The notes: a model not told the origin generated them from the letters alone. Positions 1-64,000 are shown, counted from the first letter of the stretch. The stretch: 64,000 bases of DNA from Candidatus Poseidoniales archaeon (GCA_038116375.1 JAYNUQ010000006.1:5176-69175), one strand, 5' to 3'. Made by a program: numbers and translations.

Positions 1-428
1 TGGCCGACCATGTGGCCCACGCAGCGCTTGCGTTTGGCCTGCTGGCGATGCCGTTCGCCATCATAACGGGTATTCAGTCAAGTCCAGGAGACGGTCTTGA
101 CCACCCTGTTCTCATCAACAAGATGCTCCTTGGTTCATCGGCGTTTGGATTGGCGCTGGGCGTCCTCCTGGCCCGCCGAAAACACGGCCATGCCATCTGG
201 AGCAGACCTTGGGGGCGGCGCTGGCAAACCTTCGGTGGGTTGGGGTCCGTTGGACTGGTGTTGTTGACCGCCTCGCTGGGTGGCACGTTCAGCCGAGGTG
301 AATCCTTGCTCGATGTGTTCAATCTCCCCTACGACACCGTACCGTTGATGCCGATTTGGCTCTCTGGATTCCTCTTGGTGGCCGCCATCAGCAATCTGGC
401 CCTCATGCGGCGACAGGTTTCGGCCTGA
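1..428 (+). CDS. multi-pass membrane protein, 3' portion (reading frame open to the window edge)
   Basis: The frame of ORF 12..428 has no stop back to position 3, so the gene probably starts upstream. The translation is hydrophobic with about 4 TM segments (LAFGLLAMPFAIITGI, GLALGVLLA, GLGSVGLVLLTASLGG, IWLSGFLLVAAISNLAL). No family motif recognised. Confidence 0.5.
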   Translation, partial: ADHVAHAALAFGLLAMPFAIITGIQSSPGDGLDHPVLINKMLLGSSAFGLALGVLLARRKHGHAIWSRPWGRRWQTFGGLGSVGLVLLTASLGGTFSRGESLLDVFNLPYDTVPLMPIWLSGFLLVAAISNLALMRRQVSA

Positions 429-2282
<1,854 letters not shown>

Positions 2283-2385
2283 GACCCAAGGCCGATGACC
2301 GAGACTCTTGAACCCTCGGTAGAGCCTCACAAACGAACGGGGCTCCATCCAATCTTTGATGAGGTTCCCCGCGTTGGTTAGCGAC

Positions 2386-5300
2386 ATGCAGGCTCGTCGC
2401 CGTCGAACATCCATCGTTTTCTTCACCCTTCTTTTGGTGCAGGTTCTCTCCCCGCTCGCCTTCGTTCAAGCGGAGCAATCGACCTACGATGCGGAAACCG
2501 ATGCTGAGCTCGAACTGCTGCAACAGGTGGGCGTGGCACCAACGCCCAATGCCGAGCACGGCTGGCTTTCCAGCGACGAAGCAAGCGGCATGACCGCCCT
2601 ACGCTACCGCGATGTGCAACTCGTTGATACTTCGGAATGGACCGAACGCACGGGTGAATCCCGTGTCGACGGATTTTACATTCTGGGCCACACCTACCCC
2701 GTACCCAGCGGGTGGTTCCACGACTTGGCCGCTGCCGGCATCACTTGCTTCTCCTTCTTGCCGCCTGCCAGTTTCCACTGCCACGTGAACAGCAAAACTC
2801 CTGCTCAGTTGGAGCACCTCGACGTGCTGGGCCTGGCCGTGATGGACGCAACCGACAAGGTGCAGACCGACCTTGTGAGGGGGTTGTTGGGACTTGACAT
2901 GATCGCCCCCAATCCCTTCGTCAACGAACAGGGTGCCGTGGTCAACATCGTCCTGTCGGGGAATGAATTGCCGAGCGGTTTGAATCAGCGAAGCGATATC
3001 GTTCTCGACACCCACAGCGGTCGATTTGCCACGATGGCCATCGACACTGATGGATTGGCCTGGCTCGTCCAGCAAGACGCTGTCGAGTGGGTCGAACCCC
3101 GACCGTTTTACGAAATTCTCAATTCAAAGGGCATCCAAGTCATGCACGTTGATGACGCCTGGAACGGCACGAACATGGCCAGCATCGACACGTCGTGGTC
3201 GGGCCTTGACGGAAGCGGCATCATCGTCACCGTTGCGGATACCGGGCTTGACAACGGCGTCAACAATTCCAACATGCACCCCGACTTCCGGGACCACATC
3301 ACCGGCATTCTGTCCTTCCCCCCCTCCGCATCCACCTGTGCCTCCCTCAGTCTGAGCCCCTGCGGTGATGACGCCGAAGACCACCACGGACACGGCACCC
3401 ACGTCGCGGGTTCGGTGCTGGGTGACGGCACCCACAGCAACGGCGACATCATGGGCGCAGCCCCCGAGGCGCACCTGTTGGTTCACTCCATCGCCACAAC
3501 CCATAACGGCGAAGAGAAACTCCTGGGCATTCCCAACGACCTTGACGACATGTTCAAACTCGCATGGGCCAACAACAGTCGTGTTCACACCAACTCCTGG
3601 GGTTCAGCGGTTGCAGGACAGTACACCACCTCCTCGATGCAAGCCGATGCAAGTGCCCGGACCCATGACGAACTGGTCATCCTCTTTGCGGCCGCTAACG
3701 AAGGCGTTGATGCTGACAAGAACGGAGAAATTGACCTCGATTCGATGGGCTCACCTGCAACGGCGAAAAACGTCTTGACGGTGGGCGCGAGTGAAAACGA
3801 CCGCGGCAACATGACATGGACCTGGGGAAGCACCGATTACGGCTCCCCCATCTCAACCGACCGACTGGCGGACAATCCCGAAGGCATGGCGGCGTTTTCA
3901 TCTCGTGGACCAACCGACGACGGACGAGTGAAACCAGATTTCTCAGCACCTGGAACGATGATTCTCTCTGCAAAATCACGCAGCACCACATCGGTAGGAT
4001 GGTTGGCTCACAACGCCAGCTACACCTACATGGGCGGAACCAGCATGGCGACACCCCTGACGGCCGGCGCTTCGGCACTGCTGCTTGAACACCTGATGGA
4101 AAACCTCGGCGAAAACAACCCCTCTTCGGCGCTGGTCAAGGCCATTTTCACGGCGAGTGCTCACGACATGACGGGGCAGTACTCCTCGTCGACCAACGGT
4201 GCAGGTGAAGCCGCACCCAACAACCACGAAGGATGGGGTCGAATCAACATGTCTCAGGCCATCAACACCTCGTATCTCCAAGGACACTCGGTGACCACCA
4301 ACGCTGATTCGGGCTGGTCGTTCAACGTCCCAGCCAGTGCAGATGACATCAACATCGCCTTGACCTGGACCGACCCTGCCTCGACACCGTCCGCCTCAAC
4401 CAACCTCGTGAACGATGTGGATTTGGCCCTCAAAAGTCCCTCGGGCACCTGGACCAACGTAAGCAATAACCTCGACAACCTCCGCGGGTTGACCCTTTCC
4501 TCCCCGGCTCAGGGAACGTGGGAACTCCATGTTCTCGGGTCCAACATCCCCACTGGCCCCCAATTCTTTGCCCTGGCCTTGACGGGAGATTACACCCTCT
4601 CCAACCTGACCCAAGACAGCGACTTCGACGGATACGAAGACGACGAAGACGACTGCAACACCACGGCTGGCACCTCAACTGCTGACCGTACGGGTTGCCC
4701 GGACACCGACGGCGACGGCTATTCCAACCCCGACGGCAACTGGACGGTCAACGACGGAGCGGACGCCTTCCCGAGTGAGATCAGCCAGTGGGAAGATTCG
4801 GACTACGACGGTTTTGGCGACAATGCTGCAGGAAACCAACCCGATGCATGCACTTCGACCGCAGGGAACTCTACGGGCGACCGCTACGGATGCACCGACA
4901 CCGACGGCGACGGCTATTCCGACGGCGACAGCGGTTGGACCACCGCCAACGGTGCCGATTCCTGTGCAAGCGTCGCCGGTCCTTCAAGCCAAGACCGCAA
5001 CGGATGTGCAGACCAGGACGGCGACGGCTATTCTGACCCTGACGGTTCATGGGGAACCACCAACGGTGCCGATGCGTTTCCCACCGACGACACCCAATGG
5101 GCCGATAGCGACAACGACGGCTACGGCGACAACCCTCCACCCGCCACCACGGGAGATGCCTGCCCGAACACCAACGGTGGTTCGGACCAGGACAGGTACG
5201 GTTGCACCGACAGCGACGGCGATGGATACTCCGACCCCGATACGGGGTGGACGGTCGCCAACGGCGCCGATGCCTTCGCTTCGGACGCAACGCAGTGGGC

Positions 5301-7977
5301 TGACGGTGATAGCGACGGCTACGGCGACAACGCCAGCGGCAACAGTCCTGATGCGTGCCCGACTCAATTCGGAACCTCCAACCAAGCAGGCCGTCTTGGC
5401 TGCGCAGACAGCGACGGTGATGGCTACGCTGACGTTGACGATGCCTTCCCAAGCGAATCCACGCAGTGGGCCGACGGCGACAGCGACGGCTTCGGAGACG
5501 AATCCACGGGCTACCAAGCAGATGCTTGTCCGTCGACCGCTGGAACCTCCACTCGAGACCGGTTCGGCTGTCTTGACAGCGATAACGACGGCTCCTCGGA
5601 CAGCGACACCACCTGGACCGTAGCAAACGGTGCGGACGCCTTCCCTTCCGACGGCACACAATGGGCCGACACCGACGGCGACGGCTACGGGGACAATCCG
5701 ACAGGAACCAACGGCGACACCTGTCCGTCGAGCAGCGGCAACTCGACCGCTGACCGACGGGGCTGTCCCGACACCGACGGCGACGGCTATTCCGACCCCG
5801 ACGGTTCGTGGGGCATTGACGACGGGGCTGATGCTTATCCCAACGACCCGCAACGTTGGGGCGACAACGACGGCGACGGATACGACGACGGTTTGGACGA
5901 TGATTGCCCAACGTTCTACGGCACCTCCATGCACGACCGCAAAGGATGTCCCGACCAGGACGGCGACGGCTATTCAGACCCTGATAGCGGCTGGTCCACC
6001 TCTGACGGCGCTGACGCCTTCATGACCGATTCAACCCAATGGAACGACACCGACGGCGACGGCTACGGCGACAACCCCACCGGTTCAGTCCCTGACGCCT
6101 GTCCAGCAACCCATGGACAATCGTGGCAGAACGGCACCTATGGATGCCCCGACAGCGACCAGGACGGATGGGCGGACAGTGAAGACACCCACCCCGGCGA
6201 TAACACGCAGTGGGCCGACAGTGACGGCGACGGCTACGGCGACAACCCCGGCGGCATCTTGCCCGACGCGTGCAGCACCCAATGGGGCAACTCCACGCAA
6301 GGAAACCGATTGGGATGCCCCGATAACGACGGTGACGGTTGGGACAACGTCGTTGATGCTCTGCCCGAACTTCCCACGCAGTGGATGGACCAAGACGGCG
6401 ACGGCTACGGCGATAACGCCACGGGACTGCAACCCGATGCCTGTCCCGGTGAGGCGGGTACGTCCACCATCGGTCTCCTCGGTTGTGTTGACGATGATGG
6501 CGACGGTTATGCCAACCTGAGCGATGATTTCCCGAACGACCCGACCCGCTGGATTGACACCGATAACGACGGATTCGACGACGCAGAAGACGCATGTCCG
6601 CTGACCACCGGCAACTCAACCACGGACCGCATCGGATGCGTGGACAGCGACGGCGACGGCACCTCAGACCCCAGCCCTCCAGTCGGTAACGAAAGCGGTT
6701 GGAACACCTCAGACGGTGCTGATGCCTTCCCGTTCGACCCAACACAACGGGTTGACAGCGACGGCGACGGATTTGGCGACGACCCCTCCGGTTTCCAAGC
6801 CGATGTTTGTCCATCGGATGCAGGAGGTTCGCATGTTGACCGATTTGGCTGCGTTGACGAAGACGGCGATGGCACCTCCGATGCGAACGACGACTTCCTC
6901 GGTGAGTCCACCCAATGGACCGATAGCGACGGCGACGGTTACGGCGACAATCCCAACGGGACACAGCCAGACATGTGCCCGTCTACGGTCGGCACCTCCA
7001 CCGTCGACCGGTTTGGATGCATTGACGGGGACAGCGATGGCGTGAGCGACGACCATGACCTTTGGCCAGCCGACGACACGCAGTGGTACGACAGCGACGG
7101 CGATACGTACGGGGACAACCCGTCCGGCACCGATGGTGATTCGTGTCCGAACGCCCACGGCACGTCCACCCAAGGCGGCACCTTTGGCTGTCCGGATCAA
7201 GACGACGATGGATGGGCGGACAGCGAAGACGCATTCCCAGAACATCGAAGTCAATTCGTTGACAGCGATGGTGATGGATGGGGCGACAACGCCACGCTCG
7301 GCGCCCACAAACCCGACCACTGGCCCAACGATTCCTCACGAAGTTCTGCGGAAGCCACGATGACCTGTACCCCGCTTTCCATCGACGTTGACTTGGCAGC
7401 AAGTGGCTGGTTTACGTTCACATGCACCGTTTCCACCACCATGAGTTCGGCCTTTGCAGCAACCGTCGACTGGCAAACCACCACGAGCATCGCAGGAGAG
7501 ACGTCCGGCCATTTACTGACCTTCACATCGGCCACCGGAAACTCACAGACGGTCACCTTCTCGGGTTCCGCAAAAGATGTTGGTGATCACCAGCTTCTCC
7601 TGTCCGCTTTCGAGCCAGGTGCTGACTACCCCATGGACACCGTCACGGTGGTCGTTCGGACCACGGACTCGAACGCTCCCGTTGTGAAGGAGGACGAAAC
7701 CCGTGGCTCCTTGATGGATACGCTGGCTGACAACACCGTGTTCCAAGCCGCTGCGGCAGGTTTGGTCCTCTTCGTGTTGATGGGGAGCCTGATGATTCGA
7801 GGGCAGAGCAGGAAGGCCCGGGACGAAGCGAGAAGAATGGCCAGAGCCATCGAGATTCGACAGGCGAGGGGCATCGGTGAACTTCCAAGCCGAACGTTGG
7901 TCCAGCAACAGGTACAACCGCGGGCACCAAGAGAACGCACGGGTTCAGTGTTTAACGAATTCAAGCGGAAACGGTGA
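2386..7977 (+). CDS. giant secreted, C-terminally membrane-anchored subtilisin-like (S8) serine protease with thrombospondin-type-3-like Ca-binding repeats
   Basis: Signal peptide MQARRRRTSIVFFTLLLVQVLSPLAFVQA begins at the ATG at 2386 (the ORF opens at 2356). The S8 triad is D in VTVADTGLD (codon 3238-3240), H in HGHGTHVAG, and S in GGTSMATPLTAG (codon 4042-4044). These are followed by 15 Asp-rich repeat units, a TM helix (AAAAGLVLFVLMGSLMI) and a basic tail. Confidence 0.93.
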   Translation: MQARRRRTSIVFFTLLLVQVLSPLAFVQAEQSTYDAETDAELELLQQVGVAPTPNAEHGWLSSDEASGMTALRYRDVQLVDTSEWTERTGESRVDGFYILGHTYPVPSGWFHDLAAAGITCFSFLPPASFHCHVNSKTPAQLEHLDVLGLAVMDATDKVQTDLVRGLLGLDMIAPNPFVNEQGAVVNIVLSGNELPSGLNQRSDIVLDTHSGRFATMAIDTDGLAWLVQQDAVEWVEPRPFYEILNSKGIQVMHVDDAWNGTNMASIDTSWSGLDGSGIIVTVADTGLDNGVNNSNMHPDFRDHITGILSFPPSASTCASLSLSPCGDDAEDHHGHGTHVAGSVLGDGTHSNGDIMGAAPEAHLLVHSIATTHNGEEKLLGIPNDLDDMFKLAWANNSRVHTNSWGSAVAGQYTTSSMQADASARTHDELVILFAAANEGVDADKNGEIDLDSMGSPATAKNVLTVGASENDRGNMTWTWGSTDYGSPISTDRLADNPEGMAAFSSRGPTDDGRVKPDFSAPGTMILSAKSRSTTSVGWLAHNASYTYMGGTSMATPLTAGASALLLEHLMENLGENNPSSALVKAIFTASAHDMTGQYSSSTNGAGEAAPNNHEGWGRINMSQAINTSYLQGHSVTTNADSGWSFNVPASADDINIALTWTDPASTPSASTNLVNDVDLALKSPSGTWTNVSNNLDNLRGLTLSSPAQGTWELHVLGSNIPTGPQFFALALTGDYTLSNLTQDSDFDGYEDDEDDCNTTAGTSTADRTGCPDTDGDGYSNPDGNWTVNDGADAFPSEISQWEDSDYDGFGDNAAGNQPDACTSTAGNSTGDRYGCTDTDGDGYSDGDSGWTTANGADSCASVAGPSSQDRNGCADQDGDGYSDPDGSWGTTNGADAFPTDDTQWADSDNDGYGDNPPPATTGDACPNTNGGSDQDRYGCTDSDGDGYSDPDTGWTVANGADAFASDATQWADGDSDGYGDNASGNSPDACPTQFGTSNQAGRLGCADSDGDGYADVDDAFPSESTQWADGDSDGFGDESTGYQADACPSTAGTSTRDRFGCLDSDNDGSSDSDTTWTVANGADAFPSDGTQWADTDGDGYGDNPTGTNGDTCPSSSGNSTADRRGCPDTDGDGYSDPDGSWGIDDGADAYPNDPQRWGDNDGDGYDDGLDDDCPTFYGTSMHDRKGCPDQDGDGYSDPDSGWSTSDGADAFMTDSTQWNDTDGDGYGDNPTGSVPDACPATHGQSWQNGTYGCPDSDQDGWADSEDTHPGDNTQWADSDGDGYGDNPGGILPDACSTQWGNSTQGNRLGCPDNDGDGWDNVVDALPELPTQWMDQDGDGYGDNATGLQPDACPGEAGTSTIGLLGCVDDDGDGYANLSDDFPNDPTRWIDTDNDGFDDAEDACPLTTGNSTTDRIGCVDSDGDGTSDPSPPVGNESGWNTSDGADAFPFDPTQRVDSDGDGFGDDPSGFQADVCPSDAGGSHVDRFGCVDEDGDGTSDANDDFLGESTQWTDSDGDGYGDNPNGTQPDMCPSTVGTSTVDRFGCIDGDSDGVSDDHDLWPADDTQWYDSDGDTYGDNPSGTDGDSCPNAHGTSTQGGTFGCPDQDDDGWADSEDAFPEHRSQFVDSDGDGWGDNATLGAHKPDHWPNDSSRSSAEATMTCTPLSIDVDLAASGWFTFTCTVSTTMSSAFAATVDWQTTTSIAGETSGHLLTFTSATGNSQTVTFSGSAKDVGDHQLLLSAFEPGADYPMDTVTVVVRTTDSNAPVVKEDETRGSLMDTLADNTVFQAAAAGLVLFVLMGSLMIRGQSRKARDEARRMARAIEIRQARGIGELPSRTLVQQQVQPRAPRERTGSVFNEFKRKR
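4612..7332 (+). repeat. 15 tandem units (38-71 aa) of thrombospondin-type-3-like calcium-binding repeats inside the protease gene
   Basis: The recurrent unit is GC-x-D-x-DGDGYSDPD..W....GADAFP.D.TQW.DSDGDGYGDN....PD.CP...G(N/T)ST.DR.GC. There are about 30 DxDxDG loops. Each unit has two Cys spaced 13-15 residues apart, and many units carry an N-S-T sequon. Confidence 0.9.
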
Positions 7978-8036
7978 GCACGCACCCGAACCGATTCCCT
8001 CAAAGGGGAGAGGCTTGTCCGCTTGATTACCACACT

Positions 8037-8108
8037 GCGGATATGGTGAAGTGGTTATCATCTGAGGTTTCCAACCTTATGTCGTGGGTTCGACTCCCGC
8101 TATCCGCA
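8037..8108 (+). tRNA. tRNA-Gly (anticodon UCC)
   Basis: Hand-folded cloverleaf. Acceptor stem GCGGATA/TATCCGC has 7 perfect bp. D stem is GTGA/TCAT. Anticodon stem is TGAGG/CCTTA with loop TTTCCAA. T stem GTGGG/CCCGC has loop TTCGACT. Discriminator is A. CCA is not encoded and there is no intron. Confidence 0.9.
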
Positions 8109-8203
8109 CCTCCACAATTCCAACGAGACAGGGTTGTAACACGCCCTTAGCGGGCAAGCATGAAAGGCTCGGTGGAGAAGCCAGACACACCGGGTGAAGA
8201 TGC

Positions 8204-8857
8204 ATGGATTTCCTTTCGCTTTGTTTGCTCACACTCTGGCTCTACCTTCCAGGCTTCCTCGCCAACACCTTTGCCATGATGTGGGGGAAGTGGTTCCCGA
8301 AAACGGGTTATGGCCCGTGGCCCATCGATGGCGGGCGGGTTCTGGGCGACGGCAACCGAATGCTGGGGGACGGGAAGACATGGAACGGCCTCATTGGAGG
8401 TTCCCTGACCTCGGGATTGTTGTGCATGCTGCTCGCTTCCCTTGTGAGCACGGGCGAAATGACCACCGTCTTTGATGATGGAGCCACCGTGTTCGCCCAC
8501 CCTCTCGTCGGAGCTGAAGAGGCGTGGTTCTATGTCGGCGGAGCGAACGGAGCGGCTTTCCTGCTTGGCACCTTCCTCGGATTTGCTTGTCTGGTCGGCG
8601 ACAGCACCGGCTCCTTCGTGAAGCGTCGTCGTGGACTCAAGCGAGAAGGCGATGTCTCCTCCAAAGCACCGCTCCTCGACACCCTACCGTTTGCGATCAT
8701 GGTGTTCTTGTGGGGGCAACTCTTCCTCGGACCTTCCGTGCTCGCCGCTGAAGAATTGCGGTTGCCGATGCTGGCCTTGGTGCTCATTACGCCCGTGCTG
8801 CATCGGTCGTTCAACCTCATCGGATACAAAATCGGGTGGAAGGATGTCCCGTACTGA
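8204..8857 (+). CDS. carS: CDP-archaeol synthase (CDP-2,3-bis-O-geranylgeranyl-sn-glycerol synthase, DUF46 family)
   Basis: A 217-aa multi-TM protein with the family pattern: N-terminal LYLPGFLANTFAMM, then PIDGG....G.R.LGDGKTWNGLIGG, then GDSTGSFVKRRRG and PLLDTLPF. Confidence 0.75.
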   Translation: MDFLSLCLLTLWLYLPGFLANTFAMMWGKWFPKTGYGPWPIDGGRVLGDGNRMLGDGKTWNGLIGGSLTSGLLCMLLASLVSTGEMTTVFDDGATVFAHPLVGAEEAWFYVGGANGAAFLLGTFLGFACLVGDSTGSFVKRRRGLKREGDVSSKAPLLDTLPFAIMVFLWGQLFLGPSVLAAEELRLPMLALVLITPVLHRSFNLIGYKIGWKDVPY

Positions 8858-8912
8858 GGTCCCGTTCAGACCAAAGGCCAACCCCTATGAAGGCCCATCC
8901 GTCCGTTGGACC

Positions 8913-10331
8913 ATGAACCCAAGCCGAAACGGCATTGCTCGAGCATGTTTGCTCGGATTGTTGATGCTGGCGGCCCCGCTCTCCGGGTGCATCGGAGAAG
9001 GTGAACGACTTGAGGAAGTGGACTTGACCACGGCCCTCACCATCGACGGTACTTCACCAGATAACGCCGTCTTTCGGGCAGGAGAATGGCACGATGTGTT
9101 GCTGATGGGCGAAGGCCTTCGAGTCGCTGCTCCAGCCCATGATGTCCTGCTCTTCGTCGACGGCATCATCGACATCGACAGTTCCGTACCGGTGGAAGGC
9201 GACAGGGTTCTCGTCCAATTGCTCACCACCCCGTACACCGAACACGTCGAGTTGGTCGTTTGGGCCAAAGACGGCACAAAGTCGGTGTTGAACACGACCG
9301 TGAGCAACGGCACCCCCATCATCAACGGCGAGGCTTGGTACGAGAAGATGGACTACATCACCTGTGACACGCCCTCCGATGATTGTGGTTCCTACAACTT
9401 CCGTTGGATGGGCAGCCCCAACGCACAATTTGAACGAGCTGCTTCGTACTTTCAAGGTCATTTCGAAGGCTTGGGCTACGACACCCACCTGATGCGTGTC
9501 GTTGACACCCTCAATCCAACCCAACCCGAATCGCTCAACGTCATCGCTTGGAAGCGAGGCATGCGAGACGATTGTGTTCAGGGCATGGGTGCTCACATGG
9601 ACATCGCGCCGCCTGCTGGTCCACCCGGAGGCGGGACGTGGGAAGGTGCCTACGATAACACGGCTGGAACGGTTGCTATCATGATGTATGCACAGGTTCT
9701 TGTCGACCTCCAAGTGGAATGCGACACCTTCCTTGCGTTGTGGTCCTCAGAAGAGGAGGGGCTGCGGGGCTCAAACGCTTTCGCCAACAACGATTGTGAG
9801 GCTTGTTTGCCTCAAGATAAGGAGTTGCGGTTTTACATCAACATGGACATGATGGGCATCTCGTGGCCGGCCGTCAAGGAAAACGGCGACCCCTTCCCCT
9901 ACCATGCGTGGTCTGGACCTGACATTGACCCCGAAGTCCAAGACGTGGCCATCACGAGCGTGCTCGACCACGTGCATCGCAACATCCTCAAGGCGCCCAT
10001 GGACTTGCGCATCGAAGGCAGTTATGGAGCAGGATGCGACCAGCACTGGGACGATCACTACAACCTCGTCATGGACGTCCATGAAGACACGTTCGGGCGA
10101 TCGGACCACGTCACCTTCCGCAACTTGGGCGCACAGACAATTTTCCACCTCGGTGCATACGATGAAGACTACTCGGCCTACCACTCGCCGCAAGACACCC
10201 TCGAAAACATGGTCGCCGTCGTGGGCGGGCAGGAAAACCTCGAGGAGAGCATCGAATTTGTGTTGTGGGCGGCACTCCTCGAATTCGTGCTCGCAGACCA
10301 AACACCCGAAATTCGTAACGTTAACACCTGA
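8913..10331 (+). CDS. M28-family zinc aminopeptidase, probable lipoprotein
   Basis: N-terminus MNPSRNGIARACLLGLLMLAAPLSGC carries a lipobox (L-S-G-C). M28 motifs are GAHMD, YDNTAGT, SSEEEGLRGS and GRSDH.TF. The supplied ORF opens at 8631 inside carS; an alternative ATG lies at 8844. Confidence 0.8.
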   Translation: MNPSRNGIARACLLGLLMLAAPLSGCIGEGERLEEVDLTTALTIDGTSPDNAVFRAGEWHDVLLMGEGLRVAAPAHDVLLFVDGIIDIDSSVPVEGDRVLVQLLTTPYTEHVELVVWAKDGTKSVLNTTVSNGTPIINGEAWYEKMDYITCDTPSDDCGSYNFRWMGSPNAQFERAASYFQGHFEGLGYDTHLMRVVDTLNPTQPESLNVIAWKRGMRDDCVQGMGAHMDIAPPAGPPGGGTWEGAYDNTAGTVAIMMYAQVLVDLQVECDTFLALWSSEEEGLRGSNAFANNDCEACLPQDKELRFYINMDMMGISWPAVKENGDPFPYHAWSGPDIDPEVQDVAITSVLDHVHRNILKAPMDLRIEGSYGAGCDQHWDDHYNLVMDVHEDTFGRSDHVTFRNLGAQTIFHLGAYDEDYSAYHSPQDTLENMVAVVGGQENLEESIEFVLWAALLEFVLADQTPEIRNVNT

Positions 10332-10375
10332 GGTTTTGAACGAAACTTCATGTACACAACCACCGAATTTTACAT

Positions 10376-12022
10376 GTGAACCCTTCTGTAGACTCGGTTC
10401 TTGAGACGGACCTTCCTCCAAAGGTTCAGCGGTTTCATCCCGCATGGATGATCCCCGTCGGGTTTGTGTTGGCTTACAGCGAAGTCGTGCTCCGATTGCT
10501 GGTGGGAAAGGATATCGTCGACGCCATTTGGCCGCATGCTGTTCGTTCACTCGAGTGGACGCTGGCCCTCCGTGATGCGCCTGCATTGGTGCTCTCTTCC
10601 GTGTTCGTCATGGCTGGATTTGCCTACGTGTTGCGCAGATCGGTGGCATCGGGCGCTCTTGAAGGGCGCTTGAAATCCGTACCGTACGGGGCCGCTGGCT
10701 TACTTCTTGGCCTCATCTCAATGCACTTCTTGATGGATGTGTTCTATCTCCGCGGTGCTTTTTTGCTCCTTCCAACGCTGATGGGTTGGGCTCTGGCGTG
10801 CCTCTTGGTGGGACTTGAGGGGCCACCTTCGCTTCGCTCCCCTGACCAACAGCAACTCTCCGGTTGGCGGGTTGCCCACGTCGTGGGTGTCTTCTTCGCT
10901 GCGTGGTTGGTAATGCCGGGGGTGCCGGCGGTGATGGGGTTCGCTCCTTCGCCCCCAGAGGCTCCTTCAATGGGCTACGGGTCGTTTCCCGGCCCGCACA
11001 ACGTGGAGCAATACCGTTCTCCCTACGTCCTCCCCGACGCCGTAAAACGGGTGCAGGGTGAACTGGAAGACGATGTTGAGTTCAGCGTCTATGTCACGCT
11101 TCCCGTTCTTGCTGAGGACTTGCCCGTGAGTACCCTGCCGCTGGCCATTTTACTCCACGGGTTTGGCTATCCAGATGTTGAGGCCTACCAAGACTGGATC
11201 AACCACCTTGCCGCCAAAGGAATGGCGGTAGCGTTCATCCAATACCCGTCGGATTTGCGCCCAGAAGGGCACGAGGACCACGAAGCCACCGACCGAGAGG
11301 GTATGTCGGATTTCATGCAGCATGTTCAGCGAGACCTGGCGATTCGTGCAGCGCTCGACCATCTCGACCGGATTCTCCTCCAGCCTGAACGTGAGGCTCA
11401 ACTCGATGCACATCTTGGACAACGCACGGTCGACCCTACGGCGTTGTGGGCGGGCGGACACAGCCTTGGTGCGTCCTACACCTTCACCACCCTCGACGAA
11501 GTGCTCCCCCGTGGATGGGGGTCCGAGGCACTCGTTGTTGCTCTGGAATCCCCAGCAAGCAGGCCCATGCAGGCGGACCTTCAGCCCGATTTGTCAGCGC
11601 TTCCCGAGGAGACCATGGTCCAGATTGGTGTGCCGCAAGACGACATGAGCGTCGGCATGTGCCCCGGTGCGTTTCATCAGCAACTTTTCTCCTCCCTTTC
11701 CGCTGAGCGAAACCAATTGCTGGAAATACAGTCTGACCATTATGGATTCCCCCGTTTGGTGGCCAGCCACTACCTCCAAACCGACCCTGCACACGACACC
11801 TTGTCGGATTGGAGCTTTTATCGGCGCATCGATGCCCAAGCGGATTACCTGGTTGCTCATGGCCGTCAAGACACGTTCACCGCCGACTGGGCGTTCCAGT
11901 ACATGACCGATGAGACGATGCTCACGGGCATGGGTTCGTGGTCGGACGGTACACCGGTGCTCCCTCTCGTCTGGCACACCGATGCCATCAACAGCGTGGC
12001 CTCGTTTGGGGACTGCGTCTAG
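10376..12022 (+). CDS. membrane-anchored alpha/beta hydrolase (dienelactone hydrolase / PAF-acetylhydrolase-like)
   Basis: GTG start. About 5 N-terminal TM helices are followed by LAILLHGFGY (oxyanion region) and the nucleophile elbow GGHSLGA (GxSxG). Confidence 0.7.
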   Translation: MNPSVDSVLETDLPPKVQRFHPAWMIPVGFVLAYSEVVLRLLVGKDIVDAIWPHAVRSLEWTLALRDAPALVLSSVFVMAGFAYVLRRSVASGALEGRLKSVPYGAAGLLLGLISMHFLMDVFYLRGAFLLLPTLMGWALACLLVGLEGPPSLRSPDQQQLSGWRVAHVVGVFFAAWLVMPGVPAVMGFAPSPPEAPSMGYGSFPGPHNVEQYRSPYVLPDAVKRVQGELEDDVEFSVYVTLPVLAEDLPVSTLPLAILLHGFGYPDVEAYQDWINHLAAKGMAVAFIQYPSDLRPEGHEDHEATDREGMSDFMQHVQRDLAIRAALDHLDRILLQPEREAQLDAHLGQRTVDPTALWAGGHSLGASYTFTTLDEVLPRGWGSEALVVALESPASRPMQADLQPDLSALPEETMVQIGVPQDDMSVGMCPGAFHQQLFSSLSAERNQLLEIQSDHYGFPRLVASHYLQTDPAHDTLSDWSFYRRIDAQADYLVAHGRQDTFTADWAFQYMTDETMLTGMGSWSDGTPVLPLVWHTDAINSVASFGDCV

Positions 12023-12060
12023 GAACACATCTTGAAAAAGAAAAGGTGTCATTTCTTACC

Positions 12061-12486
12061 ATGGAGGAGGTCACCGTATCCAACGACGTCAAGTCGTTGT
12101 GGAGATGGATCGGCGGCTCCGCATTCCTCGCTTCGATGTGTTGCTTCCCAAGCGTGGTCTTGGTCCTCTTTGGGTTGGCCAGCGTCTCCAGTGCTGCTGC
12201 ACTCTCCAACGACCTGTACTGGGGAACCAACGGCATGTGGTGGTTCCGGCCTTTGCTGACCTTCGCCAGTGCCGTATTGGTCGGTGCAGGGTTGGTGCTC
12301 TACTTCCGAAAAGACGGGATTTGCAGTCTCGATGAAGTCAAGCGCCAACGAAAACGCATCGTCAACACCTCGCTTCTGGTGTTGACGCTGAGCCTTATCA
12401 CCTACATCGTGTTCAATTTCATCATCCTTACTGAAATTGGCGTGGCCTTGAATCTCCCGTGGGAAAGCAGTCGCTTGTGGAATTGA
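12061..12486 (+). CDS. small 3-TM membrane protein with a Cys-Cys motif, MerT-like
   Basis: From the ATG at 12061, FLASMCCFPSVVLVLFGLA parallels the MerT first-helix CC motif (LASACCLGPLVL). A further Cys lies in the loop DGICSLDE. Function is not established. Confidence 0.45.
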   Translation: MEEVTVSNDVKSLWRWIGGSAFLASMCCFPSVVLVLFGLASVSSAAALSNDLYWGTNGMWWFRPLLTFASAVLVGAGLVLYFRKDGICSLDEVKRQRKRIVNTSLLVLTLSLITYIVFNFIILTEIGVALNLPWESSRLWN

Positions 12487-13251
12487 TCAGGCGCCACTGC
12501 GTTGGGTCTTGCAACCCACACCCCAGTCAGGCTGCTCTTCCATGGCACGTCGTGTTGCCTCAAGAAGTCGGTCTTCAGGGGTCGGTTTCTGGGGGTTTGC
12601 TGAGACCGTAGCAAGACTCAAATGATAGTCCATTTCCTTCCAATATTCCAATTGAATTTTCAAATTTTCAATTGAAATTTCGCCATCAGGACTTCCAGTT
12701 GAAATTTGAATATCCCTCGGGTTGAGATGCATCCCCTTTCCGAGGCATTTCTGGACCGCTTCTTTCCCCGTCCACATTCGGAAGACATCTTCAGGCGTGT
12801 TGCGAAGATGCTCAAGTTCGTGCCCTTTTGCCATCATGTCGTAGGCGTTCTCAGCCAGCTGACGCCCCAGAGGTTCTGCATCCAATCCCACGAGGAGGGC
12901 GGGGGGTGCGAGGGCCACGAAGGCCGTGCCGTGGCTATGAGAGATGGAGATGTTGGGCAGGGGTGTCCGTTTCCACACGCCCTGAATGAAGCGCAAGGAC
13001 GGCGCCCTGTACTCGTTACGCACAACTTCGATCACCGAGAGGTCGGACACGCCCTCCGTCTGCAAGGCCTTGCCCAACAACCATCGTCCTGTTAGGTGTT
13101 CGATTCTGCGTTTCTCGGTAGCGAACGTGGCGACTTCTTCCGCATGCGCCAACGGAACATCACCCACCCCCATGTTCCTCACCGGGGTTGAGAACACATG
13201 CACCGCCGTGTTCTTGAAAGCCGATAATCGCTCAAAAGGTGGCGCCTGCAT
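12487..13251 (-). CDS. Sfp-type 4'-phosphopantetheinyl transferase
   Basis: Motifs are ISISHSHG, VGLDAEPL and WTGKEAVQKCLGKG (the W/F-x-x-KE-A/S-x-x-K signature). The ATG at 13251 lies 10 nt after the synthase stop and is preceded by GAGG. An alternative ATG at 13293 would overlap the synthase by 32 nt. Confidence 0.85.
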   Translation of the reverse strand: MQAPPFERLSAFKNTAVHVFSTPVRNMGVGDVPLAHAEEVATFATEKRRIEHLTGRWLLGKALQTEGVSDLSVIEVVRNEYRAPSLRFIQGVWKRTPLPNISISHSHGTAFVALAPPALLVGLDAEPLGRQLAENAYDMMAKGHELEHLRNTPEDVFRMWTGKEAVQKCLGKGMHLNPRDIQISTGSPDGEISIENLKIQLEYWKEMDYHLSLATVSANPQKPTPEDRLLEATRRAMEEQPDWGVGCKTQRSGA

Positions 13252-13261
13252 GATGACAGCC

Positions 13262-16200
13262 TCATCGCTCAAGAGCAAAGCGCTGATGTTCATCGACCGT
13301 AGCCATGGCCTTCAGCCGAAGACCCTTGAGGGCCATGACAGGAGCATCGTCTTCGCCAACAATCAGGACATCATGCTCGGTGACACCGTCATCGAGCGAG
13401 CCTGTGTGTACGCTTCGGAGGCGGAGCACTTCGTCTGCATCGGGGACCCGGAGCATGGTTGACCAGCCAATGCCCACAGGGAGGCTGCTGTAGCCAAGCA
13501 GTTCCATGGCCACCAACCCAGCATTCTGGAATCCAGCTTCAATCAACATTGGAAGTGCTTCAAGAAGGACCTGCTCGCCTTCAGCCTCAAGCATGAATTG
13601 GTCGGTTGCAGGAAGTTGATGGCGCATCAGTGCACGACCGTCAATGCCCAAGCGTTCGCCTTCTCCCACACCGCGCAGAACACCCCCGTGGGATTGGAAT
13701 CGTGGGCCGTGGAAATATCGGTCGTAAATGAACGAAGCGGGATGCAGCAATTGACCTGGAGGTGGCGTTCCGATTTGAGGCAACTCGTCCACCTCACGCT
13801 GCAGGAACGGACAGAGGTCATCGCATTTTTCAACAAGGCGAACCAGTGCTTCGTGATGCTCTCGCTCTCCGAACACCTCACCCTTTGAATTTGCCAAGTC
13901 GGAAACCAATCGACATCGCACCCAGGTCAAGTCGTCTTCTGCTCGCTCCACGGTGACATCCACACGAACCGTCATGGGTCCTTTGAGCAGTTTGACGGGA
14001 AGGCCAAAGGTGACGTCTTCAAATCCTGCAAGGCACGTCGAAGGTCGCAGAAGAAGGGCCGACTGAGCAAACATCTCCAGCGCCATCACGCCAGGATGAT
14101 ACGGAACGCCCTCGATGGCGTGGTCCACCAAGAACGGATGGTCCTCAGTGGAAAGGGTCGACTGGGTCACCATGTGCTGTCCCTCTTCCAGTGAAAGCAC
14201 CTTATCGATGAAGGGGAAACGGGCCGGGTCCGCCATGGTGGCGGCCATGCTCGGGGGAAGCATGAGCGGGGCCTCGCGGAAGGAGGTGTGTTGGTCCATC
14301 AATCCCAGTGAACCGCAGCCGAGGACACGGCGCTTGCCTCCTCGCAAGGCTTCACCGACAAAGATCGAAACGCCATCCTCAACCGAGAGGGTCTCAATAC
14401 CAGCGGCTGCAAAGACCGCTTCAATGGACCCGCGTGTTGCCATACCGACATCCCTCCAGCCGGTCCATCCGATGGCGACGCCGCGGCAGCCCGTGGTGGC
14501 GGTCAGCCGAGCCATTTCAGCATCCAGCACGGAGTTGGCTGCGGCGTAATCGGTTTGGCCACCGTTGCCGAACCGTCCAGCCACGCTGGTGAAACAGCAG
14601 GCAAATTCAGGCACATCTCGCCCTGAAGCGTTCACGGCGGCCAGCAAGGCTCGCCACCCGTCGATTTTCACGCGAACCACGCGATCGAAGACATCGTAGT
14701 CTTTGTCGGCCACCAGTTTGGAATCTTCCAGACCTGCACCGTGAACAATGCCCGTGATGGGGCGTCCCAGCGACGCTCCGAGATCTTCAAGACCCTCCTG
14801 GTCCATGACATCAACCGAATGATAAGTGGCATGATTTCCTGTCTTTGCAATGGCATCCAGCGTGAGGTAAACGTCTCGACTTCGAGTGAAACGTTGCCAT
14901 GCTCGGTTCCATTCCACCATGGTCACCTTGCCGTTCTCGCTGGCTTCGACCAAGCGCTCTCGCAGGGCGTTCTTTTCGTCGGTGAGTTGAGCGTCGGACC
15001 AGTCAATCCACGACGCTGTTGACTCAATCAGCGTCGAACGCCCGAGGAGTTCGAAACGTGCGCCCGCTTTCGGACTGGCTTGAGCGACACCAATGATTGA
15101 AGCCGCCGTTACGCCTGAACCGCCACCGGAGACCAACCACGTGTCCTCAGCGGTCAAGGGTTGAATCTCGTCCACCAAATCCTCAGCAAAGGCGACAAGG
15201 GCCCATCGACGGCCGCCGATGTCGAGCCCAATTTCCACTTCACCTGCGAGGCCAAAGAGGTCCTCCTCAATCCGCTCGGCCGCCGCTGCATCGTCAAGGA
15301 TGAAGTCGGGGTGCAGGTCGAGGGCGCGACATCGAAGGTCTGGGCGCTCGAAGGCGTAGGATTTGGTTACCCCACTCGCAGCACATTGCAGTGCGTTGAA
15401 CCGGTCTCCCTTGTTGCCATGTCGTCCGTCAAGTGCAGTCACCGAAGCGACGATTCCTGATGCATCGGACGGGAGTGTTCCACCGAGTTCCTTGAGCAAT
15501 CCGAACCATCCGTGGGCGGCGAGCGCTATTTGCGAGGAGGGGTGAGCGTCTTCCATCCATTGTTCTGAGGCGAGTTTGAGGGGCGCCATGTGAACCAAAC
15601 CCGCGAGTTGGACACCGCTCAGTTGTTCGGCAATCCAGGCAAGATGTTCAGGTTGCTCCGGGTCGGCTCGAAGGACGGTCCGACCGCCTTCGTCTTGACT
15701 GGAAGCATCACGGATGCGGCTTTCAAACCCGATCCGAACCGCTTTGAGGCCTCGAGCCTCCATGCGTTGACAGAAGGCCTCTGCGATGCCCCAGCCATCA
15801 TCGGAGACGACCACGGTGCCCCTCGGTTGAATCGGTGCAGAAACGCCCGGGCAGGCCTCAATTTCAACCTGCCATCGTCGGGTGCCCTCGTGAGAGCTGA
15901 CCGCCTTGGTTGGTGTGCTGGCGTCAATTACGGATTCAGTCGGGTCGGATGCGGTGGGTTTGGATGAAACCTCACCGCCCTGCATCTTGACGATGTAGGC
16001 CGTAAAGTGGTTCAGCGTGGGATGGTCGGCCAAAACGAAATCTTCGTCAACAGGAAGGGCGAAACGGTCCCGGATTTCTGCCATGATTTCGGCTTGTTTC
16101 ACCGTATCAATGCCCAATTCGCCTTCGAGGTCTTGGTCCAACTCAATGAAGTCAGCTGGATAACCCGTGTGGTCGACCACCACCGAAATCAAAACGCCCT

Positions 16201-19200
16201 CAATGTCCGGATGGGTCCCTGACGTCGCTGCTGAAGGGGAAGGCGCGAGTGTTGCGGATGGTTCTGCAGGCGCAACGTGCTGGGGCGCAGGTGCTGGAGC
16301 GACCGTCTCGGTTGGAACGGGCGCACCACCGTCTTGCATGCGTTGGATGTAGCCAATCATGTGATTCAGTGTTGGATGGTCAGCGAGAACAAAGTCCTCG
16401 TCGAGGGGGAGACCGAACTTGTCACGGATGTCTGCCATGATTTCGGCTTGTTTTACCGTATCAATGCCCAACTCGCCTTCGAGGTCCTGGTCGAGTTCAA
16501 TGAAGTCGGCAGGATACCCAGTGTGGTCAACCACCACCTCAACCACAGCAGCGGTCATCGCAGCGTCGTCAACGGGTGCTGAAGGAGCGGTTGTCGAGGC
16601 CGGTGCAGGAGAGGCAGCCACCGGTGCGGGTGCTTCCGGAGCAGGGTCTGATGTTGCCGGTGCCACAGGCGCTGCGTTCGAGGGCGCTGGCGCTTCACCG
16701 CCCGTCATGTGTTGGATGTAGCCGATCATGTGGTTGAGGGTTGGATAGTCGGCGAGGACGAAATCCTCGTCAACGGGTAAGTTGAATTTCTCACGAATGT
16801 CTGCCATGATTTCGGCTTGCTTCACCGTGTCAATCCCCAATTCACCTTCGAGGTCTTGGTCAAGTTCAACAAAGTCCGCTGGATAACCCGTATGCTGAAC
16901 CACGACTTCAACCACCGTAGCGACCGTACCTTCGTCGTTGACGGTTGAGGCTGGTGCGGGCGCAGGAGCGGCTGGCGATGGGACCGGTGGAGTGGGTTCG
17001 GGCGCGGGGGCCGCTTGAGGTACAGGGGGCTCGGAGGTTGACGTAACCGAAGGCTTGCCTTCCCACGACTCGGTGATGGACCACGGTTCACCCTGGATGC
17101 CTCCGTGGAGGTTGTTTTCACCGTCAACATAGGCGACCAGTTTGTTCTGCAGCACCCGCATGACGACATCGTCGGTTCCCGCAAGGCCACGAGCCCAAGC
17201 CAACAACCTACCGCCGTCAATGCGGTCGCCATCAACGGGCCAACGTCGCATCAGAGACAACGCAATTTGAGAGCCAAATCCGGCCGCGAAGCGAAGACCG
17301 TATTCCAATTCGGGGTAGTCGCCTCCTGTTGAAAGATTCAGGTCGCCCAATTCAGGGTCCTTTTCCTTGTGATTGGCGATGGGTGGGATTCGCCGGGTTT
17401 TCAGACCGTAGAACATGCTCGCATCCTCGATGCCCACCGCCATCGGGTGCCCGGTGAACCCTTTCGTGTTGGCGATGACGAGACGATTGGTGGAGTCACC
17501 GAAGGTATCGCGCAGCGCCTTGACCTCGGATTGCGCCGAACCGCCTCGAGCGGGCGTGTAGGTTTCGTGAGAGAAAAAGACGGTATTGGGAGCCATGGCG
17601 TGGCGGTCAAGGCCCCAACGTCGCTCCATGTCGGTGATGAAGCCGTTCACGACCTGCCCGACGTGTTCAACGTCCAGCCGCGTACCGTGGTAGGCCGAGT
17701 TGGCCGTGGTGGAACCGAGGAATTCAGCGATGGGTTGTACACCACGTTGTTGCGCCTCTGAATGCCGTTCAACAACAAACGCCGCCGCACCCATGCCCAA
17801 AATTAGACCGTTTCGTCGTCGGTCAAACGGCAAGGCCGTTTCTTCAACCACGTTGTTTGTGGCCGCTGCACCTGAGGCTGCAAACCCACCTGCGATCCAC
17901 TCCCAGAGGTCATCACCGGTCACGTCGTCACCGCTGATGATGACCACACGGTCCACACGCCCTGCATCCAACCAATCTTCCGCCACGCCGAAAGCGGCGG
18001 TAGCAGAGGCACATGCCAGATTGATGGTGGTGTTCGGCCCACGGATGCCCGTGTATTGGGCGAATTGTGAATGGCCCATGTTGAGCGTTTGGAACAGATA
18101 GCGACGGTCGAACCGCCCCTCACCGTCGTCGCCGTTGTGTTTGGCGTGCTTGGAAGCCATCTGCAAACCTGGGAAACATGATGAGAAGACGATGCCGGTA
18201 CGTTCACGCTGAACTTGGGGCACCTGCCAGTTGCGAATCAAGCGCAATCCACCTTTCCCAATCTGCTCGACTGGGGTGAGCGGAATGCCAGCATCCCTCA
18301 GGGCCAAGAGCCCTGCTGCTACGGCAAGCTGAGTGCTGATGTCCCACGCCACGATGGCTTTCGGGTCAATGCCAAACTCTTCGGCCAGGTCAAAGGCGCC
18401 CTTGAGGCCCGCGAGTTGCGGTATATCGCCGAACACCGTCGCTTGGTCCATGTTGACCGAGCCGTCCCTGCCTTTGATGAGGCGGACGATGTTCTTGTCG
18501 AGCAACCGTTGCTTGTATTCATCGGAAACCTCACTGATGCACGTTTCACCACGAACAAGTTTCTCAAAGGCATCCTCTGAAAACACACGATCCATCCCTG
18601 GCAATCCAAGCGAGATTCCAGTGACCACGTACGGGTCAACATCCCGCTTCGAAGCAGGCTGAAGCATCGATACCGTCTGCACGGGAGCGGCCTTGAGGGT
18701 CGGTGGAGCCGACACGGGAGCCATGGGTGTCCACGAGGAAGGCGGCATGCGGACCCAACGAGCGAGGTCACCCGCCGTGACGGCGCCAGACCCGTCAAAT
18801 TCAGCATCCGTTTGGGCCTCAGAAGCGATGGTGGACACGACGCTCTGCACCTCTTCGGGCGAGAGGCCGAGGCCGGTTGTCAACGAGACATGGCCGTGGC
18901 AGAACGATGCAGGGTAGCCGCTGAACCGAGCAATTCGGTCGCCAACGTACGCTTTGATGGCTTGGTCCCTTGCATAGTCCGTATCCATGGGACCTGATTG
19001 AACGGCCACAGGTGCCGGTGCAGCAGTGGATACGCCGCTTCCAGGCAGAGGGCGCGCTCGAGTGCGCAGCGACTCCAAGGCCGCCGTTGAAGTGGTCGGC
19101 GACATCGGTGATGCGGTGCGGGCCTCAACGGGCCCTGCCTTGAACGCATCCTGAAGGGCATCGGAATCCAAGGCCGGCCACGACGGTGGGCGACCTGCGA

Positions 19201-22084
19201 GCGCCAGTGCGCCAATCGCCGCCATGAAACTGGCAATTCCACCCTGCTTGGGATGGTTGGTCATGATGGGGACGTGAGGTTGGTCCTCGAGAATTTGCAT
19301 CGCAAACATCGTCAAGGCTCGCTTTGGGCCCACCTCGATGAAAATACGTCCGCCCGCAGCGTACATCGTCTCAATTTGTTTGGTCCACTCGACCGATGAG
19401 GCCATTTGCGGTGCTAATTTTTCCAAGATCGCCGACTTTGAGTTTGACCCTTCAACGGGATAAAACGATCCGTCAACGTTCGCCGTGATGGGGACTTCTG
19501 GCCAGCGAATTTCCAAACCCTCCAAGAATCGGCGAAGCGGCTCGTTGGCGGGCGCAACGATGCGGGAATGGAAAGCGTGTGATGTTGCGAGGGCAACGCT
19601 TGAGAAGCCCTGTTCCTCAAACCTCGCCATGGCGGCCTTCACCGGTTCAGTCTCTCCAGCGATGACCGTCATCTTGGGGGAATTTTTGTTGGCCGCGATG
19701 ACGTAGCCTTCGGTCGCCTCAAGCACGGCCTCAACCGCTTCATAAGGCGCAGTAACGCTGGCCATCAAGCCTTTGTCGTCAATCTCAACCGAACCCATCT
19801 CTGTTCCACGGGCTGCAGCGGCTCGCAGTGCGCCGTCCATGTCCAAAATACCCGACGACATGAGGGCTGCATACTCGCCAAGTGAATGGCCTGCGACCAT
19901 GTCGGGCGTGTGGCCGTAGGATTGGAGGGTGCGTTCAATGGCCAAATCGGCCGTCAGCATCGCTGGCTGCGTGTACTCGGTTTGCTTCAGCTTGTGTTCC
20001 GCTTCCTTGAGTTCCTCTTTGTTGAGGGATGAGCGTAACACGAATCCCGAGAGGGTTTCACCTCCAAGCACGTCAACCATGGTCTCATCTGCTTGCGCCC
20101 ACACATCCGAAGGGGCGGTGAAGCGTTGAACAAGGTCAGCGGTCATGCCAACGTATTGACTGCCTTGACCGGGGTACATGTGGACGGTTTTGGCCTTGTC
20201 AGGCATGGAGGGTTGATCGGTCACGAGAACGCCTTGCGCTTGCAAGAACCCCCATTTCTCTGAATCCATCATCGCCTGGCCAGCCAGCGTTTGCCGCTTG
20301 GCAAATTCCGCCCACGAGGTGGCGACCAGCGCCATTCGGAAGGCTTGGCTGGAATCAAACGAAGCACTGGCGGTTTGGAGCGCTTCAGACAACCGGCGTC
20401 CTCTTGGGTCATCATCAAACAGCGGCCCCTCAAAGTTCACAGCGGCGAGTTGTCCATGGAGGGCTTCGAGGCTGGTGTCGGAGAGGAGCAAGACGCCGCC
20501 TTCGATCGCTTTCAACGCTTCATGAGACAGGGTTGCAGGAAGGGAACCGTCGAAGATGGAGGGTGCTGAGGCGGTCGCTTGTCCGCTGTAGGCTGCCCAG
20601 CGTGCATCCCAATCCGAAGCCATGGGTACGTGGTAATCGGGCTCATAGCCCTCGAGTGCGATGTGGAAATTTGTGCCACCAAATCCGAATGCGGACACAC
20701 CCGCACGGCGTGGATGTGAAGGTGGACGAGGCCATTCAAGAGGTGCTGTGGGCACGAAAAACGGAATGTTGGACCAGTCGACCGTCGGGTTCGGCTTCTC
20801 GAAATTGGCACTTGGGGGAATGGTTCGGTGGTGCAAAGCCATGACCGATTTCATAATGCCCGCAATGCCTGCCGCAGCCTTGAGGTGCCCGATTTGGGAC
20901 TTGATGGACCCGACGGCGACGTTTCCAGTGCCCTCGACACCGGTCCACAAGCGAGAAAGGGTGGAAAGTTCCGTGGCGTCTCCAACCTTGGTGGACGTCC
21001 CGTGGGCTTCCACCAGTTCAACCGACGACGCAGGATATCCTGCTTGGCTGTATGCGCGGGCAATGGCCTGGATTTGACCCCGTTGGCTGGGAGCCGTGAT
21101 GCCTTTGCCACGCCCGTCCGAGGAACCTCCAATGCCCCGAATGACGCTGAAGATTTCATCGTCATCTCGAATGGCGTCGCTCAGTCGTTTGAGCACCAAA
21201 ACGCCTGCACCCTCGCCCATCACGAAACCGTTGGCTCGTGCATCAAAAGGCGAAGAGTGCGACGGCGAAAGCGCACCGATGGCGGAAAATTTCGCAAAGG
21301 TCGCAGGGTCCATGGTTCGGTCGGTGGCGCCCGCAAGCATGACGTCGACTTGTCGCGTCTGCAACAAACGACACGCATCCAACACAGCGGCCATCGACGA
21401 GGCGCAAGCGGCGTCCATGGCGTGATTGGGGCCTTGCAAATCCAACAGGTTGGCAACACGCCCCGATACGACGTTCGCCAACTCCCCGGGCATCGTGTCT
21501 TCATCAACGCGAGGCGTTCCTTCCAAGATTGACTCGGTAAAGGCATCGCTGTTGGCCTCGGGAAGGCCGTGCTGTTTTGCCAAGGATTCGGTATGGTGCG
21601 ACCACACCCTGATGTTGGACAAGTTTCGATTTTCCCCGCCCAAGGCGTTGGCAAACACCACGCCGGTTCGACTGCGGTCGATATCGGCAGACTCGCCGTC
21701 GTAGCCTGCATGCTCAATGGCGTCGGCTGACACCGTCACCGCCCAAAGTTGGCAGGGATCAATTTGAGGGAGGGTCCCCGGAGGCTGCCGCCAGCGACGC
21801 CAATCAAATTCTGCATCGGAAACAAGAGCCCCAATTTTGGCATAGGTGAAGCCTTCCGTGTGTTCGCCCGGCCCGCCTTCTTTCCAAAAGTGGTTGATTG
21901 GACCAGGCCACCGGCCTTCGGGAAGCGGGCGAATGCTGACCTTGGCGTCGAGAATGTTTTGCCAAAAGGCATCGATATCGTCGGCATCGGGCATCAACGC
22001 CCCGAGTCCGATAACAGCGATGGGCTCAAAGGGACCTTGCTCAATCCCCTCGCACGGTTTACCATCTGCTGTGGTCAACGACAT
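13262..22084 (-). CDS. PfaA-like iterative type I fatty-acid/polyketide synthase, 2,940 aa: KS-AT-(ACP-like)-KS-ACP-ACP-ACP-KR-DH
   Basis: KS1: DAACASS (Cys227, codon 21404-21406), EAHGTST, SQIGHLKAAAG. AT: GQGSQ, GHSLGEY (Ser734), SHAFHS. KS2: NLACASA (Cys1358, codon 18011-18013), SHETYT, GFTGHP. Three ACPs carry LGIDTVKQAEIMA. KR: Rossmann motif VSGGGSGVTA and YAAAN. DH: HAIEGVPYHP (HxxxGxxxxP). Confidence 0.95.
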   Translation of the reverse strand: MSLTTADGKPCEGIEQGPFEPIAVIGLGALMPDADDIDAFWQNILDAKVSIRPLPEGRWPGPINHFWKEGGPGEHTEGFTYAKIGALVSDAEFDWRRWRQPPGTLPQIDPCQLWAVTVSADAIEHAGYDGESADIDRSRTGVVFANALGGENRNLSNIRVWSHHTESLAKQHGLPEANSDAFTESILEGTPRVDEDTMPGELANVVSGRVANLLDLQGPNHAMDAACASSMAAVLDACRLLQTRQVDVMLAGATDRTMDPATFAKFSAIGALSPSHSSPFDARANGFVMGEGAGVLVLKRLSDAIRDDDEIFSVIRGIGGSSDGRGKGITAPSQRGQIQAIARAYSQAGYPASSVELVEAHGTSTKVGDATELSTLSRLWTGVEGTGNVAVGSIKSQIGHLKAAAGIAGIMKSVMALHHRTIPPSANFEKPNPTVDWSNIPFFVPTAPLEWPRPPSHPRRAGVSAFGFGGTNFHIALEGYEPDYHVPMASDWDARWAAYSGQATASAPSIFDGSLPATLSHEALKAIEGGVLLLSDTSLEALHGQLAAVNFEGPLFDDDPRGRRLSEALQTASASFDSSQAFRMALVATSWAEFAKRQTLAGQAMMDSEKWGFLQAQGVLVTDQPSMPDKAKTVHMYPGQGSQYVGMTADLVQRFTAPSDVWAQADETMVDVLGGETLSGFVLRSSLNKEELKEAEHKLKQTEYTQPAMLTADLAIERTLQSYGHTPDMVAGHSLGEYAALMSSGILDMDGALRAAAARGTEMGSVEIDDKGLMASVTAPYEAVEAVLEATEGYVIAANKNSPKMTVIAGETEPVKAAMARFEEQGFSSVALATSHAFHSRIVAPANEPLRRFLEGLEIRWPEVPITANVDGSFYPVEGSNSKSAILEKLAPQMASSVEWTKQIETMYAAGGRIFIEVGPKRALTMFAMQILEDQPHVPIMTNHPKQGGIASFMAAIGALALAGRPPSWPALDSDALQDAFKAGPVEARTASPMSPTTSTAALESLRTRARPLPGSGVSTAAPAPVAVQSGPMDTDYARDQAIKAYVGDRIARFSGYPASFCHGHVSLTTGLGLSPEEVQSVVSTIASEAQTDAEFDGSGAVTAGDLARWVRMPPSSWTPMAPVSAPPTLKAAPVQTVSMLQPASKRDVDPYVVTGISLGLPGMDRVFSEDAFEKLVRGETCISEVSDEYKQRLLDKNIVRLIKGRDGSVNMDQATVFGDIPQLAGLKGAFDLAEEFGIDPKAIVAWDISTQLAVAAGLLALRDAGIPLTPVEQIGKGGLRLIRNWQVPQVQRERTGIVFSSCFPGLQMASKHAKHNGDDGEGRFDRRYLFQTLNMGHSQFAQYTGIRGPNTTINLACASATAAFGVAEDWLDAGRVDRVVIISGDDVTGDDLWEWIAGGFAASGAAATNNVVEETALPFDRRRNGLILGMGAAAFVVERHSEAQQRGVQPIAEFLGSTTANSAYHGTRLDVEHVGQVVNGFITDMERRWGLDRHAMAPNTVFFSHETYTPARGGSAQSEVKALRDTFGDSTNRLVIANTKGFTGHPMAVGIEDASMFYGLKTRRIPPIANHKEKDPELGDLNLSTGGDYPELEYGLRFAAGFGSQIALSLMRRWPVDGDRIDGGRLLAWARGLAGTDDVVMRVLQNKLVAYVDGENNLHGGIQGEPWSITESWEGKPSVTSTSEPPVPQAAPAPEPTPPVPSPAAPAPAPASTVNDEGTVATVVEVVVQHTGYPADFVELDQDLEGELGIDTVKQAEIMADIREKFNLPVDEDFVLADYPTLNHMIGYIQHMTGGEAPAPSNAAPVAPATSDPAPEAPAPVAASPAPASTTAPSAPVDDAAMTAAVVEVVVDHTGYPADFIELDQDLEGELGIDTVKQAEIMADIRDKFGLPLDEDFVLADHPTLNHMIGYIQRMQDGGAPVPTETVAPAPAPQHVAPAEPSATLAPSPSAATSGTHPDIEGVLISVVVDHTGYPADFIELDQDLEGELGIDTVKQAEIMAEIRDRFALPVDEDFVLADHPTLNHFTAYIVKMQGGEVSSKPTASDPTESVIDASTPTKAVSSHEGTRRWQVEIEACPGVSAPIQPRGTVVVSDDGWGIAEAFCQRMEARGLKAVRIGFESRIRDASSQDEGGRTVLRADPEQPEHLAWIAEQLSGVQLAGLVHMAPLKLASEQWMEDAHPSSQIALAAHGWFGLLKELGGTLPSDASGIVASVTALDGRHGNKGDRFNALQCAASGVTKSYAFERPDLRCRALDLHPDFILDDAAAAERIEEDLFGLAGEVEIGLDIGGRRWALVAFAEDLVDEIQPLTAEDTWLVSGGGSGVTAASIIGVAQASPKAGARFELLGRSTLIESTASWIDWSDAQLTDEKNALRERLVEASENGKVTMVEWNRAWQRFTRSRDVYLTLDAIAKTGNHATYHSVDVMDQEGLEDLGASLGRPITGIVHGAGLEDSKLVADKDYDVFDRVVRVKIDGWRALLAAVNASGRDVPEFACCFTSVAGRFGNGGQTDYAAANSVLDAEMARLTATTGCRGVAIGWTGWRDVGMATRGSIEAVFAAAGIETLSVEDGVSIFVGEALRGGKRRVLGCGSLGLMDQHTSFREAPLMLPPSMAATMADPARFPFIDKVLSLEEGQHMVTQSTLSTEDHPFLVDHAIEGVPYHPGVMALEMFAQSALLLRPSTCLAGFEDVTFGLPVKLLKGPMTVRVDVTVERAEDDLTWVRCRLVSDLANSKGEVFGEREHHEALVRLVEKCDDLCPFLQREVDELPQIGTPPPGQLLHPASFIYDRYFHGPRFQSHGGVLRGVGEGERLGIDGRALMRHQLPATDQFMLEAEGEQVLLEALPMLIEAGFQNAGLVAMELLGYSSLPVGIGWSTMLRVPDADEVLRLRSVHTGSLDDGVTEHDVLIVGEDDAPVMALKGLRLKAMATVDEHQRFALER
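13265..14227 (-). other. synthase domain: PKS-type double-hotdog dehydratase (aa ~2620-2940)
   Basis: HPFLVDHAIEGVPYHPG matches HxxxGxxxxP. The C-terminal position after KR is the same as in PfaA-type proteins. Confidence 0.75.
14315..15877 (-). other. synthase domain: ketoreductase (aa ~2070-2590)
   Basis: TWLVSGGGSGVTAA NADPH-binding motif, plus the catalytic region GNGGQTDYAAAN. Confidence 0.8.
15980..16927 (-). repeat. three tandem ACP domains (aa ~1720-1795, 1843-1917, 1963-2035) separated by Ala/Pro-rich linkers; a direct DNA repeat with a period of about 354-369 nt
   Basis: The protein core HTGYPADF(I/V)ELDQDLEGELGIDTVKQAEIMA(D/E)IR(E/D)(K/R)F..P.DEDFVLAD.PTLNH is near-identical three times. 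Nucleotide similarity is visible directly (for example gatttcggcttg(t/c)tt(c/t)accgt(a/g)tcaat at 16086, 16440 and 16809). Confidence 0.9.
17240..18637 (-). other. synthase domain: second, divergent ketosynthase (aa ~1150-1615)
   Basis: The thiolase-fold pattern retains Cys (NLACASAT) and two His (FFSHETYTPARGG, KGFTGHPMAVG). The motif contexts differ from KS1. Confidence 0.8.
19280..20191 (-). other. synthase domain: malonyl-type acyltransferase (aa ~632-935)
   Basis: YPGQGSQY, GHSLGEYAAL and SHAFHS motifs. Confidence 0.9.
20645..22027 (-). other. synthase domain: ketosynthase 1 (aa ~20-480)
   Basis: Canonical Cys-His-His KS motifs DAACASS / EAHGTST / IGHLKAAAG. Confidence 0.9.
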
Positions 22085-22093
22085 TTGAACACC

Positions 22094-22885
22094 TCAATTC
22101 ATGATGCTCTCGGGCACCATCGTGATGGAATAACCTGCATCAACATACACGCACTGTCCAGTGACGCCCGCTGAAAGCGGGCTGGCAAGCCAAAGCGTTG
22201 CCCCAGCGACATCGTCCTGGCTGACGTTCCTCCGCAGAGGGGCATTGGCTTCCACATGGTCGAGGATTCGGTCAAAACCTGGGATGCCGCTGGCGGCAAT
22301 GGTTCGAATCGGGCCCGATGAAATCGCGTTGACGCGATGGCCCTCTGGGCCGAGGTGGCACGCCAATTCTCGCGTCCAGCACTCAAGGGCTGCTTTGGCC
22401 ATTGACATGATGCCGTAGCTTGGGACAAACCGATTTGAGGCCGCATAAGTGAGCGTGATGGTCGACGAGCCTGGGTTGAGATAAGGAAGCGCGTGCTTGA
22501 GGCACCGTTGAAGGGAATTGGCCGAGATGGTCATCGCCGTGTTGATGTCGTCGTCTTCAACAAAGAGAATCGGACGGTCAAAGCAAGAGCGTGGTGCAAA
22601 GCCGATGGCGTGAATGAGAATGTCGGCTTTTTTGCCCGGGTGCTCGGCGGCAAAGGCCGTGAAAAATTCCTGCGTGGTGGCGTCCGAAGCGACATCAAGG
22701 GGGTAAAACCCTCCAATAGCGGGCAACTCGTCCTTGAGCTTGAACACTCGGCTCATGAATCGCTTTTGGTACCCCAGATAGAGGGTGACGCCCGCGGCGG
22801 CCAATTGCTTGCAAATCGCCCAAGCGATGGAGTCTTCGCTCGCCACTCCGAAGACAAAGGCCGTTTTTCCTTCAAGTCCAAGCAT
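22094..22885 (-). CDS. fabI: enoyl-[acyl-carrier-protein] reductase, SDR type (FabI)
   Basis: The protein aligns by eye along its whole length with E. coli FabI. Matching segments are GKTAFVFGVASEDSIAWAI, the catalytic Y/K region SYGIMSMAKAALE, and VNAISSGPIRTIAASGI. It ends 9 nt before the synthase ATG. Confidence 0.9.
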   Translation of the reverse strand: MLGLEGKTAFVFGVASEDSIAWAICKQLAAAGVTLYLGYQKRFMSRVFKLKDELPAIGGFYPLDVASDATTQEFFTAFAAEHPGKKADILIHAIGFAPRSCFDRPILFVEDDDINTAMTISANSLQRCLKHALPYLNPGSSTITLTYAASNRFVPSYGIMSMAKAALECWTRELACHLGPEGHRVNAISSGPIRTIAASGIPGFDRILDHVEANAPLRRNVSQDDVAGATLWLASPLSAGVTGQCVYVDAGYSITMVPESIMN

Positions 22886-22891
22886 GAAAAA

Positions 22892-22898
22892 CCTCCTT
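22892..22898 (-). promoter_or_regulatory. Shine-Dalgarno-like AAGGAGG, 6 nt upstream of the fabI ATG
   Basis: The minus strand reads ccAAGGAGGtttttcATG. Confidence 0.5.
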
Positions 22899-23002
22899 GG
22901 GGATTAGGTGTAGTCCCCTACACCAAGCCTTTGAGTGTTGCCTATGAAATCGTGTCACATCGGCTGAGTTCACGACCCATATCCGGAGGCCACGACCAAG
23001 AC

Positions 23003-24103
23003 TCAAAGGTCAGCAAAAACATCGTCGAAGTCGTCATCGTCGTCTTCGGAAAACAAGTCGTCGAGTTCTGAAAGATCCAAATCGTCAAGATCGTCCACAT
23101 CCTCGGGTTCATCATCGACTTCCACAGGAGGCACGTACATTGGCTGGGAATTGGCTCGACGACGCAGGGTTCGTGCGAGCGCGACGACGAAAATCAGACC
23201 AAAGAGAACAGCAGCACCGATGCTGCCGTACATGACCAGGGTGTCCTTGTCAACCTCTTCAAGACCGCCCCCAAGCCCCCCAGCCGTGTTGCTGGCTTCA
23301 AGTTGAATCGAAATGCTGCTCTCGCTCATGGGCGCTTGGTCATCGTTCTCACTGGCGGCCTGGAAGGTTACTTGGAACCGTTCATCCGCGGCAACCTCTG
23401 AAGGTGCTCTGATGGTCAATTCTCGAACGGTCGAGATGCCATCTTCGGCAACGTCCTCGGCGACAAAGGTGCCAGCAGGGAAGGTAAAGCCTGCTTCTTC
23501 GAGTTCAGCAGCGTTGGTGATGGTCACCTGAATTTTGTCGTCGTCGTTCCCGTTGTTTTGGAACTGGAAGGAAATTTTCGTATCGTCGCCACCGCTCAAG
23601 GTGCGAGTGCTCTTGTCGGAAATTTCCAAATCGACCATGCCAAAGGTGGCGATGTTGAGGTCGCCGCTCACCGTGGCGTTTGAGGAAAGGGCTTCGGGCC
23701 AGTCGAGCATGGCGACGTTGGTCACCGTTGCAACGAGCGTGAAGTCATAGGAGAGTTCGGAGGACAAACGGGTTTGACCGTTGAAGGTGACGGTGAAGTC
23801 TTCTTCCTCATCTGGACCGAGGTCAAAGGTGTCCTCACCCAGCATCATGTCAACTTCAATGCCGTCCCATTCTTTCTCCACGCTGATGGATTCTTGGAAG
23901 GAAGAGGGGTTCTTCACCGTGCACGTGATTTCAACCACGGGGTCGTTCAATGGATGAACGTCCATCTCCGGTTGCTTTTCCTCGCAGTCGATTTCGACCC
24001 CCGGGGCCGTTGGAACCTGTGCGGTGGCGAGAGGAGCAAAACTGCAGAGCATCAGCGCCATGACCATCATGCCCCAGCGGCGCGTAGACAGCATGGCCCT
24101 CAC
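23003..24103 (-). CDS. secreted type-I membrane-anchored protein with a poly-acidic cytoplasmic tail (hypothetical)
   Basis: Signal peptide MRAMLSTRRWGMMVMALMLCSFAPLATAQ. C-terminal TM helix IGAAVLFGLIFVVALA followed by RTLRRR. The tail is DDEPEDVDDLDDLDLSELDDLFSEDDDDDFDDVFADL. Confidence 0.7.
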   Translation of the reverse strand: MRAMLSTRRWGMMVMALMLCSFAPLATAQVPTAPGVEIDCEEKQPEMDVHPLNDPVVEITCTVKNPSSFQESISVEKEWDGIEVDMMLGEDTFDLGPDEEEDFTVTFNGQTRLSSELSYDFTLVATVTNVAMLDWPEALSSNATVSGDLNIATFGMVDLEISDKSTRTLSGGDDTKISFQFQNNGNDDDKIQVTITNAAELEEAGFTFPAGTFVAEDVAEDGISTVRELTIRAPSEVAADERFQVTFQAASENDDQAPMSESSISIQLEASNTAGGLGGGLEEVDKDTLVMYGSIGAAVLFGLIFVVALARTLRRRANSQPMYVPPVEVDDEPEDVDDLDDLDLSELDDLFSEDDDDDFDDVFADL

Positions 24104-24180
24104 GGAGGTTCCTGTTGATTCTCTTTCATCAATGTGATGGGGAGATGTCGTCCAACCACCGAGATTCCAACCATGCGACC

Positions 24181-25047
24181 TTAGTCACCGTAAACCAAGG
24201 ATGGAAGTTCACTGTGCGTGTTCCACATGACCTCCTCGTCCACTCCTGCGGCGAGCAATTGTTGGGTTCGTTTTGGAACGGTTTTTGGGCCCAAAACAGC
24301 GCCAGGTCGTCTCGGGTCGTCCATGTAATCGGTTTCAAGGAAAAAGCCGGTTTTGGCCATGCGGTGGGTCTCAATCAATCGCTCGAGCGCCCCTTTTCCG
24401 CAGAGAACGCTGGGGGTCAAACCGTGGGTGTTTTCCTCTCGAACATCGGGTGGGGAATAGTGGCGTACCAATTTCTGCAAATCCATCCCCTGTCGAAGCG
24501 CTCGGCGTGCTAAATCGGGATAGGTCTCCTCGCTTTCTCCTTCAACATGAAGTTGGAGCGGTAGACCTTCCTGCGCCGCCAAGTGCAACGTCTCGTCCAG
24601 AAGGTCGTTGGAAAGGTCCCAAATTTCATCCGAAACGGGCCAGTGCGGACGCCCAACCTCACCAATGGCGTGGGCTTGTCCTTCGTGAACGAAATCAAGA
24701 GCAGCTTGTATGGAATGGCGATAATTCTCCACCGCCCGCTCTTTTCCGTCCTCGCCCTCTTGCGAAACCCAGCGTTCAAACTGATGAGCAAACGCAGCAG
24801 GATGGGGCCCAAGCACAACACGAACACCGAGCCCGACCTTTTCGCGAACGGATTGTGCCATGCCCAACGTATCTGCATAGGCGGCCCGATGGCCTTCCAA
24901 GGTTTCAGGCGGAGCCGAGAAATCGGGGCAGTGCACCAAGACGAGGTCGGTCCCACCTACCCGCTGAAAATCACGGGCAGCGTCAAGGAACAAGCCCTGA
25001 CGATTGAGGTGAAAGTGGTTGTCCAAGATCGGACCGTCATAGACCAT
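24181..25047 (-). CDS. TatD-related metal-dependent hydrolase (TIM barrel)
   Basis: N-terminal LDNHFHLN metal-binding motif with further conserved His/Asp (VLVHCP, LQLHVEGE, ETDY). The length is typical of the archaeal TatD-like family. Confidence 0.7.
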   Translation of the reverse strand: MVYDGPILDNHFHLNRQGLFLDAARDFQRVGGTDLVLVHCPDFSAPPETLEGHRAAYADTLGMAQSVREKVGLGVRVVLGPHPAAFAHQFERWVSQEGEDGKERAVENYRHSIQAALDFVHEGQAHAIGEVGRPHWPVSDEIWDLSNDLLDETLHLAAQEGLPLQLHVEGESEETYPDLARRALRQGMDLQKLVRHYSPPDVREENTHGLTPSVLCGKGALERLIETHRMAKTGFFLETDYMDDPRRPGAVLGPKTVPKRTQQLLAAGVDEEVMWNTHSELPSLVYGD

Positions 25048-25056
25048 GAGGCTCCC

Positions 25057-25599
25057 TCAAATTCGGTCGACGAAGATGCCTTTGTCGCTGAACACTCCGT
25101 TCCAGTAAACCGCCGCCATGGCGACCATGTTTGGATGACGGGCATCCGCAACGATGCATTTGCCGTTGGGCCATATCTGGACCGTCAGGCTGTGGCGAGC
25201 GTCCGTGAGCGTGGTGCAACCAAGACGGGCGTCGTATTCTGCTGTACCCGATGCGAGGGTGGCCGGAATGGCCTCGAGGTTGACCGCTCGGTCAAATTGA
25301 AACGAAACAACCACGGGACCCATCTCGGCAACCAAACCGCTGTCGTCCATGCCCATGCGAAGCAGAAGTTCCTTTGCAGCAGCACGAGCGGCCTCAATGC
25401 GATGCGTGCCGTGAACCACAATGCGCCCTTCTTCGTCAACGACCAAGGTCGCTCGGGGACGATCCATGGCTTTGATGACCACGCCGCTGTTTCGTTGGCC
25501 TCCAACTTCCGAAACAACGCGCTCGTGGTCGAGAGGCGTGGGGCACACAAAACGAACGAGTTGGTTTTCAACACGAACATCGATTGAACCGGTGGCCAT
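25057..25599 (-). CDS. divergent TATA-box-binding-protein-fold protein (two TBP-like repeats)
   Basis: The 180-aa length matches archaeal TBP. Two internal repeats align by eye with TBP repeat cores: ATLVVDEEGRIVVHGTHRIEAARAAAKEL and LTVQIWPNGKCIVADARHPNMVAMAAVYW, against the canonical A.LIF.SGK.V.TGAKS.E.A..A. Otherwise the sequence is strongly diverged. Confidence 0.45.
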   Translation of the reverse strand: MATGSIDVRVENQLVRFVCPTPLDHERVVSEVGGQRNSGVVIKAMDRPRATLVVDEEGRIVVHGTHRIEAARAAAKELLLRMGMDDSGLVAEMGPVVVSFQFDRAVNLEAIPATLASGTAEYDARLGCTTLTDARHSLTVQIWPNGKCIVADARHPNMVAMAAVYWNGVFSDKGIFVDRI

Positions 25600-25600
25600 T

Positions 25601-26413
25601 TCACTCCTCCTCCGTGTTGATGGGGTCGGTCAATGTTGATGAAATCTCCTCAGGTGCAGGTCGTGCGTTCAAAGCCTCAAGCAAAGCCGACCGATGTGGA
25701 AGGTGAGCAACCAAAAGCAGCGTAGCGTCTGGGCCTTCGGTCTTACGCAGCGCTGCAAGGGCTCCTCGTATCCTCGCTGCGTAGCGAGCGTTCCTCCGCT
25801 TGGCCAGTACAGGTGTGCTGAGCCACTCTGAAAGTTCCCACCAGGCTGCCGCCAAAACGCTGGCCGTGGCGTAATCCACCGATTGACCCTTTGGAGGCGG
25901 TTGGGCGTTGAAGAGGTGGTGTTTGACGCTCTTTTTCCAACGCTTACCCACCCGAATCATGCCCAGTAATTTCTTCCAGTGGGACACCGCACGAGCCTCT
26001 TGCGTCAAGTAGTCCCCCCAGTCTTCGTCATCGGCCAAGGGTTCGATGAAAAACACCGAACGTCCGTGCCGGTCGGCGATACGCTGGAGGCGACGTGGCT
26101 CGGGGTCGGGAAAGCGCCCCCCCTGAAGATTTTCGAGCGTGGAAATTCCTTCGATGTACTTCCCAAAAGCGCCTCCTGAAAGCAGTGCGTGGGTCATGTT
26201 CACGCCTTGAGATTCAGCCTCGTCAGCCTCTTCTTGCACCCAAAGGTCGACGACATCAGGGGATTCGAGCAGCGCAAGACCGTGCCACGAGATACGTGGC
26301 CGCATGGCGTTGGGATAGACCACCGTGGGCATGGTTCCGTGAACGACCACGGTACCGCCGTCCGGGTCTTCCCAGACCGCATCGGTCCATCCCTCGGAAG
26401 GCATGGATTCCAC
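25601..26413 (-). CDS. hypothetical protein
   Basis: A 270-aa ORF packed tightly between the neighbouring minus-strand genes (1-nt and 0-nt spacers). No motif recognised. Confidence 0.6.
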   Translation of the reverse strand: MESMPSEGWTDAVWEDPDGGTVVVHGTMPTVVYPNAMRPRISWHGLALLESPDVVDLWVQEEADEAESQGVNMTHALLSGGAFGKYIEGISTLENLQGGRFPDPEPRRLQRIADRHGRSVFFIEPLADDEDWGDYLTQEARAVSHWKKLLGMIRVGKRWKKSVKHHLFNAQPPPKGQSVDYATASVLAAAWWELSEWLSTPVLAKRRNARYAARIRGALAALRKTEGPDATLLLVAHLPHRSALLEALNARPAPEEISSTLTDPINTEEE

Positions 26414-29400
26414 TCACTGGTTGTTGACCCAATCTTGGAGCGCCTCAACGGTCCATCCTTGGTCAAAGTAGCCTTGAATTTCCTGTTGGGTCCATTGTGG
26501 GAAGGTTTCCATGGCTCTTGCCATTTCGGGGTCAACGCCTGCGGGAATTTCTGCGAGCACCTTGGATTCGCCGTAGCTCACCTCGTCCTCATCGTCGTCT
26601 TCGTATTCGTCTTCCAGCATGGATGAACCGCCACCGCCTCGGCGGGCGAGAACGAAGACGAGGGTGCCGAGCACGCCGATAACGGCGACGAGAATCACGA
26701 CGATGAGCAGCAGGCTTCCGGAATCTTCCTCGGCCTGCACCTTCACGTTGAACACGTCAGCCCACTGGTTCTGGGACCCGTCGTAGATGCTCTCGCTGGT
26801 GCCGTTCAGACTGATGACATAGTACATGCCCGTGGTCTGGGCGGCAAACGGTGCGAGGGTGACCTCGACCCAGTCGCTCACTTCTTGAATACCAAGTTCG
26901 GGCGTAGAAACCGTGTCTTCAACCACCGGCGTTCCGCTGTCGGTGACCGACTTGATCACCAACTCGGCGACGCCCGCCATGGAACCGGTGTTCTTGACCT
27001 TGATGCGGAGTTTCATGCTCTCTCCGACCCTCGGGTCATCGCTGAGCAACACGTCTTGAATCTCAAAGGTGGCTTTTTCCTCGATGAAGGTGTATTCCGA
27101 CTTGTGCTGTGCCTGACCGGAGAAGATGGACAAAACCGAGCCGTCTTCTTGTGGACCGCCGCCCAAACGCACCGTTGAACCGGCCGAGTCGGCACCGGAA
27201 ACCCAGAACATCAGCGTGGGTTGCTGGAGCTCGTTCACCTCAGCATCAAAGACTCGGGGTTCGGCGTCTGAAAGCGGCCAGAGGTCAAGACAGGTTGAAG
27301 TGGCCAAGTAACCGCCGCTGAGCGTGCTCAACGAAAGCGGTGCTGACGACGGTTCAAAGCCGAAGTATTCGGCGTACTCTGACCATGGCGTGTAGTCGAT
27401 GGTGTTGCTGTAGAACATCCAGTTGACCTGAAGGTCACCCGGGAACATCGCTTCTTGTTCCTTGATTTGAACCTGAATGTCAACGCAGTGGTAGTTGGCC
27501 GTCGACAGCGTGTTCTTGATGATTCGATCTTCGGAACCGGTTGGCAATGCGCCCTTTTCTGCGAGCCACGTGTTGGGAAGAACCTCGGGTGGTGTTCGGT
27601 CAACTTTCAGCGAAAACTCGCCACAACCGTAAGAGGTCGACGTGGCACACAAAGCCGGCGTGAAGTCTTCCGCACCTGCTGGCAGATTGATGAGTTGGTA
27701 AGTGTAGGTGTATTCGTTGGTGAAGACAGGTGCGGTGATGTTGATGTCAAACACGCCACCGGTGAAGGTGTGCGTGATGGTCTCACCTGGCGTTGCAATG
27801 TAGCCCTTGTTGAAGTCCTCAGCGGCGTCTTGTCGAACGATTTCCATCGTCAATTCGATTTCAGGATTGATGTAGACGCTGTCGTAAATACCCTCTCGGA
27901 AGGCGAACTGGCCGGTGAACTGAACGGTGTCACCTGCGAAGATGAACCCTTGACGCACGTCGCTCGTGAACGGTTCACTCACGTCTTCAAACATCGGCGT
28001 GACCATCTTGTTGTTCACTTCATCCGTTCGGAAGTCAAGTTGCATGCCGTCGCTGTAGCGCCAAATCTGAATGTAGCGGCCGGGCACACCGGAGAGCATG
28101 GTGTAGAGCGGGTTGTCAAGGTCCTGCATCTGGAGTTTGGGCTCGATGTCCTTTCCGTCCATGCCAACAATACCCCAGTCGATACGAATGGGGATGTTGA
28201 GGATGAAGTCCGACTCAAACGGGTCGATGAGGGCCGTGTTGTCCATCGTGAGCATGGTGGGCACAACATCACCGTCGTAGACGATTTCGATGTGCGGGCT
28301 GTCGGTCCATGCCGTTTGGTTTCGAGGGAAGTACCACACCGTCATGCCGTCGCCTGTTTTGTCGAGGTTGACTTGGAAGAAATCAACGTCTCGCCAGCCG
28401 TTGTCATCGCTGGCTTCGAGAATGAGGTGGTAGGTGTTGCCAGCGTACATCGTCTGGTTCCACGTACCGTCCCATTGCATCTCGTTGGAATTGAGGAAAC
28501 CGTTGCCCTTTGAATCCTCAATGAAGAAATTACGGATGACCGGCGTCTTGGACGACATGGACACGTAGGTGACCTGGTCGTTGTCGAATCCTGGGCCACC
28601 ACCGTCAATCGGATTGCCTGCAAGGTCGTAGCCTTCAATCCAAATGGAGACCTTTCCTTCCAATCCTTCGTTGGCGTAATCGTTGTATTCACCCGAGTAG
28701 TTGGCCGTTGGCGCCTCACCGTCGCCGTTGAGGGTGACGGTGATGTATTCGTCTGCATCGGGAAGGCCGTCGCTGTTGGTGTCGTGGTCGTGCTCAACCC
28801 AAAGATGCATGTCCAACGTGGCCGGTGGGCTTGGCAAGTCTTGGCTTGACATGCGGATTTTTTGGCTTGTTTGTGGCACCACCCAGGTGTCATCGAGCAA
28901 GGTTCGCCAGTTGGAGTCAACGTTGGCGTCGGTGCCCGGACTCAACACCTGCATGTCGAGCAAATTCGGCTCGTAAGTATCGATGGTGATGTCGAACGGA
29001 ATGGCGCAGGTCTCGTCAGGGTTGTACTGCGACGGCGGACAAAGCAGGTCGCCACCTTCGTAGCCGCGCACGGCGAACCGGTACGTCTCGCTGCCAGCTG
29101 CATTACCGAGGTCAATGTTCCAGTTGAAGTCGCCACCGATGACGCCCGAGCGGTTCGCAACCTCTTCCCATTCCACGGTGATGTTGCCGTCGGTGGTGTT
29201 GACGTGCTTCAATTCCAACACGAGGAAATAGGCGCTTGGATCGGGGGCTTCGTTGAGGTCCTGAAGTCTGATTTCTCCGATGAGATTGATGTCCTGTCCC
29301 GATTCAGCGTTGGTCAGCGATTGTGTAGCTCCGATGCTGTTTTGGAGTTCAAACATGGTGATGCCGGCATCGTTCTCAACGGCGTTTCCAACCGTTGGGT

Positions 29401-32308
29401 CGAGCAGGACGGCATCGGGCAAGCCGTTGACGCCACTGGTCGTGGTCAATCCAGCGTACATTCGGACTGCTTCCGTGTCATCCCAAGTAGGGTTGACTCG
29501 GAAATGCCAGGTGATTTCCTTGCCGTTGGCGACATCGGCCACCGATGAAGTGGATTCAAGTTGGACGTAATTGTTCTCGTCGCTGGCCTCGGAGAACGAC
29601 ATAAAGTCGCTCCAAGCGAACTTGATGTAGCCGGAATCGGCCTCAAACGTCAGCCATGCCTCGGAAAGGGCAGCACCTGTGAGCGGGTCAACGGTGTGGG
29701 TGGTCACAACTTCGTAGATGTCGCCGTTCGGATAGAGGCCGACGGGGTTGTTGGTCAGCGCAAGCGTGTTCGCATAGCCGGTGCTGGTGGAGACGCTCAA
29801 GTCGCTGAAGGAGACGCCGCCGCCCGAATCCGAATAGACAGCAACGGGTACGCTGGCGGTTGCGCCGCCCGTCCACAAGGCAACGCCCTGATTGAGTTCA
29901 ATGTCAAGGCCGTCAGCTGCGTTGAGCGTGGTTTCATAGTCGTAAACGATGTCCAAATCCACGAAGTCGATGGAGGTGCCCGATGAAGCGTTGGGTGAGT
30001 CCACCATGAAGCGGAACATCACCCAGTAGCGGCCAAACTCATCTTGGTGAGTTCCAGCGACCGACGGATTGGTCAGGAGCGCATTGAGGGCGTTCTTGAA
30101 ATCAAACGGCGTCGTGAGCATCTCTTGAACCAGCGTGGTGGCGTTGGGCATGTCGCCCAGCACTTGGGATTGTGAACCGGCCATGAGGGTCAGTTCGAAC
30201 CCTTCAGCAGGATCGCTGTTGGAGCGCACAGAAATTTGGTCCAAACCAAAGTCTGCAGCACGAACATCAGCGCCTTCGGGAAGAAGGAAGAAACCGCCCG
30301 TGGCTTGTCCGTTCACGCCGAGGGTCAAGGTTGCCTTGTCAGCGGCGTAGTTTACGCCGTCGACGGTGCCGGAGACAAAGGTCGTCTGCCGCCCGAACAT
30401 ATCGAAGGCTGGCTCGGTGAATCCGTAGTCGATGTCGCCATCATCAGCGACGTCAATTCGGAGATTGGAGGCGTGGTGGCCAAATTCGAGGTCGAACCAA
30501 ATGCCGCCCACGTCGCACGGTCCTTGGTAGGACGTGACGGCGTTGAACCCAAAGATGGGGTCGTCAAAGACGGTCTGGACGCCGTCTTCAACCGAAACGC
30601 TGGAAGTCTGGCCCGTGGGTGTGATTTCAATCGATGGCGATTCCGAACAATCGTCCTGAATCATCGGTGTCACCGCCGTGATGGGTTTGCTGAACTTGCT
30701 GCGCTCAAGCGTGGAGGCGTAAGCATCACGTTTGATTTCTGGAATGTAAATCATGGGTTCGCCGCCGCCCATCGTTTGCCAGATACCCCCGTCGATCTGC
30801 ATTGGGCCGAAGGCGGTGAAATTGAAGCCTGTGCCAACACGAGTACCGATGCTGAACCCGTGCAAAACGGGCGTGGAAAGGCGGTCTGGACCGGAATCAA
30901 AGTTGAACTTGAGGTTCACCGAACGGTACTGTTGGGAGTCAATATCCCACAACTCAATGACATCACCTGAAAGGCCCGTCATGGGGTTACCGCTCTTGTC
31001 GTTGATGACGTTGTTGTTGGTGTCAAGAACGTCCACCGTCAGGGTGGCGGTCAGCGAGGTTTCTGCTTCCAAGGCCAACACGCCGTAGCCGTTGGGGTGG
31101 TTTTCTCCGCCAAGTGCATTGGGCGTCATGCTGCGAACCGTCATGCTCGCTCGCTGCGGGAGAAGGTCGCCAAGGCGGAAGTTGTCGACGTACCAGCCCG
31201 ACATGTTATCGTCGATGTTCATGGCGGCGCTGCCGGTGTGATGCATGACGAAGCGGATTTGAACGTACTCGTCGATGTAGTCGGTCAAGTCAACGGCGAC
31301 GTTGGCCCAGCCCGATGGGTTTTGAGCGGTGACCGAGGTGCCGGCGAGGCCCCATCCCCACTGGGTCTGACCCGAACTCTGGTCGTAGTACTGGAGACCA
31401 CCACAGTTGGAGGTGATCTTGGAATCCCAGTTGGAACCCGTACCTCCACCCAAAGCGTAGTTGGTGCTCATCACGACACCGGTACTGTTGGCTTGGTCAA
31501 TGGGCACGTAATCAAAGGCAGAATTGTCGGGAGGGAAGCCTGGGTTGGGTGAAGAACGAATTTGGAGATAGGCGCAATCACGGAACCGCACGGAGTTGGG
31601 TTGAGAGCCCGTGGACGTCTCGAGGTTCCACCACGAATCGAAGAAGGCCGTTTTGCTCTTGAGCAGCGGGTCAACGAAGAGTTCGGTGCTGGTCATGCCG
31701 AGCACGAAGGGCATGTAGGAGGGAGGGGTGTTTCCGTCGGAGTTGTCGTCCGTGTAGTTGGTGTCGGCCAGGTTGGTTCCCCAGCACTCTTGCCCAGAGG
31801 AACATCCTGCGGGGATGTCGGAAGCCGAGAGCGAACCGTGTTCCCAACCCACGCCGCTCGAGGGCATGTTGGCCGGGTCGGTGGAGTCGTAAAATCCGCC
31901 GTTTGTTCCTTCAAAGTCGGTCAGGAAGCCCTCGGAAATCAAAGATACAGGTGTGGCTTCGGTGCCGTCTTCGTATTGGAAGAGGGATTCGTCTGAGAAC
32001 TCCGTCAGCTGATTGTTGTACAGAGGGTTCCAAACTCGCTGCGTGGTATCCAAGTCGATACGAGACTGATGGCCGTGTTCAACAGCGTGGGTGTGCACCT
32101 TCATCGTCGCTCCCGTCACCGTTTCGCCATCGGGAAGCTCAATCGCTCCGTCAACGAGATTTTGCAAATCATTACCGTCTCGGATTTCAACATCGACGCT
32201 TTCGTCGCCGTTGGCGAATGTGGTCACATTGGCCGAAGCAAAGGGGGCGAGAAGCATCAACAACACGAGGAATAGCGGCTTTGTTTTTCGGTGTGGTTCG
32301 TTTGACAT
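26414..32308 (-). CDS. giant (1,964 aa) secreted, C-terminally anchored cell-surface protein (adhesin-like, hypothetical)
   Basis: Signal peptide MSNEPHRKTKPLFLVLLMLLAPFASANV. The long Thr/Asn/Asp/Gly-rich ectodomain includes a jelly-roll-like segment ending in GWYVDNFRLG. TM helix LLLIVVILVAVIGVLGTLVFVLA is followed by RRGGGG and an acidic tail (EDEYEDDDEDE). Confidence 0.85.
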   Translation of the reverse strand: MSNEPHRKTKPLFLVLLMLLAPFASANVTTFANGDESVDVEIRDGNDLQNLVDGAIELPDGETVTGATMKVHTHAVEHGHQSRIDLDTTQRVWNPLYNNQLTEFSDESLFQYEDGTEATPVSLISEGFLTDFEGTNGGFYDSTDPANMPSSGVGWEHGSLSASDIPAGCSSGQECWGTNLADTNYTDDNSDGNTPPSYMPFVLGMTSTELFVDPLLKSKTAFFDSWWNLETSTGSQPNSVRFRDCAYLQIRSSPNPGFPPDNSAFDYVPIDQANSTGVVMSTNYALGGGTGSNWDSKITSNCGGLQYYDQSSGQTQWGWGLAGTSVTAQNPSGWANVAVDLTDYIDEYVQIRFVMHHTGSAAMNIDDNMSGWYVDNFRLGDLLPQRASMTVRSMTPNALGGENHPNGYGVLALEAETSLTATLTVDVLDTNNNVINDKSGNPMTGLSGDVIELWDIDSQQYRSVNLKFNFDSGPDRLSTPVLHGFSIGTRVGTGFNFTAFGPMQIDGGIWQTMGGGEPMIYIPEIKRDAYASTLERSKFSKPITAVTPMIQDDCSESPSIEITPTGQTSSVSVEDGVQTVFDDPIFGFNAVTSYQGPCDVGGIWFDLEFGHHASNLRIDVADDGDIDYGFTEPAFDMFGRQTTFVSGTVDGVNYAADKATLTLGVNGQATGGFFLLPEGADVRAADFGLDQISVRSNSDPAEGFELTLMAGSQSQVLGDMPNATTLVQEMLTTPFDFKNALNALLTNPSVAGTHQDEFGRYWVMFRFMVDSPNASSGTSIDFVDLDIVYDYETTLNAADGLDIELNQGVALWTGGATASVPVAVYSDSGGGVSFSDLSVSTSTGYANTLALTNNPVGLYPNGDIYEVVTTHTVDPLTGAALSEAWLTFEADSGYIKFAWSDFMSFSEASDENNYVQLESTSSVADVANGKEITWHFRVNPTWDDTEAVRMYAGLTTTSGVNGLPDAVLLDPTVGNAVENDAGITMFELQNSIGATQSLTNAESGQDINLIGEIRLQDLNEAPDPSAYFLVLELKHVNTTDGNITVEWEEVANRSGVIGGDFNWNIDLGNAAGSETYRFAVRGYEGGDLLCPPSQYNPDETCAIPFDITIDTYEPNLLDMQVLSPGTDANVDSNWRTLLDDTWVVPQTSQKIRMSSQDLPSPPATLDMHLWVEHDHDTNSDGLPDADEYITVTLNGDGEAPTANYSGEYNDYANEGLEGKVSIWIEGYDLAGNPIDGGGPGFDNDQVTYVSMSSKTPVIRNFFIEDSKGNGFLNSNEMQWDGTWNQTMYAGNTYHLILEASDDNGWRDVDFFQVNLDKTGDGMTVWYFPRNQTAWTDSPHIEIVYDGDVVPTMLTMDNTALIDPFESDFILNIPIRIDWGIVGMDGKDIEPKLQMQDLDNPLYTMLSGVPGRYIQIWRYSDGMQLDFRTDEVNNKMVTPMFEDVSEPFTSDVRQGFIFAGDTVQFTGQFAFREGIYDSVYINPEIELTMEIVRQDAAEDFNKGYIATPGETITHTFTGGVFDINITAPVFTNEYTYTYQLINLPAGAEDFTPALCATSTSYGCGEFSLKVDRTPPEVLPNTWLAEKGALPTGSEDRIIKNTLSTANYHCVDIQVQIKEQEAMFPGDLQVNWMFYSNTIDYTPWSEYAEYFGFEPSSAPLSLSTLSGGYLATSTCLDLWPLSDAEPRVFDAEVNELQQPTLMFWVSGADSAGSTVRLGGGPQEDGSVLSIFSGQAQHKSEYTFIEEKATFEIQDVLLSDDPRVGESMKLRIKVKNTGSMAGVAELVIKSVTDSGTPVVEDTVSTPELGIQEVSDWVEVTLAPFAAQTTGMYYVISLNGTSESIYDGSQNQWADVFNVKVQAEEDSGSLLLIVVILVAVIGVLGTLVFVLARRGGGGSSMLEDEYEDDDEDEVSYGESKVLAEIPAGVDPEMARAMETFPQWTQQEIQGYFDQGWTVEALQDWVNNQ

Positions 32309-32400
32309 GGTGTCACCTGCACATCGGCGAGGGTTTCTCCCCCTAAAATCTCGTCGCTTATCGGACTCGGTCCCTTTTTACGTCCCAATCGGGAAGAAGA

Positions 32401-32910
32401 ATGAACATGAGTTATGAGGGTGAAGCGTGTGGAACCATCATGGAGCCTTATTCCACCGAGCCGGTGACCCTCATTGAGGAGGTCTTTCCACAAGACACCA
32501 ACGCCTACAACACCCTGTTTGGAGGACGCTTGCTGTCACTCATGGACAAGGCTGGCGGAATCGCCTGTGCAAAATTTGCTCATCGAGAATTCGTAACCAT
32601 TTCCATTGACACCTTGACGTTCATCGCTCCAGCACGGCAAGGCGACCTGCTGGAGGTGACCGGTCAAATCGTCTACACCAGCAGCCGTACAGCGTGCACA
32701 AAGGTAACCGCCTACACGATGAGCAAGGCCACGTGGGAGAAGAACATCATTTGCGAAGGTTACTTCTTCTTCGTCGCGATTGATTCAAACATGCAGGCCA
32801 TTCCCATTCCTCAATTCACGCCAAAAACCGATGATGAACAAGAAGAATGGGAGAAGGCGAAAGCCATCCGCAACAACATGCTGGCTCAGAAAGCCAAGCG
32901 AGACGCTTGA
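32401..32910 (+). CDS. acyl-CoA thioesterase (hotdog fold, YciA/BFIT type)
   Basis: VFPQDTNAYNTLFGGRLLSLMDKAGGIAC....ISIDTLTFIAPARQGDLLEV is the typical 4HBT-type acyl-CoA hydrolase core. Confidence 0.8.
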   Translation: MNMSYEGEACGTIMEPYSTEPVTLIEEVFPQDTNAYNTLFGGRLLSLMDKAGGIACAKFAHREFVTISIDTLTFIAPARQGDLLEVTGQIVYTSSRTACTKVTAYTMSKATWEKNIICEGYFFFVAIDSNMQAIPIPQFTPKTDDEQEEWEKAKAIRNNMLAQKAKRDA

Positions 32911-32950
32911 GCACCCATTGCTTCTTCAAGCGCAGCCAACTCGGCGGGCC

Positions 32951-33976
32951 ATGGTCGTGTTGAACATCGCCGTCATCGCATCGGATGAACTCGCAAGGGA
33001 CATCGCAAAACCAGCCGACCAAAGAGATGTTCACACCTATGTTCACAAAGAAAACGGGCCCGATGGAGCCCGCATTCTGTCGCTGATACGCCCTGCGAAA
33101 TATCCTGAACGTCTGCCTCCGTTCCTTAACGCACTGTCAACCTCGCAAGCGGGCATCATCGAAGTGACGGGAATTGATGCCTCGCTCGGAGAGGTGTTGG
33201 TTGCCTTTGCAAGCGCCGGCATTCAGCGCGGGCTTGCCGTGATCAATCCTGCCGATGGAGGATGGATCGACGAAGATCAGGTCAAGATGCTGTTCAAGCA
33301 GGCTGGCCTTGCTTCATGGACCTTTGAGCACAACGACGGCGTTCATCTGAGAGAGCGCATGTATGCGCTCATGGACGAGATTCAAAGCGTCCTCGAGGCC
33401 AACGCCAACGCACCTCTCGTGCTTCCCGTGGACCAGCACTTCAACGTCAAAGGCATCGGACTGGTGGCCATCGGATACGTGCAGTCCGGCCGAGTCAGCG
33501 TTCACGACGAGGTGCTTCTCCTACCTGCCAACGGCACGGGTAACGCCAAATCTTTGCAGGTCATGGACGACGATGTTGATGTGGCTTCGGCAGGAGACAG
33601 GGTTGGTCTCGCCCTTCGCAACACCAAAGAAGAGCACCTGACGGGCAACACCATCATCGTTCATCCACCCGTTGAAGACAAGCGAGCCAACGTCTCGACA
33701 CCGATGGCCCTTGACCAACACGGTCGTTCGTTGGTCGAACTTGCCACCTCGCCGTTCCAAAAGCGAGTGCTTGCTCCTGGCGATGTGATTCATGCAAGCG
33801 TGGACCTGCAGTTTGTGGTCGGGCGCGTCGTTGAAGTGAACGGGAGCGCGCTCACCGTGGACTGGGAGCATCCCTTGTTCATCCGAAAGGATGCCCCCCC
33901 AAGCGTACTCATCGCTCAATTGGACTCCAAACCCCGCATCATGGGCTCAGCCGTGCTCACCGTCGTGAATGTGTGA
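32951..33976 (+). CDS. EF-Tu/aEF1A-like protein with a degenerate (P-loop-less) G domain
   Basis: Domain II is clear: PLVLPVDQHFNVKGIGLVAIGYVQSGRVSVHDEVLLLP...SLQVMDDDVDVASAGDRVGLALR. The N-terminal segment NIAVIASDELARDI replaces the G1 motif GHVDHGKT. The ATG at 32951 was chosen because the ORF opens at 32780 inside the thioesterase gene. Confidence 0.7.
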   Translation: MVVLNIAVIASDELARDIAKPADQRDVHTYVHKENGPDGARILSLIRPAKYPERLPPFLNALSTSQAGIIEVTGIDASLGEVLVAFASAGIQRGLAVINPADGGWIDEDQVKMLFKQAGLASWTFEHNDGVHLRERMYALMDEIQSVLEANANAPLVLPVDQHFNVKGIGLVAIGYVQSGRVSVHDEVLLLPANGTGNAKSLQVMDDDVDVASAGDRVGLALRNTKEEHLTGNTIIVHPPVEDKRANVSTPMALDQHGRSLVELATSPFQKRVLAPGDVIHASVDLQFVVGRVVEVNGSALTVDWEHPLFIRKDAPPSVLIAQLDSKPRIMGSAVLTVVNV

Positions 33977-33994
33977 CGGCGTTCGGATGCGACG

Positions 33995-35530
33995 TTGGTT
34001 TTGCGGGGGCCAACTCGGGCGTTTGGCGGTGGTTTGATAACCTCAAACATGTGGCTCGGACATGGGATGCGCGAAATTGGGCAGGGGACTGCACCAACCA
34101 GCGAGACGGACAAGGAAACCTTCCAGTCCCTCCGGTTGGCAGAACCATCAGAACGGGTGAAAATCACCTTGGATGAGCGCATGCTGAGCATTGAAGGGAA
34201 GCGAAACGCCACCGTCGACATGCGACTGAATGCGATTGTAACCATGAAACACCACTCCACCAATTTGATTCCAACCTGGTTGATTCTTCTTGGATTCGCA
34301 CTGATTTGGATCGGTTATCGCGTCATGGTCCCGTCGGCCTACAAGATGGCCTTCATCAGCGTCGGTGTTGCCGTTGTTGCTGCTCGATTTCTCACCAAGA
34401 AGCCCACACTCACCATTCAAACATCATCCGGAGACGCACATGTGCTCTACGGTGGCGAGCGAGCGCTCAATCGTTTGAGTTTCATGTTCAACCACCTCGC
34501 CAACAACAAAAGCATGGCCGAGGTGAGGGCGAAACTCCAAGCGATTGAGCATGAATTGGACGGCGGTTGGCGTGAAGTCGAGGTCCTTCCTGCCCCCGTA
34601 TTGCCCACCGTGCTCGATGTCCCTCAAGCCGTGAACCTCTTTCTATCCGACGAGCGAGAGGACGTGGAACAAACCCCCGTTTCTGAGCCAACTCCCGACT
34701 GGATGCCGACCAACGAACCGGAACCGATGTACGCTACCCCAGTGGTTGGTTTCATCCCCAGTTTCCCGTCGGTGGGCGCTTCGTCTGAACCTCCTACCTA
34801 TCCACCCGACCATCGACCTGCTCCACTCCCCCATCCCGTGTTGATTCCAGCTCCTCCCATGCACCAGGCCGGATACAACCAAGATCAGCCCTCCTTCTTC
34901 CCTTCCTTCGTCAATCGGGACGGAGCCCATATCCCCGGCCGAAGGGAAGAGCATGTCCCCGAAGAGGAACATGAGGAGATGGCCCTCGATGCTGAATTGT
35001 TTGAGGCTCTCGACGATGCGATTGAGACGGAGGCAAACTCCTTCGAGATTCCGACGGTTGCCCCTCAACCTCAGCGTGAAACACTGCTGAAGCCAAAAAC
35101 ACCCAAATCCATTGAGGACAGCCCGTTCAAACCACGCCGAATCCAAACCCTCCATCCAAAGAGCAGACGGCGTACAGGATTCATTTCTCGACTTCGAGAG
35201 ACCTCGAGCGGGATCCTTGAACGAACCTCAAGCATAGGTCGCCCGCGTCCTTTTTCCACCTCTGAGACAACGGGTGCGCTGCGAGAACAAGCGGCAGATG
35301 CAGCTTCCCAATCCACACCGCAAGTCCATCAGTCACTCTCTCGGGAACGGGGCGGCGTGCTACCAGCAGAAGAGACCGAGCGGCTGCGGCTGCGAAGCGA
35401 ACGCTTACTGGCGGCTGCAGCAGAACTTCAAGCGACCGAAGAGGGAGCCTTGGAATCGCTTTCCTTTGGCGACCTTCGGGCCAGCAGCAGCGACGATGAG
35501 GTCAACGTTCCTCGATTGGATGAAGATTGA
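33995..35530 (+). CDS. hypothetical membrane protein with a Pro-rich, low-complexity C-terminal half
   Basis: Two TM helices (PTWLILLGFALIWIGY, AFISVGVAVVAARFL) are followed by Pro/Glu-rich disorder. The start is uncertain: TTG 33995, ATG 34049 or ATG 34067. Confidence 0.6.
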   Translation: MVLRGPTRAFGGGLITSNMWLGHGMREIGQGTAPTSETDKETFQSLRLAEPSERVKITLDERMLSIEGKRNATVDMRLNAIVTMKHHSTNLIPTWLILLGFALIWIGYRVMVPSAYKMAFISVGVAVVAARFLTKKPTLTIQTSSGDAHVLYGGERALNRLSFMFNHLANNKSMAEVRAKLQAIEHELDGGWREVEVLPAPVLPTVLDVPQAVNLFLSDEREDVEQTPVSEPTPDWMPTNEPEPMYATPVVGFIPSFPSVGASSEPPTYPPDHRPAPLPHPVLIPAPPMHQAGYNQDQPSFFPSFVNRDGAHIPGRREEHVPEEEHEEMALDAELFEALDDAIETEANSFEIPTVAPQPQRETLLKPKTPKSIEDSPFKPRRIQTLHPKSRRRTGFISRLRETSSGILERTSSIGRPRPFSTSETTGALREQAADAASQSTPQVHQSLSRERGGVLPAEETERLRLRSERLLAAAAELQATEEGALESLSFGDLRASSSDDEVNVPRLDED

Positions 35531-35531
35531 T

Positions 35532-36464
35532 TCAGTGGCCAAGCATCCGTTTGTAGGTTTGCAGACGCTGGTCAAACACGTCGCCCTCAAGCCCGCGGAG
35601 CGCCGTCGTTCCAAAGGCTTCGAGCGTGAAGCTGGCCATGACGGTGGCCATCATCAAGCCTTGACGTAACTCATCCACCGTGAGCGGGCCTGAGCCAGAG
35701 GCAAGATGAGCCGCCAGGGCTCCTGCGAAGGTATCACCGCAACCCGTCGGGTCAACGACGTCGGATGTCGGAACCGCAGGGAGGGCGAGAAGTTCCCCGT
35801 CGTGCAGGGCCAGGACCCCGTGCTCACCACGCTTCACAATGAGCGTGCTCGTGCTCGTTTGTTGGGCGAGCATGTGCATGGCCCGAACCAAATTCTCATC
35901 TTCTGAAAGCATTCTTGCCTCACCGTCGTTGATGATGATCAAATCCACGGCTTGCATGACGTCCAGCAGGGCAGGCTTTGCAATCGTGATCCACAGATTC
36001 ATTGAATCGAGCATGGTCAACCGAGCTGCCTGTGTTTGTTGGAGGACGCTTTGCTGAAGTGCAGGGTGAAGGTTGGCACAAAACACAACGTTGGGTTGAT
36101 GCCACGCCGCTGGGACTGAGGGTTGGAAGTGCTCAAAGACGTTCAGATGGGTCGCTTTTGTTTCGGCTTCAGCCATGGCCCCGTGGTAGGCACCCTCCCA
36201 TCGGAACGTCTCGCCTGCAGCCGTTTCAAGCCCCTCGAGGTCGAGGCCTGCATCAGCGAGGATGTTGCGGTCATGGTCGGCAAAATCTTCCCCGACCACG
36301 CCGACCAAGCCGGTTTCCTGGCCCGTCATCTTTCGCTGCAAAAATCGACAGGACAAACCTCCGTAGGTGGCCGAACCTCCAAGCGCCCGTTCCACGGAAC
36401 CCTCGGGAGAAGCAACGGAGTCGTAGGCGATGCTGCCAACAATAAGGACACCCATGAACATCAC
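35532..36464 (-). CDS. PfkB-family carbohydrate/nucleoside kinase
   Basis: C-terminal signature DPTGCGDTFAGALAAHLA, plus N-terminal GGSATYGG. Confidence 0.8.
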   Translation of the reverse strand: MMFMGVLIVGSIAYDSVASPEGSVERALGGSATYGGLSCRFLQRKMTGQETGLVGVVGEDFADHDRNILADAGLDLEGLETAAGETFRWEGAYHGAMAEAETKATHLNVFEHFQPSVPAAWHQPNVVFCANLHPALQQSVLQQTQAARLTMLDSMNLWITIAKPALLDVMQAVDLIIINDGEARMLSEDENLVRAMHMLAQQTSTSTLIVKRGEHGVLALHDGELLALPAVPTSDVVDPTGCGDTFAGALAAHLASGSGPLTVDELRQGLMMATVMASFTLEAFGTTALRGLEGDVFDQRLQTYKRMLGH

Positions 36465-36467
36465 GCC

Positions 36468-37808
36468 TCAACCAAGCAGTTCTTGGTGCATGTCAATGTA
36501 CTGAATGGTGATGTCACCGTTGTTGAAATCTTCCTCGTCCATGATGCGGCGATGCAGCGGAATCAGGTGCTCCACGCCCGTGATCATGGTCTCATCCAGC
36601 GCCGTTTTCATTCGACGAACGGCATCTTCACGGTCCCGGCCCCAGACCAAGAGTTTCGCAAGCAGAGAGTCGAAACAGCCAGGCATCTCGTAGCCTGGGT
36701 GGGCATGGGTGTCGCAGCGAATGCCGAAGCCGCTGGGGAAATGGCACTCCCACAGACGCCCCGGGCTCGGGACAAACTCTCGGGGGTCCTCGGCGTTGAG
36801 GCGGCATTGAATGGCATGACCTCGCCACGTGATGTCGTCTTGCTTCATCGGAAGCGCTTCGCCTTGTGCGACACGAATGCCAAGCTCGACGAGGTTGTGG
36901 CCCGTGATGAGTTCGGTGACGGTGTGCTCAACTTGGACACGGGGATTCACTTCGAGGAAGTAAAAATCGCCGTTGGCGTCTCGGAGGAATTCAAAGGTGG
37001 CGAGCCCCTTGTATCCCACCGACTCTGCACCCTTGCACACCAGGGCTCCAATTTCGGCCCGCTTCTCATCGGTCAACCACGGACCTTCTTCGACGAGTTT
37101 CTGGTGCCGGCGTTGAATGGAACAGAAGCGCTCACCAAAATGGATGGCGTTCTTGCCGTCGGCGAGGACTTGGAACTCCACGTGTTGTGCTCCTTGGATG
37201 TACTTCTCGACGAAGACGCGTTCATCGCCAAACGCCGATTTTGCACGGGATTGACACAGTTTCAGAGCACTCTCAAATTCGTCGGCTTTTTGCACGATTT
37301 GCATCCCGATGCCTCCGCCGCCTGCAGCCGCTTTGATGATGACTGGATAGCCGATTTCATCGGCGAGGGCACTGGCGACATCCGCACTGGCGATGGGTTC
37401 TGACGAACCCTTTGCCGTCGGGAGGCCAGCCGCTTCCATTGCGGCTCGAGCCTCAATTTTATCGCCAAGCAGCGTGATCACGCCCGAGGCTGGGCCAATG
37501 AAGGTGATGCCCTCTTCTTCAAGGCGTGCGACGAACGCCGCGTTCTCCGCCAAAAAACCGTAACCAGGGTGGACAGCGTCGCATTCGAGCTCCTTGGCGG
37601 CTTGGACCACGGCTTCAATGTCCAAGTAGGAATCCAGTGGATTGGCTCGATAGTGAGGATAGGCAATGTCCGCCATCTGTACGGGAAGCGACAAACGGTC
37701 CTCTCGACCGTGAATGATGGCGGCCTCAATGCCCATGTCTCGAAGGGTTCGCAGGATACGAAGAGCGATTTCGCCGCGGTTGGCAATCAGGACGCGCTTG
37801 AAGCCCAT
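36468..37808 (-). CDS. accC: biotin carboxylase subunit of an acyl-CoA carboxylase
   Basis: KRVLIANRGEIALRILRT, the ATP-grasp core GYPVIIKAAAGGGGIGM, and EVNPRVQVEHTVTE. Confidence 0.92.
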   Translation of the reverse strand: MGFKRVLIANRGEIALRILRTLRDMGIEAAIIHGREDRLSLPVQMADIAYPHYRANPLDSYLDIEAVVQAAKELECDAVHPGYGFLAENAAFVARLEEEGITFIGPASGVITLLGDKIEARAAMEAAGLPTAKGSSEPIASADVASALADEIGYPVIIKAAAGGGGIGMQIVQKADEFESALKLCQSRAKSAFGDERVFVEKYIQGAQHVEFQVLADGKNAIHFGERFCSIQRRHQKLVEEGPWLTDEKRAEIGALVCKGAESVGYKGLATFEFLRDANGDFYFLEVNPRVQVEHTVTELITGHNLVELGIRVAQGEALPMKQDDITWRGHAIQCRLNAEDPREFVPSPGRLWECHFPSGFGIRCDTHAHPGYEMPGCFDSLLAKLLVWGRDREDAVRRMKTALDETMITGVEHLIPLHRRIMDEEDFNNGDITIQYIDMHQELLG

Positions 37809-37896
37809 GAGATTGTCTCAGCCGAGTCAATCTATGAGCAAAGCGGTTCGAGAACGAGAAGTTCACGCGATGGGCCACCTCGTTTCACAGCGTCCA

Positions 37897-38964
37897 TCAC
37901 TGGACAGAAGGGGCTTCTTCTGGAGGATAGACGTCCCATGGTTTCGTCCCACGGCGCCGAAACATGGACTTGCGCATCGAACGGAGGAGACTCCTTGTGA
38001 ACCTCAACGAACGTCGGATGGACTGGAACGGGTGAAGCACGTACCACACCGGGTTTCGCCAACCTTTGAAGGGATGACGTAATTGGCGTAGAATGCCGTC
38101 AGGAATCGGTTCGTTGACCCCGTAGGATTGCGGTCGCCGGTCCTTTGGCATGAAATAGGTCCCAAACAGTTGGTCCCAAAACGGAAGGAACGTGGAGTAG
38201 TTCGTCCATATGGCGTCCCGTTCGTTGGTGTGATGCCAGTGATGGAATTCGGGCGTAATGATGAGGCGGTGCAACCACTTCATGCGCCACCTCACGTTTG
38301 CATGAAGGAAGAGACCCAAGATGAGTTGAGCTGCTGCGAGGGCCCCTGTCAGTTCGAAGGAAAAGCCCGCAGTGACAAGGAACACGAAGGCAGGCGCGAG
38401 GATGGTCCCGTCAAGAGGGTGAGCACGGAATCCACTGGCCCAGTCCAGGTGCTCGGTCGAATGGTGAATGGCGTGGAATTTCCACAGAACGGGAATCTCA
38501 TGGTAGAAGCGGTGCGTCCAGTAGACCAGCATGTCAAACAGAAGAAAGCCAACCACAGGCAAATAGGCGGCTGGTATCTTGGCGACGTAGGGTGCCAGCA
38601 GCAGACCCGGGACCCAAGCGAGACTGAGCAGGCCGATGAGGATGGCCACAAAGCCTGTGAGCAAACCCATGAGCGGTGAGGCGAGGGCGTAGCCGACATC
38701 CGTGTCGAGGTGAGGTCGCCTGACTTTTTGCCCTCGATGACGAGGAAACAGTTTCTCAAACGGCACCACGAGCACAAAGAGCAAGAGAACAATCACGATG
38801 CCTTCGGTTGAAATCATCAAGGCGAGGGCAATCAGCCCTAAGGTCACCAGACGAAGGAGCATGGAAATCAATCGTGCTTTGATGCCGATGCTTTCCTCTT
38901 CCATGCCACCGAATGTTGGCATCATGTTTTGAGGGCTTGGCTGTGATGTGTGCCGAGGTGACAC
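37897..38964 (-). CDS. fatty-acid hydroxylase / sterol-desaturase superfamily membrane di-iron enzyme
   Basis: Multi-TM protein with three His boxes: HRFYHE, HAIHHS and HHWHH. The start could be a downstream Met. Confidence 0.8.
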   Translation of the reverse strand: MSPRHTSQPSPQNMMPTFGGMEEESIGIKARLISMLLRLVTLGLIALALMISTEGIVIVLLLFVLVVPFEKLFPRHRGQKVRRPHLDTDVGYALASPLMGLLTGFVAILIGLLSLAWVPGLLLAPYVAKIPAAYLPVVGFLLFDMLVYWTHRFYHEIPVLWKFHAIHHSTEHLDWASGFRAHPLDGTILAPAFVFLVTAGFSFELTGALAAAQLILGLFLHANVRWRMKWLHRLIITPEFHHWHHTNERDAIWTNYSTFLPFWDQLFGTYFMPKDRRPQSYGVNEPIPDGILRQLRHPFKGWRNPVWYVLHPFQSIRRSLRFTRSLLRSMRKSMFRRRGTKPWDVYPPEEAPSVQ

Positions 38965-38987
38965 GTCCCAACACAGGCAAAGATTGT

Positions 38988-40238
38988 TCAGTACACATCA
39001 CGCAAGTAGCGCTTTTCTTCACGCATCATCGTTTTCTCAATGAAATGCGTTGCGTCGTCTTCCGACATGCCGCCGTGGTCGATGGCGATTTGAATCAATG
39101 CCCGGTGAACGTCTTTGGCCATGTATTGCTTATCACCGCAAATGTAGAAGTAAGCGCCACGCTCAAACCACTCCCAAACTTCAGCCCCGTGCTCCTTAAG
39201 TCGGTGTTGAACGTAGATTTTCTCTTCTTGGTCTCGGGACCAAGCGGTGGTGAAGCGCCAGAGGTGGCCTTCGTCGATCCACGATTCAATTTCGTCCTTG
39301 TAGTAGAACTCGGTCTTAGCGGACTGGTCGCCGAAGAACAGCCAGTTCTTGCCCGAGCCGCCGTCATGAACACGCTGTTCCATGAAGGCTCGGAACGGTG
39401 CAATTCCAGTACCGGGGCCAACCATGATGATGTCCGTGTCTTTGTCCTCGGGGAGAACGAACGACTTGGTCGGAGACATGAAGACGCCAATCGGGGCACC
39501 GGAAGTGTCGATTTCATCGGCCATGAACTGAGTGCACAGACCACCGCGGGCTCGACCGTTGTATTCGAAGCGGACAATCCCGACGGTCAATTCTACGAAA
39601 CCGGGGTGGGCGTCGTGAGACGAGGCGATGGAATAGAGGCGAGGTTTGAGGCGGTCGGCGAGTTCAAGGAATTCTTCGGGTGAATACTTCACGTCAAATT
39701 CTCGCATGATGTCAACGTAGTCTCGGGTCCAGAGGTAGTCTTCGATGGCTTTGGTGTCTGCCGTGATGGCTTCAACCTGTGCTGCGGGGTCATCAGAGGG
39801 CACCGAGGGGCGAAGAGAAGGGGGGATTTGCTGGTCCTCTGAGGCCGACCACGACGAATCGTTGCGGGTTCGGGAAACCATGCTCATCGAGATGTTCATG
39901 CCGCTCTTGACCACTTTATCAGCGAGGGATTGAACGAATTTTTTGTTGGCCATGTGGACTTCGAAATCCTTCTTGAGCGCCTCGTAAAGACTGCGCTCGC
40001 CGTTGTGTGTGGACACCGCAGCGTCTCGGTCCCAGCCCTGCACCTCAAGCAGTTCTTCAACGATGTGAGGTGGGTTTTCGGCGAGAACGCCAAGCGCATC
40101 GCCGACCTTGTAATCCATCCCAGAATCGCCAAGAGCAAAGACGACGTGTCGAGTCTCTTTGCGAGAGCCCTCGCCGTTGAGGATGAAATTTTCCGTAATT
40201 TTCGTCATGTAGGGATTCTTTGCGGACCAATCAGCCAT
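38988..40238 (-). CDS. FAD/NADPH-binding reductase of the CysJ / cytochrome-P450-reductase FNR-like type (no flavodoxin domain)
   Basis: RLYSIASS (FAD), GPGTGIAPFRAF (NADPH), YICGD, and the C-terminal YLRDVY. Confidence 0.85.
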   Translation of the reverse strand: MADWSAKNPYMTKITENFILNGEGSRKETRHVVFALGDSGMDYKVGDALGVLAENPPHIVEELLEVQGWDRDAAVSTHNGERSLYEALKKDFEVHMANKKFVQSLADKVVKSGMNISMSMVSRTRNDSSWSASEDQQIPPSLRPSVPSDDPAAQVEAITADTKAIEDYLWTRDYVDIMREFDVKYSPEEFLELADRLKPRLYSIASSHDAHPGFVELTVGIVRFEYNGRARGGLCTQFMADEIDTSGAPIGVFMSPTKSFVLPEDKDTDIIMVGPGTGIAPFRAFMEQRVHDGGSGKNWLFFGDQSAKTEFYYKDEIESWIDEGHLWRFTTAWSRDQEEKIYVQHRLKEHGAEVWEWFERGAYFYICGDKQYMAKDVHRALIQIAIDHGGMSEDDATHFIEKTMMREEKRYLRDVY

Positions 40239-40370
40239 CTCCTCACCTCGTCCAAACGTGGGACAGTTTTCGCACTCAAGGTCGCTATATCATCGTTGGT
40301 ATCCTTTCACATCACACCGCTCATCCGAGGCGACCGATGAGAACAAGAAGCAGCATCTGTTCCCGATGGC

Positions 40371-41156
40371 ATGGTCCACCGCATTGAGATGTTAGGGACG
40401 GGCAACGCCTTTCTTCCCCACGGAAGGCACCACTCCTTTGCGCTCTTCGGGCAGCACCACATCATCGATGCCCCCCCCACTGCACTCGCCGGCCTTCGCC
40501 GAAAGGGCATTGATGTCTCCTCTGTTCAAACGGTGTTCATTACACACGTCCACGGAGACCATGTCTTCGGATTCCCGTTCCTTCTTCTGGAACGAAAATA
40601 CATCTCAGACCGAGAAGGGCAGCAACCGCTGAAGGTTGTCGGAACGCCCTTCGTCAAAGAGCGCCTCACGCAACTCTGCAGGTTGGCCTTCCCTGGGTCC
40701 TTGGACAGCATGCTTGACCGCATCACCTGGGTGATGGAAGATGAAGGGGCGCTTGATGACGGTTGGCGATGGGAGCGGTTTGAAGTCCATCATGAAGATG
40801 CTGTTGAGCCCCACGGCTACCGCTTTGAACATGAAGACGGAGCTTCGTTTGTCCACAGCGGAGACTCGGGGCCTTGCGAACCGCTGTATGAAGCCATCGA
40901 ACGCTCCCACCTGGCGGTCTTGGAGATGGGATTTCCAGATTGGGTGCCGTCAACGCATCATCACAAACCGATGGACGTGGCCGCGCTCGCTGCCCGCTGC
41001 TCAACGCCGCTTGGGATCACGCACACCTACATTGACGACGAAAGCCCGTTTCCAAAATTACTCGATGATGCGGCACCGGATTTCCCCAGGCATGTGGTTC
41101 TCCTTCGAGACGGCGATGCCATGATTTGGACCGGTGAGGCTTGGAAATTTGAGTGA
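40371..41156 (+). CDS. metallo-beta-lactamase-fold hydrolase
   Basis: HVHGDHVFG (HxHxDH) motif. Size and layout resemble RNase Z/PhnP-like enzymes. Confidence 0.75.
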   Translation: MVHRIEMLGTGNAFLPHGRHHSFALFGQHHIIDAPPTALAGLRRKGIDVSSVQTVFITHVHGDHVFGFPFLLLERKYISDREGQQPLKVVGTPFVKERLTQLCRLAFPGSLDSMLDRITWVMEDEGALDDGWRWERFEVHHEDAVEPHGYRFEHEDGASFVHSGDSGPCEPLYEAIERSHLAVLEMGFPDWVPSTHHHKPMDVAALAARCSTPLGITHTYIDDESPFPKLLDDAAPDFPRHVVLLRDGDAMIWTGEAWKFE

Positions 41157-41371
41157 TCGCCTCGGGCAAAATCAATGCTTGAGAATGTTCATTTTTCATT
41201 TCGCGGTCTCCCTTTATAGTCTAAAGTGAGGAGTGCATTGTTCATCAAAACCACACCTTCCATCGGTCGTGGTGGACAGGCATATAAGGGGGACTCGGAC
41301 TCACCAGCAACATGGCGTTGAGTCTGCTGATGACTCCCTCGTCAACGGTATAAATAGGGAGGTGAATTTTG

Positions 41372-42613
41372 ATGGAAACCAACATCTTTGACAAATTCAT
41401 TTCCCAAAAAACCCTCTTCAAAAACAAAGAACACCTTCGCCACAATTACAGGCCAAGAAACCTCCCTCACCGGGAGGAAGAGATTGAGAAAATCTCCTAC
41501 AACTTGTGGGAGGCCCTCAAAGGACACATCCCCAGCAACATGACGTTGTACGGAGTTACGGGCGCCGGCAAGACCGCCGTCACGGACTACGTCTGTCATC
41601 ACCTCAAGGCCAAGGGCGAAACCATGAACCGTCAGGTTGAGTCCATCATGGTGAATTGCCGCCAAATTGACACGCAATACCGTGTACTCAGCCACATTGG
41701 AAATTCATTGCTTGAGGACTTTGAAAACGACGAAATTCCCTTCACGGGTTGGCCAACCGACCGTGTGTTCAACGAACTGATTCGCAGGATGGACCGTCGA
41801 GGTGGGGTGTTCGTCATCGTTCTCGACGAAATTGACCATTTGGTCCGAAAAGCCGGTGATGATCTCCTTTACAATCTCACCAACATGAATTCCTCACTCA
41901 AATCCGCTCGAGCCTGCGTTATTGGCATTTCAAACGACCTCAAATTTACCGATTTCCTCGACCCTCGGGTTCGCTCCCGTCTCGGACAACTCGATGTGCT
42001 CTTCCGCCCTTACGACGCAGAGCAATTGCAGAACATCTTGCGCCAACGTGCTCAAGAAGGGCTTGACGCAGAGGCCATTGGACCCGGCGTCATTGAATTG
42101 TGTGCCGCTCTCGCTGCCCAGGAGCACGGTGACGCTCGCTGTGCACTCGACCTGCTTCGCATCTCTGCGGAGAAGGCCGAGCAATTTGGCGAGAAGGTCG
42201 TCAATCAAAGCCACGTTCGAATCGCCCAAAGCCAGATTGAATCGGATCAGATGACGCCCGTCATCGCCTCGCTCCCAAGCCAACAAAAGTTGGTCCTGGC
42301 GGCCATCTTGCTCAACGAGCAAAACGGGCTCCGCAACGTACAGACGGGACAAGTGTACGACATTTACCGACAAGCCTGTCGGCACGTCCGACAAAATCCG
42401 CTCACCCAACGCAGAATTTCGGGATTGATATCCAACCTCGACATGTTGGGATTGATCACCGCTCGCGTGGTCAGCAAAGGCCGCGGTGGGCGGTCAAAGG
42501 AAATCAATTCCTGCATTCCAAAAGACGTTGACGCCCGAGAGATCATGTCGGCCGCTGAAGATGAAATGCGGGCGGTCTTCAACTCAAGTTATCACCATCA
42601 AACATCCCTTTGA
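41372..42613 (+). CDS. orc1: Orc1/Cdc6 replication initiator
   Basis: N-terminal YRPRNLPHREEEIEKI, Walker A YGVTGAGKTAV, Walker B VFVIVLDEIDHL, sensor region GISND, and a C-terminal winged helix. GGGAGGTGA at 41357-41365 lies 6 nt before the ATG. Confidence 0.92.
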   Translation: METNIFDKFISQKTLFKNKEHLRHNYRPRNLPHREEEIEKISYNLWEALKGHIPSNMTLYGVTGAGKTAVTDYVCHHLKAKGETMNRQVESIMVNCRQIDTQYRVLSHIGNSLLEDFENDEIPFTGWPTDRVFNELIRRMDRRGGVFVIVLDEIDHLVRKAGDDLLYNLTNMNSSLKSARACVIGISNDLKFTDFLDPRVRSRLGQLDVLFRPYDAEQLQNILRQRAQEGLDAEAIGPGVIELCAALAAQEHGDARCALDLLRISAEKAEQFGEKVVNQSHVRIAQSQIESDQMTPVIASLPSQQKLVLAAILLNEQNGLRNVQTGQVYDIYRQACRHVRQNPLTQRRISGLISNLDMLGLITARVVSKGRGGRSKEINSCIPKDVDAREIMSAAEDEMRAVFNSSYHHQTSL

Positions 42614-42681
42614 GGCGAGCGTTGTCTCAAACGGTGGCTCGGTTCGGTGTGCTTAAATGCAGTTCGCCAGTCGGCGTGAGC

Positions 42682-43230
42682 ATGAGCGACGACGAGTCCA
42701 GCCAAGTGATGGACGGGAATGTGCCCGTTTACGCCTCCGCCATGGTCTTCCTTGGCGTTTGGGGACTGGTTCTTGCCGCATTGAACATGTTCAGCATGGC
42801 CCACCCGACCTACCATGTGTCTTGGGGAGGTCTTCTGACCTTCGAAGCCACCAACGCTGCCTTTGGAGAAGCAAAGGACGGATTCCACTTTGAAGTGCTC
42901 GGCGACACCGTCTTCATCGCAGGATGCCTCGGCCTTATCGCCTTCGGGGCTCGGTCCGTGAACGAACGCCACTCCATGGCCGACTGGGCCAAGGGTTTGC
43001 TCATCAACGACACCTGGCCTGCCCTCAACGACCCAGGTCTTGGTGGCGGACAGCGCACCCTGGCCGCCTGGTGCATGGTGCTTGGCTTGGCGTTCTACCT
43101 TTACTTCGGCATCAGCCACAGTGGATGGATTGACGTCGGCGTTTACTCGGTCTTCATTGCATTGATGGCGTCTGGAATTGCCCTCAATCATGCCAGCCGC
43201 GTTCCACCTGGCGATGACAAAATTGACTGA
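42682..43230 (+). CDS. hypothetical 4-TM membrane protein
   Basis: From MSDDESSQVMDG there are four hydrophobic helices. The ORF opens at 42610. Confidence 0.6.
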   Translation: MSDDESSQVMDGNVPVYASAMVFLGVWGLVLAALNMFSMAHPTYHVSWGGLLTFEATNAAFGEAKDGFHFEVLGDTVFIAGCLGLIAFGARSVNERHSMADWAKGLLINDTWPALNDPGLGGGQRTLAAWCMVLGLAFYLYFGISHSGWIDVGVYSVFIALMASGIALNHASRVPPGDDKID

Positions 43231-43235
43231 AGTCG

Positions 43236-44345
43236 CTACCGCTTGTGGCCGTTGCGCCCTAACAACGCATCGAGGCAACCCAAAAACAAGCCTTGCCAAA
43301 GCGCCACACTCCATCGGAACGTGAGCCGTCGAACGCCAAGCATGGCGATGAACCTGTTGTCCTGAGTTGAACGCATGACCTCTCGGTTCACCACGCCCAG
43401 CCGCCCTCGCCAGAGGAGGATTTCGTGGAGGGCAAGCAGGAGAAGTGAAACGAGCAGTACCCGACCCTCCCAACGATTGAGTGCAGAGGTATCAAACGCG
43501 ACCTCGCCCGTCCAGTATCCCCAAAGAAACGGCACGCCTGCAACCAAAATGCCCAACCAGATTGGAAGGAGGCACAAAACCATGGTTGAGCTCCCTAAAA
43601 AGTCGAAACCAGGGCCTCGCCGCCGATGTTTTGGGTGGTGACGAACAATGCGCAGGTGTGCTCGTGCGTCCCGACGACGTTTGGCCAAAAAATGGGCAGA
43701 GCCCGTCTCAGGGACGTGCTTGACCAGCGCGTCCCGAGCGTAGACAATGGTCCCTCCCGCTTCGATCAGCCGGAGACTGACTTCCATGTCCTCTGCGTGA
43801 TACCATGACGGGTCAAATCCTCCAACATCGAGAAGGGCTTGTCTGTGGAACATCGAGCACGGGCCGTTGGCGAGGCTGGTGCGCCGAGGGCGTGCACGGT
43901 ATTTTGCCGCGATTTCCACCGAACGGAGTCGACTCACCAAATCGTTGGCCTGTTCAAACACCGTACGACCGGTGATGGCCACCACATGTTCCTCTTCTGA
44001 AACAGGTTGGATGTGCGCCACCATGTTGGCCACCCAATCGGGCTCTGGCCGAACATCAATATCGGTAATCGCCACCCATTCGCCTTTGGCATGCTCGACC
44101 GCCCATTGGCGCCCAGCGGACAGTCCCAGTGGTGGCTGGTGATGAACGCGGAGCGGGAACCCGCGTTCACCGTCAGGGTCGTGGTAAGCATCCAAAAGTT
44201 CCTCAGCACCATCGGTTGACCCGTCGTTGACCACGAGAAGTTCAATCGACGGATGGGTCTGATTGAGCAGCGCATCCAAACACCCTGAAATCCAGTGAGC
44301 GCCGTCGCGGACGCAAACAGAAACGGAGACCATCGGTCCCGTCAT
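43236..44345 (-). CDS. family-2 glycosyltransferase with C-terminal TM segments
   Basis: VSVCVRDGAHWISGCLDALLNQTHPSIELLVVNDGSTDG, a DxD-like ITDIDV, and HAEDME. Confidence 0.85.
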   Translation of the reverse strand: MTGPMVSVSVCVRDGAHWISGCLDALLNQTHPSIELLVVNDGSTDGAEELLDAYHDPDGERGFPLRVHHQPPLGLSAGRQWAVEHAKGEWVAITDIDVRPEPDWVANMVAHIQPVSEEEHVVAITGRTVFEQANDLVSRLRSVEIAAKYRARPRRTSLANGPCSMFHRQALLDVGGFDPSWYHAEDMEVSLRLIEAGGTIVYARDALVKHVPETGSAHFLAKRRRDARAHLRIVRHHPKHRRRGPGFDFLGSSTMVLCLLPIWLGILVAGVPFLWGYWTGEVAFDTSALNRWEGRVLLVSLLLLALHEILLWRGRLGVVNREVMRSTQDNRFIAMLGVRRLTFRWSVALWQGLFLGCLDALLGRNGHKR

Positions 44346-45383
44346 TCAAACCACCTCGAACAGTTCGAGCAGACGACGGCACCGAGCCTTCGTTTCGAGG
44401 CTGCTCTGCTGAACCACGACACCAACGCCCGGCTGTCCGTAAAGCACGACGGCGTGGAGGGGAACATGCAGGTGTATGAAAAGCGGAGCCAAATCCTCTT
44501 CCCCGTCGACAACAACCACCGTTGGCTGTTCAAGCGTGACGGCCGTGGTGATGGCCTCGTTGAGTTCAGGGGTGAGAACCCCCGGAGGATTGCTCGCCTC
44601 CAGCACATGAGAAAAGGCGTTGAGGTTGACTCGGTCTTCATCCGGCAACGCTTCACGTTTGGTTTGTCCGTCGACAAAACCAATGTCAGGAACAACATCG
44701 AGGTTCAACAGCGTTGAGACGGTCACGTCGCCTACGGCGATGAGGATGCTCTGCGACGTGTCGATGTCTTCGAGCGCAGCCAGCATCGCCACCTCCGGAG
44801 AGGTTTCGGGCCCTTTGTAGAGGGCCCCCATCGGCGTTTTGAGTTCGGGCTCGGCTCGTGGGTGCATGCGTAGGATTTGGCCCTCCCATGCTTCTGAAAA
44901 CCAGGGGTGTCCTTCCTCGTCAACTGCTCCGTTTCGTATGCGGGATGAACTGATGATGTGGCCGTTGATGTCCTTCATGTGAGCGACTTCAATGATGTGC
45001 AGAGGCGCCAATCCGCTCGCAGAACGTTTGTCGTTGATGCGCTCGCACTCTGCCTTGGTCTCCGGTGTTGCAACGATGCAATCCGCAGACGGGTGGGAAG
45101 GAGCTGGGCCATGAAGATCGGTCAACTGATGGACGGATACCCTCGTTGGGGCATTCACCTCAATCCAGTTCAACAATTCATCGCGCCGAGTTTCAAAGGA
45201 TTGCATGTTCACCGATTTTTGGTCGGCCATAACGTCGCTCGTGACATGAATTTCAACGCGCTCAGCCGAACGGCACGCTGCGTCCAAGAGCAATCGATGC
45301 CCAGCGTGGAGCCGATCAAACGTGCCGCCGACCAAACAAAGTTGGAACTGCGGAGACACTCCCATGCTGGTGGCTTGGTCCAA
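44346..45383 (-). CDS. fusion of archaeal-type phosphopantetheine adenylyltransferase (N-terminal) and DUF359 GTP-dependent dephospho-CoA kinase (C-terminal)
   Basis: N-terminal half: VGGTFDRLHAGHRLLL and ISSSRIR (cytidylyltransferase-like PPAT). C-terminal half: LKTPMGALY, AVGDVTVSTLL..DVVPDIGFVDGQTKRE, NPPGVLT, VVVDGEEDLAPL and VLYGQPGVGVV (DUF359 pattern). Confidence 0.75.
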   Translation of the reverse strand: MDQATSMGVSPQFQLCLVGGTFDRLHAGHRLLLDAACRSAERVEIHVTSDVMADQKSVNMQSFETRRDELLNWIEVNAPTRVSVHQLTDLHGPAPSHPSADCIVATPETKAECERINDKRSASGLAPLHIIEVAHMKDINGHIISSSRIRNGAVDEEGHPWFSEAWEGQILRMHPRAEPELKTPMGALYKGPETSPEVAMLAALEDIDTSQSILIAVGDVTVSTLLNLDVVPDIGFVDGQTKREALPDEDRVNLNAFSHVLEASNPPGVLTPELNEAITTAVTLEQPTVVVVDGEEDLAPLFIHLHVPLHAVVLYGQPGVGVVVQQSSLETKARCRRLLELFEVV

Positions 45384-45727
45384 CGGCCTTTGAGTTCATC
45401 GCCAAAAAGCGAACGCAAATCGCTTGTTCAGCATACTGTGCCCCAACACCTAACGGCCTTGTTCACAGTTTCCTCCGAGGCCTGACCCTCGGTGTCGGGG
45501 CGTGCTGTCCGGTAAGGTGGTTGTCTTGTGTTCATTCTTGCGTCGCACAAGGACCCATAACCCACCGATGGTTTACCGCATTTGCACCGGAAGTCACTCC
45601 CCGAAGGGTCGTCCCAGTCTTCGATTGCGGCCGTACACATGGTGTCAGACGTCATTGCTCGTTTCACAGTCGCTCAGCCTGATGTTGCAGGTACGGTAGT
45701 CCGTCCTCCTGACGACTCCTAATCAAT

Positions 45728-48229
45728 TCATCGGCCATCGTTGACCCAGTAGGCGAAGCTTCTGGCGAACAAAAGTGCGCCAACCTCTGCATCACCAATG
45801 GAAAGAACCTCTGAACCAAAACGAGGCCAGTCCTCGACGGGACGAACCAACCATCCACCGTACGGGTGTGTTTTGAGTTGCGGAACCTGAAGGTTTTGTT
45901 CGTGCGCATACACCATTTCGTAGAGGTCTTTGAGGGGCTGGGTCTCGTCAACATCTTCGAGAAGATTGGCCCCAATGAGGTGCTCGGTTGACAATGTGAA
46001 TCCTGGATGATGGGAGTCTAGACCTGGATATCCACTCTTTTCGCCAACTGGCCTCGCACACTGAGCCAGCCACGAACACGCAAAGGATTCCAGCCATTGA
46101 CGGCCTGCATGACTCCCCAATTGAATGGCCAACCATTGATTTGCGTAGGTCGCCCACCAACGGTGAGGAAGCAATTCCATCAGCATCCTTTGCGTTTCAA
46201 CAAGCCATGGTTCTCGCTGACGGGCGATGTTGAGACCCTTCGCCCACGCATGCAAAAGTGTGCCACGGGGTTGTTCCAGAGCGATGGTGACCCATGCATC
46301 AATCAGCTCCTGATGAGCACCGAGGCGAACATCAAGAGGAGAGATCACGGATTCCAAGACCTCTTTTTCCAGCACGGGATCGGCAAACCATACCTCGGTC
46401 GCCTCGTGGAAGGTGGCTTGATGGTCGCTTCGCGAAAACTCAAGCGAGCAGAGGATGCATGCGGCGAAGACCGAACGGTTTGATGATGCCTTTTTCAATT
46501 CGTTGCGCCAGTGAAGAACATCTCCTGAATCCGTTGCTGAAGCGGCTTGAATTCGGAGGAGCGCCAAACGCTTCCATCCATCGCTCGCTCCAGCCATGGC
46601 GAGCGGGAGATGCTCCAGTGGGAGGTCGTCAACGGACAGCAAATCCACCCACCCCTCGGGCAGTCGAGCACGAAGCCGAAGCCAACGATTGGGGCGTTCT
46701 TCTGGAGGCGATACGATCCACGAAGCAAGAGGGTCGCTGAACTCCCACATGTTGGCTCGAGCCTCGTCGCCCAACGGATAGGAATCCAAAGCCTCAATCA
46801 ATCTCAATCCCGTTTCGCCTTGTGGCATTGCTTCTGTGAAGGGGGTCGTCGTGAGCATTGCTTGACGTTCCAGCAGTTCTCGTGCACTCTTTGGGACATT
46901 TATCACGTCGTCAACGTTCACTTGAAACGCTGATGTTGCGGACGTTAAATCCACACGAAGTGCTGTGCTGCGGCCCATACGAGCCACAACCGTGCCCATT
47001 TCATCCCCGTCGTGCAATGAGGGATGATTCACGTCATGAACACCTCCAGGTCCTCGGCGAGAGACAAAAGCCCTGCACAGCGGGTGTTCAAGCAGACGCT
47101 GAAGCCTCGAATCTGAAATGCGTTCAAAAGGCCAATCTATGACAAAAGGCACCCGAGCATGCTCGAGAACATGCTCGAGTAGAGCATGCCCGCCCTTGAC
47201 CGACATCCCATACATATCGGTGTACTTTTCGAGGGCGCTCTCACCGTTCCACACGACCTGTCCAAAGTCCATCAGTATGTCCCGCTCAAGCGAGGAAGGA
47301 GAGGTGGCAGTACTTTTTCCAAGGCCCGCTTTCAGTCCTTGATACAGTTCCTCAATTCGTTGGGGGTTCATTCGCGGATGTTTTTGCATCAACCAGTGCC
47401 TGAGGACCGTGAAGGGCAAAGTGCGCTGTTTCAGGGCGTGTCGGTCACCCATCTCGAGACCTTCTCGCCCCAGTGATTGAAGCAACAATGAACGATTGAG
47501 TGCAGAAGAGAGGTGAGCCCTTAACCCCCGCTGCGGAGCAAACCCATGGTTCGTCCCTGATACGACCCCGACCTCAATGTCCCCAGGTTGAAGACGGTGT
47601 GGAGGGGAAGAGGCTGCATCCAGTGAGAAACGTTGACCTTCAACAAGACGTCCCTCGCCATGACGTTCAAACACTTCACCTCGAACGAGGCCAATCCGTT
47701 GCACTTCGGGTTCAAAATCTGCAAGGGTGTTGTTTCGTTGGGGTGGAGCTTGACTTGGATGTCCGCCATCAAGGTCGTACCAGCGAACGTTCCGTTTCGG
47801 GGCAAGCACCCAAACCCCCCCTGTGTTTCCACTGGACTTTTCATGGTCGGACAACACCGGGTCGGGAATGAAGATGAGGGAGGATTCGGGAGATTCTGTA
47901 TAAGCAACCAACACGTTGTTTTCATCAGCGTGAAGGACCATCGGCTGGCGGTGAGCTCGGAGTTCCTCGGCGTACTGCATCATTTTGGCCACCGAATCCT
48001 CCGTGAGTCGCTGGACGCCAAGTTGGCTGAGGAACATGGGTGCGTTTCGTAAACCACCCGTTTCGTCCCGAGTGATGAGGCCAGCATCCCTCAATTGTCG
48101 ACACGCCAGTGAGGCATGCGGCATTCTCATTCCAAACTGATTCGCAAGTTCGGAAACCGTCGATGGCCCGCCACGCAACCACGATAGGATCTTGCGATGA
48201 GCAACCGAGCGAATGGAGCGAGAAGACAT
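45728..48229 (-). CDS. 833-aa protein with an N-terminal winged helix-turn-helix and an otherwise unrecognised body
   Basis: RKILSWLRGGPSTVSELANQFGMRMPHASLACRQLRDAGLITRD is ArsR/MarR-like wHTH. The remaining ~750 aa carry no motif I recognise. Confidence 0.75.
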   Translation of the reverse strand: MSSRSIRSVAHRKILSWLRGGPSTVSELANQFGMRMPHASLACRQLRDAGLITRDETGGLRNAPMFLSQLGVQRLTEDSVAKMMQYAEELRAHRQPMVLHADENNVLVAYTESPESSLIFIPDPVLSDHEKSSGNTGGVWVLAPKRNVRWYDLDGGHPSQAPPQRNNTLADFEPEVQRIGLVRGEVFERHGEGRLVEGQRFSLDAASSPPHRLQPGDIEVGVVSGTNHGFAPQRGLRAHLSSALNRSLLLQSLGREGLEMGDRHALKQRTLPFTVLRHWLMQKHPRMNPQRIEELYQGLKAGLGKSTATSPSSLERDILMDFGQVVWNGESALEKYTDMYGMSVKGGHALLEHVLEHARVPFVIDWPFERISDSRLQRLLEHPLCRAFVSRRGPGGVHDVNHPSLHDGDEMGTVVARMGRSTALRVDLTSATSAFQVNVDDVINVPKSARELLERQAMLTTTPFTEAMPQGETGLRLIEALDSYPLGDEARANMWEFSDPLASWIVSPPEERPNRWLRLRARLPEGWVDLLSVDDLPLEHLPLAMAGASDGWKRLALLRIQAASATDSGDVLHWRNELKKASSNRSVFAACILCSLEFSRSDHQATFHEATEVWFADPVLEKEVLESVISPLDVRLGAHQELIDAWVTIALEQPRGTLLHAWAKGLNIARQREPWLVETQRMLMELLPHRWWATYANQWLAIQLGSHAGRQWLESFACSWLAQCARPVGEKSGYPGLDSHHPGFTLSTEHLIGANLLEDVDETQPLKDLYEMVYAHEQNLQVPQLKTHPYGGWLVRPVEDWPRFGSEVLSIGDAEVGALLFARSFAYWVNDGR

Positions 48230-48315
48230 TACAGGTCACCTTTCTTCTCCCGAGGTATTTTACCCGATGTCAGATGCCCATAAAAGTCATTTGTTTGTTT
48301 CATTTAGTTATATAT

Positions 48316-48326
48316 TTCCACTGGAA
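48316..48326. promoter_or_regulatory. 11-nt dyad TTCCACTGGAA (minus strand gTTCCAGTGGAAA), mini-ORB-like or an operator
   Basis: Perfect 5-nt arms around one central base. It lies in the AT-rich 274-nt divergent intergenic region, adjacent to TATATA (48309-48314). Confidence 0.35.
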
Positions 48327-48503
48327 CTGTGAAAAATAACTTACTTGGAGGGGGCCCAGTGTGAGAAATACACCTATATTTTATCATCAAACGTAACCAA
48401 ATCGTCGGCGAAGGGAGGAACCATTATATCAGCAGCCTCGCTCCTGTAAAGTAGCGGCAAATCTCAGATGACACCGCATCCAAAACGACAGGAGGGACCA
48501 AAC

Positions 48504-48827
48504 ATGAAAACAACACGCATCCGTGAAAAAATCAAGAAATTCTTAGGCGACCGACCACGAAACACTGCAGAAATTCTGGAGTACATCAACAGCACGATGC
48601 GCCACGGTACCACCAGCCAGCAACTTGGCAACGTGCTCTCCAAAGACAAGGACATTGTCAAGGTCGGCTACATCAAGCGATCCGGCATTCTCTCCGGTGG
48701 CTACGACATCTGCGAATGGGCCACCCGTACCTGGGTTTCCGAGAACTGCCCAGAGTGGGTCGAGGGAACACCCATCATCGTTGACAGTGAAGGCAACTTC
48801 ATGACCAACGCAAATGAGAAGCTCTGA
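48504..48827 (+). CDS. small (107 aa) winged-helix-like protein, hypothetical
   Basis: ATG at 48504 with GGAGGG 7 nt upstream. The pattern RIREKIKKFLGDRPRNTAEILEYINS....TSQQLGNVLSKD is wHTH-like. By eye its GC is lower than that of the neighbours. Confidence 0.6.
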   Translation: MKTTRIREKIKKFLGDRPRNTAEILEYINSTMRHGTTSQQLGNVLSKDKDIVKVGYIKRSGILSGGYDICEWATRTWVSENCPEWVEGTPIIVDSEGNFMTNANEKL

Positions 48828-48869
48828 TACGGCATCCATTGCGTATTCTCGGCAGACCCCTCCTGTGGG

Positions 48870-49352
48870 TCACATGCTTTTGTCCCGCATCAACATGGTC
48901 ACGGACTTTTCCCCGTGATGCAGGACACCGACTTCCTCAAAGTGAAAACGGTGATGAAATCGCATCGAACCGGGATTGGGCGGTTCCAAGTTCACTTCTG
49001 CCGCAACGGGCACCTGCATGTCGGCGGCATGGGCAATGACCCTTTCGTAGAGCAAGGAACCGATGCCCTGACCACGATGCTGAGGGTGGACGGCGATTCG
49101 GTCAACGTAAATGAAGGCCTGAAATCTCTGGTTAAACCAAGCGTAATTGAGGCTCCCATAACGTGTTCCTGGCGAGAGACAGATCACGAATCCGACCAAT
49201 TCGTCGTTATCGAACGCTCCTTGAGAAAATTCGGAAAGGGTGAGCAGCGCCAGTATTTCGTTTTGGGTGACTTGACCGGTCCCCGGCAGTCCGTCTTCAT
49301 TGATGGCCCATATGGACGAAACATCGTCGTGCGACAACGCTCGTATGTCCAT
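48870..49352 (-). CDS. GNAT-family N-acetyltransferase
   Basis: Acetyl-CoA binding motif VHPQHRGQGIGSLLY. Confidence 0.8.
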   Translation of the reverse strand: MDIRALSHDDVSSIWAINEDGLPGTGQVTQNEILALLTLSEFSQGAFDNDELVGFVICLSPGTRYGSLNYAWFNQRFQAFIYVDRIAVHPQHRGQGIGSLLYERVIAHAADMQVPVAAEVNLEPPNPGSMRFHHRFHFEEVGVLHHGEKSVTMLMRDKSM

Positions 49353-49426
49353 GCAATACGGTTTGCAAGGCGGTTAATGGGGCGTACGGTTCCAACGACC
49401 TGGCTTTCGTGCCAGGAGGTGCGTGC

Positions 49427-50374
49427 TCAGCGACCTTCGAAAATGGCCATGGCCTTGTCAACCGACGCGCCCTTGCAGATGATGGCATGGGAGGCTGCAG
49501 CCATACGAACCGCTTCTTCAGTTTCCTTTTGGTGAATGTTTCGACCCGTTGCAGCGCCTCGGCAACCCGAGACGTTCATCTGGTCGTGAAGGCGTTGCAG
49601 GAATTCACGGGGAGGCAAGGAGCCTCCGCCCGAACAGATGATGCCCGTACGACCCGCAGCCTCAACGGCTATTTTGAGGGATTCCGGTTGCGTCATCCCC
49701 TCGAAGGCCTTCGGATAGTTGACCTTGGCGAAATCGGCACCGATGCAACTGGCCACACCTGCAGCCCCTGAGATGAGTTGCGGATCCTTTTCATCAGCGA
49801 CGGCTTGTCCTCGAGGGTACATCCACACCACTGAAATCATGCCGAGTTCGTGCGCTTGGCGAATAAAGTGTGCGGCCTCTGTGAGCATTTCATGTTCGTA
49901 TTCACTGCCGATGTAGACGGTGTAGCCAATGCCCACCACGTTGATGCCGTTGTGAACCAGCGACATGACGTCGTCCATGTCCCAAAGCGCCTGGCTGATG
50001 GGGTCACGCTGTGCGGTCTTGACCAGGTGAGATTTGGAATTCAGCTTGACGAGATACGGAATGTCAGGGTAATCTCGAGCGTATTGTGCAATCAAGCCGC
50101 ACTGGCCCGCAAGAACACCGATGGTGCCCTCTGCATGAGCTCGCGCTCCAATTTCAAACAGATGACCCGGGTCGTTGGACGAAAGGGGGATGGCCTTACC
50201 GCCATCGTAGAAGTCATCGTTCAAGTGCTCGATTTTCTGGTCGCAAGCGAAGAGGTTCATGGAACCGGTGCCGGCCGTGGCGGCGTGCATGTTGTCGAGG
50301 TACGTCTCGATCAGTTCGTCAGGAACATCGGCTGGAACGTTGATTTCGCTCATGGATATCACGTCGTCAATCAC
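49427..50374 (-). CDS. class I fructose-bisphosphate aldolase, DhnA/FbaB (archaeal) family (or the related ADH synthase)
   Basis: TIM-barrel pattern with the Schiff-base region IGADFAKVNYP. The length is typical. Confidence 0.7.
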   Translation of the reverse strand: MIDDVISMSEINVPADVPDELIETYLDNMHAATAGTGSMNLFACDQKIEHLNDDFYDGGKAIPLSSNDPGHLFEIGARAHAEGTIGVLAGQCGLIAQYARDYPDIPYLVKLNSKSHLVKTAQRDPISQALWDMDDVMSLVHNGINVVGIGYTVYIGSEYEHEMLTEAAHFIRQAHELGMISVVWMYPRGQAVADEKDPQLISGAAGVASCIGADFAKVNYPKAFEGMTQPESLKIAVEAAGRTGIICSGGGSLPPREFLQRLHDQMNVSGCRGAATGRNIHQKETEEAVRMAAASHAIICKGASVDKAMAIFEGR

Positions 50375-51261
50375 TCGCCGGTGAAGTTGGCGACACGCTT
50401 CTCAACATAAGCGGCGATGCCTTCCTTGGCGTCGCTGCTGTTGAAGAGCGCTGCTTGGAGTTCTCGCTCGAGGGCCAAGTGGTACTCAAAGGGAATTTCA
50501 GGGCCGGTCTGACAGGAACGCTTGATGTTGCCAACGGCCTTGACGGCCTTGTTGGGCAGGGTGAACTGGCTGCACCAGTCGAGAATGTCCCGGCGGAAAT
50601 CATCGGCGTCGCCTTCCCAGATGTGATTGATGAGGTTGCAGGCGTGGGCGTCCTCGAAGGACATCAGTTCGCCAGTGACCATCATTTCGAGGGCCTTGGC
50701 TTTCCCGATGAGGCGAGTCAAGCGAGCGGTACCGCCGGTACCTGCGAGCACACCGAGGTTGATCTCCGGCAATCCGACCTTGCCCGAGTTCTTTCGTGCA
50801 ATGCGGATGTCGGCCGCCATGGCGATTTCGAGTCCACCACCAACGGCGTGTCCGTTGATGGCACAGACAACGAGTTTGGAGGTCTGCTCAAGGCGAGAGA
50901 GGGTCTCGTTGGCGTGGAGACAGAAGTTGTACTTGAAGCCGGGACTGACGCTGTTCAGCATTTGAATGGAAGCACCTGCTGAGAAAAAGGAAGCACCGTT
51001 TCCGGTCAGGACGATGCAGGTGACGCTGTCGTCAAAGCGTGCACGGACGATGGCTTCGTCAATGTCTCGCATCATGCCGTGGGTGTAGGTGTTGGGTGAG
51101 CGGTCGTTTGGCCCCTCAAGCGGCGCACCGGCCGAGTCGGACGTCAGTTCAATCACGGCAATACCGTTCTCGGTGACGCCGTAGTTGACAAGGCGGTTGG
51201 GCATCGGTTCAAGTTTCAATCCGTAGAGGTCGCTCATGCCTTGACCGACAGGGGTTGGCAT
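50371..51261 (-). CDS. enoyl-CoA hydratase/isomerase (crotonase) family protein
   Basis: FFSAGASIQML and INGHAVGGGLEIAMAADIRIA. There is a 4-nt overlap with the downstream aldolase gene. Confidence 0.85.
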   Translation of the reverse strand: MPTPVGQGMSDLYGLKLEPMPNRLVNYGVTENGIAVIELTSDSAGAPLEGPNDRSPNTYTHGMMRDIDEAIVRARFDDSVTCIVLTGNGASFFSAGASIQMLNSVSPGFKYNFCLHANETLSRLEQTSKLVVCAINGHAVGGGLEIAMAADIRIARKNSGKVGLPEINLGVLAGTGGTARLTRLIGKAKALEMMVTGELMSFEDAHACNLINHIWEGDADDFRRDILDWCSQFTLPNKAVKAVGNIKRSCQTGPEIPFEYHLALERELQAALFNSSDAKEGIAAYVEKRVANFTGE

Positions 51262-52544
51262 TAAGAAGAAATCGCTGTGTTTTCTTGCTCTGCGCCATCG
51301 CTTTCCTTGTCATCGGCGAAGGAAACATGACCGCCCCCTCGGCGTACGGTGTTCCACTGGTCGCCAACAGCTTGTGCGGCCGGAGACGGTTGCCAGACAT
51401 CCCGCTTCAGGGCGGGTCGGAACGGAAGTCGTCGAACGCCCCTTCCGTGGGCTTTAGGGTCGCTGACCAGCATGAACGGACTCACGGCTCGGTACAGGAG
51501 ACGCTTGAAGAGGGTGGGGCGGAAGAGTTTCCCGATCCAAATCAGACCGTCGCCCCGTTTCTTCTGGTCCTTCATCCAGGCCTTGCACATTCGTTTGAAC
51601 GTCCGGTCTCCAACACGGTTCATCAGCCAGCGGTTGGCCACACTGGTTCGCACGTAGGGCATCAGATGCTTTCGAACGTCCTGTTCGTAATCACCCTGCC
51701 CGAGAATGTCCTTTGCAGCGAGGACGCCCGACCAGACGGCCATTCGCATGCCAAAGCCCCACATGAAATCCTGCAGGCCGCCGGATTCGCCGACGTAATA
51801 ACGGCCGTCTTGCTTGTAATTTCGATTGATGGTAAAGTCGCCCTTTCCACCGACGCGCTTGATCGGTTGTCGGTTGAGGTTCGGATAGTGGGCCTCGTAC
51901 CAAGCGATGGTTTCGTTGAGGAAGCGTTCTGATTTACGCTGTTTGCGCCACAAACAGGTGCAGATGAGTCCAACCCCGTCAATGATGATGAGGTAGGAGT
52001 AGGACCCGGGCGCTAATTTGTCGTTCAATTGAAACCCGATGTGGTTGGGGTGGTCCGTGCGAAAGATCTCACCGTACGCAACGGCAGAGGTGCCTTTGGG
52101 GCCGCAGGCAATGATGGTGCAGTCCTCTTCCTTGACCCTCGACTTGTAGTGAATGTGCACACCCGCTTCAATCGCCTGCCGCTTGAAACCTTGGTCGATG
52201 GTGTGGTCGGACGTGCCACGTTCCACGATGCGGTAGGCAGCACCGTCGGTGTAGGCCTGCGTGATTTCATCATCGGGGTGAATCAAATCCACCGTGTCAA
52301 ACGAGGTCGCTTTGAACGTGGATGCATCCAACCCCCAGGCGTTGAGTTGTTCAAAAAAATCAACGTCCATGCTCCAATTTTCAAGGGCTTGAAAGTCACC
52401 GTCAAACCGGGCGCCTGAGTCTTCTCGTATGTCATGGACGTGAACTTCTCTGCCGGCCTTCGCCAGAAGGATGGCGGCAGCCAAACCCGACAATCCTGCA
52501 CCCATGACGTGAATGGGTTTGGATGCGTCAGAGGCATCGGCCAT
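51261..52544 (-). CDS. FAD-dependent oxidoreductase, geranylgeranyl-reductase-like
   Basis: From MADASDASKPIHVMGAGLSGLAAAILLAKAGREVHVHD (a GxGxxG dinucleotide fold), with a later GESGG. The ORF opens at 52808, but that extension overlaps moaE and is Ser/Thr-rich junk. Confidence 0.7.
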   Translation of the reverse strand: MADASDASKPIHVMGAGLSGLAAAILLAKAGREVHVHDIREDSGARFDGDFQALENWSMDVDFFEQLNAWGLDASTFKATSFDTVDLIHPDDEITQAYTDGAAYRIVERGTSDHTIDQGFKRQAIEAGVHIHYKSRVKEEDCTIIACGPKGTSAVAYGEIFRTDHPNHIGFQLNDKLAPGSYSYLIIIDGVGLICTCLWRKQRKSERFLNETIAWYEAHYPNLNRQPIKRVGGKGDFTINRNYKQDGRYYVGESGGLQDFMWGFGMRMAVWSGVLAAKDILGQGDYEQDVRKHLMPYVRTSVANRWLMNRVGDRTFKRMCKAWMKDQKKRGDGLIWIGKLFRPTLFKRLLYRAVSPFMLVSDPKAHGRGVRRLPFRPALKRDVWQPSPAAQAVGDQWNTVRRGGGHVSFADDKESDGAEQENTAISS

Positions 52545-52596
52545 GCATGGCCATGGAGGCGTGAGGTTTGAATGATGTGCTTCTCTCGTTGGGCCC

Positions 52597-53022
52597 ATGA
52601 CGGGCTTTGTGTTGGTGGAAGAGGCACCTGATGTTCTTCGCCCGGACACGCTGCGAAGTCGATTGAACACCGAAGGGTGTGGTGCTGTTGTCAGTTTTGT
52701 CGGGCTCACTCGAGAAACCGAAGGCGAGGCCGACGTGCTCCGTTTGGAGTTTGACGCATGGCAGGACAAATTAACGCCGGTGCTCAAAGATTTGGCAGAA
52801 CAAGCCATTCAGAACTTTGGGGTCCTGGCGGTTGCGATGGCACATCGGACCGGTTCTGTGGGACCGCAGGAGCCCATTGTCGCCATCCACGTCGGCAGCC
52901 CTCATCGAAAAGAGGCCTTCCGAGCCTGCGAGTGGTTGATTGACGAATTGAAGATGCAAGCACCCATATGGAAGAAAGAGGTCACCTCCGAAGGGGAGAC
53001 CTGGAAGGAGGGATTGGGTTGA
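52597..53022 (+). CDS. moaE: molybdopterin synthase catalytic subunit
   Basis: VVSFVGLTRE, AMAHRTGSVGPQEPIVAIHVGSPHRKEAFRACEWLIDELKMQAPIWKKE. Confidence 0.85.
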   Translation: MTGFVLVEEAPDVLRPDTLRSRLNTEGCGAVVSFVGLTRETEGEADVLRLEFDAWQDKLTPVLKDLAEQAIQNFGVLAVAMAHRTGSVGPQEPIVAIHVGSPHRKEAFRACEWLIDELKMQAPIWKKEVTSEGETWKEGLG

Positions 53023-53471
53023 GCGAGAAATCCATCGAAGGCATCGTCAACATCGGAACGAAACCCGTGGTCGAACGACGTGCGACGGCGCAAGGCCGAC
53101 TCGTGCTGCAAACCGCAACCAAGACGGCGATCGTAAGCGGTGAAGTCTCCAAGGGCGATGTATTGGAAGCCTCGACCATTGCCGCCATCCAAGCGGTAAA
53201 GGAAACGCCACGCATCGTGCCCCACTGCCACCCCATCCCTCTCGAAGGCACGGACGTAAACTGGCGATGGAACGGCAACGATCTGTGGTGCACGGTCACC
53301 GTTTCGGCGCACTACAAAACAGGAATTGAGATGGAAGCCCTCACCGGAGTGGCTGCGGGCCTGCTGTGCGCCTTTGACATGGTCAAATCCCTGGAAAAGG
53401 ACAGCGAGGGTCAATACCCTGCCGCTCGCATCACCGACCTGGAAGTGGTTGAGAAATTCAAGGGGAACTGA
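53019..53471 (+). CDS. moaC: cyclic pyranopterin monophosphate synthase accessory protein
   Basis: KGDVLEASTIAAIQAVKETPRIVPHCHPIPL and KTGIEMEALTGVAAGLLCAFDMVK. I chose the TTG at 53019, which gives a TTGA overlap with the moaE stop. An alternative ATG lies at 52968. Confidence 0.85.
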   Translation: MSEKSIEGIVNIGTKPVVERRATAQGRLVLQTATKTAIVSGEVSKGDVLEASTIAAIQAVKETPRIVPHCHPIPLEGTDVNWRWNGNDLWCTVTVSAHYKTGIEMEALTGVAAGLLCAFDMVKSLEKDSEGQYPAARITDLEVVEKFKGN

Positions 53472-53483
53472 ACCGTTGTATTG

Positions 53484-54464
53484 ATGGCGCTCCCGCGTTT
53501 CCAAGCGTTCATGGGCCTCACCACCGACCTCGCACATCATTTCCTTGAGGCCGTGGACCAAGCCGCCATCGCCAGTGCGGCATGGCGCGGAAAAGGCGAC
53601 AAAAACGCAGCTGACGACGCTGCCGTTGAAGCGATGCGCCGAACCTTTGACAACGTGCCGTTTGACGGTCGAGTCGCCATTGGCGAAGGAGAACGCGACG
53701 ACGCACCCATGCTCTACATCGGCGAGGAACTCGGCTCGATGATCGGCGTTGCAGGTGCACCTCGCATCGACATCGCCGTTGACCCGTTGGAATGCACCAA
53801 CAATTGTGCCGACGACCAGCCCAATTCCATTGCCGTCCTCGCAGCCGCACCGCGAGGTACCCTCCTCCACGCACCGGATTGCTACATGGACAAGTTGGCG
53901 ACAGGCCCTGCACTCGCTGAGCACGTTTCCCTTGACGGCGGCGTGGCTTACAACATCGAGCAAGCCATGCACGTGCTTGATTGCGAGGCGAGTGAGGTGC
54001 GCATCGTGGCCCTTGACCGCGAGCGCCACCACGACCTCTTCAAGGACATTCGGAACACGGGTGCACAACTTCACCTCCTGGGTGATGGCGATGTATCTGG
54101 AGCCATATGGGCTGCCAAAGAGGACGGCCCGTTTGACATGTTGATGGGCATCGGAGCGGCACCCGAAGGCGTGATTTCCGCCACGGCCATACTCGGTCTT
54201 GGCGGTATGTTCGAAGGCCGGCTCGTGTTTCGTTCGGACGAAGAAGAAAAGAGGGCAGAAACGATGGTCAACGACGATCTGACCCGCTTGTGGAAAGCCA
54301 GCGACCTTTGCCAGAGCGAGGACGCCATTTTCGCTGCGGCTGGCGTGTGCGACGGCTACCTCCCCGGTGTCACCATCGACGGCGGATTCACCACCACCCA
54401 CAACGAACTCATCGACGTCTCGACGAAGTCCGTGGTTCGCTCGGAAAAGCGCCGTCCTGCATGA
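53484..54464 (+). CDS. glpX: class II fructose-1,6-bisphosphatase (GlpX type)
   Basis: AAWRGKGDKNAADDAAVEAMR, GEGERDDAPML, DPLECTN and the C-terminal region are typical of GlpX. Confidence 0.85.
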   Translation: MALPRFQAFMGLTTDLAHHFLEAVDQAAIASAAWRGKGDKNAADDAAVEAMRRTFDNVPFDGRVAIGEGERDDAPMLYIGEELGSMIGVAGAPRIDIAVDPLECTNNCADDQPNSIAVLAAAPRGTLLHAPDCYMDKLATGPALAEHVSLDGGVAYNIEQAMHVLDCEASEVRIVALDRERHHDLFKDIRNTGAQLHLLGDGDVSGAIWAAKEDGPFDMLMGIGAAPEGVISATAILGLGGMFEGRLVFRSDEEEKRAETMVNDDLTRLWKASDLCQSEDAIFAAAGVCDGYLPGVTIDGGFTTTHNELIDVSTKSVVRSEKRRPA

Positions 54465-54481
54465 AACGATGAGGCACCAGC

Positions 54482-55105
54482 ATGGCACAACAGCTGCGGA
54501 TTGATGTGCGCCTCCCACAAGGGCACTGGGCAGGAGACGTGACCCGAAACCATCCATCCGCCACGCTCCGCATTGAGCAGCACATGCCCCTCAGCAAAGG
54601 GCGAGGGACCGCCCGCTGTTGGTCAAATGAAGACCTGCATCAAACCGTTCGGGACCACCACGGCATTGACCAGTGCACCCATCCCGAAGACGGTCGGTTC
54701 TCGGTTGATATCTCAGCGGGAGGTGGCGGCTTTTTGCGACCGTTGGTTGACCTCGGCGTGGTACCTCGTACCCCCTTTGAAGTGCGCGATGGCTGGGTTG
54801 AATGGACGGTGGAGGGGAGCAGAGAAACGATGAGAGAGTTGGTCAACCGGTTTCGCACCGACGAAATACCGCACCGTTTGCTCTCCACGAGGAGTACAGG
54901 TACAAAGCTGCTCACGCCGCGCCAGCGAGAAGTCTTCGAAGTGGCCTCAAGAGAAGGTTACTGGGACGTGCCGCGACGCATCAATTTGACCGAGTTGGCC
55001 GCCTTGCTCAACGTGGCAAAATCCACGCTCTCAAATCAGCTCCAACGCATTGAGTCTGCGGTGTTCCATGCCTTTACCGAAGAGATTCGTCGCCAAAGTG
55101 GCTAA
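54482..55105 (+). CDS. HTH_10 (bacterio-opsin-activator-type) transcriptional regulator
   Basis: C-terminal LTPRQREVFEVASREGYWDVPRRINLTELAALLNVAKSTLSNQLQRIE. Confidence 0.8.
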   Translation: MAQQLRIDVRLPQGHWAGDVTRNHPSATLRIEQHMPLSKGRGTARCWSNEDLHQTVRDHHGIDQCTHPEDGRFSVDISAGGGGFLRPLVDLGVVPRTPFEVRDGWVEWTVEGSRETMRELVNRFRTDEIPHRLLSTRSTGTKLLTPRQREVFEVASREGYWDVPRRINLTELAALLNVAKSTLSNQLQRIESAVFHAFTEEIRRQSG

Positions 55106-55127
55106 CATGTTCGGGCGAACATGTTCG
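55102..55127. promoter_or_regulatory. tandem palindromic operator candidate: two copies of AACATGTTCG, the second within the 12-nt perfect palindrome CGAACATGTTCG
   Basis: Copies lie at 55104-55113 and 55118-55127. The first overlaps the regulator stop codon. The second ends 7 nt before the TATA-like element. Confidence 0.45.
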
Positions 55128-55134
55128 TAAAGGG

Positions 55135-55139
55135 TATAA
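55135..55139 (+). promoter_or_regulatory. TATA-like box (gGTATAAGg) about 26-29 nt upstream of the PaaA-like ATG, implying a leaderless mRNA
   Basis: TATAA lies at 55135-55139 and the ATG at 55164. This spacing matches the usual archaeal TATA-to-TSS distance. Confidence 0.4.
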
Positions 55140-55163
55140 GGAGGTCGGGGTTCACCTTGAACC

Positions 55164-56324
55164 ATGGACAACCTACCGAAGACCTGGGATGACTGGATTG
55201 AGAATTTCAAAGCGTGGCAAGACAACGTCGGCTACGACCGAGAATGGATGGGGGATTTTGACCTCTCCATCCAGTTTGACTGGGAACGCGCTGGAGACGT
55301 TATTGAATTCGGTGACTACGCTGGACGAGCCAAGTGGGAGCGCTCGCTACAAGTGCCCCACCAGAGCATGCGAGACGCACTGGTCAGCATGATCACCGTT
55401 CAGGGCGACACCGAATTCGCCTCCGTCGAACAGCAGCGCCATCTCCTTGCCACCGCTCCCACCGATTACGACCGCTACGCAGCAGCCCGCATCATGGCGG
55501 AAGAGCAGCGACACGGCTGGCAAATGGCCTACCTTCTCATGACCTATTTCGGCCAGCAAGGGCGACGCGAGGCACAGAAACTCCTCGAGCGAAACGCCCA
55601 GGACGGCGACCGCCTGCTCGGTGCGTTCAACCGCCCCATGCCGCACTGGCTGGATTTCTTTTGCTACACCATGTTCGTCGACCGAGACGGCAAATTCCAA
55701 CTTGGAATGCTCTCCACATCGGCGTTCAAGCCACTCGCCGCCAGCATGGGCCCCATGCTGAAGGAAGAGTCCTTCCACTTGGGAACCGGTTCCAACGGCC
55801 TACGACGCATCATCAAGGCGGGTGTGATTCCCCTTGACATGCTTCAACGCTACATCAACAAGTGGGTCTCAACCGCACACGATTTGTTTGGCGTGGACGA
55901 GTCCTCCTCCGCCCACTGGGCGTATGTTTGGGGCATCAAGGGACGCTGGGACGAGCGAAAGAAGCTCGAAGGCGACATCGAGGTTTCAAAGGAAACCCTC
56001 AACGAAGAAGCCCGTCAGCACTACCACGATGAAATCGTGGGTGAAGTACGCAAACTCTGCGGCTACCTCCCCGAAGGTGCAGCAGACCTGTACGTGCCTC
56101 ACGAAAACTTCCACCGTGAGATCGGTGCCTTCAAGCGCCAACGCTACACCGTTGAAGGAACCCTCTTCGAAGGCTCCGACGATGAATGGACGACGTACAT
56201 GGCAAACCACCTCCCCACCGCTCAAGACGAAGAGGACCTGAAGGAACTCTTCGAGCAACAATGGGTGGCTGAAAAGCCCATGACGGCCCGCCAAATCGCC
56301 TCCGGCATTGGCGCCAGCGCCTGA
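55164..56324 (+). CDS. PaaA-family di-iron oxygenase (phenylacetyl-CoA epoxidase subunit A-like)
   Basis: Two ExxH ligand motifs, MAEEQRHGWQ and LKEESFHLGTG. The latter is the characteristic KEESFH of PaaA. Confidence 0.7.
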   Translation: MDNLPKTWDDWIENFKAWQDNVGYDREWMGDFDLSIQFDWERAGDVIEFGDYAGRAKWERSLQVPHQSMRDALVSMITVQGDTEFASVEQQRHLLATAPTDYDRYAAARIMAEEQRHGWQMAYLLMTYFGQQGRREAQKLLERNAQDGDRLLGAFNRPMPHWLDFFCYTMFVDRDGKFQLGMLSTSAFKPLAASMGPMLKEESFHLGTGSNGLRRIIKAGVIPLDMLQRYINKWVSTAHDLFGVDESSSAHWAYVWGIKGRWDERKKLEGDIEVSKETLNEEARQHYHDEIVGEVRKLCGYLPEGAADLYVPHENFHREIGAFKRQRYTVEGTLFEGSDDEWTTYMANHLPTAQDEEDLKELFEQQWVAEKPMTARQIASGIGASA

Positions 56325-56330
56325 TGCGAG

Positions 56331-56876
56331 GTGGGTTGGATGATTCCCGTCGCTCTCTACGGCGTGGACGCTGAAATGTGCGAGCGCTTCTTTGATGACT
56401 TGCCCAGCCTCGTAACCGATGCTTACGAAGACCGTTCTTACATTGAATCGCTTTATGCGGTTCAAGCAGACCAGTCCATCGAGCACATCAGCATCGCCGA
56501 TCAATGGTCCGAACGTACACCGTTTGCATGGCCAGAAGACATCGTGAACGAGGTTGAGATGGTGTTGCGCACCACGACCTATCCCGACGTATCGTTGCTT
56601 GAACACCTCATGACCCTTGACGGTGTGGACGCCCAACGCATCTCGGAATGGATGCATTTCTCCACCAACCTCTTCCCAATCTACTCGGAAAAGGCTTGTC
56701 AAACCCTTCAGAAAATGGGCCTTGACACGCCGTACAAGCCCGATGACATTGCAAGTTATGGCCTGTATGTCAACAGAATTGAAGGCCTCAAGCTCCACGC
56801 CCCAGCAGCAGGACTACCGGAAATCGGGCTTCCCCGAACCCGCATGCTGCAGTTGGGTTTGGAGCGATTCGAATGA
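56331..56876 (+). CDS. hypothetical protein
   Basis: GTG start 6 nt after the PaaA-like stop (alternative ATG at 56340). There is an ATGA overlap with the next gene. No motif recognised. Confidence 0.55.
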   Translation: MGWMIPVALYGVDAEMCERFFDDLPSLVTDAYEDRSYIESLYAVQADQSIEHISIADQWSERTPFAWPEDIVNEVEMVLRTTTYPDVSLLEHLMTLDGVDAQRISEWMHFSTNLFPIYSEKACQTLQKMGLDTPYKPDDIASYGLYVNRIEGLKLHAPAAGLPEIGLPRTRMLQLGLERFE

Positions 56877-57796
56877 ACAACGCTGGCATTCACGCTCGAC
56901 TGGTCATCGTTGCCGCCATATGGGGACTGGGCTGGCCAGCTGGCCGTGTCGTCGCTGCCGAGGTTGAACCCATCACGGCCGCGTGGATTCGCTACGTGAT
57001 GGTCGTGGTGTTGTTTCTTGGATTCCTTCGATGGACCAACCAGTGGACAACGCCGTCCAAGCAACAGTGGAAGCAAGTGGGGTGGATTGGTTTCTATTCC
57101 ACGTTCATGTATCAGGTGCTGTTCATGAACGGCATGGGATACACGGCGGCAGGTGATGCATCCTTGATGATCACGTTCAACCCGTTGTTCACGGCCTTTC
57201 TCGCCGTGTTCCTGCTCGACGAACGGATGACGTGGCGATTGCTGTTCGGACTCGCCCTCGCCTTTGCCGGAGTTGCCGTCCTCTTTGTGGCCTCACCGAA
57301 CACGGACATTCCGACGCTTGACCGATGGATTGGAAACGCGTTCATCGCAGGTGCGGCATTGGCTTGGGCCACCTCGACCATCATCATGAAACGGGTCATG
57401 ACCGATGTTCCTGAGGACGCCGAAGAACCGTTGAGCCCCTTGCTGCTCACGGTGTGGTCATCCGTCATCGGATTGGCTATTCTCACACCCTGGGCTGGAT
57501 TTGAATCGCTGAGCGCTGGCTGGACCATGCCAAGCCCGGACGCTTGGGTGGGTATCGTGTTCCTAGCGGTCTTCTCAACGGTGCTGTCCTATGTCTGGTT
57601 TGCCGATGGCATCAAGGTCATTGGGGCTGGGCCAGCGGCCTTCTATGTCTACCTCGTACCGCCGTTTGGTATTCTTGGTGGCTGGCTCCTCCTCGACGAG
57701 CAACTTGGGCCGTCGCTCCTCGTGTCCTTTGCCCTCATCGTCGGCGGCGTCGTGCTTGCACAATCCAAACAGAAAGGCGCCGAGCAAGCATCATGA
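56873..57796 (+). CDS. DMT-superfamily (EamA-type) transporter
   Basis: Ten predicted TM helices in two EamA-like halves. Confidence 0.8.
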   Translation: MNNAGIHARLVIVAAIWGLGWPAGRVVAAEVEPITAAWIRYVMVVVLFLGFLRWTNQWTTPSKQQWKQVGWIGFYSTFMYQVLFMNGMGYTAAGDASLMITFNPLFTAFLAVFLLDERMTWRLLFGLALAFAGVAVLFVASPNTDIPTLDRWIGNAFIAGAALAWATSTIIMKRVMTDVPEDAEEPLSPLLLTVWSSVIGLAILTPWAGFESLSAGWTMPSPDAWVGIVFLAVFSTVLSYVWFADGIKVIGAGPAAFYVYLVPPFGILGGWLLLDEQLGPSLLVSFALIVGGVVLAQSKQKGAEQAS

Positions 57797-57818
57797 AGGT
57801 GGGCTTGCTGCACGAAGT

Positions 57819-58709
57819 ATGGCCATCGAACGCGTCGCCGTTGTTGGAGCAGGAACCATGGGAGCCGGCATCGCTCAAGTGTGCGCCCAGGCTGGATGGC
57901 GAACCAATCTCTACGATGCCTTTCCTGAAGGTCTTGAACGGGGCATGAATCGGATTGCCGCTTTTTGGGAAAAAGGCATCGCGAGGGGCAAGACCACACC
58001 CGAACAGCGGGACACATGGTCGTCCAACCTCACGGCCGTCAACGATCTCGCTGCTGCCGTAGAGGGAGCCGATTTGGTCATCGAAGCCGTGCCCGAACTT
58101 CCCGACCTCAAGCAGCGTATCTTTGCCCAGTTGGACGAGCTTGCACCCGCACATGCGGTCCTTGGAACCAACACATCCTCTCTCTCGATTGCCGATATTG
58201 CGGCGGCGACCTCACGGCCGGAAAAGGTCATTGGAATGCATTTCTTCAATCCCGTTCCCATCATGAAATTGCTTGAGTTGGTTCGCCATGAACGGACTTC
58301 AGAAAGCACCATCGCTGCCGCCCAGGAAGCCGGACAAGCCATGGGAAAAACCTGCATTCTCGTCAAGGACATTCCTGGTTTTGCGACGAGCCGTCTCGGC
58401 GTCGTGTTGGGTAACGAGGCCATTCGGATGCTCGCCGACGGGGTTGCGAGCGCGAAAGACATCGATACCGCCATGGTCCTGGGCTACAAACATCCAATGG
58501 GCCCGTTGGCTCTTACCGACCTTGTGGGGCTGGACGTTCGTCGCGACATCTTGCTGAACCTCCAGCGTTCGTTCAATGACGAGGCCTATGCACCCCATCC
58601 GTTGCTGGAACACCTTGTGGCCGAAGGAAGGCTTGGCAAGAAAACCGGCAAGGGGATTTACGACTGGTCATCAGGACAGGCTGAAGAAACGGACCTTGAC
58701 GGGTTTTGA
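57819..58709 (+). CDS. 3-hydroxyacyl-CoA dehydrogenase (NAD-dependent)
   Basis: RVAVVGAGTMGAGIAQVCAQAG, HFFNPVPIMKLLE, and the C-terminal dimerisation domain YKHPMGPLALTDLVGLD. The ORF opens at 57591 inside the transporter gene. Confidence 0.9.
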   Translation: MAIERVAVVGAGTMGAGIAQVCAQAGWRTNLYDAFPEGLERGMNRIAAFWEKGIARGKTTPEQRDTWSSNLTAVNDLAAAVEGADLVIEAVPELPDLKQRIFAQLDELAPAHAVLGTNTSSLSIADIAAATSRPEKVIGMHFFNPVPIMKLLELVRHERTSESTIAAAQEAGQAMGKTCILVKDIPGFATSRLGVVLGNEAIRMLADGVASAKDIDTAMVLGYKHPMGPLALTDLVGLDVRRDILLNLQRSFNDEAYAPHPLLEHLVAEGRLGKKTGKGIYDWSSGQAEETDLDGF

Positions 58710-58745
58710 GACAAACATCAAGTACAGCAAGGCCAAGACTAGGAC

Positions 58746-59645
58746 ATGAGTCAACCCAACATCACCCCGTGGGGAGCCATCGCTGACGCCGCTGATGGCG
58801 AACCCGAATCTCCCGCAGCACCATCGGTCTCTCAAGCGGACATCACGGGTCCAACCCCGACCATGATGCAGCAAATCACGCCTGAAATGGTGGCTGCAGG
58901 CTACCAACCCGGCATGTCGGGCCAAACCATCGTCGTTGGTGGTGATTCAAAGGGGCCGAAAGTCCCGCTGATCATCGCTGCGGTCCTGATTGGTTTTGGG
59001 CTGCTCGGATTCATCATCGGTGCCGTCGCCGGTGCTTCAATCGAAGACACCCTTTTGGGTCTTTCAACCGAAGAATACACCACAGAACTCGGCACCAACG
59101 GTACCTTGGTGCACGACGACGCCGACAATGCTGGCGAGGAAGGCTGGTACCTCTTGATTCCTGGCGACGCGAAAGCAGATGAAAACAAAAACGGCATCAT
59201 TGACGCCTGTGAAGGCATCAATTTCACCGTCCTCGACGGCAATGGTGATGATGCAAGTGAACGGGTGGCCCGAATCTCGTGTTCCACCGACATGAGCGAT
59301 GAAGACAGCAACGCCTACGAGCCTTACTTCGATATCAAAGACCATGTCATTGTTGCACGCATTTGTAACACCCTTCCCGACGACATGGGCGAAAGCGAGC
59401 ATACCTGCAGGGTCGGTGAGACCCTCACCGTATCCAACGATGCTGGTCTCAACATGTCCGTGGTCGACCTTGATGAAATGTTCATTCCCGTTATTGAAGA
59501 ATTGATTGGGGTTGGAATTCTTTCGGGCGGCTCCTTCTTCGCAGGCTGCTGTTCTCTTTGCGGGGGCCTTGTCGCCCTTGTTGTTGGACTCCTGCGCTTT
59601 GGTGGAGGAAACAAGCAGCCGAACGTGCAGTTTCAAATGAACTGA
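58746..59645 (+). CDS. hypothetical membrane protein (two TM segments flanking an acidic extracellular domain)
   Basis: TM helices VPLIIAAVLIGFGLLGFIIGAVAG and a C-terminal segment GGSFFAGCCSLCGGLVALVVGLL. No family recognised. Confidence 0.6.
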   Translation: MSQPNITPWGAIADAADGEPESPAAPSVSQADITGPTPTMMQQITPEMVAAGYQPGMSGQTIVVGGDSKGPKVPLIIAAVLIGFGLLGFIIGAVAGASIEDTLLGLSTEEYTTELGTNGTLVHDDADNAGEEGWYLLIPGDAKADENKNGIIDACEGINFTVLDGNGDDASERVARISCSTDMSDEDSNAYEPYFDIKDHVIVARICNTLPDDMGESEHTCRVGETLTVSNDAGLNMSVVDLDEMFIPVIEELIGVGILSGGSFFAGCCSLCGGLVALVVGLLRFGGGNKQPNVQFQMN

Positions 59646-59646
59646 T

Positions 59647-60426
59647 TCAGTCAAACTTCGGTGTTCGCTTCTCCAAGAACGCAGCCACGCCTTCTCGGAA
59701 GGCCTCTGTCGTTCCGGCGGCCTCAATAAGCGTCCGCTCGTGGTCCAGATGCGTTGAGAATTCATTGTCCGTTTGTACGTGCAAAAGATGCTTGGTCGCT
59801 TCCTTGGTGTGTTGGCCCCACGAGGACCAAACGGTGGCCAAACCGATGGCCGTGTCCATCAGCGAGTCGGGTTCGACCAACACATCAATGGCTCCGTATT
59901 CGTGCGCTTCCCGACCGGACCAGACCTCGTTTTGCATGAAGAAGCGGCGAGCACGCTGCTCGCCCACAAGACGAGGAAGAAGCCAGGTCGTACCGCCGTC
60001 GGGCGAGAGCCCCATGCCAGCATACGAGGCCGCCATACGGGCATCATTGGTGCCGACACGAGCATCGCACGCCAAGGCAAGGCCGAGCCCACCGCCAGCT
60101 GACACACCGTTGAGAGCAGCCACCACGATCGTGGACGAGGTGCGCATGCGCTGCAGGAGCGGGTGGAGTACACCCGTGAGGTTGCGAATCAGTTCTGGAG
60201 CGGTGTTGGATTCGATTGAATTCTGAAAGGCGTTGATGTCAGCGCCAGCCGAGAAAAAGCGCCCGTCCCCCGTGAGTACGATGGCCTTGGTCTGTGCATC
60301 CTTGAGGCCGTCGTCGATGGCCTTCGCAATCGTGGGCAGGAAGGCCATTGAAAACGACTGTGTCGATGCCTGACCCGCCATTTTGATGAGACGAATGCGG
60401 TCGAATTGCTCAATTTCAACGGCCAT
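59647..60426 (-). CDS. enoyl-CoA hydratase/isomerase (crotonase) family protein
   Basis: GRFFSAGADINAF and LNGVSAGGGLGLALACDARV. Confidence 0.88.
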   Translation of the reverse strand: MAVEIEQFDRIRLIKMAGQASTQSFSMAFLPTIAKAIDDGLKDAQTKAIVLTGDGRFFSAGADINAFQNSIESNTAPELIRNLTGVLHPLLQRMRTSSTIVVAALNGVSAGGGLGLALACDARVGTNDARMAASYAGMGLSPDGGTTWLLPRLVGEQRARRFFMQNEVWSGREAHEYGAIDVLVEPDSLMDTAIGLATVWSSWGQHTKEATKHLLHVQTDNEFSTHLDHERTLIEAAGTTEAFREGVAAFLEKRTPKFD

Positions 60427-60435
60427 GATGCCACC

Positions 60436-61872
60436 TCACAACTTCACGTTGACGTTCTTCACTTTGGTGTAGAAGCGAAGCGCATCTTGGCTCTGCTCAA
60501 CACCGATACCCGAGTGCTTCCATCCTGTGAACGCCGTTTGTGGGAACGTGATGGGGTACTCATTGATGGAGACCATGCCGCACTCAAGGTCGCGTGCCAA
60601 GCGGTGGGCTCGTCCAATGTCGTTGGTCCACACCCCGTTCAGGAGGCCGAAGGGGGTATCGTTCGCCAACTCGAGGGCTTCTTCATCCGAGGAAAACGAG
60701 GTCACGGAGAGCACGGGCCCGAACAACTCGTCCTGGAACAGCAGGTGGGCTCGGTCAACGCCCGTGACGACGGTGGCTTCCATGAAGGCTCCGTCCCTGT
60801 CCAGCGCCTTTCCACCCAGGACCACGGTTCCACCTTCAGCGAGACCGGTTTCCAACTTTTCCAACACCTCTGCCCGATGACGTTCATGAACCAAACTGCC
60901 CATGCGAACGCCCTCTTCCATGCCGGGCCCAACGGGCCACTTCGAGACTTCAGCACAGACGGCAGCAACGAGGTCGTCGTGGACGTCCTCATGCACCAAG
61001 AGACGGGAACCGGCCCAGCACATCTGTCCAGCGTTCATGAAGATGCCAAAGCAGATGGCCTTTGCAGCGTAGCGGAGATTGGCATCGGGGAAGACGATGT
61101 TCGCACCCTTTCCACCGAGTTCCAAGGTGACCGGTGTCAGTTGTTCACTGGCTTTGGCCATGACCGTTTTTCCAGTCGGAACACCGCCCGTGAGCACGAT
61201 ACCGTCCACGCCCGGATGACCGGCCAGCGCATCGCCAGCCAGTGCTCCTGAGCCGGTCAGCACCTGAAGAACGCCTGTTGGGAGACCCGTCGCTGCTTCA
61301 TCCATGGCCTTGCACCAAGCCAACAGCGAGAGCGGGGTCCACGAAGCGGGCTTGGCGATCACCGTGCAACCCGCTGCAAGGGCGGGTGCGATGGAACGTA
61401 GAGCCAACTGGAGCGGGAAGTTCCACGGAACGATGTGAGCCGTGACGCCCAAGGGTTGGCGCAGGGTGTAATTCAGCCGGGCACCGGGGACGGGGATGGT
61501 GCTGCCCTCGATTTTGTCAGCCAAGCCTGCAAAGTATTCGAACGTCCATGCTCCGTACCGGATTTCAGAGAGGGCTTCGCGGAAAGTTTTGCCGTTGTTC
61601 GAGGATTCAATAACGGCCAACTCCTTCGCTTTGGCGTAGGTTGCTGCTGCCATTTTGTTGAGGATGCGTCCTCGCTGGGCAGGGTCCATGGCTTTCCATT
61701 CGGGTTGATTCAAGGCGTTTCTGGAGGCTTCAACCGCACGGTTTACATCGTTGACCGTGGCTTTTGGAACCTGCGCCATCACTTCACCCGTTGCGGGGTT
61801 GAGCGCATCGGTCGTCTCTCCGTTCTCTGCAGCGCACCATTCTCCGGCAATCCACATCTGTTCTTCGGCCAT
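60436..61872 (-). CDS. NAD(P)-dependent aldehyde dehydrogenase
   Basis: VTLELGGKGANIVF and FMNAGQMCWAGSRLLV (catalytic Cys), plus the C-terminal GWKHSGIG. Confidence 0.92.
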   Translation of the reverse strand: MAEEQMWIAGEWCAAENGETTDALNPATGEVMAQVPKATVNDVNRAVEASRNALNQPEWKAMDPAQRGRILNKMAAATYAKAKELAVIESSNNGKTFREALSEIRYGAWTFEYFAGLADKIEGSTIPVPGARLNYTLRQPLGVTAHIVPWNFPLQLALRSIAPALAAGCTVIAKPASWTPLSLLAWCKAMDEAATGLPTGVLQVLTGSGALAGDALAGHPGVDGIVLTGGVPTGKTVMAKASEQLTPVTLELGGKGANIVFPDANLRYAAKAICFGIFMNAGQMCWAGSRLLVHEDVHDDLVAAVCAEVSKWPVGPGMEEGVRMGSLVHERHRAEVLEKLETGLAEGGTVVLGGKALDRDGAFMEATVVTGVDRAHLLFQDELFGPVLSVTSFSSDEEALELANDTPFGLLNGVWTNDIGRAHRLARDLECGMVSINEYPITFPQTAFTGWKHSGIGVEQSQDALRFYTKVKNVNVKL

Positions 61873-62009
61873 GAAACTTCCAAACCAAGACGCTTCAAAG
61901 GGGCATCGGTGGGACGCTCCGCTGCGAAACCCCAGCCATCGACCAAAGCGAAGACAGAACCCTCATGTGCTCAAGCGGCTCAGTGCACTTCATGACCACG
62001 AGGGTGGGG

Positions 62010-62654
62010 ATGGCCCAAACAACCGCTCGGGCCATTTCAACGCGTCCGCCCCGACTGCTCATCATCGCTGGAGCGACCGGCGTTGGTAAATCAACGGCGG
62101 CGGTGGGCGTGGCCCAACGAGCGGGGTTCACCCGGGTGATGTCAACCGATGCCATCCGCGAAATCATGCGAGCAACCGACAGCGAGCATCAGCATGAGGC
62201 TCTGCACCGCTCATCGTTTTCCCGAGGCAGCAGCGGTGAGCCGGTGCTGGACTGGAACGAGACCTGCTTGGCGGTTGAGGCGGGCATTTCTGCTACGCTG
62301 GAGCGGGCCCGCCGTGAAGGCATTGACCTGCTGCTTGAGGGCGTTCACATCATTCCAAGCGCACGGTTACTCAAGGCATGGGAAGACGCTGGCGGTGTTG
62401 CTCTGGGCGTGGTCATGGTCGTGGACGAAGAACGAACCCACCAGAACATGCTCAAATCGAGAGATGCACATTCCTATCGTAGGTCCGACCGATACCTGGC
62501 GAATTTTGGTCGTATCCGAGCCATCCAGGAAGGCCTCATTGAGCGGGCAAAAATCGCCAACTGGCCGATGGTAGACCCCGCACGGGTTGACAACGATGTC
62601 GAACGGATCTTCACCTTGCTCAACCGTGCCATTGACGCTTATCACGAGGATTAG
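62010..62654 (+). CDS. 2-phosphoglycerate-kinase-like P-loop protein
   Basis: LLIIAGATGVGKSTAAVGVAQRAGFTRVMSTDAIREIMR is the typical COG2074 pattern. The ORF opens at 61965. Confidence 0.65.
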   Translation: MAQTTARAISTRPPRLLIIAGATGVGKSTAAVGVAQRAGFTRVMSTDAIREIMRATDSEHQHEALHRSSFSRGSSGEPVLDWNETCLAVEAGISATLERARREGIDLLLEGVHIIPSARLLKAWEDAGGVALGVVMVVDEERTHQNMLKSRDAHSYRRSDRYLANFGRIRAIQEGLIERAKIANWPMVDPARVDNDVERIFTLLNRAIDAYHED

Positions 62655-63088
62655 ACGTCCAGCGTGAAACGCACGTCGTAATTGAGCATCGCTTCACCGT
62701 CCGACACACCGAGTTCCGCCGTGACGGCGATGGTGCTGCTGTCAATCTCCGTCAGGACCATGTTGGTCAACTTGATTTCAACACCCCGTAATTCGCCGTG
62801 GTGGAGCAAATCGTCGTGAACGGTATCAAAGCCCAGCTCCGCCGCCTGCATCGGCTCCAAGCCTCCTTCGATCCACAGGTCCATTCGGGCCTGCGTCAAC
62901 GGTTGGATGGTGTCCAGCACCTGTTCCGTCGTATCGATGACGTCGTCGGATGCGGCCTCATGGGGCAGGGTCAATCCTGCCACCTTAACCCCAAAGATAG
63001 CCATGGAAAGCAACGACATGAGCAAGACCACTCCTGTGGCGAGAAGCATCTGCCCGGCTTGTGATTCGCTCAGCGAAGTGGAGCGCAT
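62651..63088 (-). CDS. small secreted/pilin-like protein with an N-terminal hydrophobic (class III-like) signal
   Basis: The sequence from MRSTSLSESQAGQ into MLLATGVVLLMSLLSMAIFG resembles a prepilin-type leader. The start shares one base with the upstream stop (TGATG). Confidence 0.5.
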   Translation of the reverse strand: MRSTSLSESQAGQMLLATGVVLLMSLLSMAIFGVKVAGLTLPHEAASDDVIDTTEQVLDTIQPLTQARMDLWIEGGLEPMQAAELGFDTVHDDLLHHGELRGVEIKLTNMVLTEIDSSTIAVTAELGVSDGEAMLNYDVRFTLDV

Positions 63089-63528
63089 CAAGCACCACCT
63101 CCACGAGCCCAGACGTCGAGGGTCACGGTCCAAACGTAGGGGCCGATGACGACGAGATGATGAACGGCTACGGTGCCTCCAGAAGGCGTACCTACCGTAC
63201 CGTGAGGCGTGGCGACAGAACTGTCTTTGGCCAGCCAGCAATTCGCTTCTTTTCCTGGAGCAACGGCGGATTGAAGCAGTTCACACGCCCCTTCGCGTTC
63301 GTCCTCGGCCAGCAATTCCTCGAGGCGGTTGTCGCCCTCGATTTCAGCCTCGAGCCCCAGCCCGTAGCGAATGGCGTCATCACCTGCCATCTCGAGTGAG
63401 GAGTCAAGGGCCACGGAAGCAGAGTCGGGAACATGAACGCGAATCAAGAACGTGGCCGACATGAAGAACAGCCAAAACAGCGTGAGCATCTCCAAAATAT
63501 GGATCTGCGCCTCTTCGTCATGACGCAC
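63088..63528 (-). CDS. small pilin-like/hypothetical protein
   Basis: The GTG at 63528 lies 4 nt after the FlaJ/TadC-like stop. A charged N-terminus (VRHDEEAQ) is followed by a hydrophobic helix (IHILEMLTLFWLFFMSATFLI). Confidence 0.45.
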   Translation of the reverse strand: MRHDEEAQIHILEMLTLFWLFFMSATFLIRVHVPDSASVALDSSLEMAGDDAIRYGLGLEAEIEGDNRLEELLAEDEREGACELLQSAVAPGKEANCWLAKDSSVATPHGTVGTPSGGTVAVHHLVVIGPYVWTVTLDVWARGGGA

Positions 63529-63532
63529 GGCC

Positions 63533-64000
63533 TCAACCTCCAAAGTAGAGCGGTGAAGGAACAAAGGTCCCCGAGGACGGGTTGAGTCCTGGAACTTCGG
63601 TGATACCGATCAAATCTGGCGAGAAAGCGACGAGGTTGAAGATGACCAGAGCGACGACGATCATCATCCCCGAATGTTTGAAGCCGGTGGAGAACCGTCC
63701 GGTGGCCATCAATCCGGCCATGGAGCCGTTACCCAAGGCCTGCATGGTCACGCCGTAGTAGAAAATCGTCAGGAAAAACAGCGGGTCGATGTTTCGGATG
63801 GTCATGTTTCCAATCGTTTGACCCCCGCTATCGCCGCCGTCTTCCCCGCCTGAGTTCGAGCCTGCAATAGCGGGAATAAACACCTTGGCCAGAACGACAA
63901 TCACGCCGAGGAAAACGAAGTACGACGTCCAAATAACCGCGATGTACGACCCAATAGCGCGTTTTCGCTCCGCTTCAAGGAACTTCAATTCACGGGAGTC
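63533..64000 (-). CDS. FlaJ/TadC-type (T2SS-F family) polytopic membrane protein, C-terminal part (continues beyond the window)
   Basis: The frame is open to position 64000. The C-terminal pattern QALGNGSMAGLMATGRFSTGFKHSGMMIVVALVIF matches the conserved end of archaeal FlaJ/TadC proteins. Confidence 0.6.
   Translation of the reverse strand, partial: DSRELKFLEAERKRAIGSYIAVIWTSYFVFLGVIVVLAKVFIPAIAGSNSGGEDGGDSGGQTIGNMTIRNIDPLFFLTIFYYGVTMQALGNGSMAGLMATGRFSTGFKHSGMMIVVALVIFNLVAFSPDLIGITEVPGLNPSSGTFVPSPLYFGG

What the first reader, a model, noticed from the sequence alone, without database searches (positions are those of the whole stretch)
12487..22885. Complete bacterial-style ACP-dependent acyl-chain synthase operon (fabI, PfaA-like megasynthase, Sfp PPTase) inside an archaeal chromosome
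Seen in the sequence:
- Three tightly packed minus-strand genes with a 9-nt and a ~10-nt spacer.
- They encode FabI, a 2,940-aa synthase with KS, AT, KS, 3 ACP, KR and DH domains, and a phosphopantetheinyl transferase.
- Together they supply every activity for iterative, fully reducing chain elongation on a carrier protein.
- The flanks are archaeal: tRNA and carS at 8.0-8.9 kb, a TBP-fold gene at 25 kb, and orc1/cdc6 at 41 kb.
- By eye, the operon's GC and codon style match the flanks.

Established knowledge: archaeal membranes are built from isoprenoid ethers, and most archaeal genomes lack ACP, ACP synthase and type I/II FAS. PfaA-type multi-ACP synthases are bacterial or protist enzymes.

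Inference: this archaeon may make fatty-acyl or polyketide lipids in parallel with archaeol. Possible supporting functions in the same window are a biotin carboxylase (malonyl-CoA supply), an acyl-CoA thioesterase and CoA-biosynthesis genes.
Basis: partly seen in the sequence, partly recalled or inferred. Interest (0 to 1): 0.85.

Follow-up and report, generated by a model that had tools for sequence, protein, structure and literature searches.

The report
Archaeal carrier-protein fatty-acyl synthase operon
A three-gene operon for a bacterial-style, carrier-protein-dependent fatty-chain synthase is real and conserved across the abundant ocean archaea called Marine Group II. It belongs to an uncharacterised bacterial family, and its carrier domains have threonine where every textbook carrier has serine.

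Summary
On the minus strand, fabI (22885-22094), a 2,940-aa synthase (22084-13262) and an Sfp-type PPTase (13251-12487) are separated by 9 and 10 nt. The synthase reads KS-AT-KS-ACPx3-KR-DH, with all catalytic residues intact.

The window comes from Poseidonia, a Marine Group II archaeon. It is not a chimera. There is no compositional break, and the order TBP-TatD-ORF-fabI-synthase-PPTase-M28 recurs in about 55 independent Poseidoniales assemblies.

The synthase is not a PUFA PfaA. It matches the "Type R secondary lipid synthase" of Shulse & Allen 2011: one KS-MAT-"CLF"-ACPn-KR protein plus a PPTase, product unknown, known then only from bacteria. Bacterial relatives pair it with an acyl-CoA-dehydrogenase-like gene and an ACC. 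Poseidoniales pair it with FabI instead.

One feature was unexpected. All 377 carrier domains in 121 Poseidoniales proteins, and 420 of 459 in the wider family, carry Thr at the phosphopantetheine attachment position. Nearly all the others carry Ser.

The most likely function is iterative synthesis of saturated long acyl chains on Thr-linked carriers. Where those chains go (membrane esters or a specialised lipid) is inferred, not shown. Earlier MGII papers mention only "bacterial-like fatty-acid genes" in general terms.

The parts
22094..22885 (-). fabI: enoyl-ACP reductase, 263 aa. It is the first gene of the operon and the trans-acting ER.
   Evidence: Pfam adh_short_C2 at 2e-69, and the best NCBIfam hits are all FabI. 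It matches Thermus FabI (1ulu) over its full length at 7e-57, with Y157-x6-K164 kept. It is 80-98% identical across Poseidoniales loci. dN/dS is about 0.01-0.03, with dS saturated.
13262..22084 (-). Megasynthase, 2,940 aa: KS-AT-KS-ACPx3-KR-DH. It is of the Type R secondary lipid synthase kind.
   Evidence: More than 120 full-length homologs at 70-94% identity are found in Poseidoniales. The architecture matches Type R.
20645..22027 (-). KS1, residues ~20-480, PfaA-like and paired with the AT.
   Evidence: ketoacyl-synt plus Ketoacyl-synt_C. Catalytic residues are C227/H361/H400. The best stretch against TIGR02813 covers residues 21-948.
19283..20185 (-). AT domain, residues 634-934, a malonyl-type acyltransferase.
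   Evidence: Acyl_transf_1 at 6e-38 and the fabD model at 3.5e-58. Motifs GQGSQ, GHS734LG and HAFH836 are present.
16985..18277 (-). KS2, residues ~1270-1700. It is FabF-like with an intact Cys-His-His triad. This is the domain called 'CLF' in the Type R description.
   Evidence: The best solved structures are FabF (2gqd, 3e-26), with C1358, H1506 and H1546 aligned to the catalytic triad. The motifs SHETYTPxRGGSA and NTKGFTGH are invariant across the family.
15977..16939 (-). Three tandem carrier (ACP) domains, residues ~1716-2036. Thr sits at the phosphopantetheine attachment position: T1753 (16826-16828), T1876 (16457-16459) and T1994 (16103-16105). All three codons are ACG.
   Evidence: Three PP-binding matches. 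In phmmer alignments to solved ACPs and PigH, the Thr falls under the DS(L/I) serine. The ACP1 domain contains no Ser at all. An AF2 model of ACP1 (pLDDT 79) places the Thr at the N-cap of helix II, and Foldseek gives TM 0.80-0.89 to ACPs. 377 of 377 homologous domains in Poseidoniales have Thr.
14405..15139 (-). KR catalytic subdomain, residues ~2316-2560.
   Evidence: Pfam KR at 4e-23. GGGSG at 2320, K2473, S2500 and Y2513 in YAAAN.
13265..14227 (-). PKS-type dehydratase, residues ~2620-2940. It is not FabA-like.
   Evidence: PKS_DH_N at 2e-10. H2655xxxGxxxxP, HGPRF at 2792 and E2849xxxQ.
12487..13251 (-). Sfp-type 4'-phosphopantetheinyl transferase, 254 aa from the ATG at 13251. The longest ORF starts at 13293.
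   Evidence: ACPS at 5e-11 plus 4PPT_N. The motifs KRRIEHLTGR, ISISH (P1b' hShxH), GLDAE and WTGKEAVQK are shared with PPTases next to bacterial relatives. It lies directly downstream of the synthase in all Poseidoniales loci with enough flank.

Best explanation
This is a vertically inherited core operon of Marine Group II archaea (Poseidoniales). It encodes a self-contained, iterative, carrier-protein-dependent fatty-acyl synthase of the bacterial 'Type R secondary lipid synthase' family.

**Proposed cycle (inferred from the domains).**
1. The PPTase converts the three tandem carrier domains to their holo form. Because the attachment residue is Thr, the phosphopantetheine would be attached to T1753, T1876 and T1994.
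2. The AT loads malonyl units from malonyl-CoA.
3. Two catalytically competent ketosynthases elongate the chain: the PfaA-like KS1 and the FabF-like KS2. They probably divide the work by chain length.
4. KR and the PKS-type DH produce trans-2-enoyl-ACP.
5. The separately encoded FabI reduces it. In bacterial relatives, an acyl-CoA-dehydrogenase-like neighbour probably plays this role.

The loop has no FabA-type isomerase, so the product should be a saturated, probably long, acyl chain. No release domain is present, so hand-off must be by a trans-acting acyltransferase or thioesterase encoded elsewhere.

**Shown here:** gene and domain content, intact catalytic residues, conservation, synteny, purifying selection and family assignment.

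**Inferred:** Thr pantetheinylation, division of labour between the two KS domains, saturated product, the release route and the fate of the lipid.
For: - **Domains and catalytic residues:**
- **Operon structure:** 9- and 10-nt spacers with SD-like motifs.
- **Conservation:** more than 120 full-length homologs at 70-94% identity, named Poseidonia or Poseidoniales, on contigs up to 2.04 Mb.
- **Synteny:** the order TBP-TatD-ORF366-fabI-synthase-PPTase-(ORF182)-M28 is the same in about 55 species-level Poseidoniales genomes. These include a Thalassarchaeaceae (MGIIb) contig and a single-cell genome.
- **Single origin:** the 63 Poseidoniales KS2 sequences form one clade in an NJ tree.
- **Purifying selection:** dN/dS is about 0.04-0.05 for the synthase, 0.01-0.03 for fabI and 0.12-0.20 for the PPTase.
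- **No compositional break:**
- **Family:** the Type R definition is one KS-MAT-CLF-ACP(3-6)-KR protein plus a downstream PPTase with P1b' hShxH, sometimes with ACC. The nearest bacterial KS2 sequences (61-64% identity) come from Acidobacteriota, Acidimicrobiia, Binatia and others. These loci carry ACC directly downstream, and most also carry an ACAD-like gene directly upstream.
- **Thr as a working nucleophile:** the attachment position is Thr in 377 of 377 Poseidoniales domains. In the wider family it is Thr in 420 and Ser in 33 of 459 domains, with almost nothing else. The fold is a canonical ACP with Thr at the N-cap of helix II.
Against: - No biochemical or expression data exist for any member of this family. 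As of the 2011 survey, the product of Type R synthases was unknown.
- To my knowledge, phosphopantetheinylation of Thr has not been demonstrated. From memory, the E. coli ACP S36T mutant is unmodifiable.
- No release enzyme, ACC carboxyltransferase/BCCP or glycerol-phosphate acyltransferase lies next to the operon.
- Direct orthology to the named Type R reference proteins (Koribacter, Solibacter, Roseiflexus, Elusimicrobium) was not tested.
- The NJ tree is crude and its root is uncertain.
Confidence: 0.72

Rival explanations
1. The operon makes a specialised 'secondary' lipid rather than bulk membrane fatty acids. The product would be, for example, a very long hydroxy or keto chain for a glycolipid, wax or hydrocarbon, as the related hgl and ars systems do. 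In this reading FabI acts only in some cycles.
For: The family was classified among secondary lipid synthases, whose characterised members make chains of C20 or longer. Two KS domains and tandem ACPs are typical of long-chain Pfa/Hgl-type systems. A FA_hydroxylase-superfamily gene with a flavoprotein reductase lies at 37.9-40.2 kb. No glycerol-phosphate acyltransferase lies nearby.
Against: The operon is retained by essentially every Poseidoniales species sampled, in genomes of 1.4-2 Mb. FabI is the most conserved gene of the operon. No tailoring, glycosyl-transfer or export genes are conserved next to it. In bacteria it sits with ACC, like a primary pathway.
Confidence: 0.3
2. The region is a bacterial fragment joined to archaeal DNA by mis-assembly or mis-binning.
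For: The closest non-archaeal relatives are bacterial. The enzymes are of bacterial type.
Against: There is no break in GC, tetranucleotide or codon usage. The archaeal flanks (TBP, TatD, M28) are identical in about 55 independent assemblies from different studies and methods, including long contigs and a single-cell genome.
Confidence: 0.01
3. The carrier domains are dead because Thr cannot be pantetheinylated. The protein would then be a relic, or would work on CoA-bound substrates without its carriers.
For: From memory, Ser-to-Thr substitution abolishes modification of E. coli ACP. PROSITE and Pfam treat the Ser as invariant. The PPTase is divergent, with no solved-structure hit by sequence.
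Against: The position is restricted to hydroxyl residues: Thr, and in a few lineages Ser. A dedicated PPTase is retained next to the synthase in both archaea and bacteria. Tandem carriers are kept at 2-5 copies. dN/dS is about 0.05.
Confidence: 0.08
4. The main role is to supply a short acyl-carrier intermediate such as octanoyl for lipoylation, as mitochondrial FAS II does, rather than to make lipids.
For: Poseidoniales are aerobic heterotrophs that lack FAS II. This is background inference, with no direct evidence here.
Against: Two KS domains, three carriers and a 2,940-aa enzyme are excessive for this role. No lipB or lipA lies nearby.
Confidence: 0.05

Closest known systems
Type R secondary lipid synthase cluster (Shulse & Allen 2011, PMC3098273). 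It is found in Koribacter, Solibacter, Elusimicrobium and Roseiflexus, and its product is unknown.
   Same: Both have one giant pfaA-like protein built KS-MAT-second KS ('CLF')-tandem ACPs (3-6)-KR, and both are followed by a PPTase with the P1b' hShxH motif (ISISH here). The 2011 description lists no C-terminal DH domain for this family; here a PKS-type DH follows the KR. The nearest bacterial relatives are Acidobacteriota and other soil and marine phyla, often with an ACC gene adjacent.
   Different: The host is an archaeon, whereas the word 'archaea' does not occur in the 2011 survey's text. FabI lies directly upstream here, in place of the ~550-aa ACAD-like gene seen in most of the bacterial loci. 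No ACC is adjacent. The 'CLF' keeps its Cys-His-His triad, so it is a real KS. The 2011 paper does not mention the Thr carrier site.
PfaA of the PUFA synthase (pfaABCDE) and thraustochytrid subunit A.
   Same: Both have an N-terminal KS-AT, tandem ACPs, KR and a C-terminal PKS-type DH, and both work iteratively with a dedicated PPTase.
   Different: The TIGR02813 score is below its cut-off. An extra KS lies between the AT and the ACPs. There is no PfaB, no PfaC (KS-CLF with two FabA-type DH domains) and no PfaD (FMN-dependent ER). The ER is FabI. The carrier motif is GIDTV, not GIDSI. Without a FabA-type isomerase, cis double bonds are not expected.
Heterocyst glycolipid synthase HglE/HglC (Type F) and the Azotobacter ArsA system (Type P).
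   Same: These are Pfa-related iterative synthases that make long, mostly saturated chains for specialised lipids.
   Different: They use several proteins and include KS-CLF-AT (HglC). Their products carry hydroxyl or keto groups. No FabI partner is described for them. They occur only in bacteria.
Archaeal ACP-independent fatty-acid synthase complex (ketothiolase/DUF35/FabG/MaoC; bioRxiv 10.1101/2024.07.05.601840).
   Same: It is proposed to make fatty acids in archaea.
   Different: That system is CoA-dependent, uses non-decarboxylative thiolase chemistry and has no carrier protein or PPTase. The operon here is malonyl- and carrier-dependent and of bacterial origin.
Bacterial FAS II FabI, and type I FAS of animals and of the Corynebacterineae.
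   Same: The FabI here is a full-length, catalytically intact FAS II-type enoyl-ACP reductase. The overall chemistry is that of a fatty-acid synthase.
   Different: The other FAS II parts are fused into one protein, and there is no stand-alone ACP. Unlike type I FAS, it has no integrated MDR-type ER and no thioesterase or MPT release domain.

Membership tests
Type R secondary lipid synthase (Shulse & Allen 2011) | A single pfaA homolog with the domain order KS-MAT-second KS ('CLF')-ACP(3-6)-KR. | tested here: met
   The order is KS 20-480, AT 634-934, KS2 ~1270-1700, three ACPs 1716-2036, KR, then DH. The definition was read.
Type R secondary lipid synthase (Shulse & Allen 2011) | A PPTase gene directly downstream, carrying the P1b' motif hShxH rather than the PUFA-type (F/S)NxSH. 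| tested here: met
   The PPTase starts 10 nt after the synthase stop. It carries ISISH at residues 101-105.
Type R secondary lipid synthase (Shulse & Allen 2011) | The proximal KS groups phylogenetically with Koribacter, Solibacter, Roseiflexus and Elusimicrobium. | not tested
   The reference sequences could not be fetched by name. Indirect support: the nearest bacterial loci are Bryobacteraceae, Acidobacteriaceae, Terriglobia and others, with the same architecture and ACC downstream, as described for Koribacter.
Type R secondary lipid synthase (Shulse & Allen 2011) | The second condensing domain is a chain-length factor, that is, it lacks the active-site Cys. | tested here: not met
   C1358/H1506/H1546 align with the FabF triad. 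The Cys is invariant in 8 diverse family members. The 'CLF' label of 2011 appears to be nominal for the whole family.
PUFA synthase PfaA (TIGR02813) | A score above the curated cut-off of the PfaA model. | tested here: not met
   The score is 833 bits against a cut-off of 1010.1, and the best stretch covers only KS-AT.
PUFA synthase PfaA (TIGR02813) | Partner genes pfaB (AT), pfaC (KS-CLF with two FabA-type DH domains) and pfaD (ER). | tested here: not met
   No such genes appear among the ORFs of the 64-kb window scanned with Pfam, nor in the conserved Poseidoniales neighbourhood.
Carrier protein (PP-binding, PF00550) | A four-helix ACP fold and a Pfam match. | tested here: met
   Three PP-binding stretches. 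The AF2 model has TM 0.80-0.89 to solved ACPs.
Carrier protein (PP-binding, PF00550) | A conserved Ser in the D-S-(L/I) motif as the phosphopantetheine attachment site. | tested here: not met
   Thr sits at the aligned position in all three domains (GIDTV). ACP1 contains no Ser at all. The same holds in 377 of 377 Poseidoniales domains.
FabI enoyl-ACP reductase (SDR) | Full-length similarity to FabI, and the Tyr-x6-Lys catalytic pair. | tested here: met
   The match to 1ulu is 7e-57 over residues 3-255. Y157-x6-K164 is present. The NCBIfam FabI equivalog scores fall below their strict cut-offs (220 against 391), so this is a divergent FabI.
Sfp-type PPTase | A two-lobed 4PPT_N plus ACPS architecture, with the GxD and W/FxxKEAxxK motifs. 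| tested here: met
   Pfam ACPS at 5e-11 and 4PPT_N at 4e-06. GLDAE and WTGKEAVQK are present.

The most novel reading that the evidence does not exclude
Two linked claims, neither excluded by the evidence.

1. **Threonine-linked carriers.** The Type R synthase family uses O-phosphopantetheinyl-threonine carriers installed by their co-encoded PPTases. The family has more than 1,000 clusters at 50% identity in public data, and it includes every Marine Group II archaeon sampled. To my knowledge this post-translational linkage has not been described, and current ACP motifs and annotation rules exclude it.

2. **Acyl lipids in an archaeon.** In Poseidoniales this enzyme is the source of straight-chain fatty acyl groups for glycerol-3-phosphate ester or mixed lipids. 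Poseidoniales lack G1P dehydrogenase but have G3P dehydrogenase and PlsC-like genes. The most abundant surface-ocean archaea would then build part of their membrane with bacterial-type acyl chains made on a carrier protein.
Probability: 0.35. Interest if true: 0.9.

Novelty: new variant of a known kind. Interest (0 to 1): 0.72.

Why it matters
**The lipid divide.** Archaea are described as lacking ACP, ACP synthase and FAS I/II, and this is one pillar of the 'lipid divide'. Here an entire, globally abundant archaeal order keeps an intact carrier-dependent synthase, its activating enzyme and a FabI under strong purifying selection. This gives a concrete, clonable three-gene candidate for the 'putative fatty-acid pathway' invoked in the mixed-membrane hypothesis for Marine Group II. 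It also bears on which lipids these organisms contribute to marine biomarker records such as GDGT and TEX86.

**Carrier-protein biochemistry.** The near-universal Thr at the carrier attachment site of this large family challenges the 'invariant serine' rule. If confirmed, it would define a new PPTase specificity. It would also mean that motif-based tools mis-score these carriers as inactive.

Tried and rejected
**Literature (all ten searches used).**
- Searches combining MGII or Poseidoniales with PKS, fatty acid, ACP, PfaA or BGC found no description of this operon.
- A search for 'threonine instead of serine' together with phosphopantetheine found nothing.
- Villanueva 2017, Dibrova 2014 and Iverson 2012 are not held. 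What they say about MGII fatty-acid genes is therefore known only second-hand.
- Rinke 2019, Tully 2019 and Orellana 2019 mention fatty-acid degradation but no fatty-acid synthase. Deschamps 2014 lists 'fatty acid biosynthesis' only as a KEGG category of transferred genes.

**Computations that added nothing.**
- Tandem Repeats Finder found no DNA-level array across the ACP repeats.
- The sigma-70 and terminator scan is uninformative for an archaeon. Its three minus-strand 'promoters' are just the repeated GIDTV codons.
- The PPTase has no sequence match to any solved structure.
- The divergent 3.0-Mb archaeal contig L001 could not be named, because all its proteins are singletons.
- The search seeded from an Acidobacteriaceae relative returned mostly partial proteins and did not name Koribacter or Solibacter.

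**Ideas considered and rejected.**
- A PUFA synthase: no FabA-type DH and no PfaB/C/D.
- KS2 as a CLF: the catalytic Cys is present.
- A chimeric assembly: excluded above.

**A limit on the selection estimates.** dN/dS could only be estimated against close relatives, and dS is saturated (above 1.5), so the ratios are rough.

Full report
**1.

The fabI stop and the synthase ATG are 9 nt apart. If the PPTase starts at the ATG at 13251, its spacer is 10 nt. The 255-aa homolog in a related locus favours that start. Each gene has a GAGG-type motif upstream.

Pfam and NCBIfam identify the three products:
- The first is a FabI-type enoyl-ACP reductase (adh_short_C2, 2e-69).
- The second is a synthase with KS, AT, a second KS, three PP-binding domains, KR and a PKS-type DH.
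- The third is an Sfp-type PPTase (ACPS plus 4PPT_N).

The catalytic residues can be read directly from the translation:

| Domain | Residues |
|---|---|
| KS1 | C227/H361/H400 |
| AT | GHS734LG and HAFH (malonyl-type) |
| KS2 | C1358/H1506/H1546 |
| KR | GGGSG, S2500, Y2513 |
| DH | H2655xxxGxxxxP and GPRF |
| FabI | Y157-x6-K164 |
| PPTase | ISISH, GLDAE, WTGKEAVQK |

FabI aligns over its full length with Thermus FabI (1ulu, 7e-57). KS2 aligns with FabF structures, catalytic triad included. It is therefore an active ketosynthase and not a chain-length factor.

**2. The host is archaeal and the assembly is sound.**

The flanks encode tRNA-Gly, CDP-archaeol synthase, a TBP-fold protein and TatD. 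They also encode Orc1/Cdc6, an HTH_10 regulator and a PPAT-DUF359 fusion.

Composition gives no sign of a foreign insert:
- GC is flat at 0.55-0.60.
- The operon's tetranucleotide distance to the rest of the window is 0.0099. Same-size control segments give 0.0098 +/- 0.0023.
- Codon usage correlates with flank genes at r = 0.88.
- Operon GC3 lies within the flank range.

The synthase has more than 120 full-length homologs at 70-94% identity. Where they are named, they are Poseidonia sp., Candidatus Poseidoniales or Poseidoniaceae, and some sit on contigs up to 2.04 Mb.

A scan of one genome per GTDB species returned at least 600 stretches encoding this type of KS2. The best 80 include about 62 Poseidoniales-type contigs. 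In every one with enough flank (about 55), the gene order is TBP-TatD-ORF366-fabI-synthase-PPTase-(ORF182)-(ORF548)-M28 peptidase, the same as in the window. These include a Thalassarchaeaceae (MGIIb) contig and a single-cell genome.

The 63 Poseidoniales KS2 sequences form one clade in an NJ tree. Against close relatives, dN/dS is about 0.05 for the synthase, 0.01-0.03 for fabI and 0.12-0.20 for the PPTase. dS is saturated, so these figures are rough.

The operon is therefore an old, vertically inherited and selectively maintained part of the Marine Group II genome. It is not a contaminant.

**3. What family it belongs to.**

It is not a PUFA-synthase PfaA. TIGR02813 scores 833 against a cut-off of 1010 and matches mainly KS-AT. 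An extra KS lies between the AT and the ACPs. No PfaB, PfaC or PfaD genes occur in the window.

An exhaustive profile-free search with residues 1231-2080 (KS2 plus the ACPs) found 1,108 clusters at 50% identity with E <= 1e-30. Many are proteins of 2,900-3,300 aa with KS2 at the same position. Named members and loci come from the following groups:
- Acidobacteriota, including Terriglobia, Bryobacteraceae, Thermoanaerobaculia and Holophagales.
- Acidimicrobiia, including Ilumatobacteraceae.
- Binatia, Myxococcota, Calditrichota, Chloroflexota and Verrucomicrobiota.
- One Heimdallarchaeota MAG.

Shulse & Allen (2011) defined exactly this arrangement as the 'Type R' secondary lipid synthase. It is one pfaA homolog, KS-MAT-CLF-ACP(3-6)-KR, followed by a PPTase. 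It occurs in Koribacter, Solibacter, Elusimicrobium and Roseiflexus, sometimes with an ACC gene between the two, and its product is uncharacterised. The text of that survey does not mention archaea. Its PPTase motif for Types M-T, hShxH, is present here as ISISH.

I could not fetch the named reference proteins. Membership therefore rests on architecture, the PPTase motif, the taxonomy of the nearest relatives and the ACC linkage, not on a tree that includes those proteins.

**4. What differs in the archaeal version.**

In most of the bacterial loci, a ~550-aa acyl-CoA-dehydrogenase-like gene lies directly upstream of the synthase. In most of them a multidomain acetyl-CoA carboxylase (1,864 aa where the gene is complete) or a carboxyltransferase gene lies directly downstream. 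None of the bacterial loci has fabI.

Poseidoniales have fabI in the upstream position and no adjacent ACC. So does L001, an unnamed and more divergent archaeal contig of 3.0 Mb. FabI is the most conserved of the three genes, at 80-98% identity.

The simplest reading is that the enoyl-reduction partner was swapped, so this is a variant of the Type R system.

The Heimdallarchaeota homolog sits near ACC carboxyltransferase, a biotinyl protein, a KAS III-like gene and an Arf-family GTPase. It branches apart from the Poseidoniales clade, which suggests a separate acquisition.

**5. The unexpected feature: threonine carriers.**

All three carrier domains read EGELGIDTVKQAEIM. In phmmer alignments to solved ACPs and to the PigH di-ACP, the Thr lies under the phosphopantetheine-bearing Ser of the D-S-L/I motif. 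The ACP1 domain contains no serine at all.

An AlphaFold model of ACP1 (pLDDT 79) gives the usual helical bundle, with the Thr at the N-cap of helix II. Its best structural matches are ACPs, at TM 0.80-0.89.

With an HMM built from the three domains, the residue at the attachment position across the family is:

| Set | Domains | Thr | Ser | Other |
|---|---|---|---|---|
| 121 Poseidoniales proteins | 377 | 377 | 0 | 0 |
| 148 representatives of the wider family | 459 | 420 | 33 | 6 |

Of the 33 Ser domains, 19 belong to two classical PfaA-like proteins and 5 to the Heimdallarchaeota protein.

The position is thus restricted to hydroxyl residues. A dedicated PPTase is retained next to the gene, and the tandem carriers are under purifying selection. 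Together these argue that the Thr is the working attachment site and that the carriers are not dead.

From memory, the E. coli ACP S36T mutant cannot be modified, and I know of no described phosphopantetheinyl-threonine. My one literature query on this found nothing, but that search was narrow. This claim is inferred from the sequences, not shown.

**6. The most likely mechanism.**

The PPTase primes the three carriers and the AT loads malonyl units. KS1 (PfaA-like) and KS2 (FabF-like) condense, probably with different chain-length preferences, as reported for the two KS domains of DHA synthases (PMC11962503, abstract seen). KR and DH give trans-2-enoyl-ACP, and FabI reduces it in trans.

With no FabA-type dehydratase/isomerase, the product should be a saturated chain. 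There is no thioesterase, reductase or acyltransferase domain, so release needs a trans-acting enzyme encoded elsewhere.

They are 10-22 kb away and outside the ~10-kb flanks of the related loci I compared, so nothing ties them to the operon.

The fate of the chain is open. The literature reports that Poseidoniales lack G1P dehydrogenase but have G3P dehydrogenase and PlsC-like genes. It also reports that MGII-dominated waters lack intact polar GDGTs. That makes a membrane role plausible. The family's classification among secondary lipid synthases makes a specialised long-chain lipid the main rival.

**7. Novelty.**

Database annotations of these genes are generic, for example 'beta-ketoacyl synthase N-terminal-like domain-containing protein'. 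The MGII comparative-genomics papers I could read do not mention the synthase. Others speak only of 'bacterial-like fatty acid ... genes' or a KEGG category. A 2024 preprint still states that archaea encode neither FAS I nor FAS II and almost never ACP or ACP synthase.

The kind of system is known (Type R) but uncharacterised. The archaeal, FabI-partnered version and the Thr carriers appear undescribed, within the limits of a text search that lacks several key subscription papers.

**Verdict.** It carries one biochemically surprising feature. It deserves heterologous expression and mass spectrometry.

Noticed in passing
L003, L004, L069-L085 (bacterial relatives): In Acidobacteriota, Acidimicrobiia, KSB1 and other bacteria, most loci with enough flank have the Type R synthase flanked on both sides. 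A ~550-aa acyl-CoA-dehydrogenase-like gene lies directly upstream. A multidomain ACC lies directly downstream, 1,864 aa where the gene is complete (L004, L084). The ACAD-like upstream gene is not part of the Type R description I read in the 2011 survey. The ACAD-like protein may be the family's usual enoyl reductase or a desaturase.
   Followed up: partly
L002 (Heimdallarchaeota MAG GCA_026702845.1, contig JADCLS010000015.1): An Asgard archaeon carries a 3,234-aa homolog of the same family, but with Ser-type carriers (GIDSV x5). It lies near ACC carboxyltransferase, a biotinyl-domain protein, a KAS III-like gene and an Arf/Ras-family GTPase. It branches apart from the Poseidoniales clade.
   Followed up: partly
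window 10376-12022 (+): ORF548 has about five N-terminal hydrophobic segments and a C-terminal region with a GGHSLGAS serine-hydrolase motif, but no Pfam match. It lies two genes downstream of the PPTase on the opposite strand. It is conserved there in part of the Poseidoniales (42-77% identity). It could be a lipase, esterase or thioesterase.
   Followed up: partly
window 36468-40238 (-): A stand-alone biotin carboxylase (36468-37808) lies next to a fatty-acid-hydroxylase-superfamily protein (37897-38964) and a FAD/NAD-binding reductase (38988-40238). No carboxyltransferase or BCCP is adjacent. The hydroxylase-reductase pair might modify lipids.
   Followed up: no
window 26414-32308 (-) and 2356-7977 (+): Two giant ORFs are present. 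One is a 1,964-aa protein with no Pfam match at all. The other is a 1,873-aa protein whose only recognisable part is an S8 subtilase domain (residues 286-628).
   Followed up: no
window 50371-51261, 57591-58709, 59647-60426, 60436-61872: Beta-oxidation-type genes share the window with the synthase operon: two enoyl-CoA hydratases, a 3-hydroxyacyl-CoA dehydrogenase and an aldehyde dehydrogenase. The organism therefore encodes both breakdown and synthesis of acyl chains.
   Followed up: no
L061 (CAXRAI010000082.1, labelled Salinimicrobium sp.): A contig binned as a Bacteroidota genome carries the full Poseidoniales-type syntenic block (TBP-TatD-fabI-synthase-PPTase-M28). It nests inside the Poseidoniales clade, so it is almost certainly a mis-binned archaeal contig in a public MAG.
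   Followed up: partly
window ~18780-18970 (synthase residues ~1040-1100): Between the AT and KS2 lies a segment, AYVGDRIARFSGYPASF...GLGLSPEEVQSVV, that resembles the start of the carrier domains (HTGYPADF...ELGIDTVKQAEI). It lacks the D-T/S site and was not picked up by the ACP HMM. It may be a degenerate carrier or a docking element.
   Followed up: no
L001 (ENA ERZ26167216, 3.0-Mb contig): An unnamed archaeal contig has the same TBP-TatD-fabI-synthase-PPTase-M28 block, but at only 50-57% identity for the synthase and 76% for FabI. All six looked-up proteins are singleton clusters. It seems to be a deep, unsampled relative of Marine Group II with a larger genome.
   Followed up: partly
window 23003-24103 (-): ORF366 lies between TatD and fabI. 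It has a signal peptide, a C-terminal membrane anchor and a very acidic tail, and it evolves fast (24-85% identity). It looks like a surface protein and not a lipid enzyme, although it is syntenic with the operon throughout the order.
   Followed up: partly
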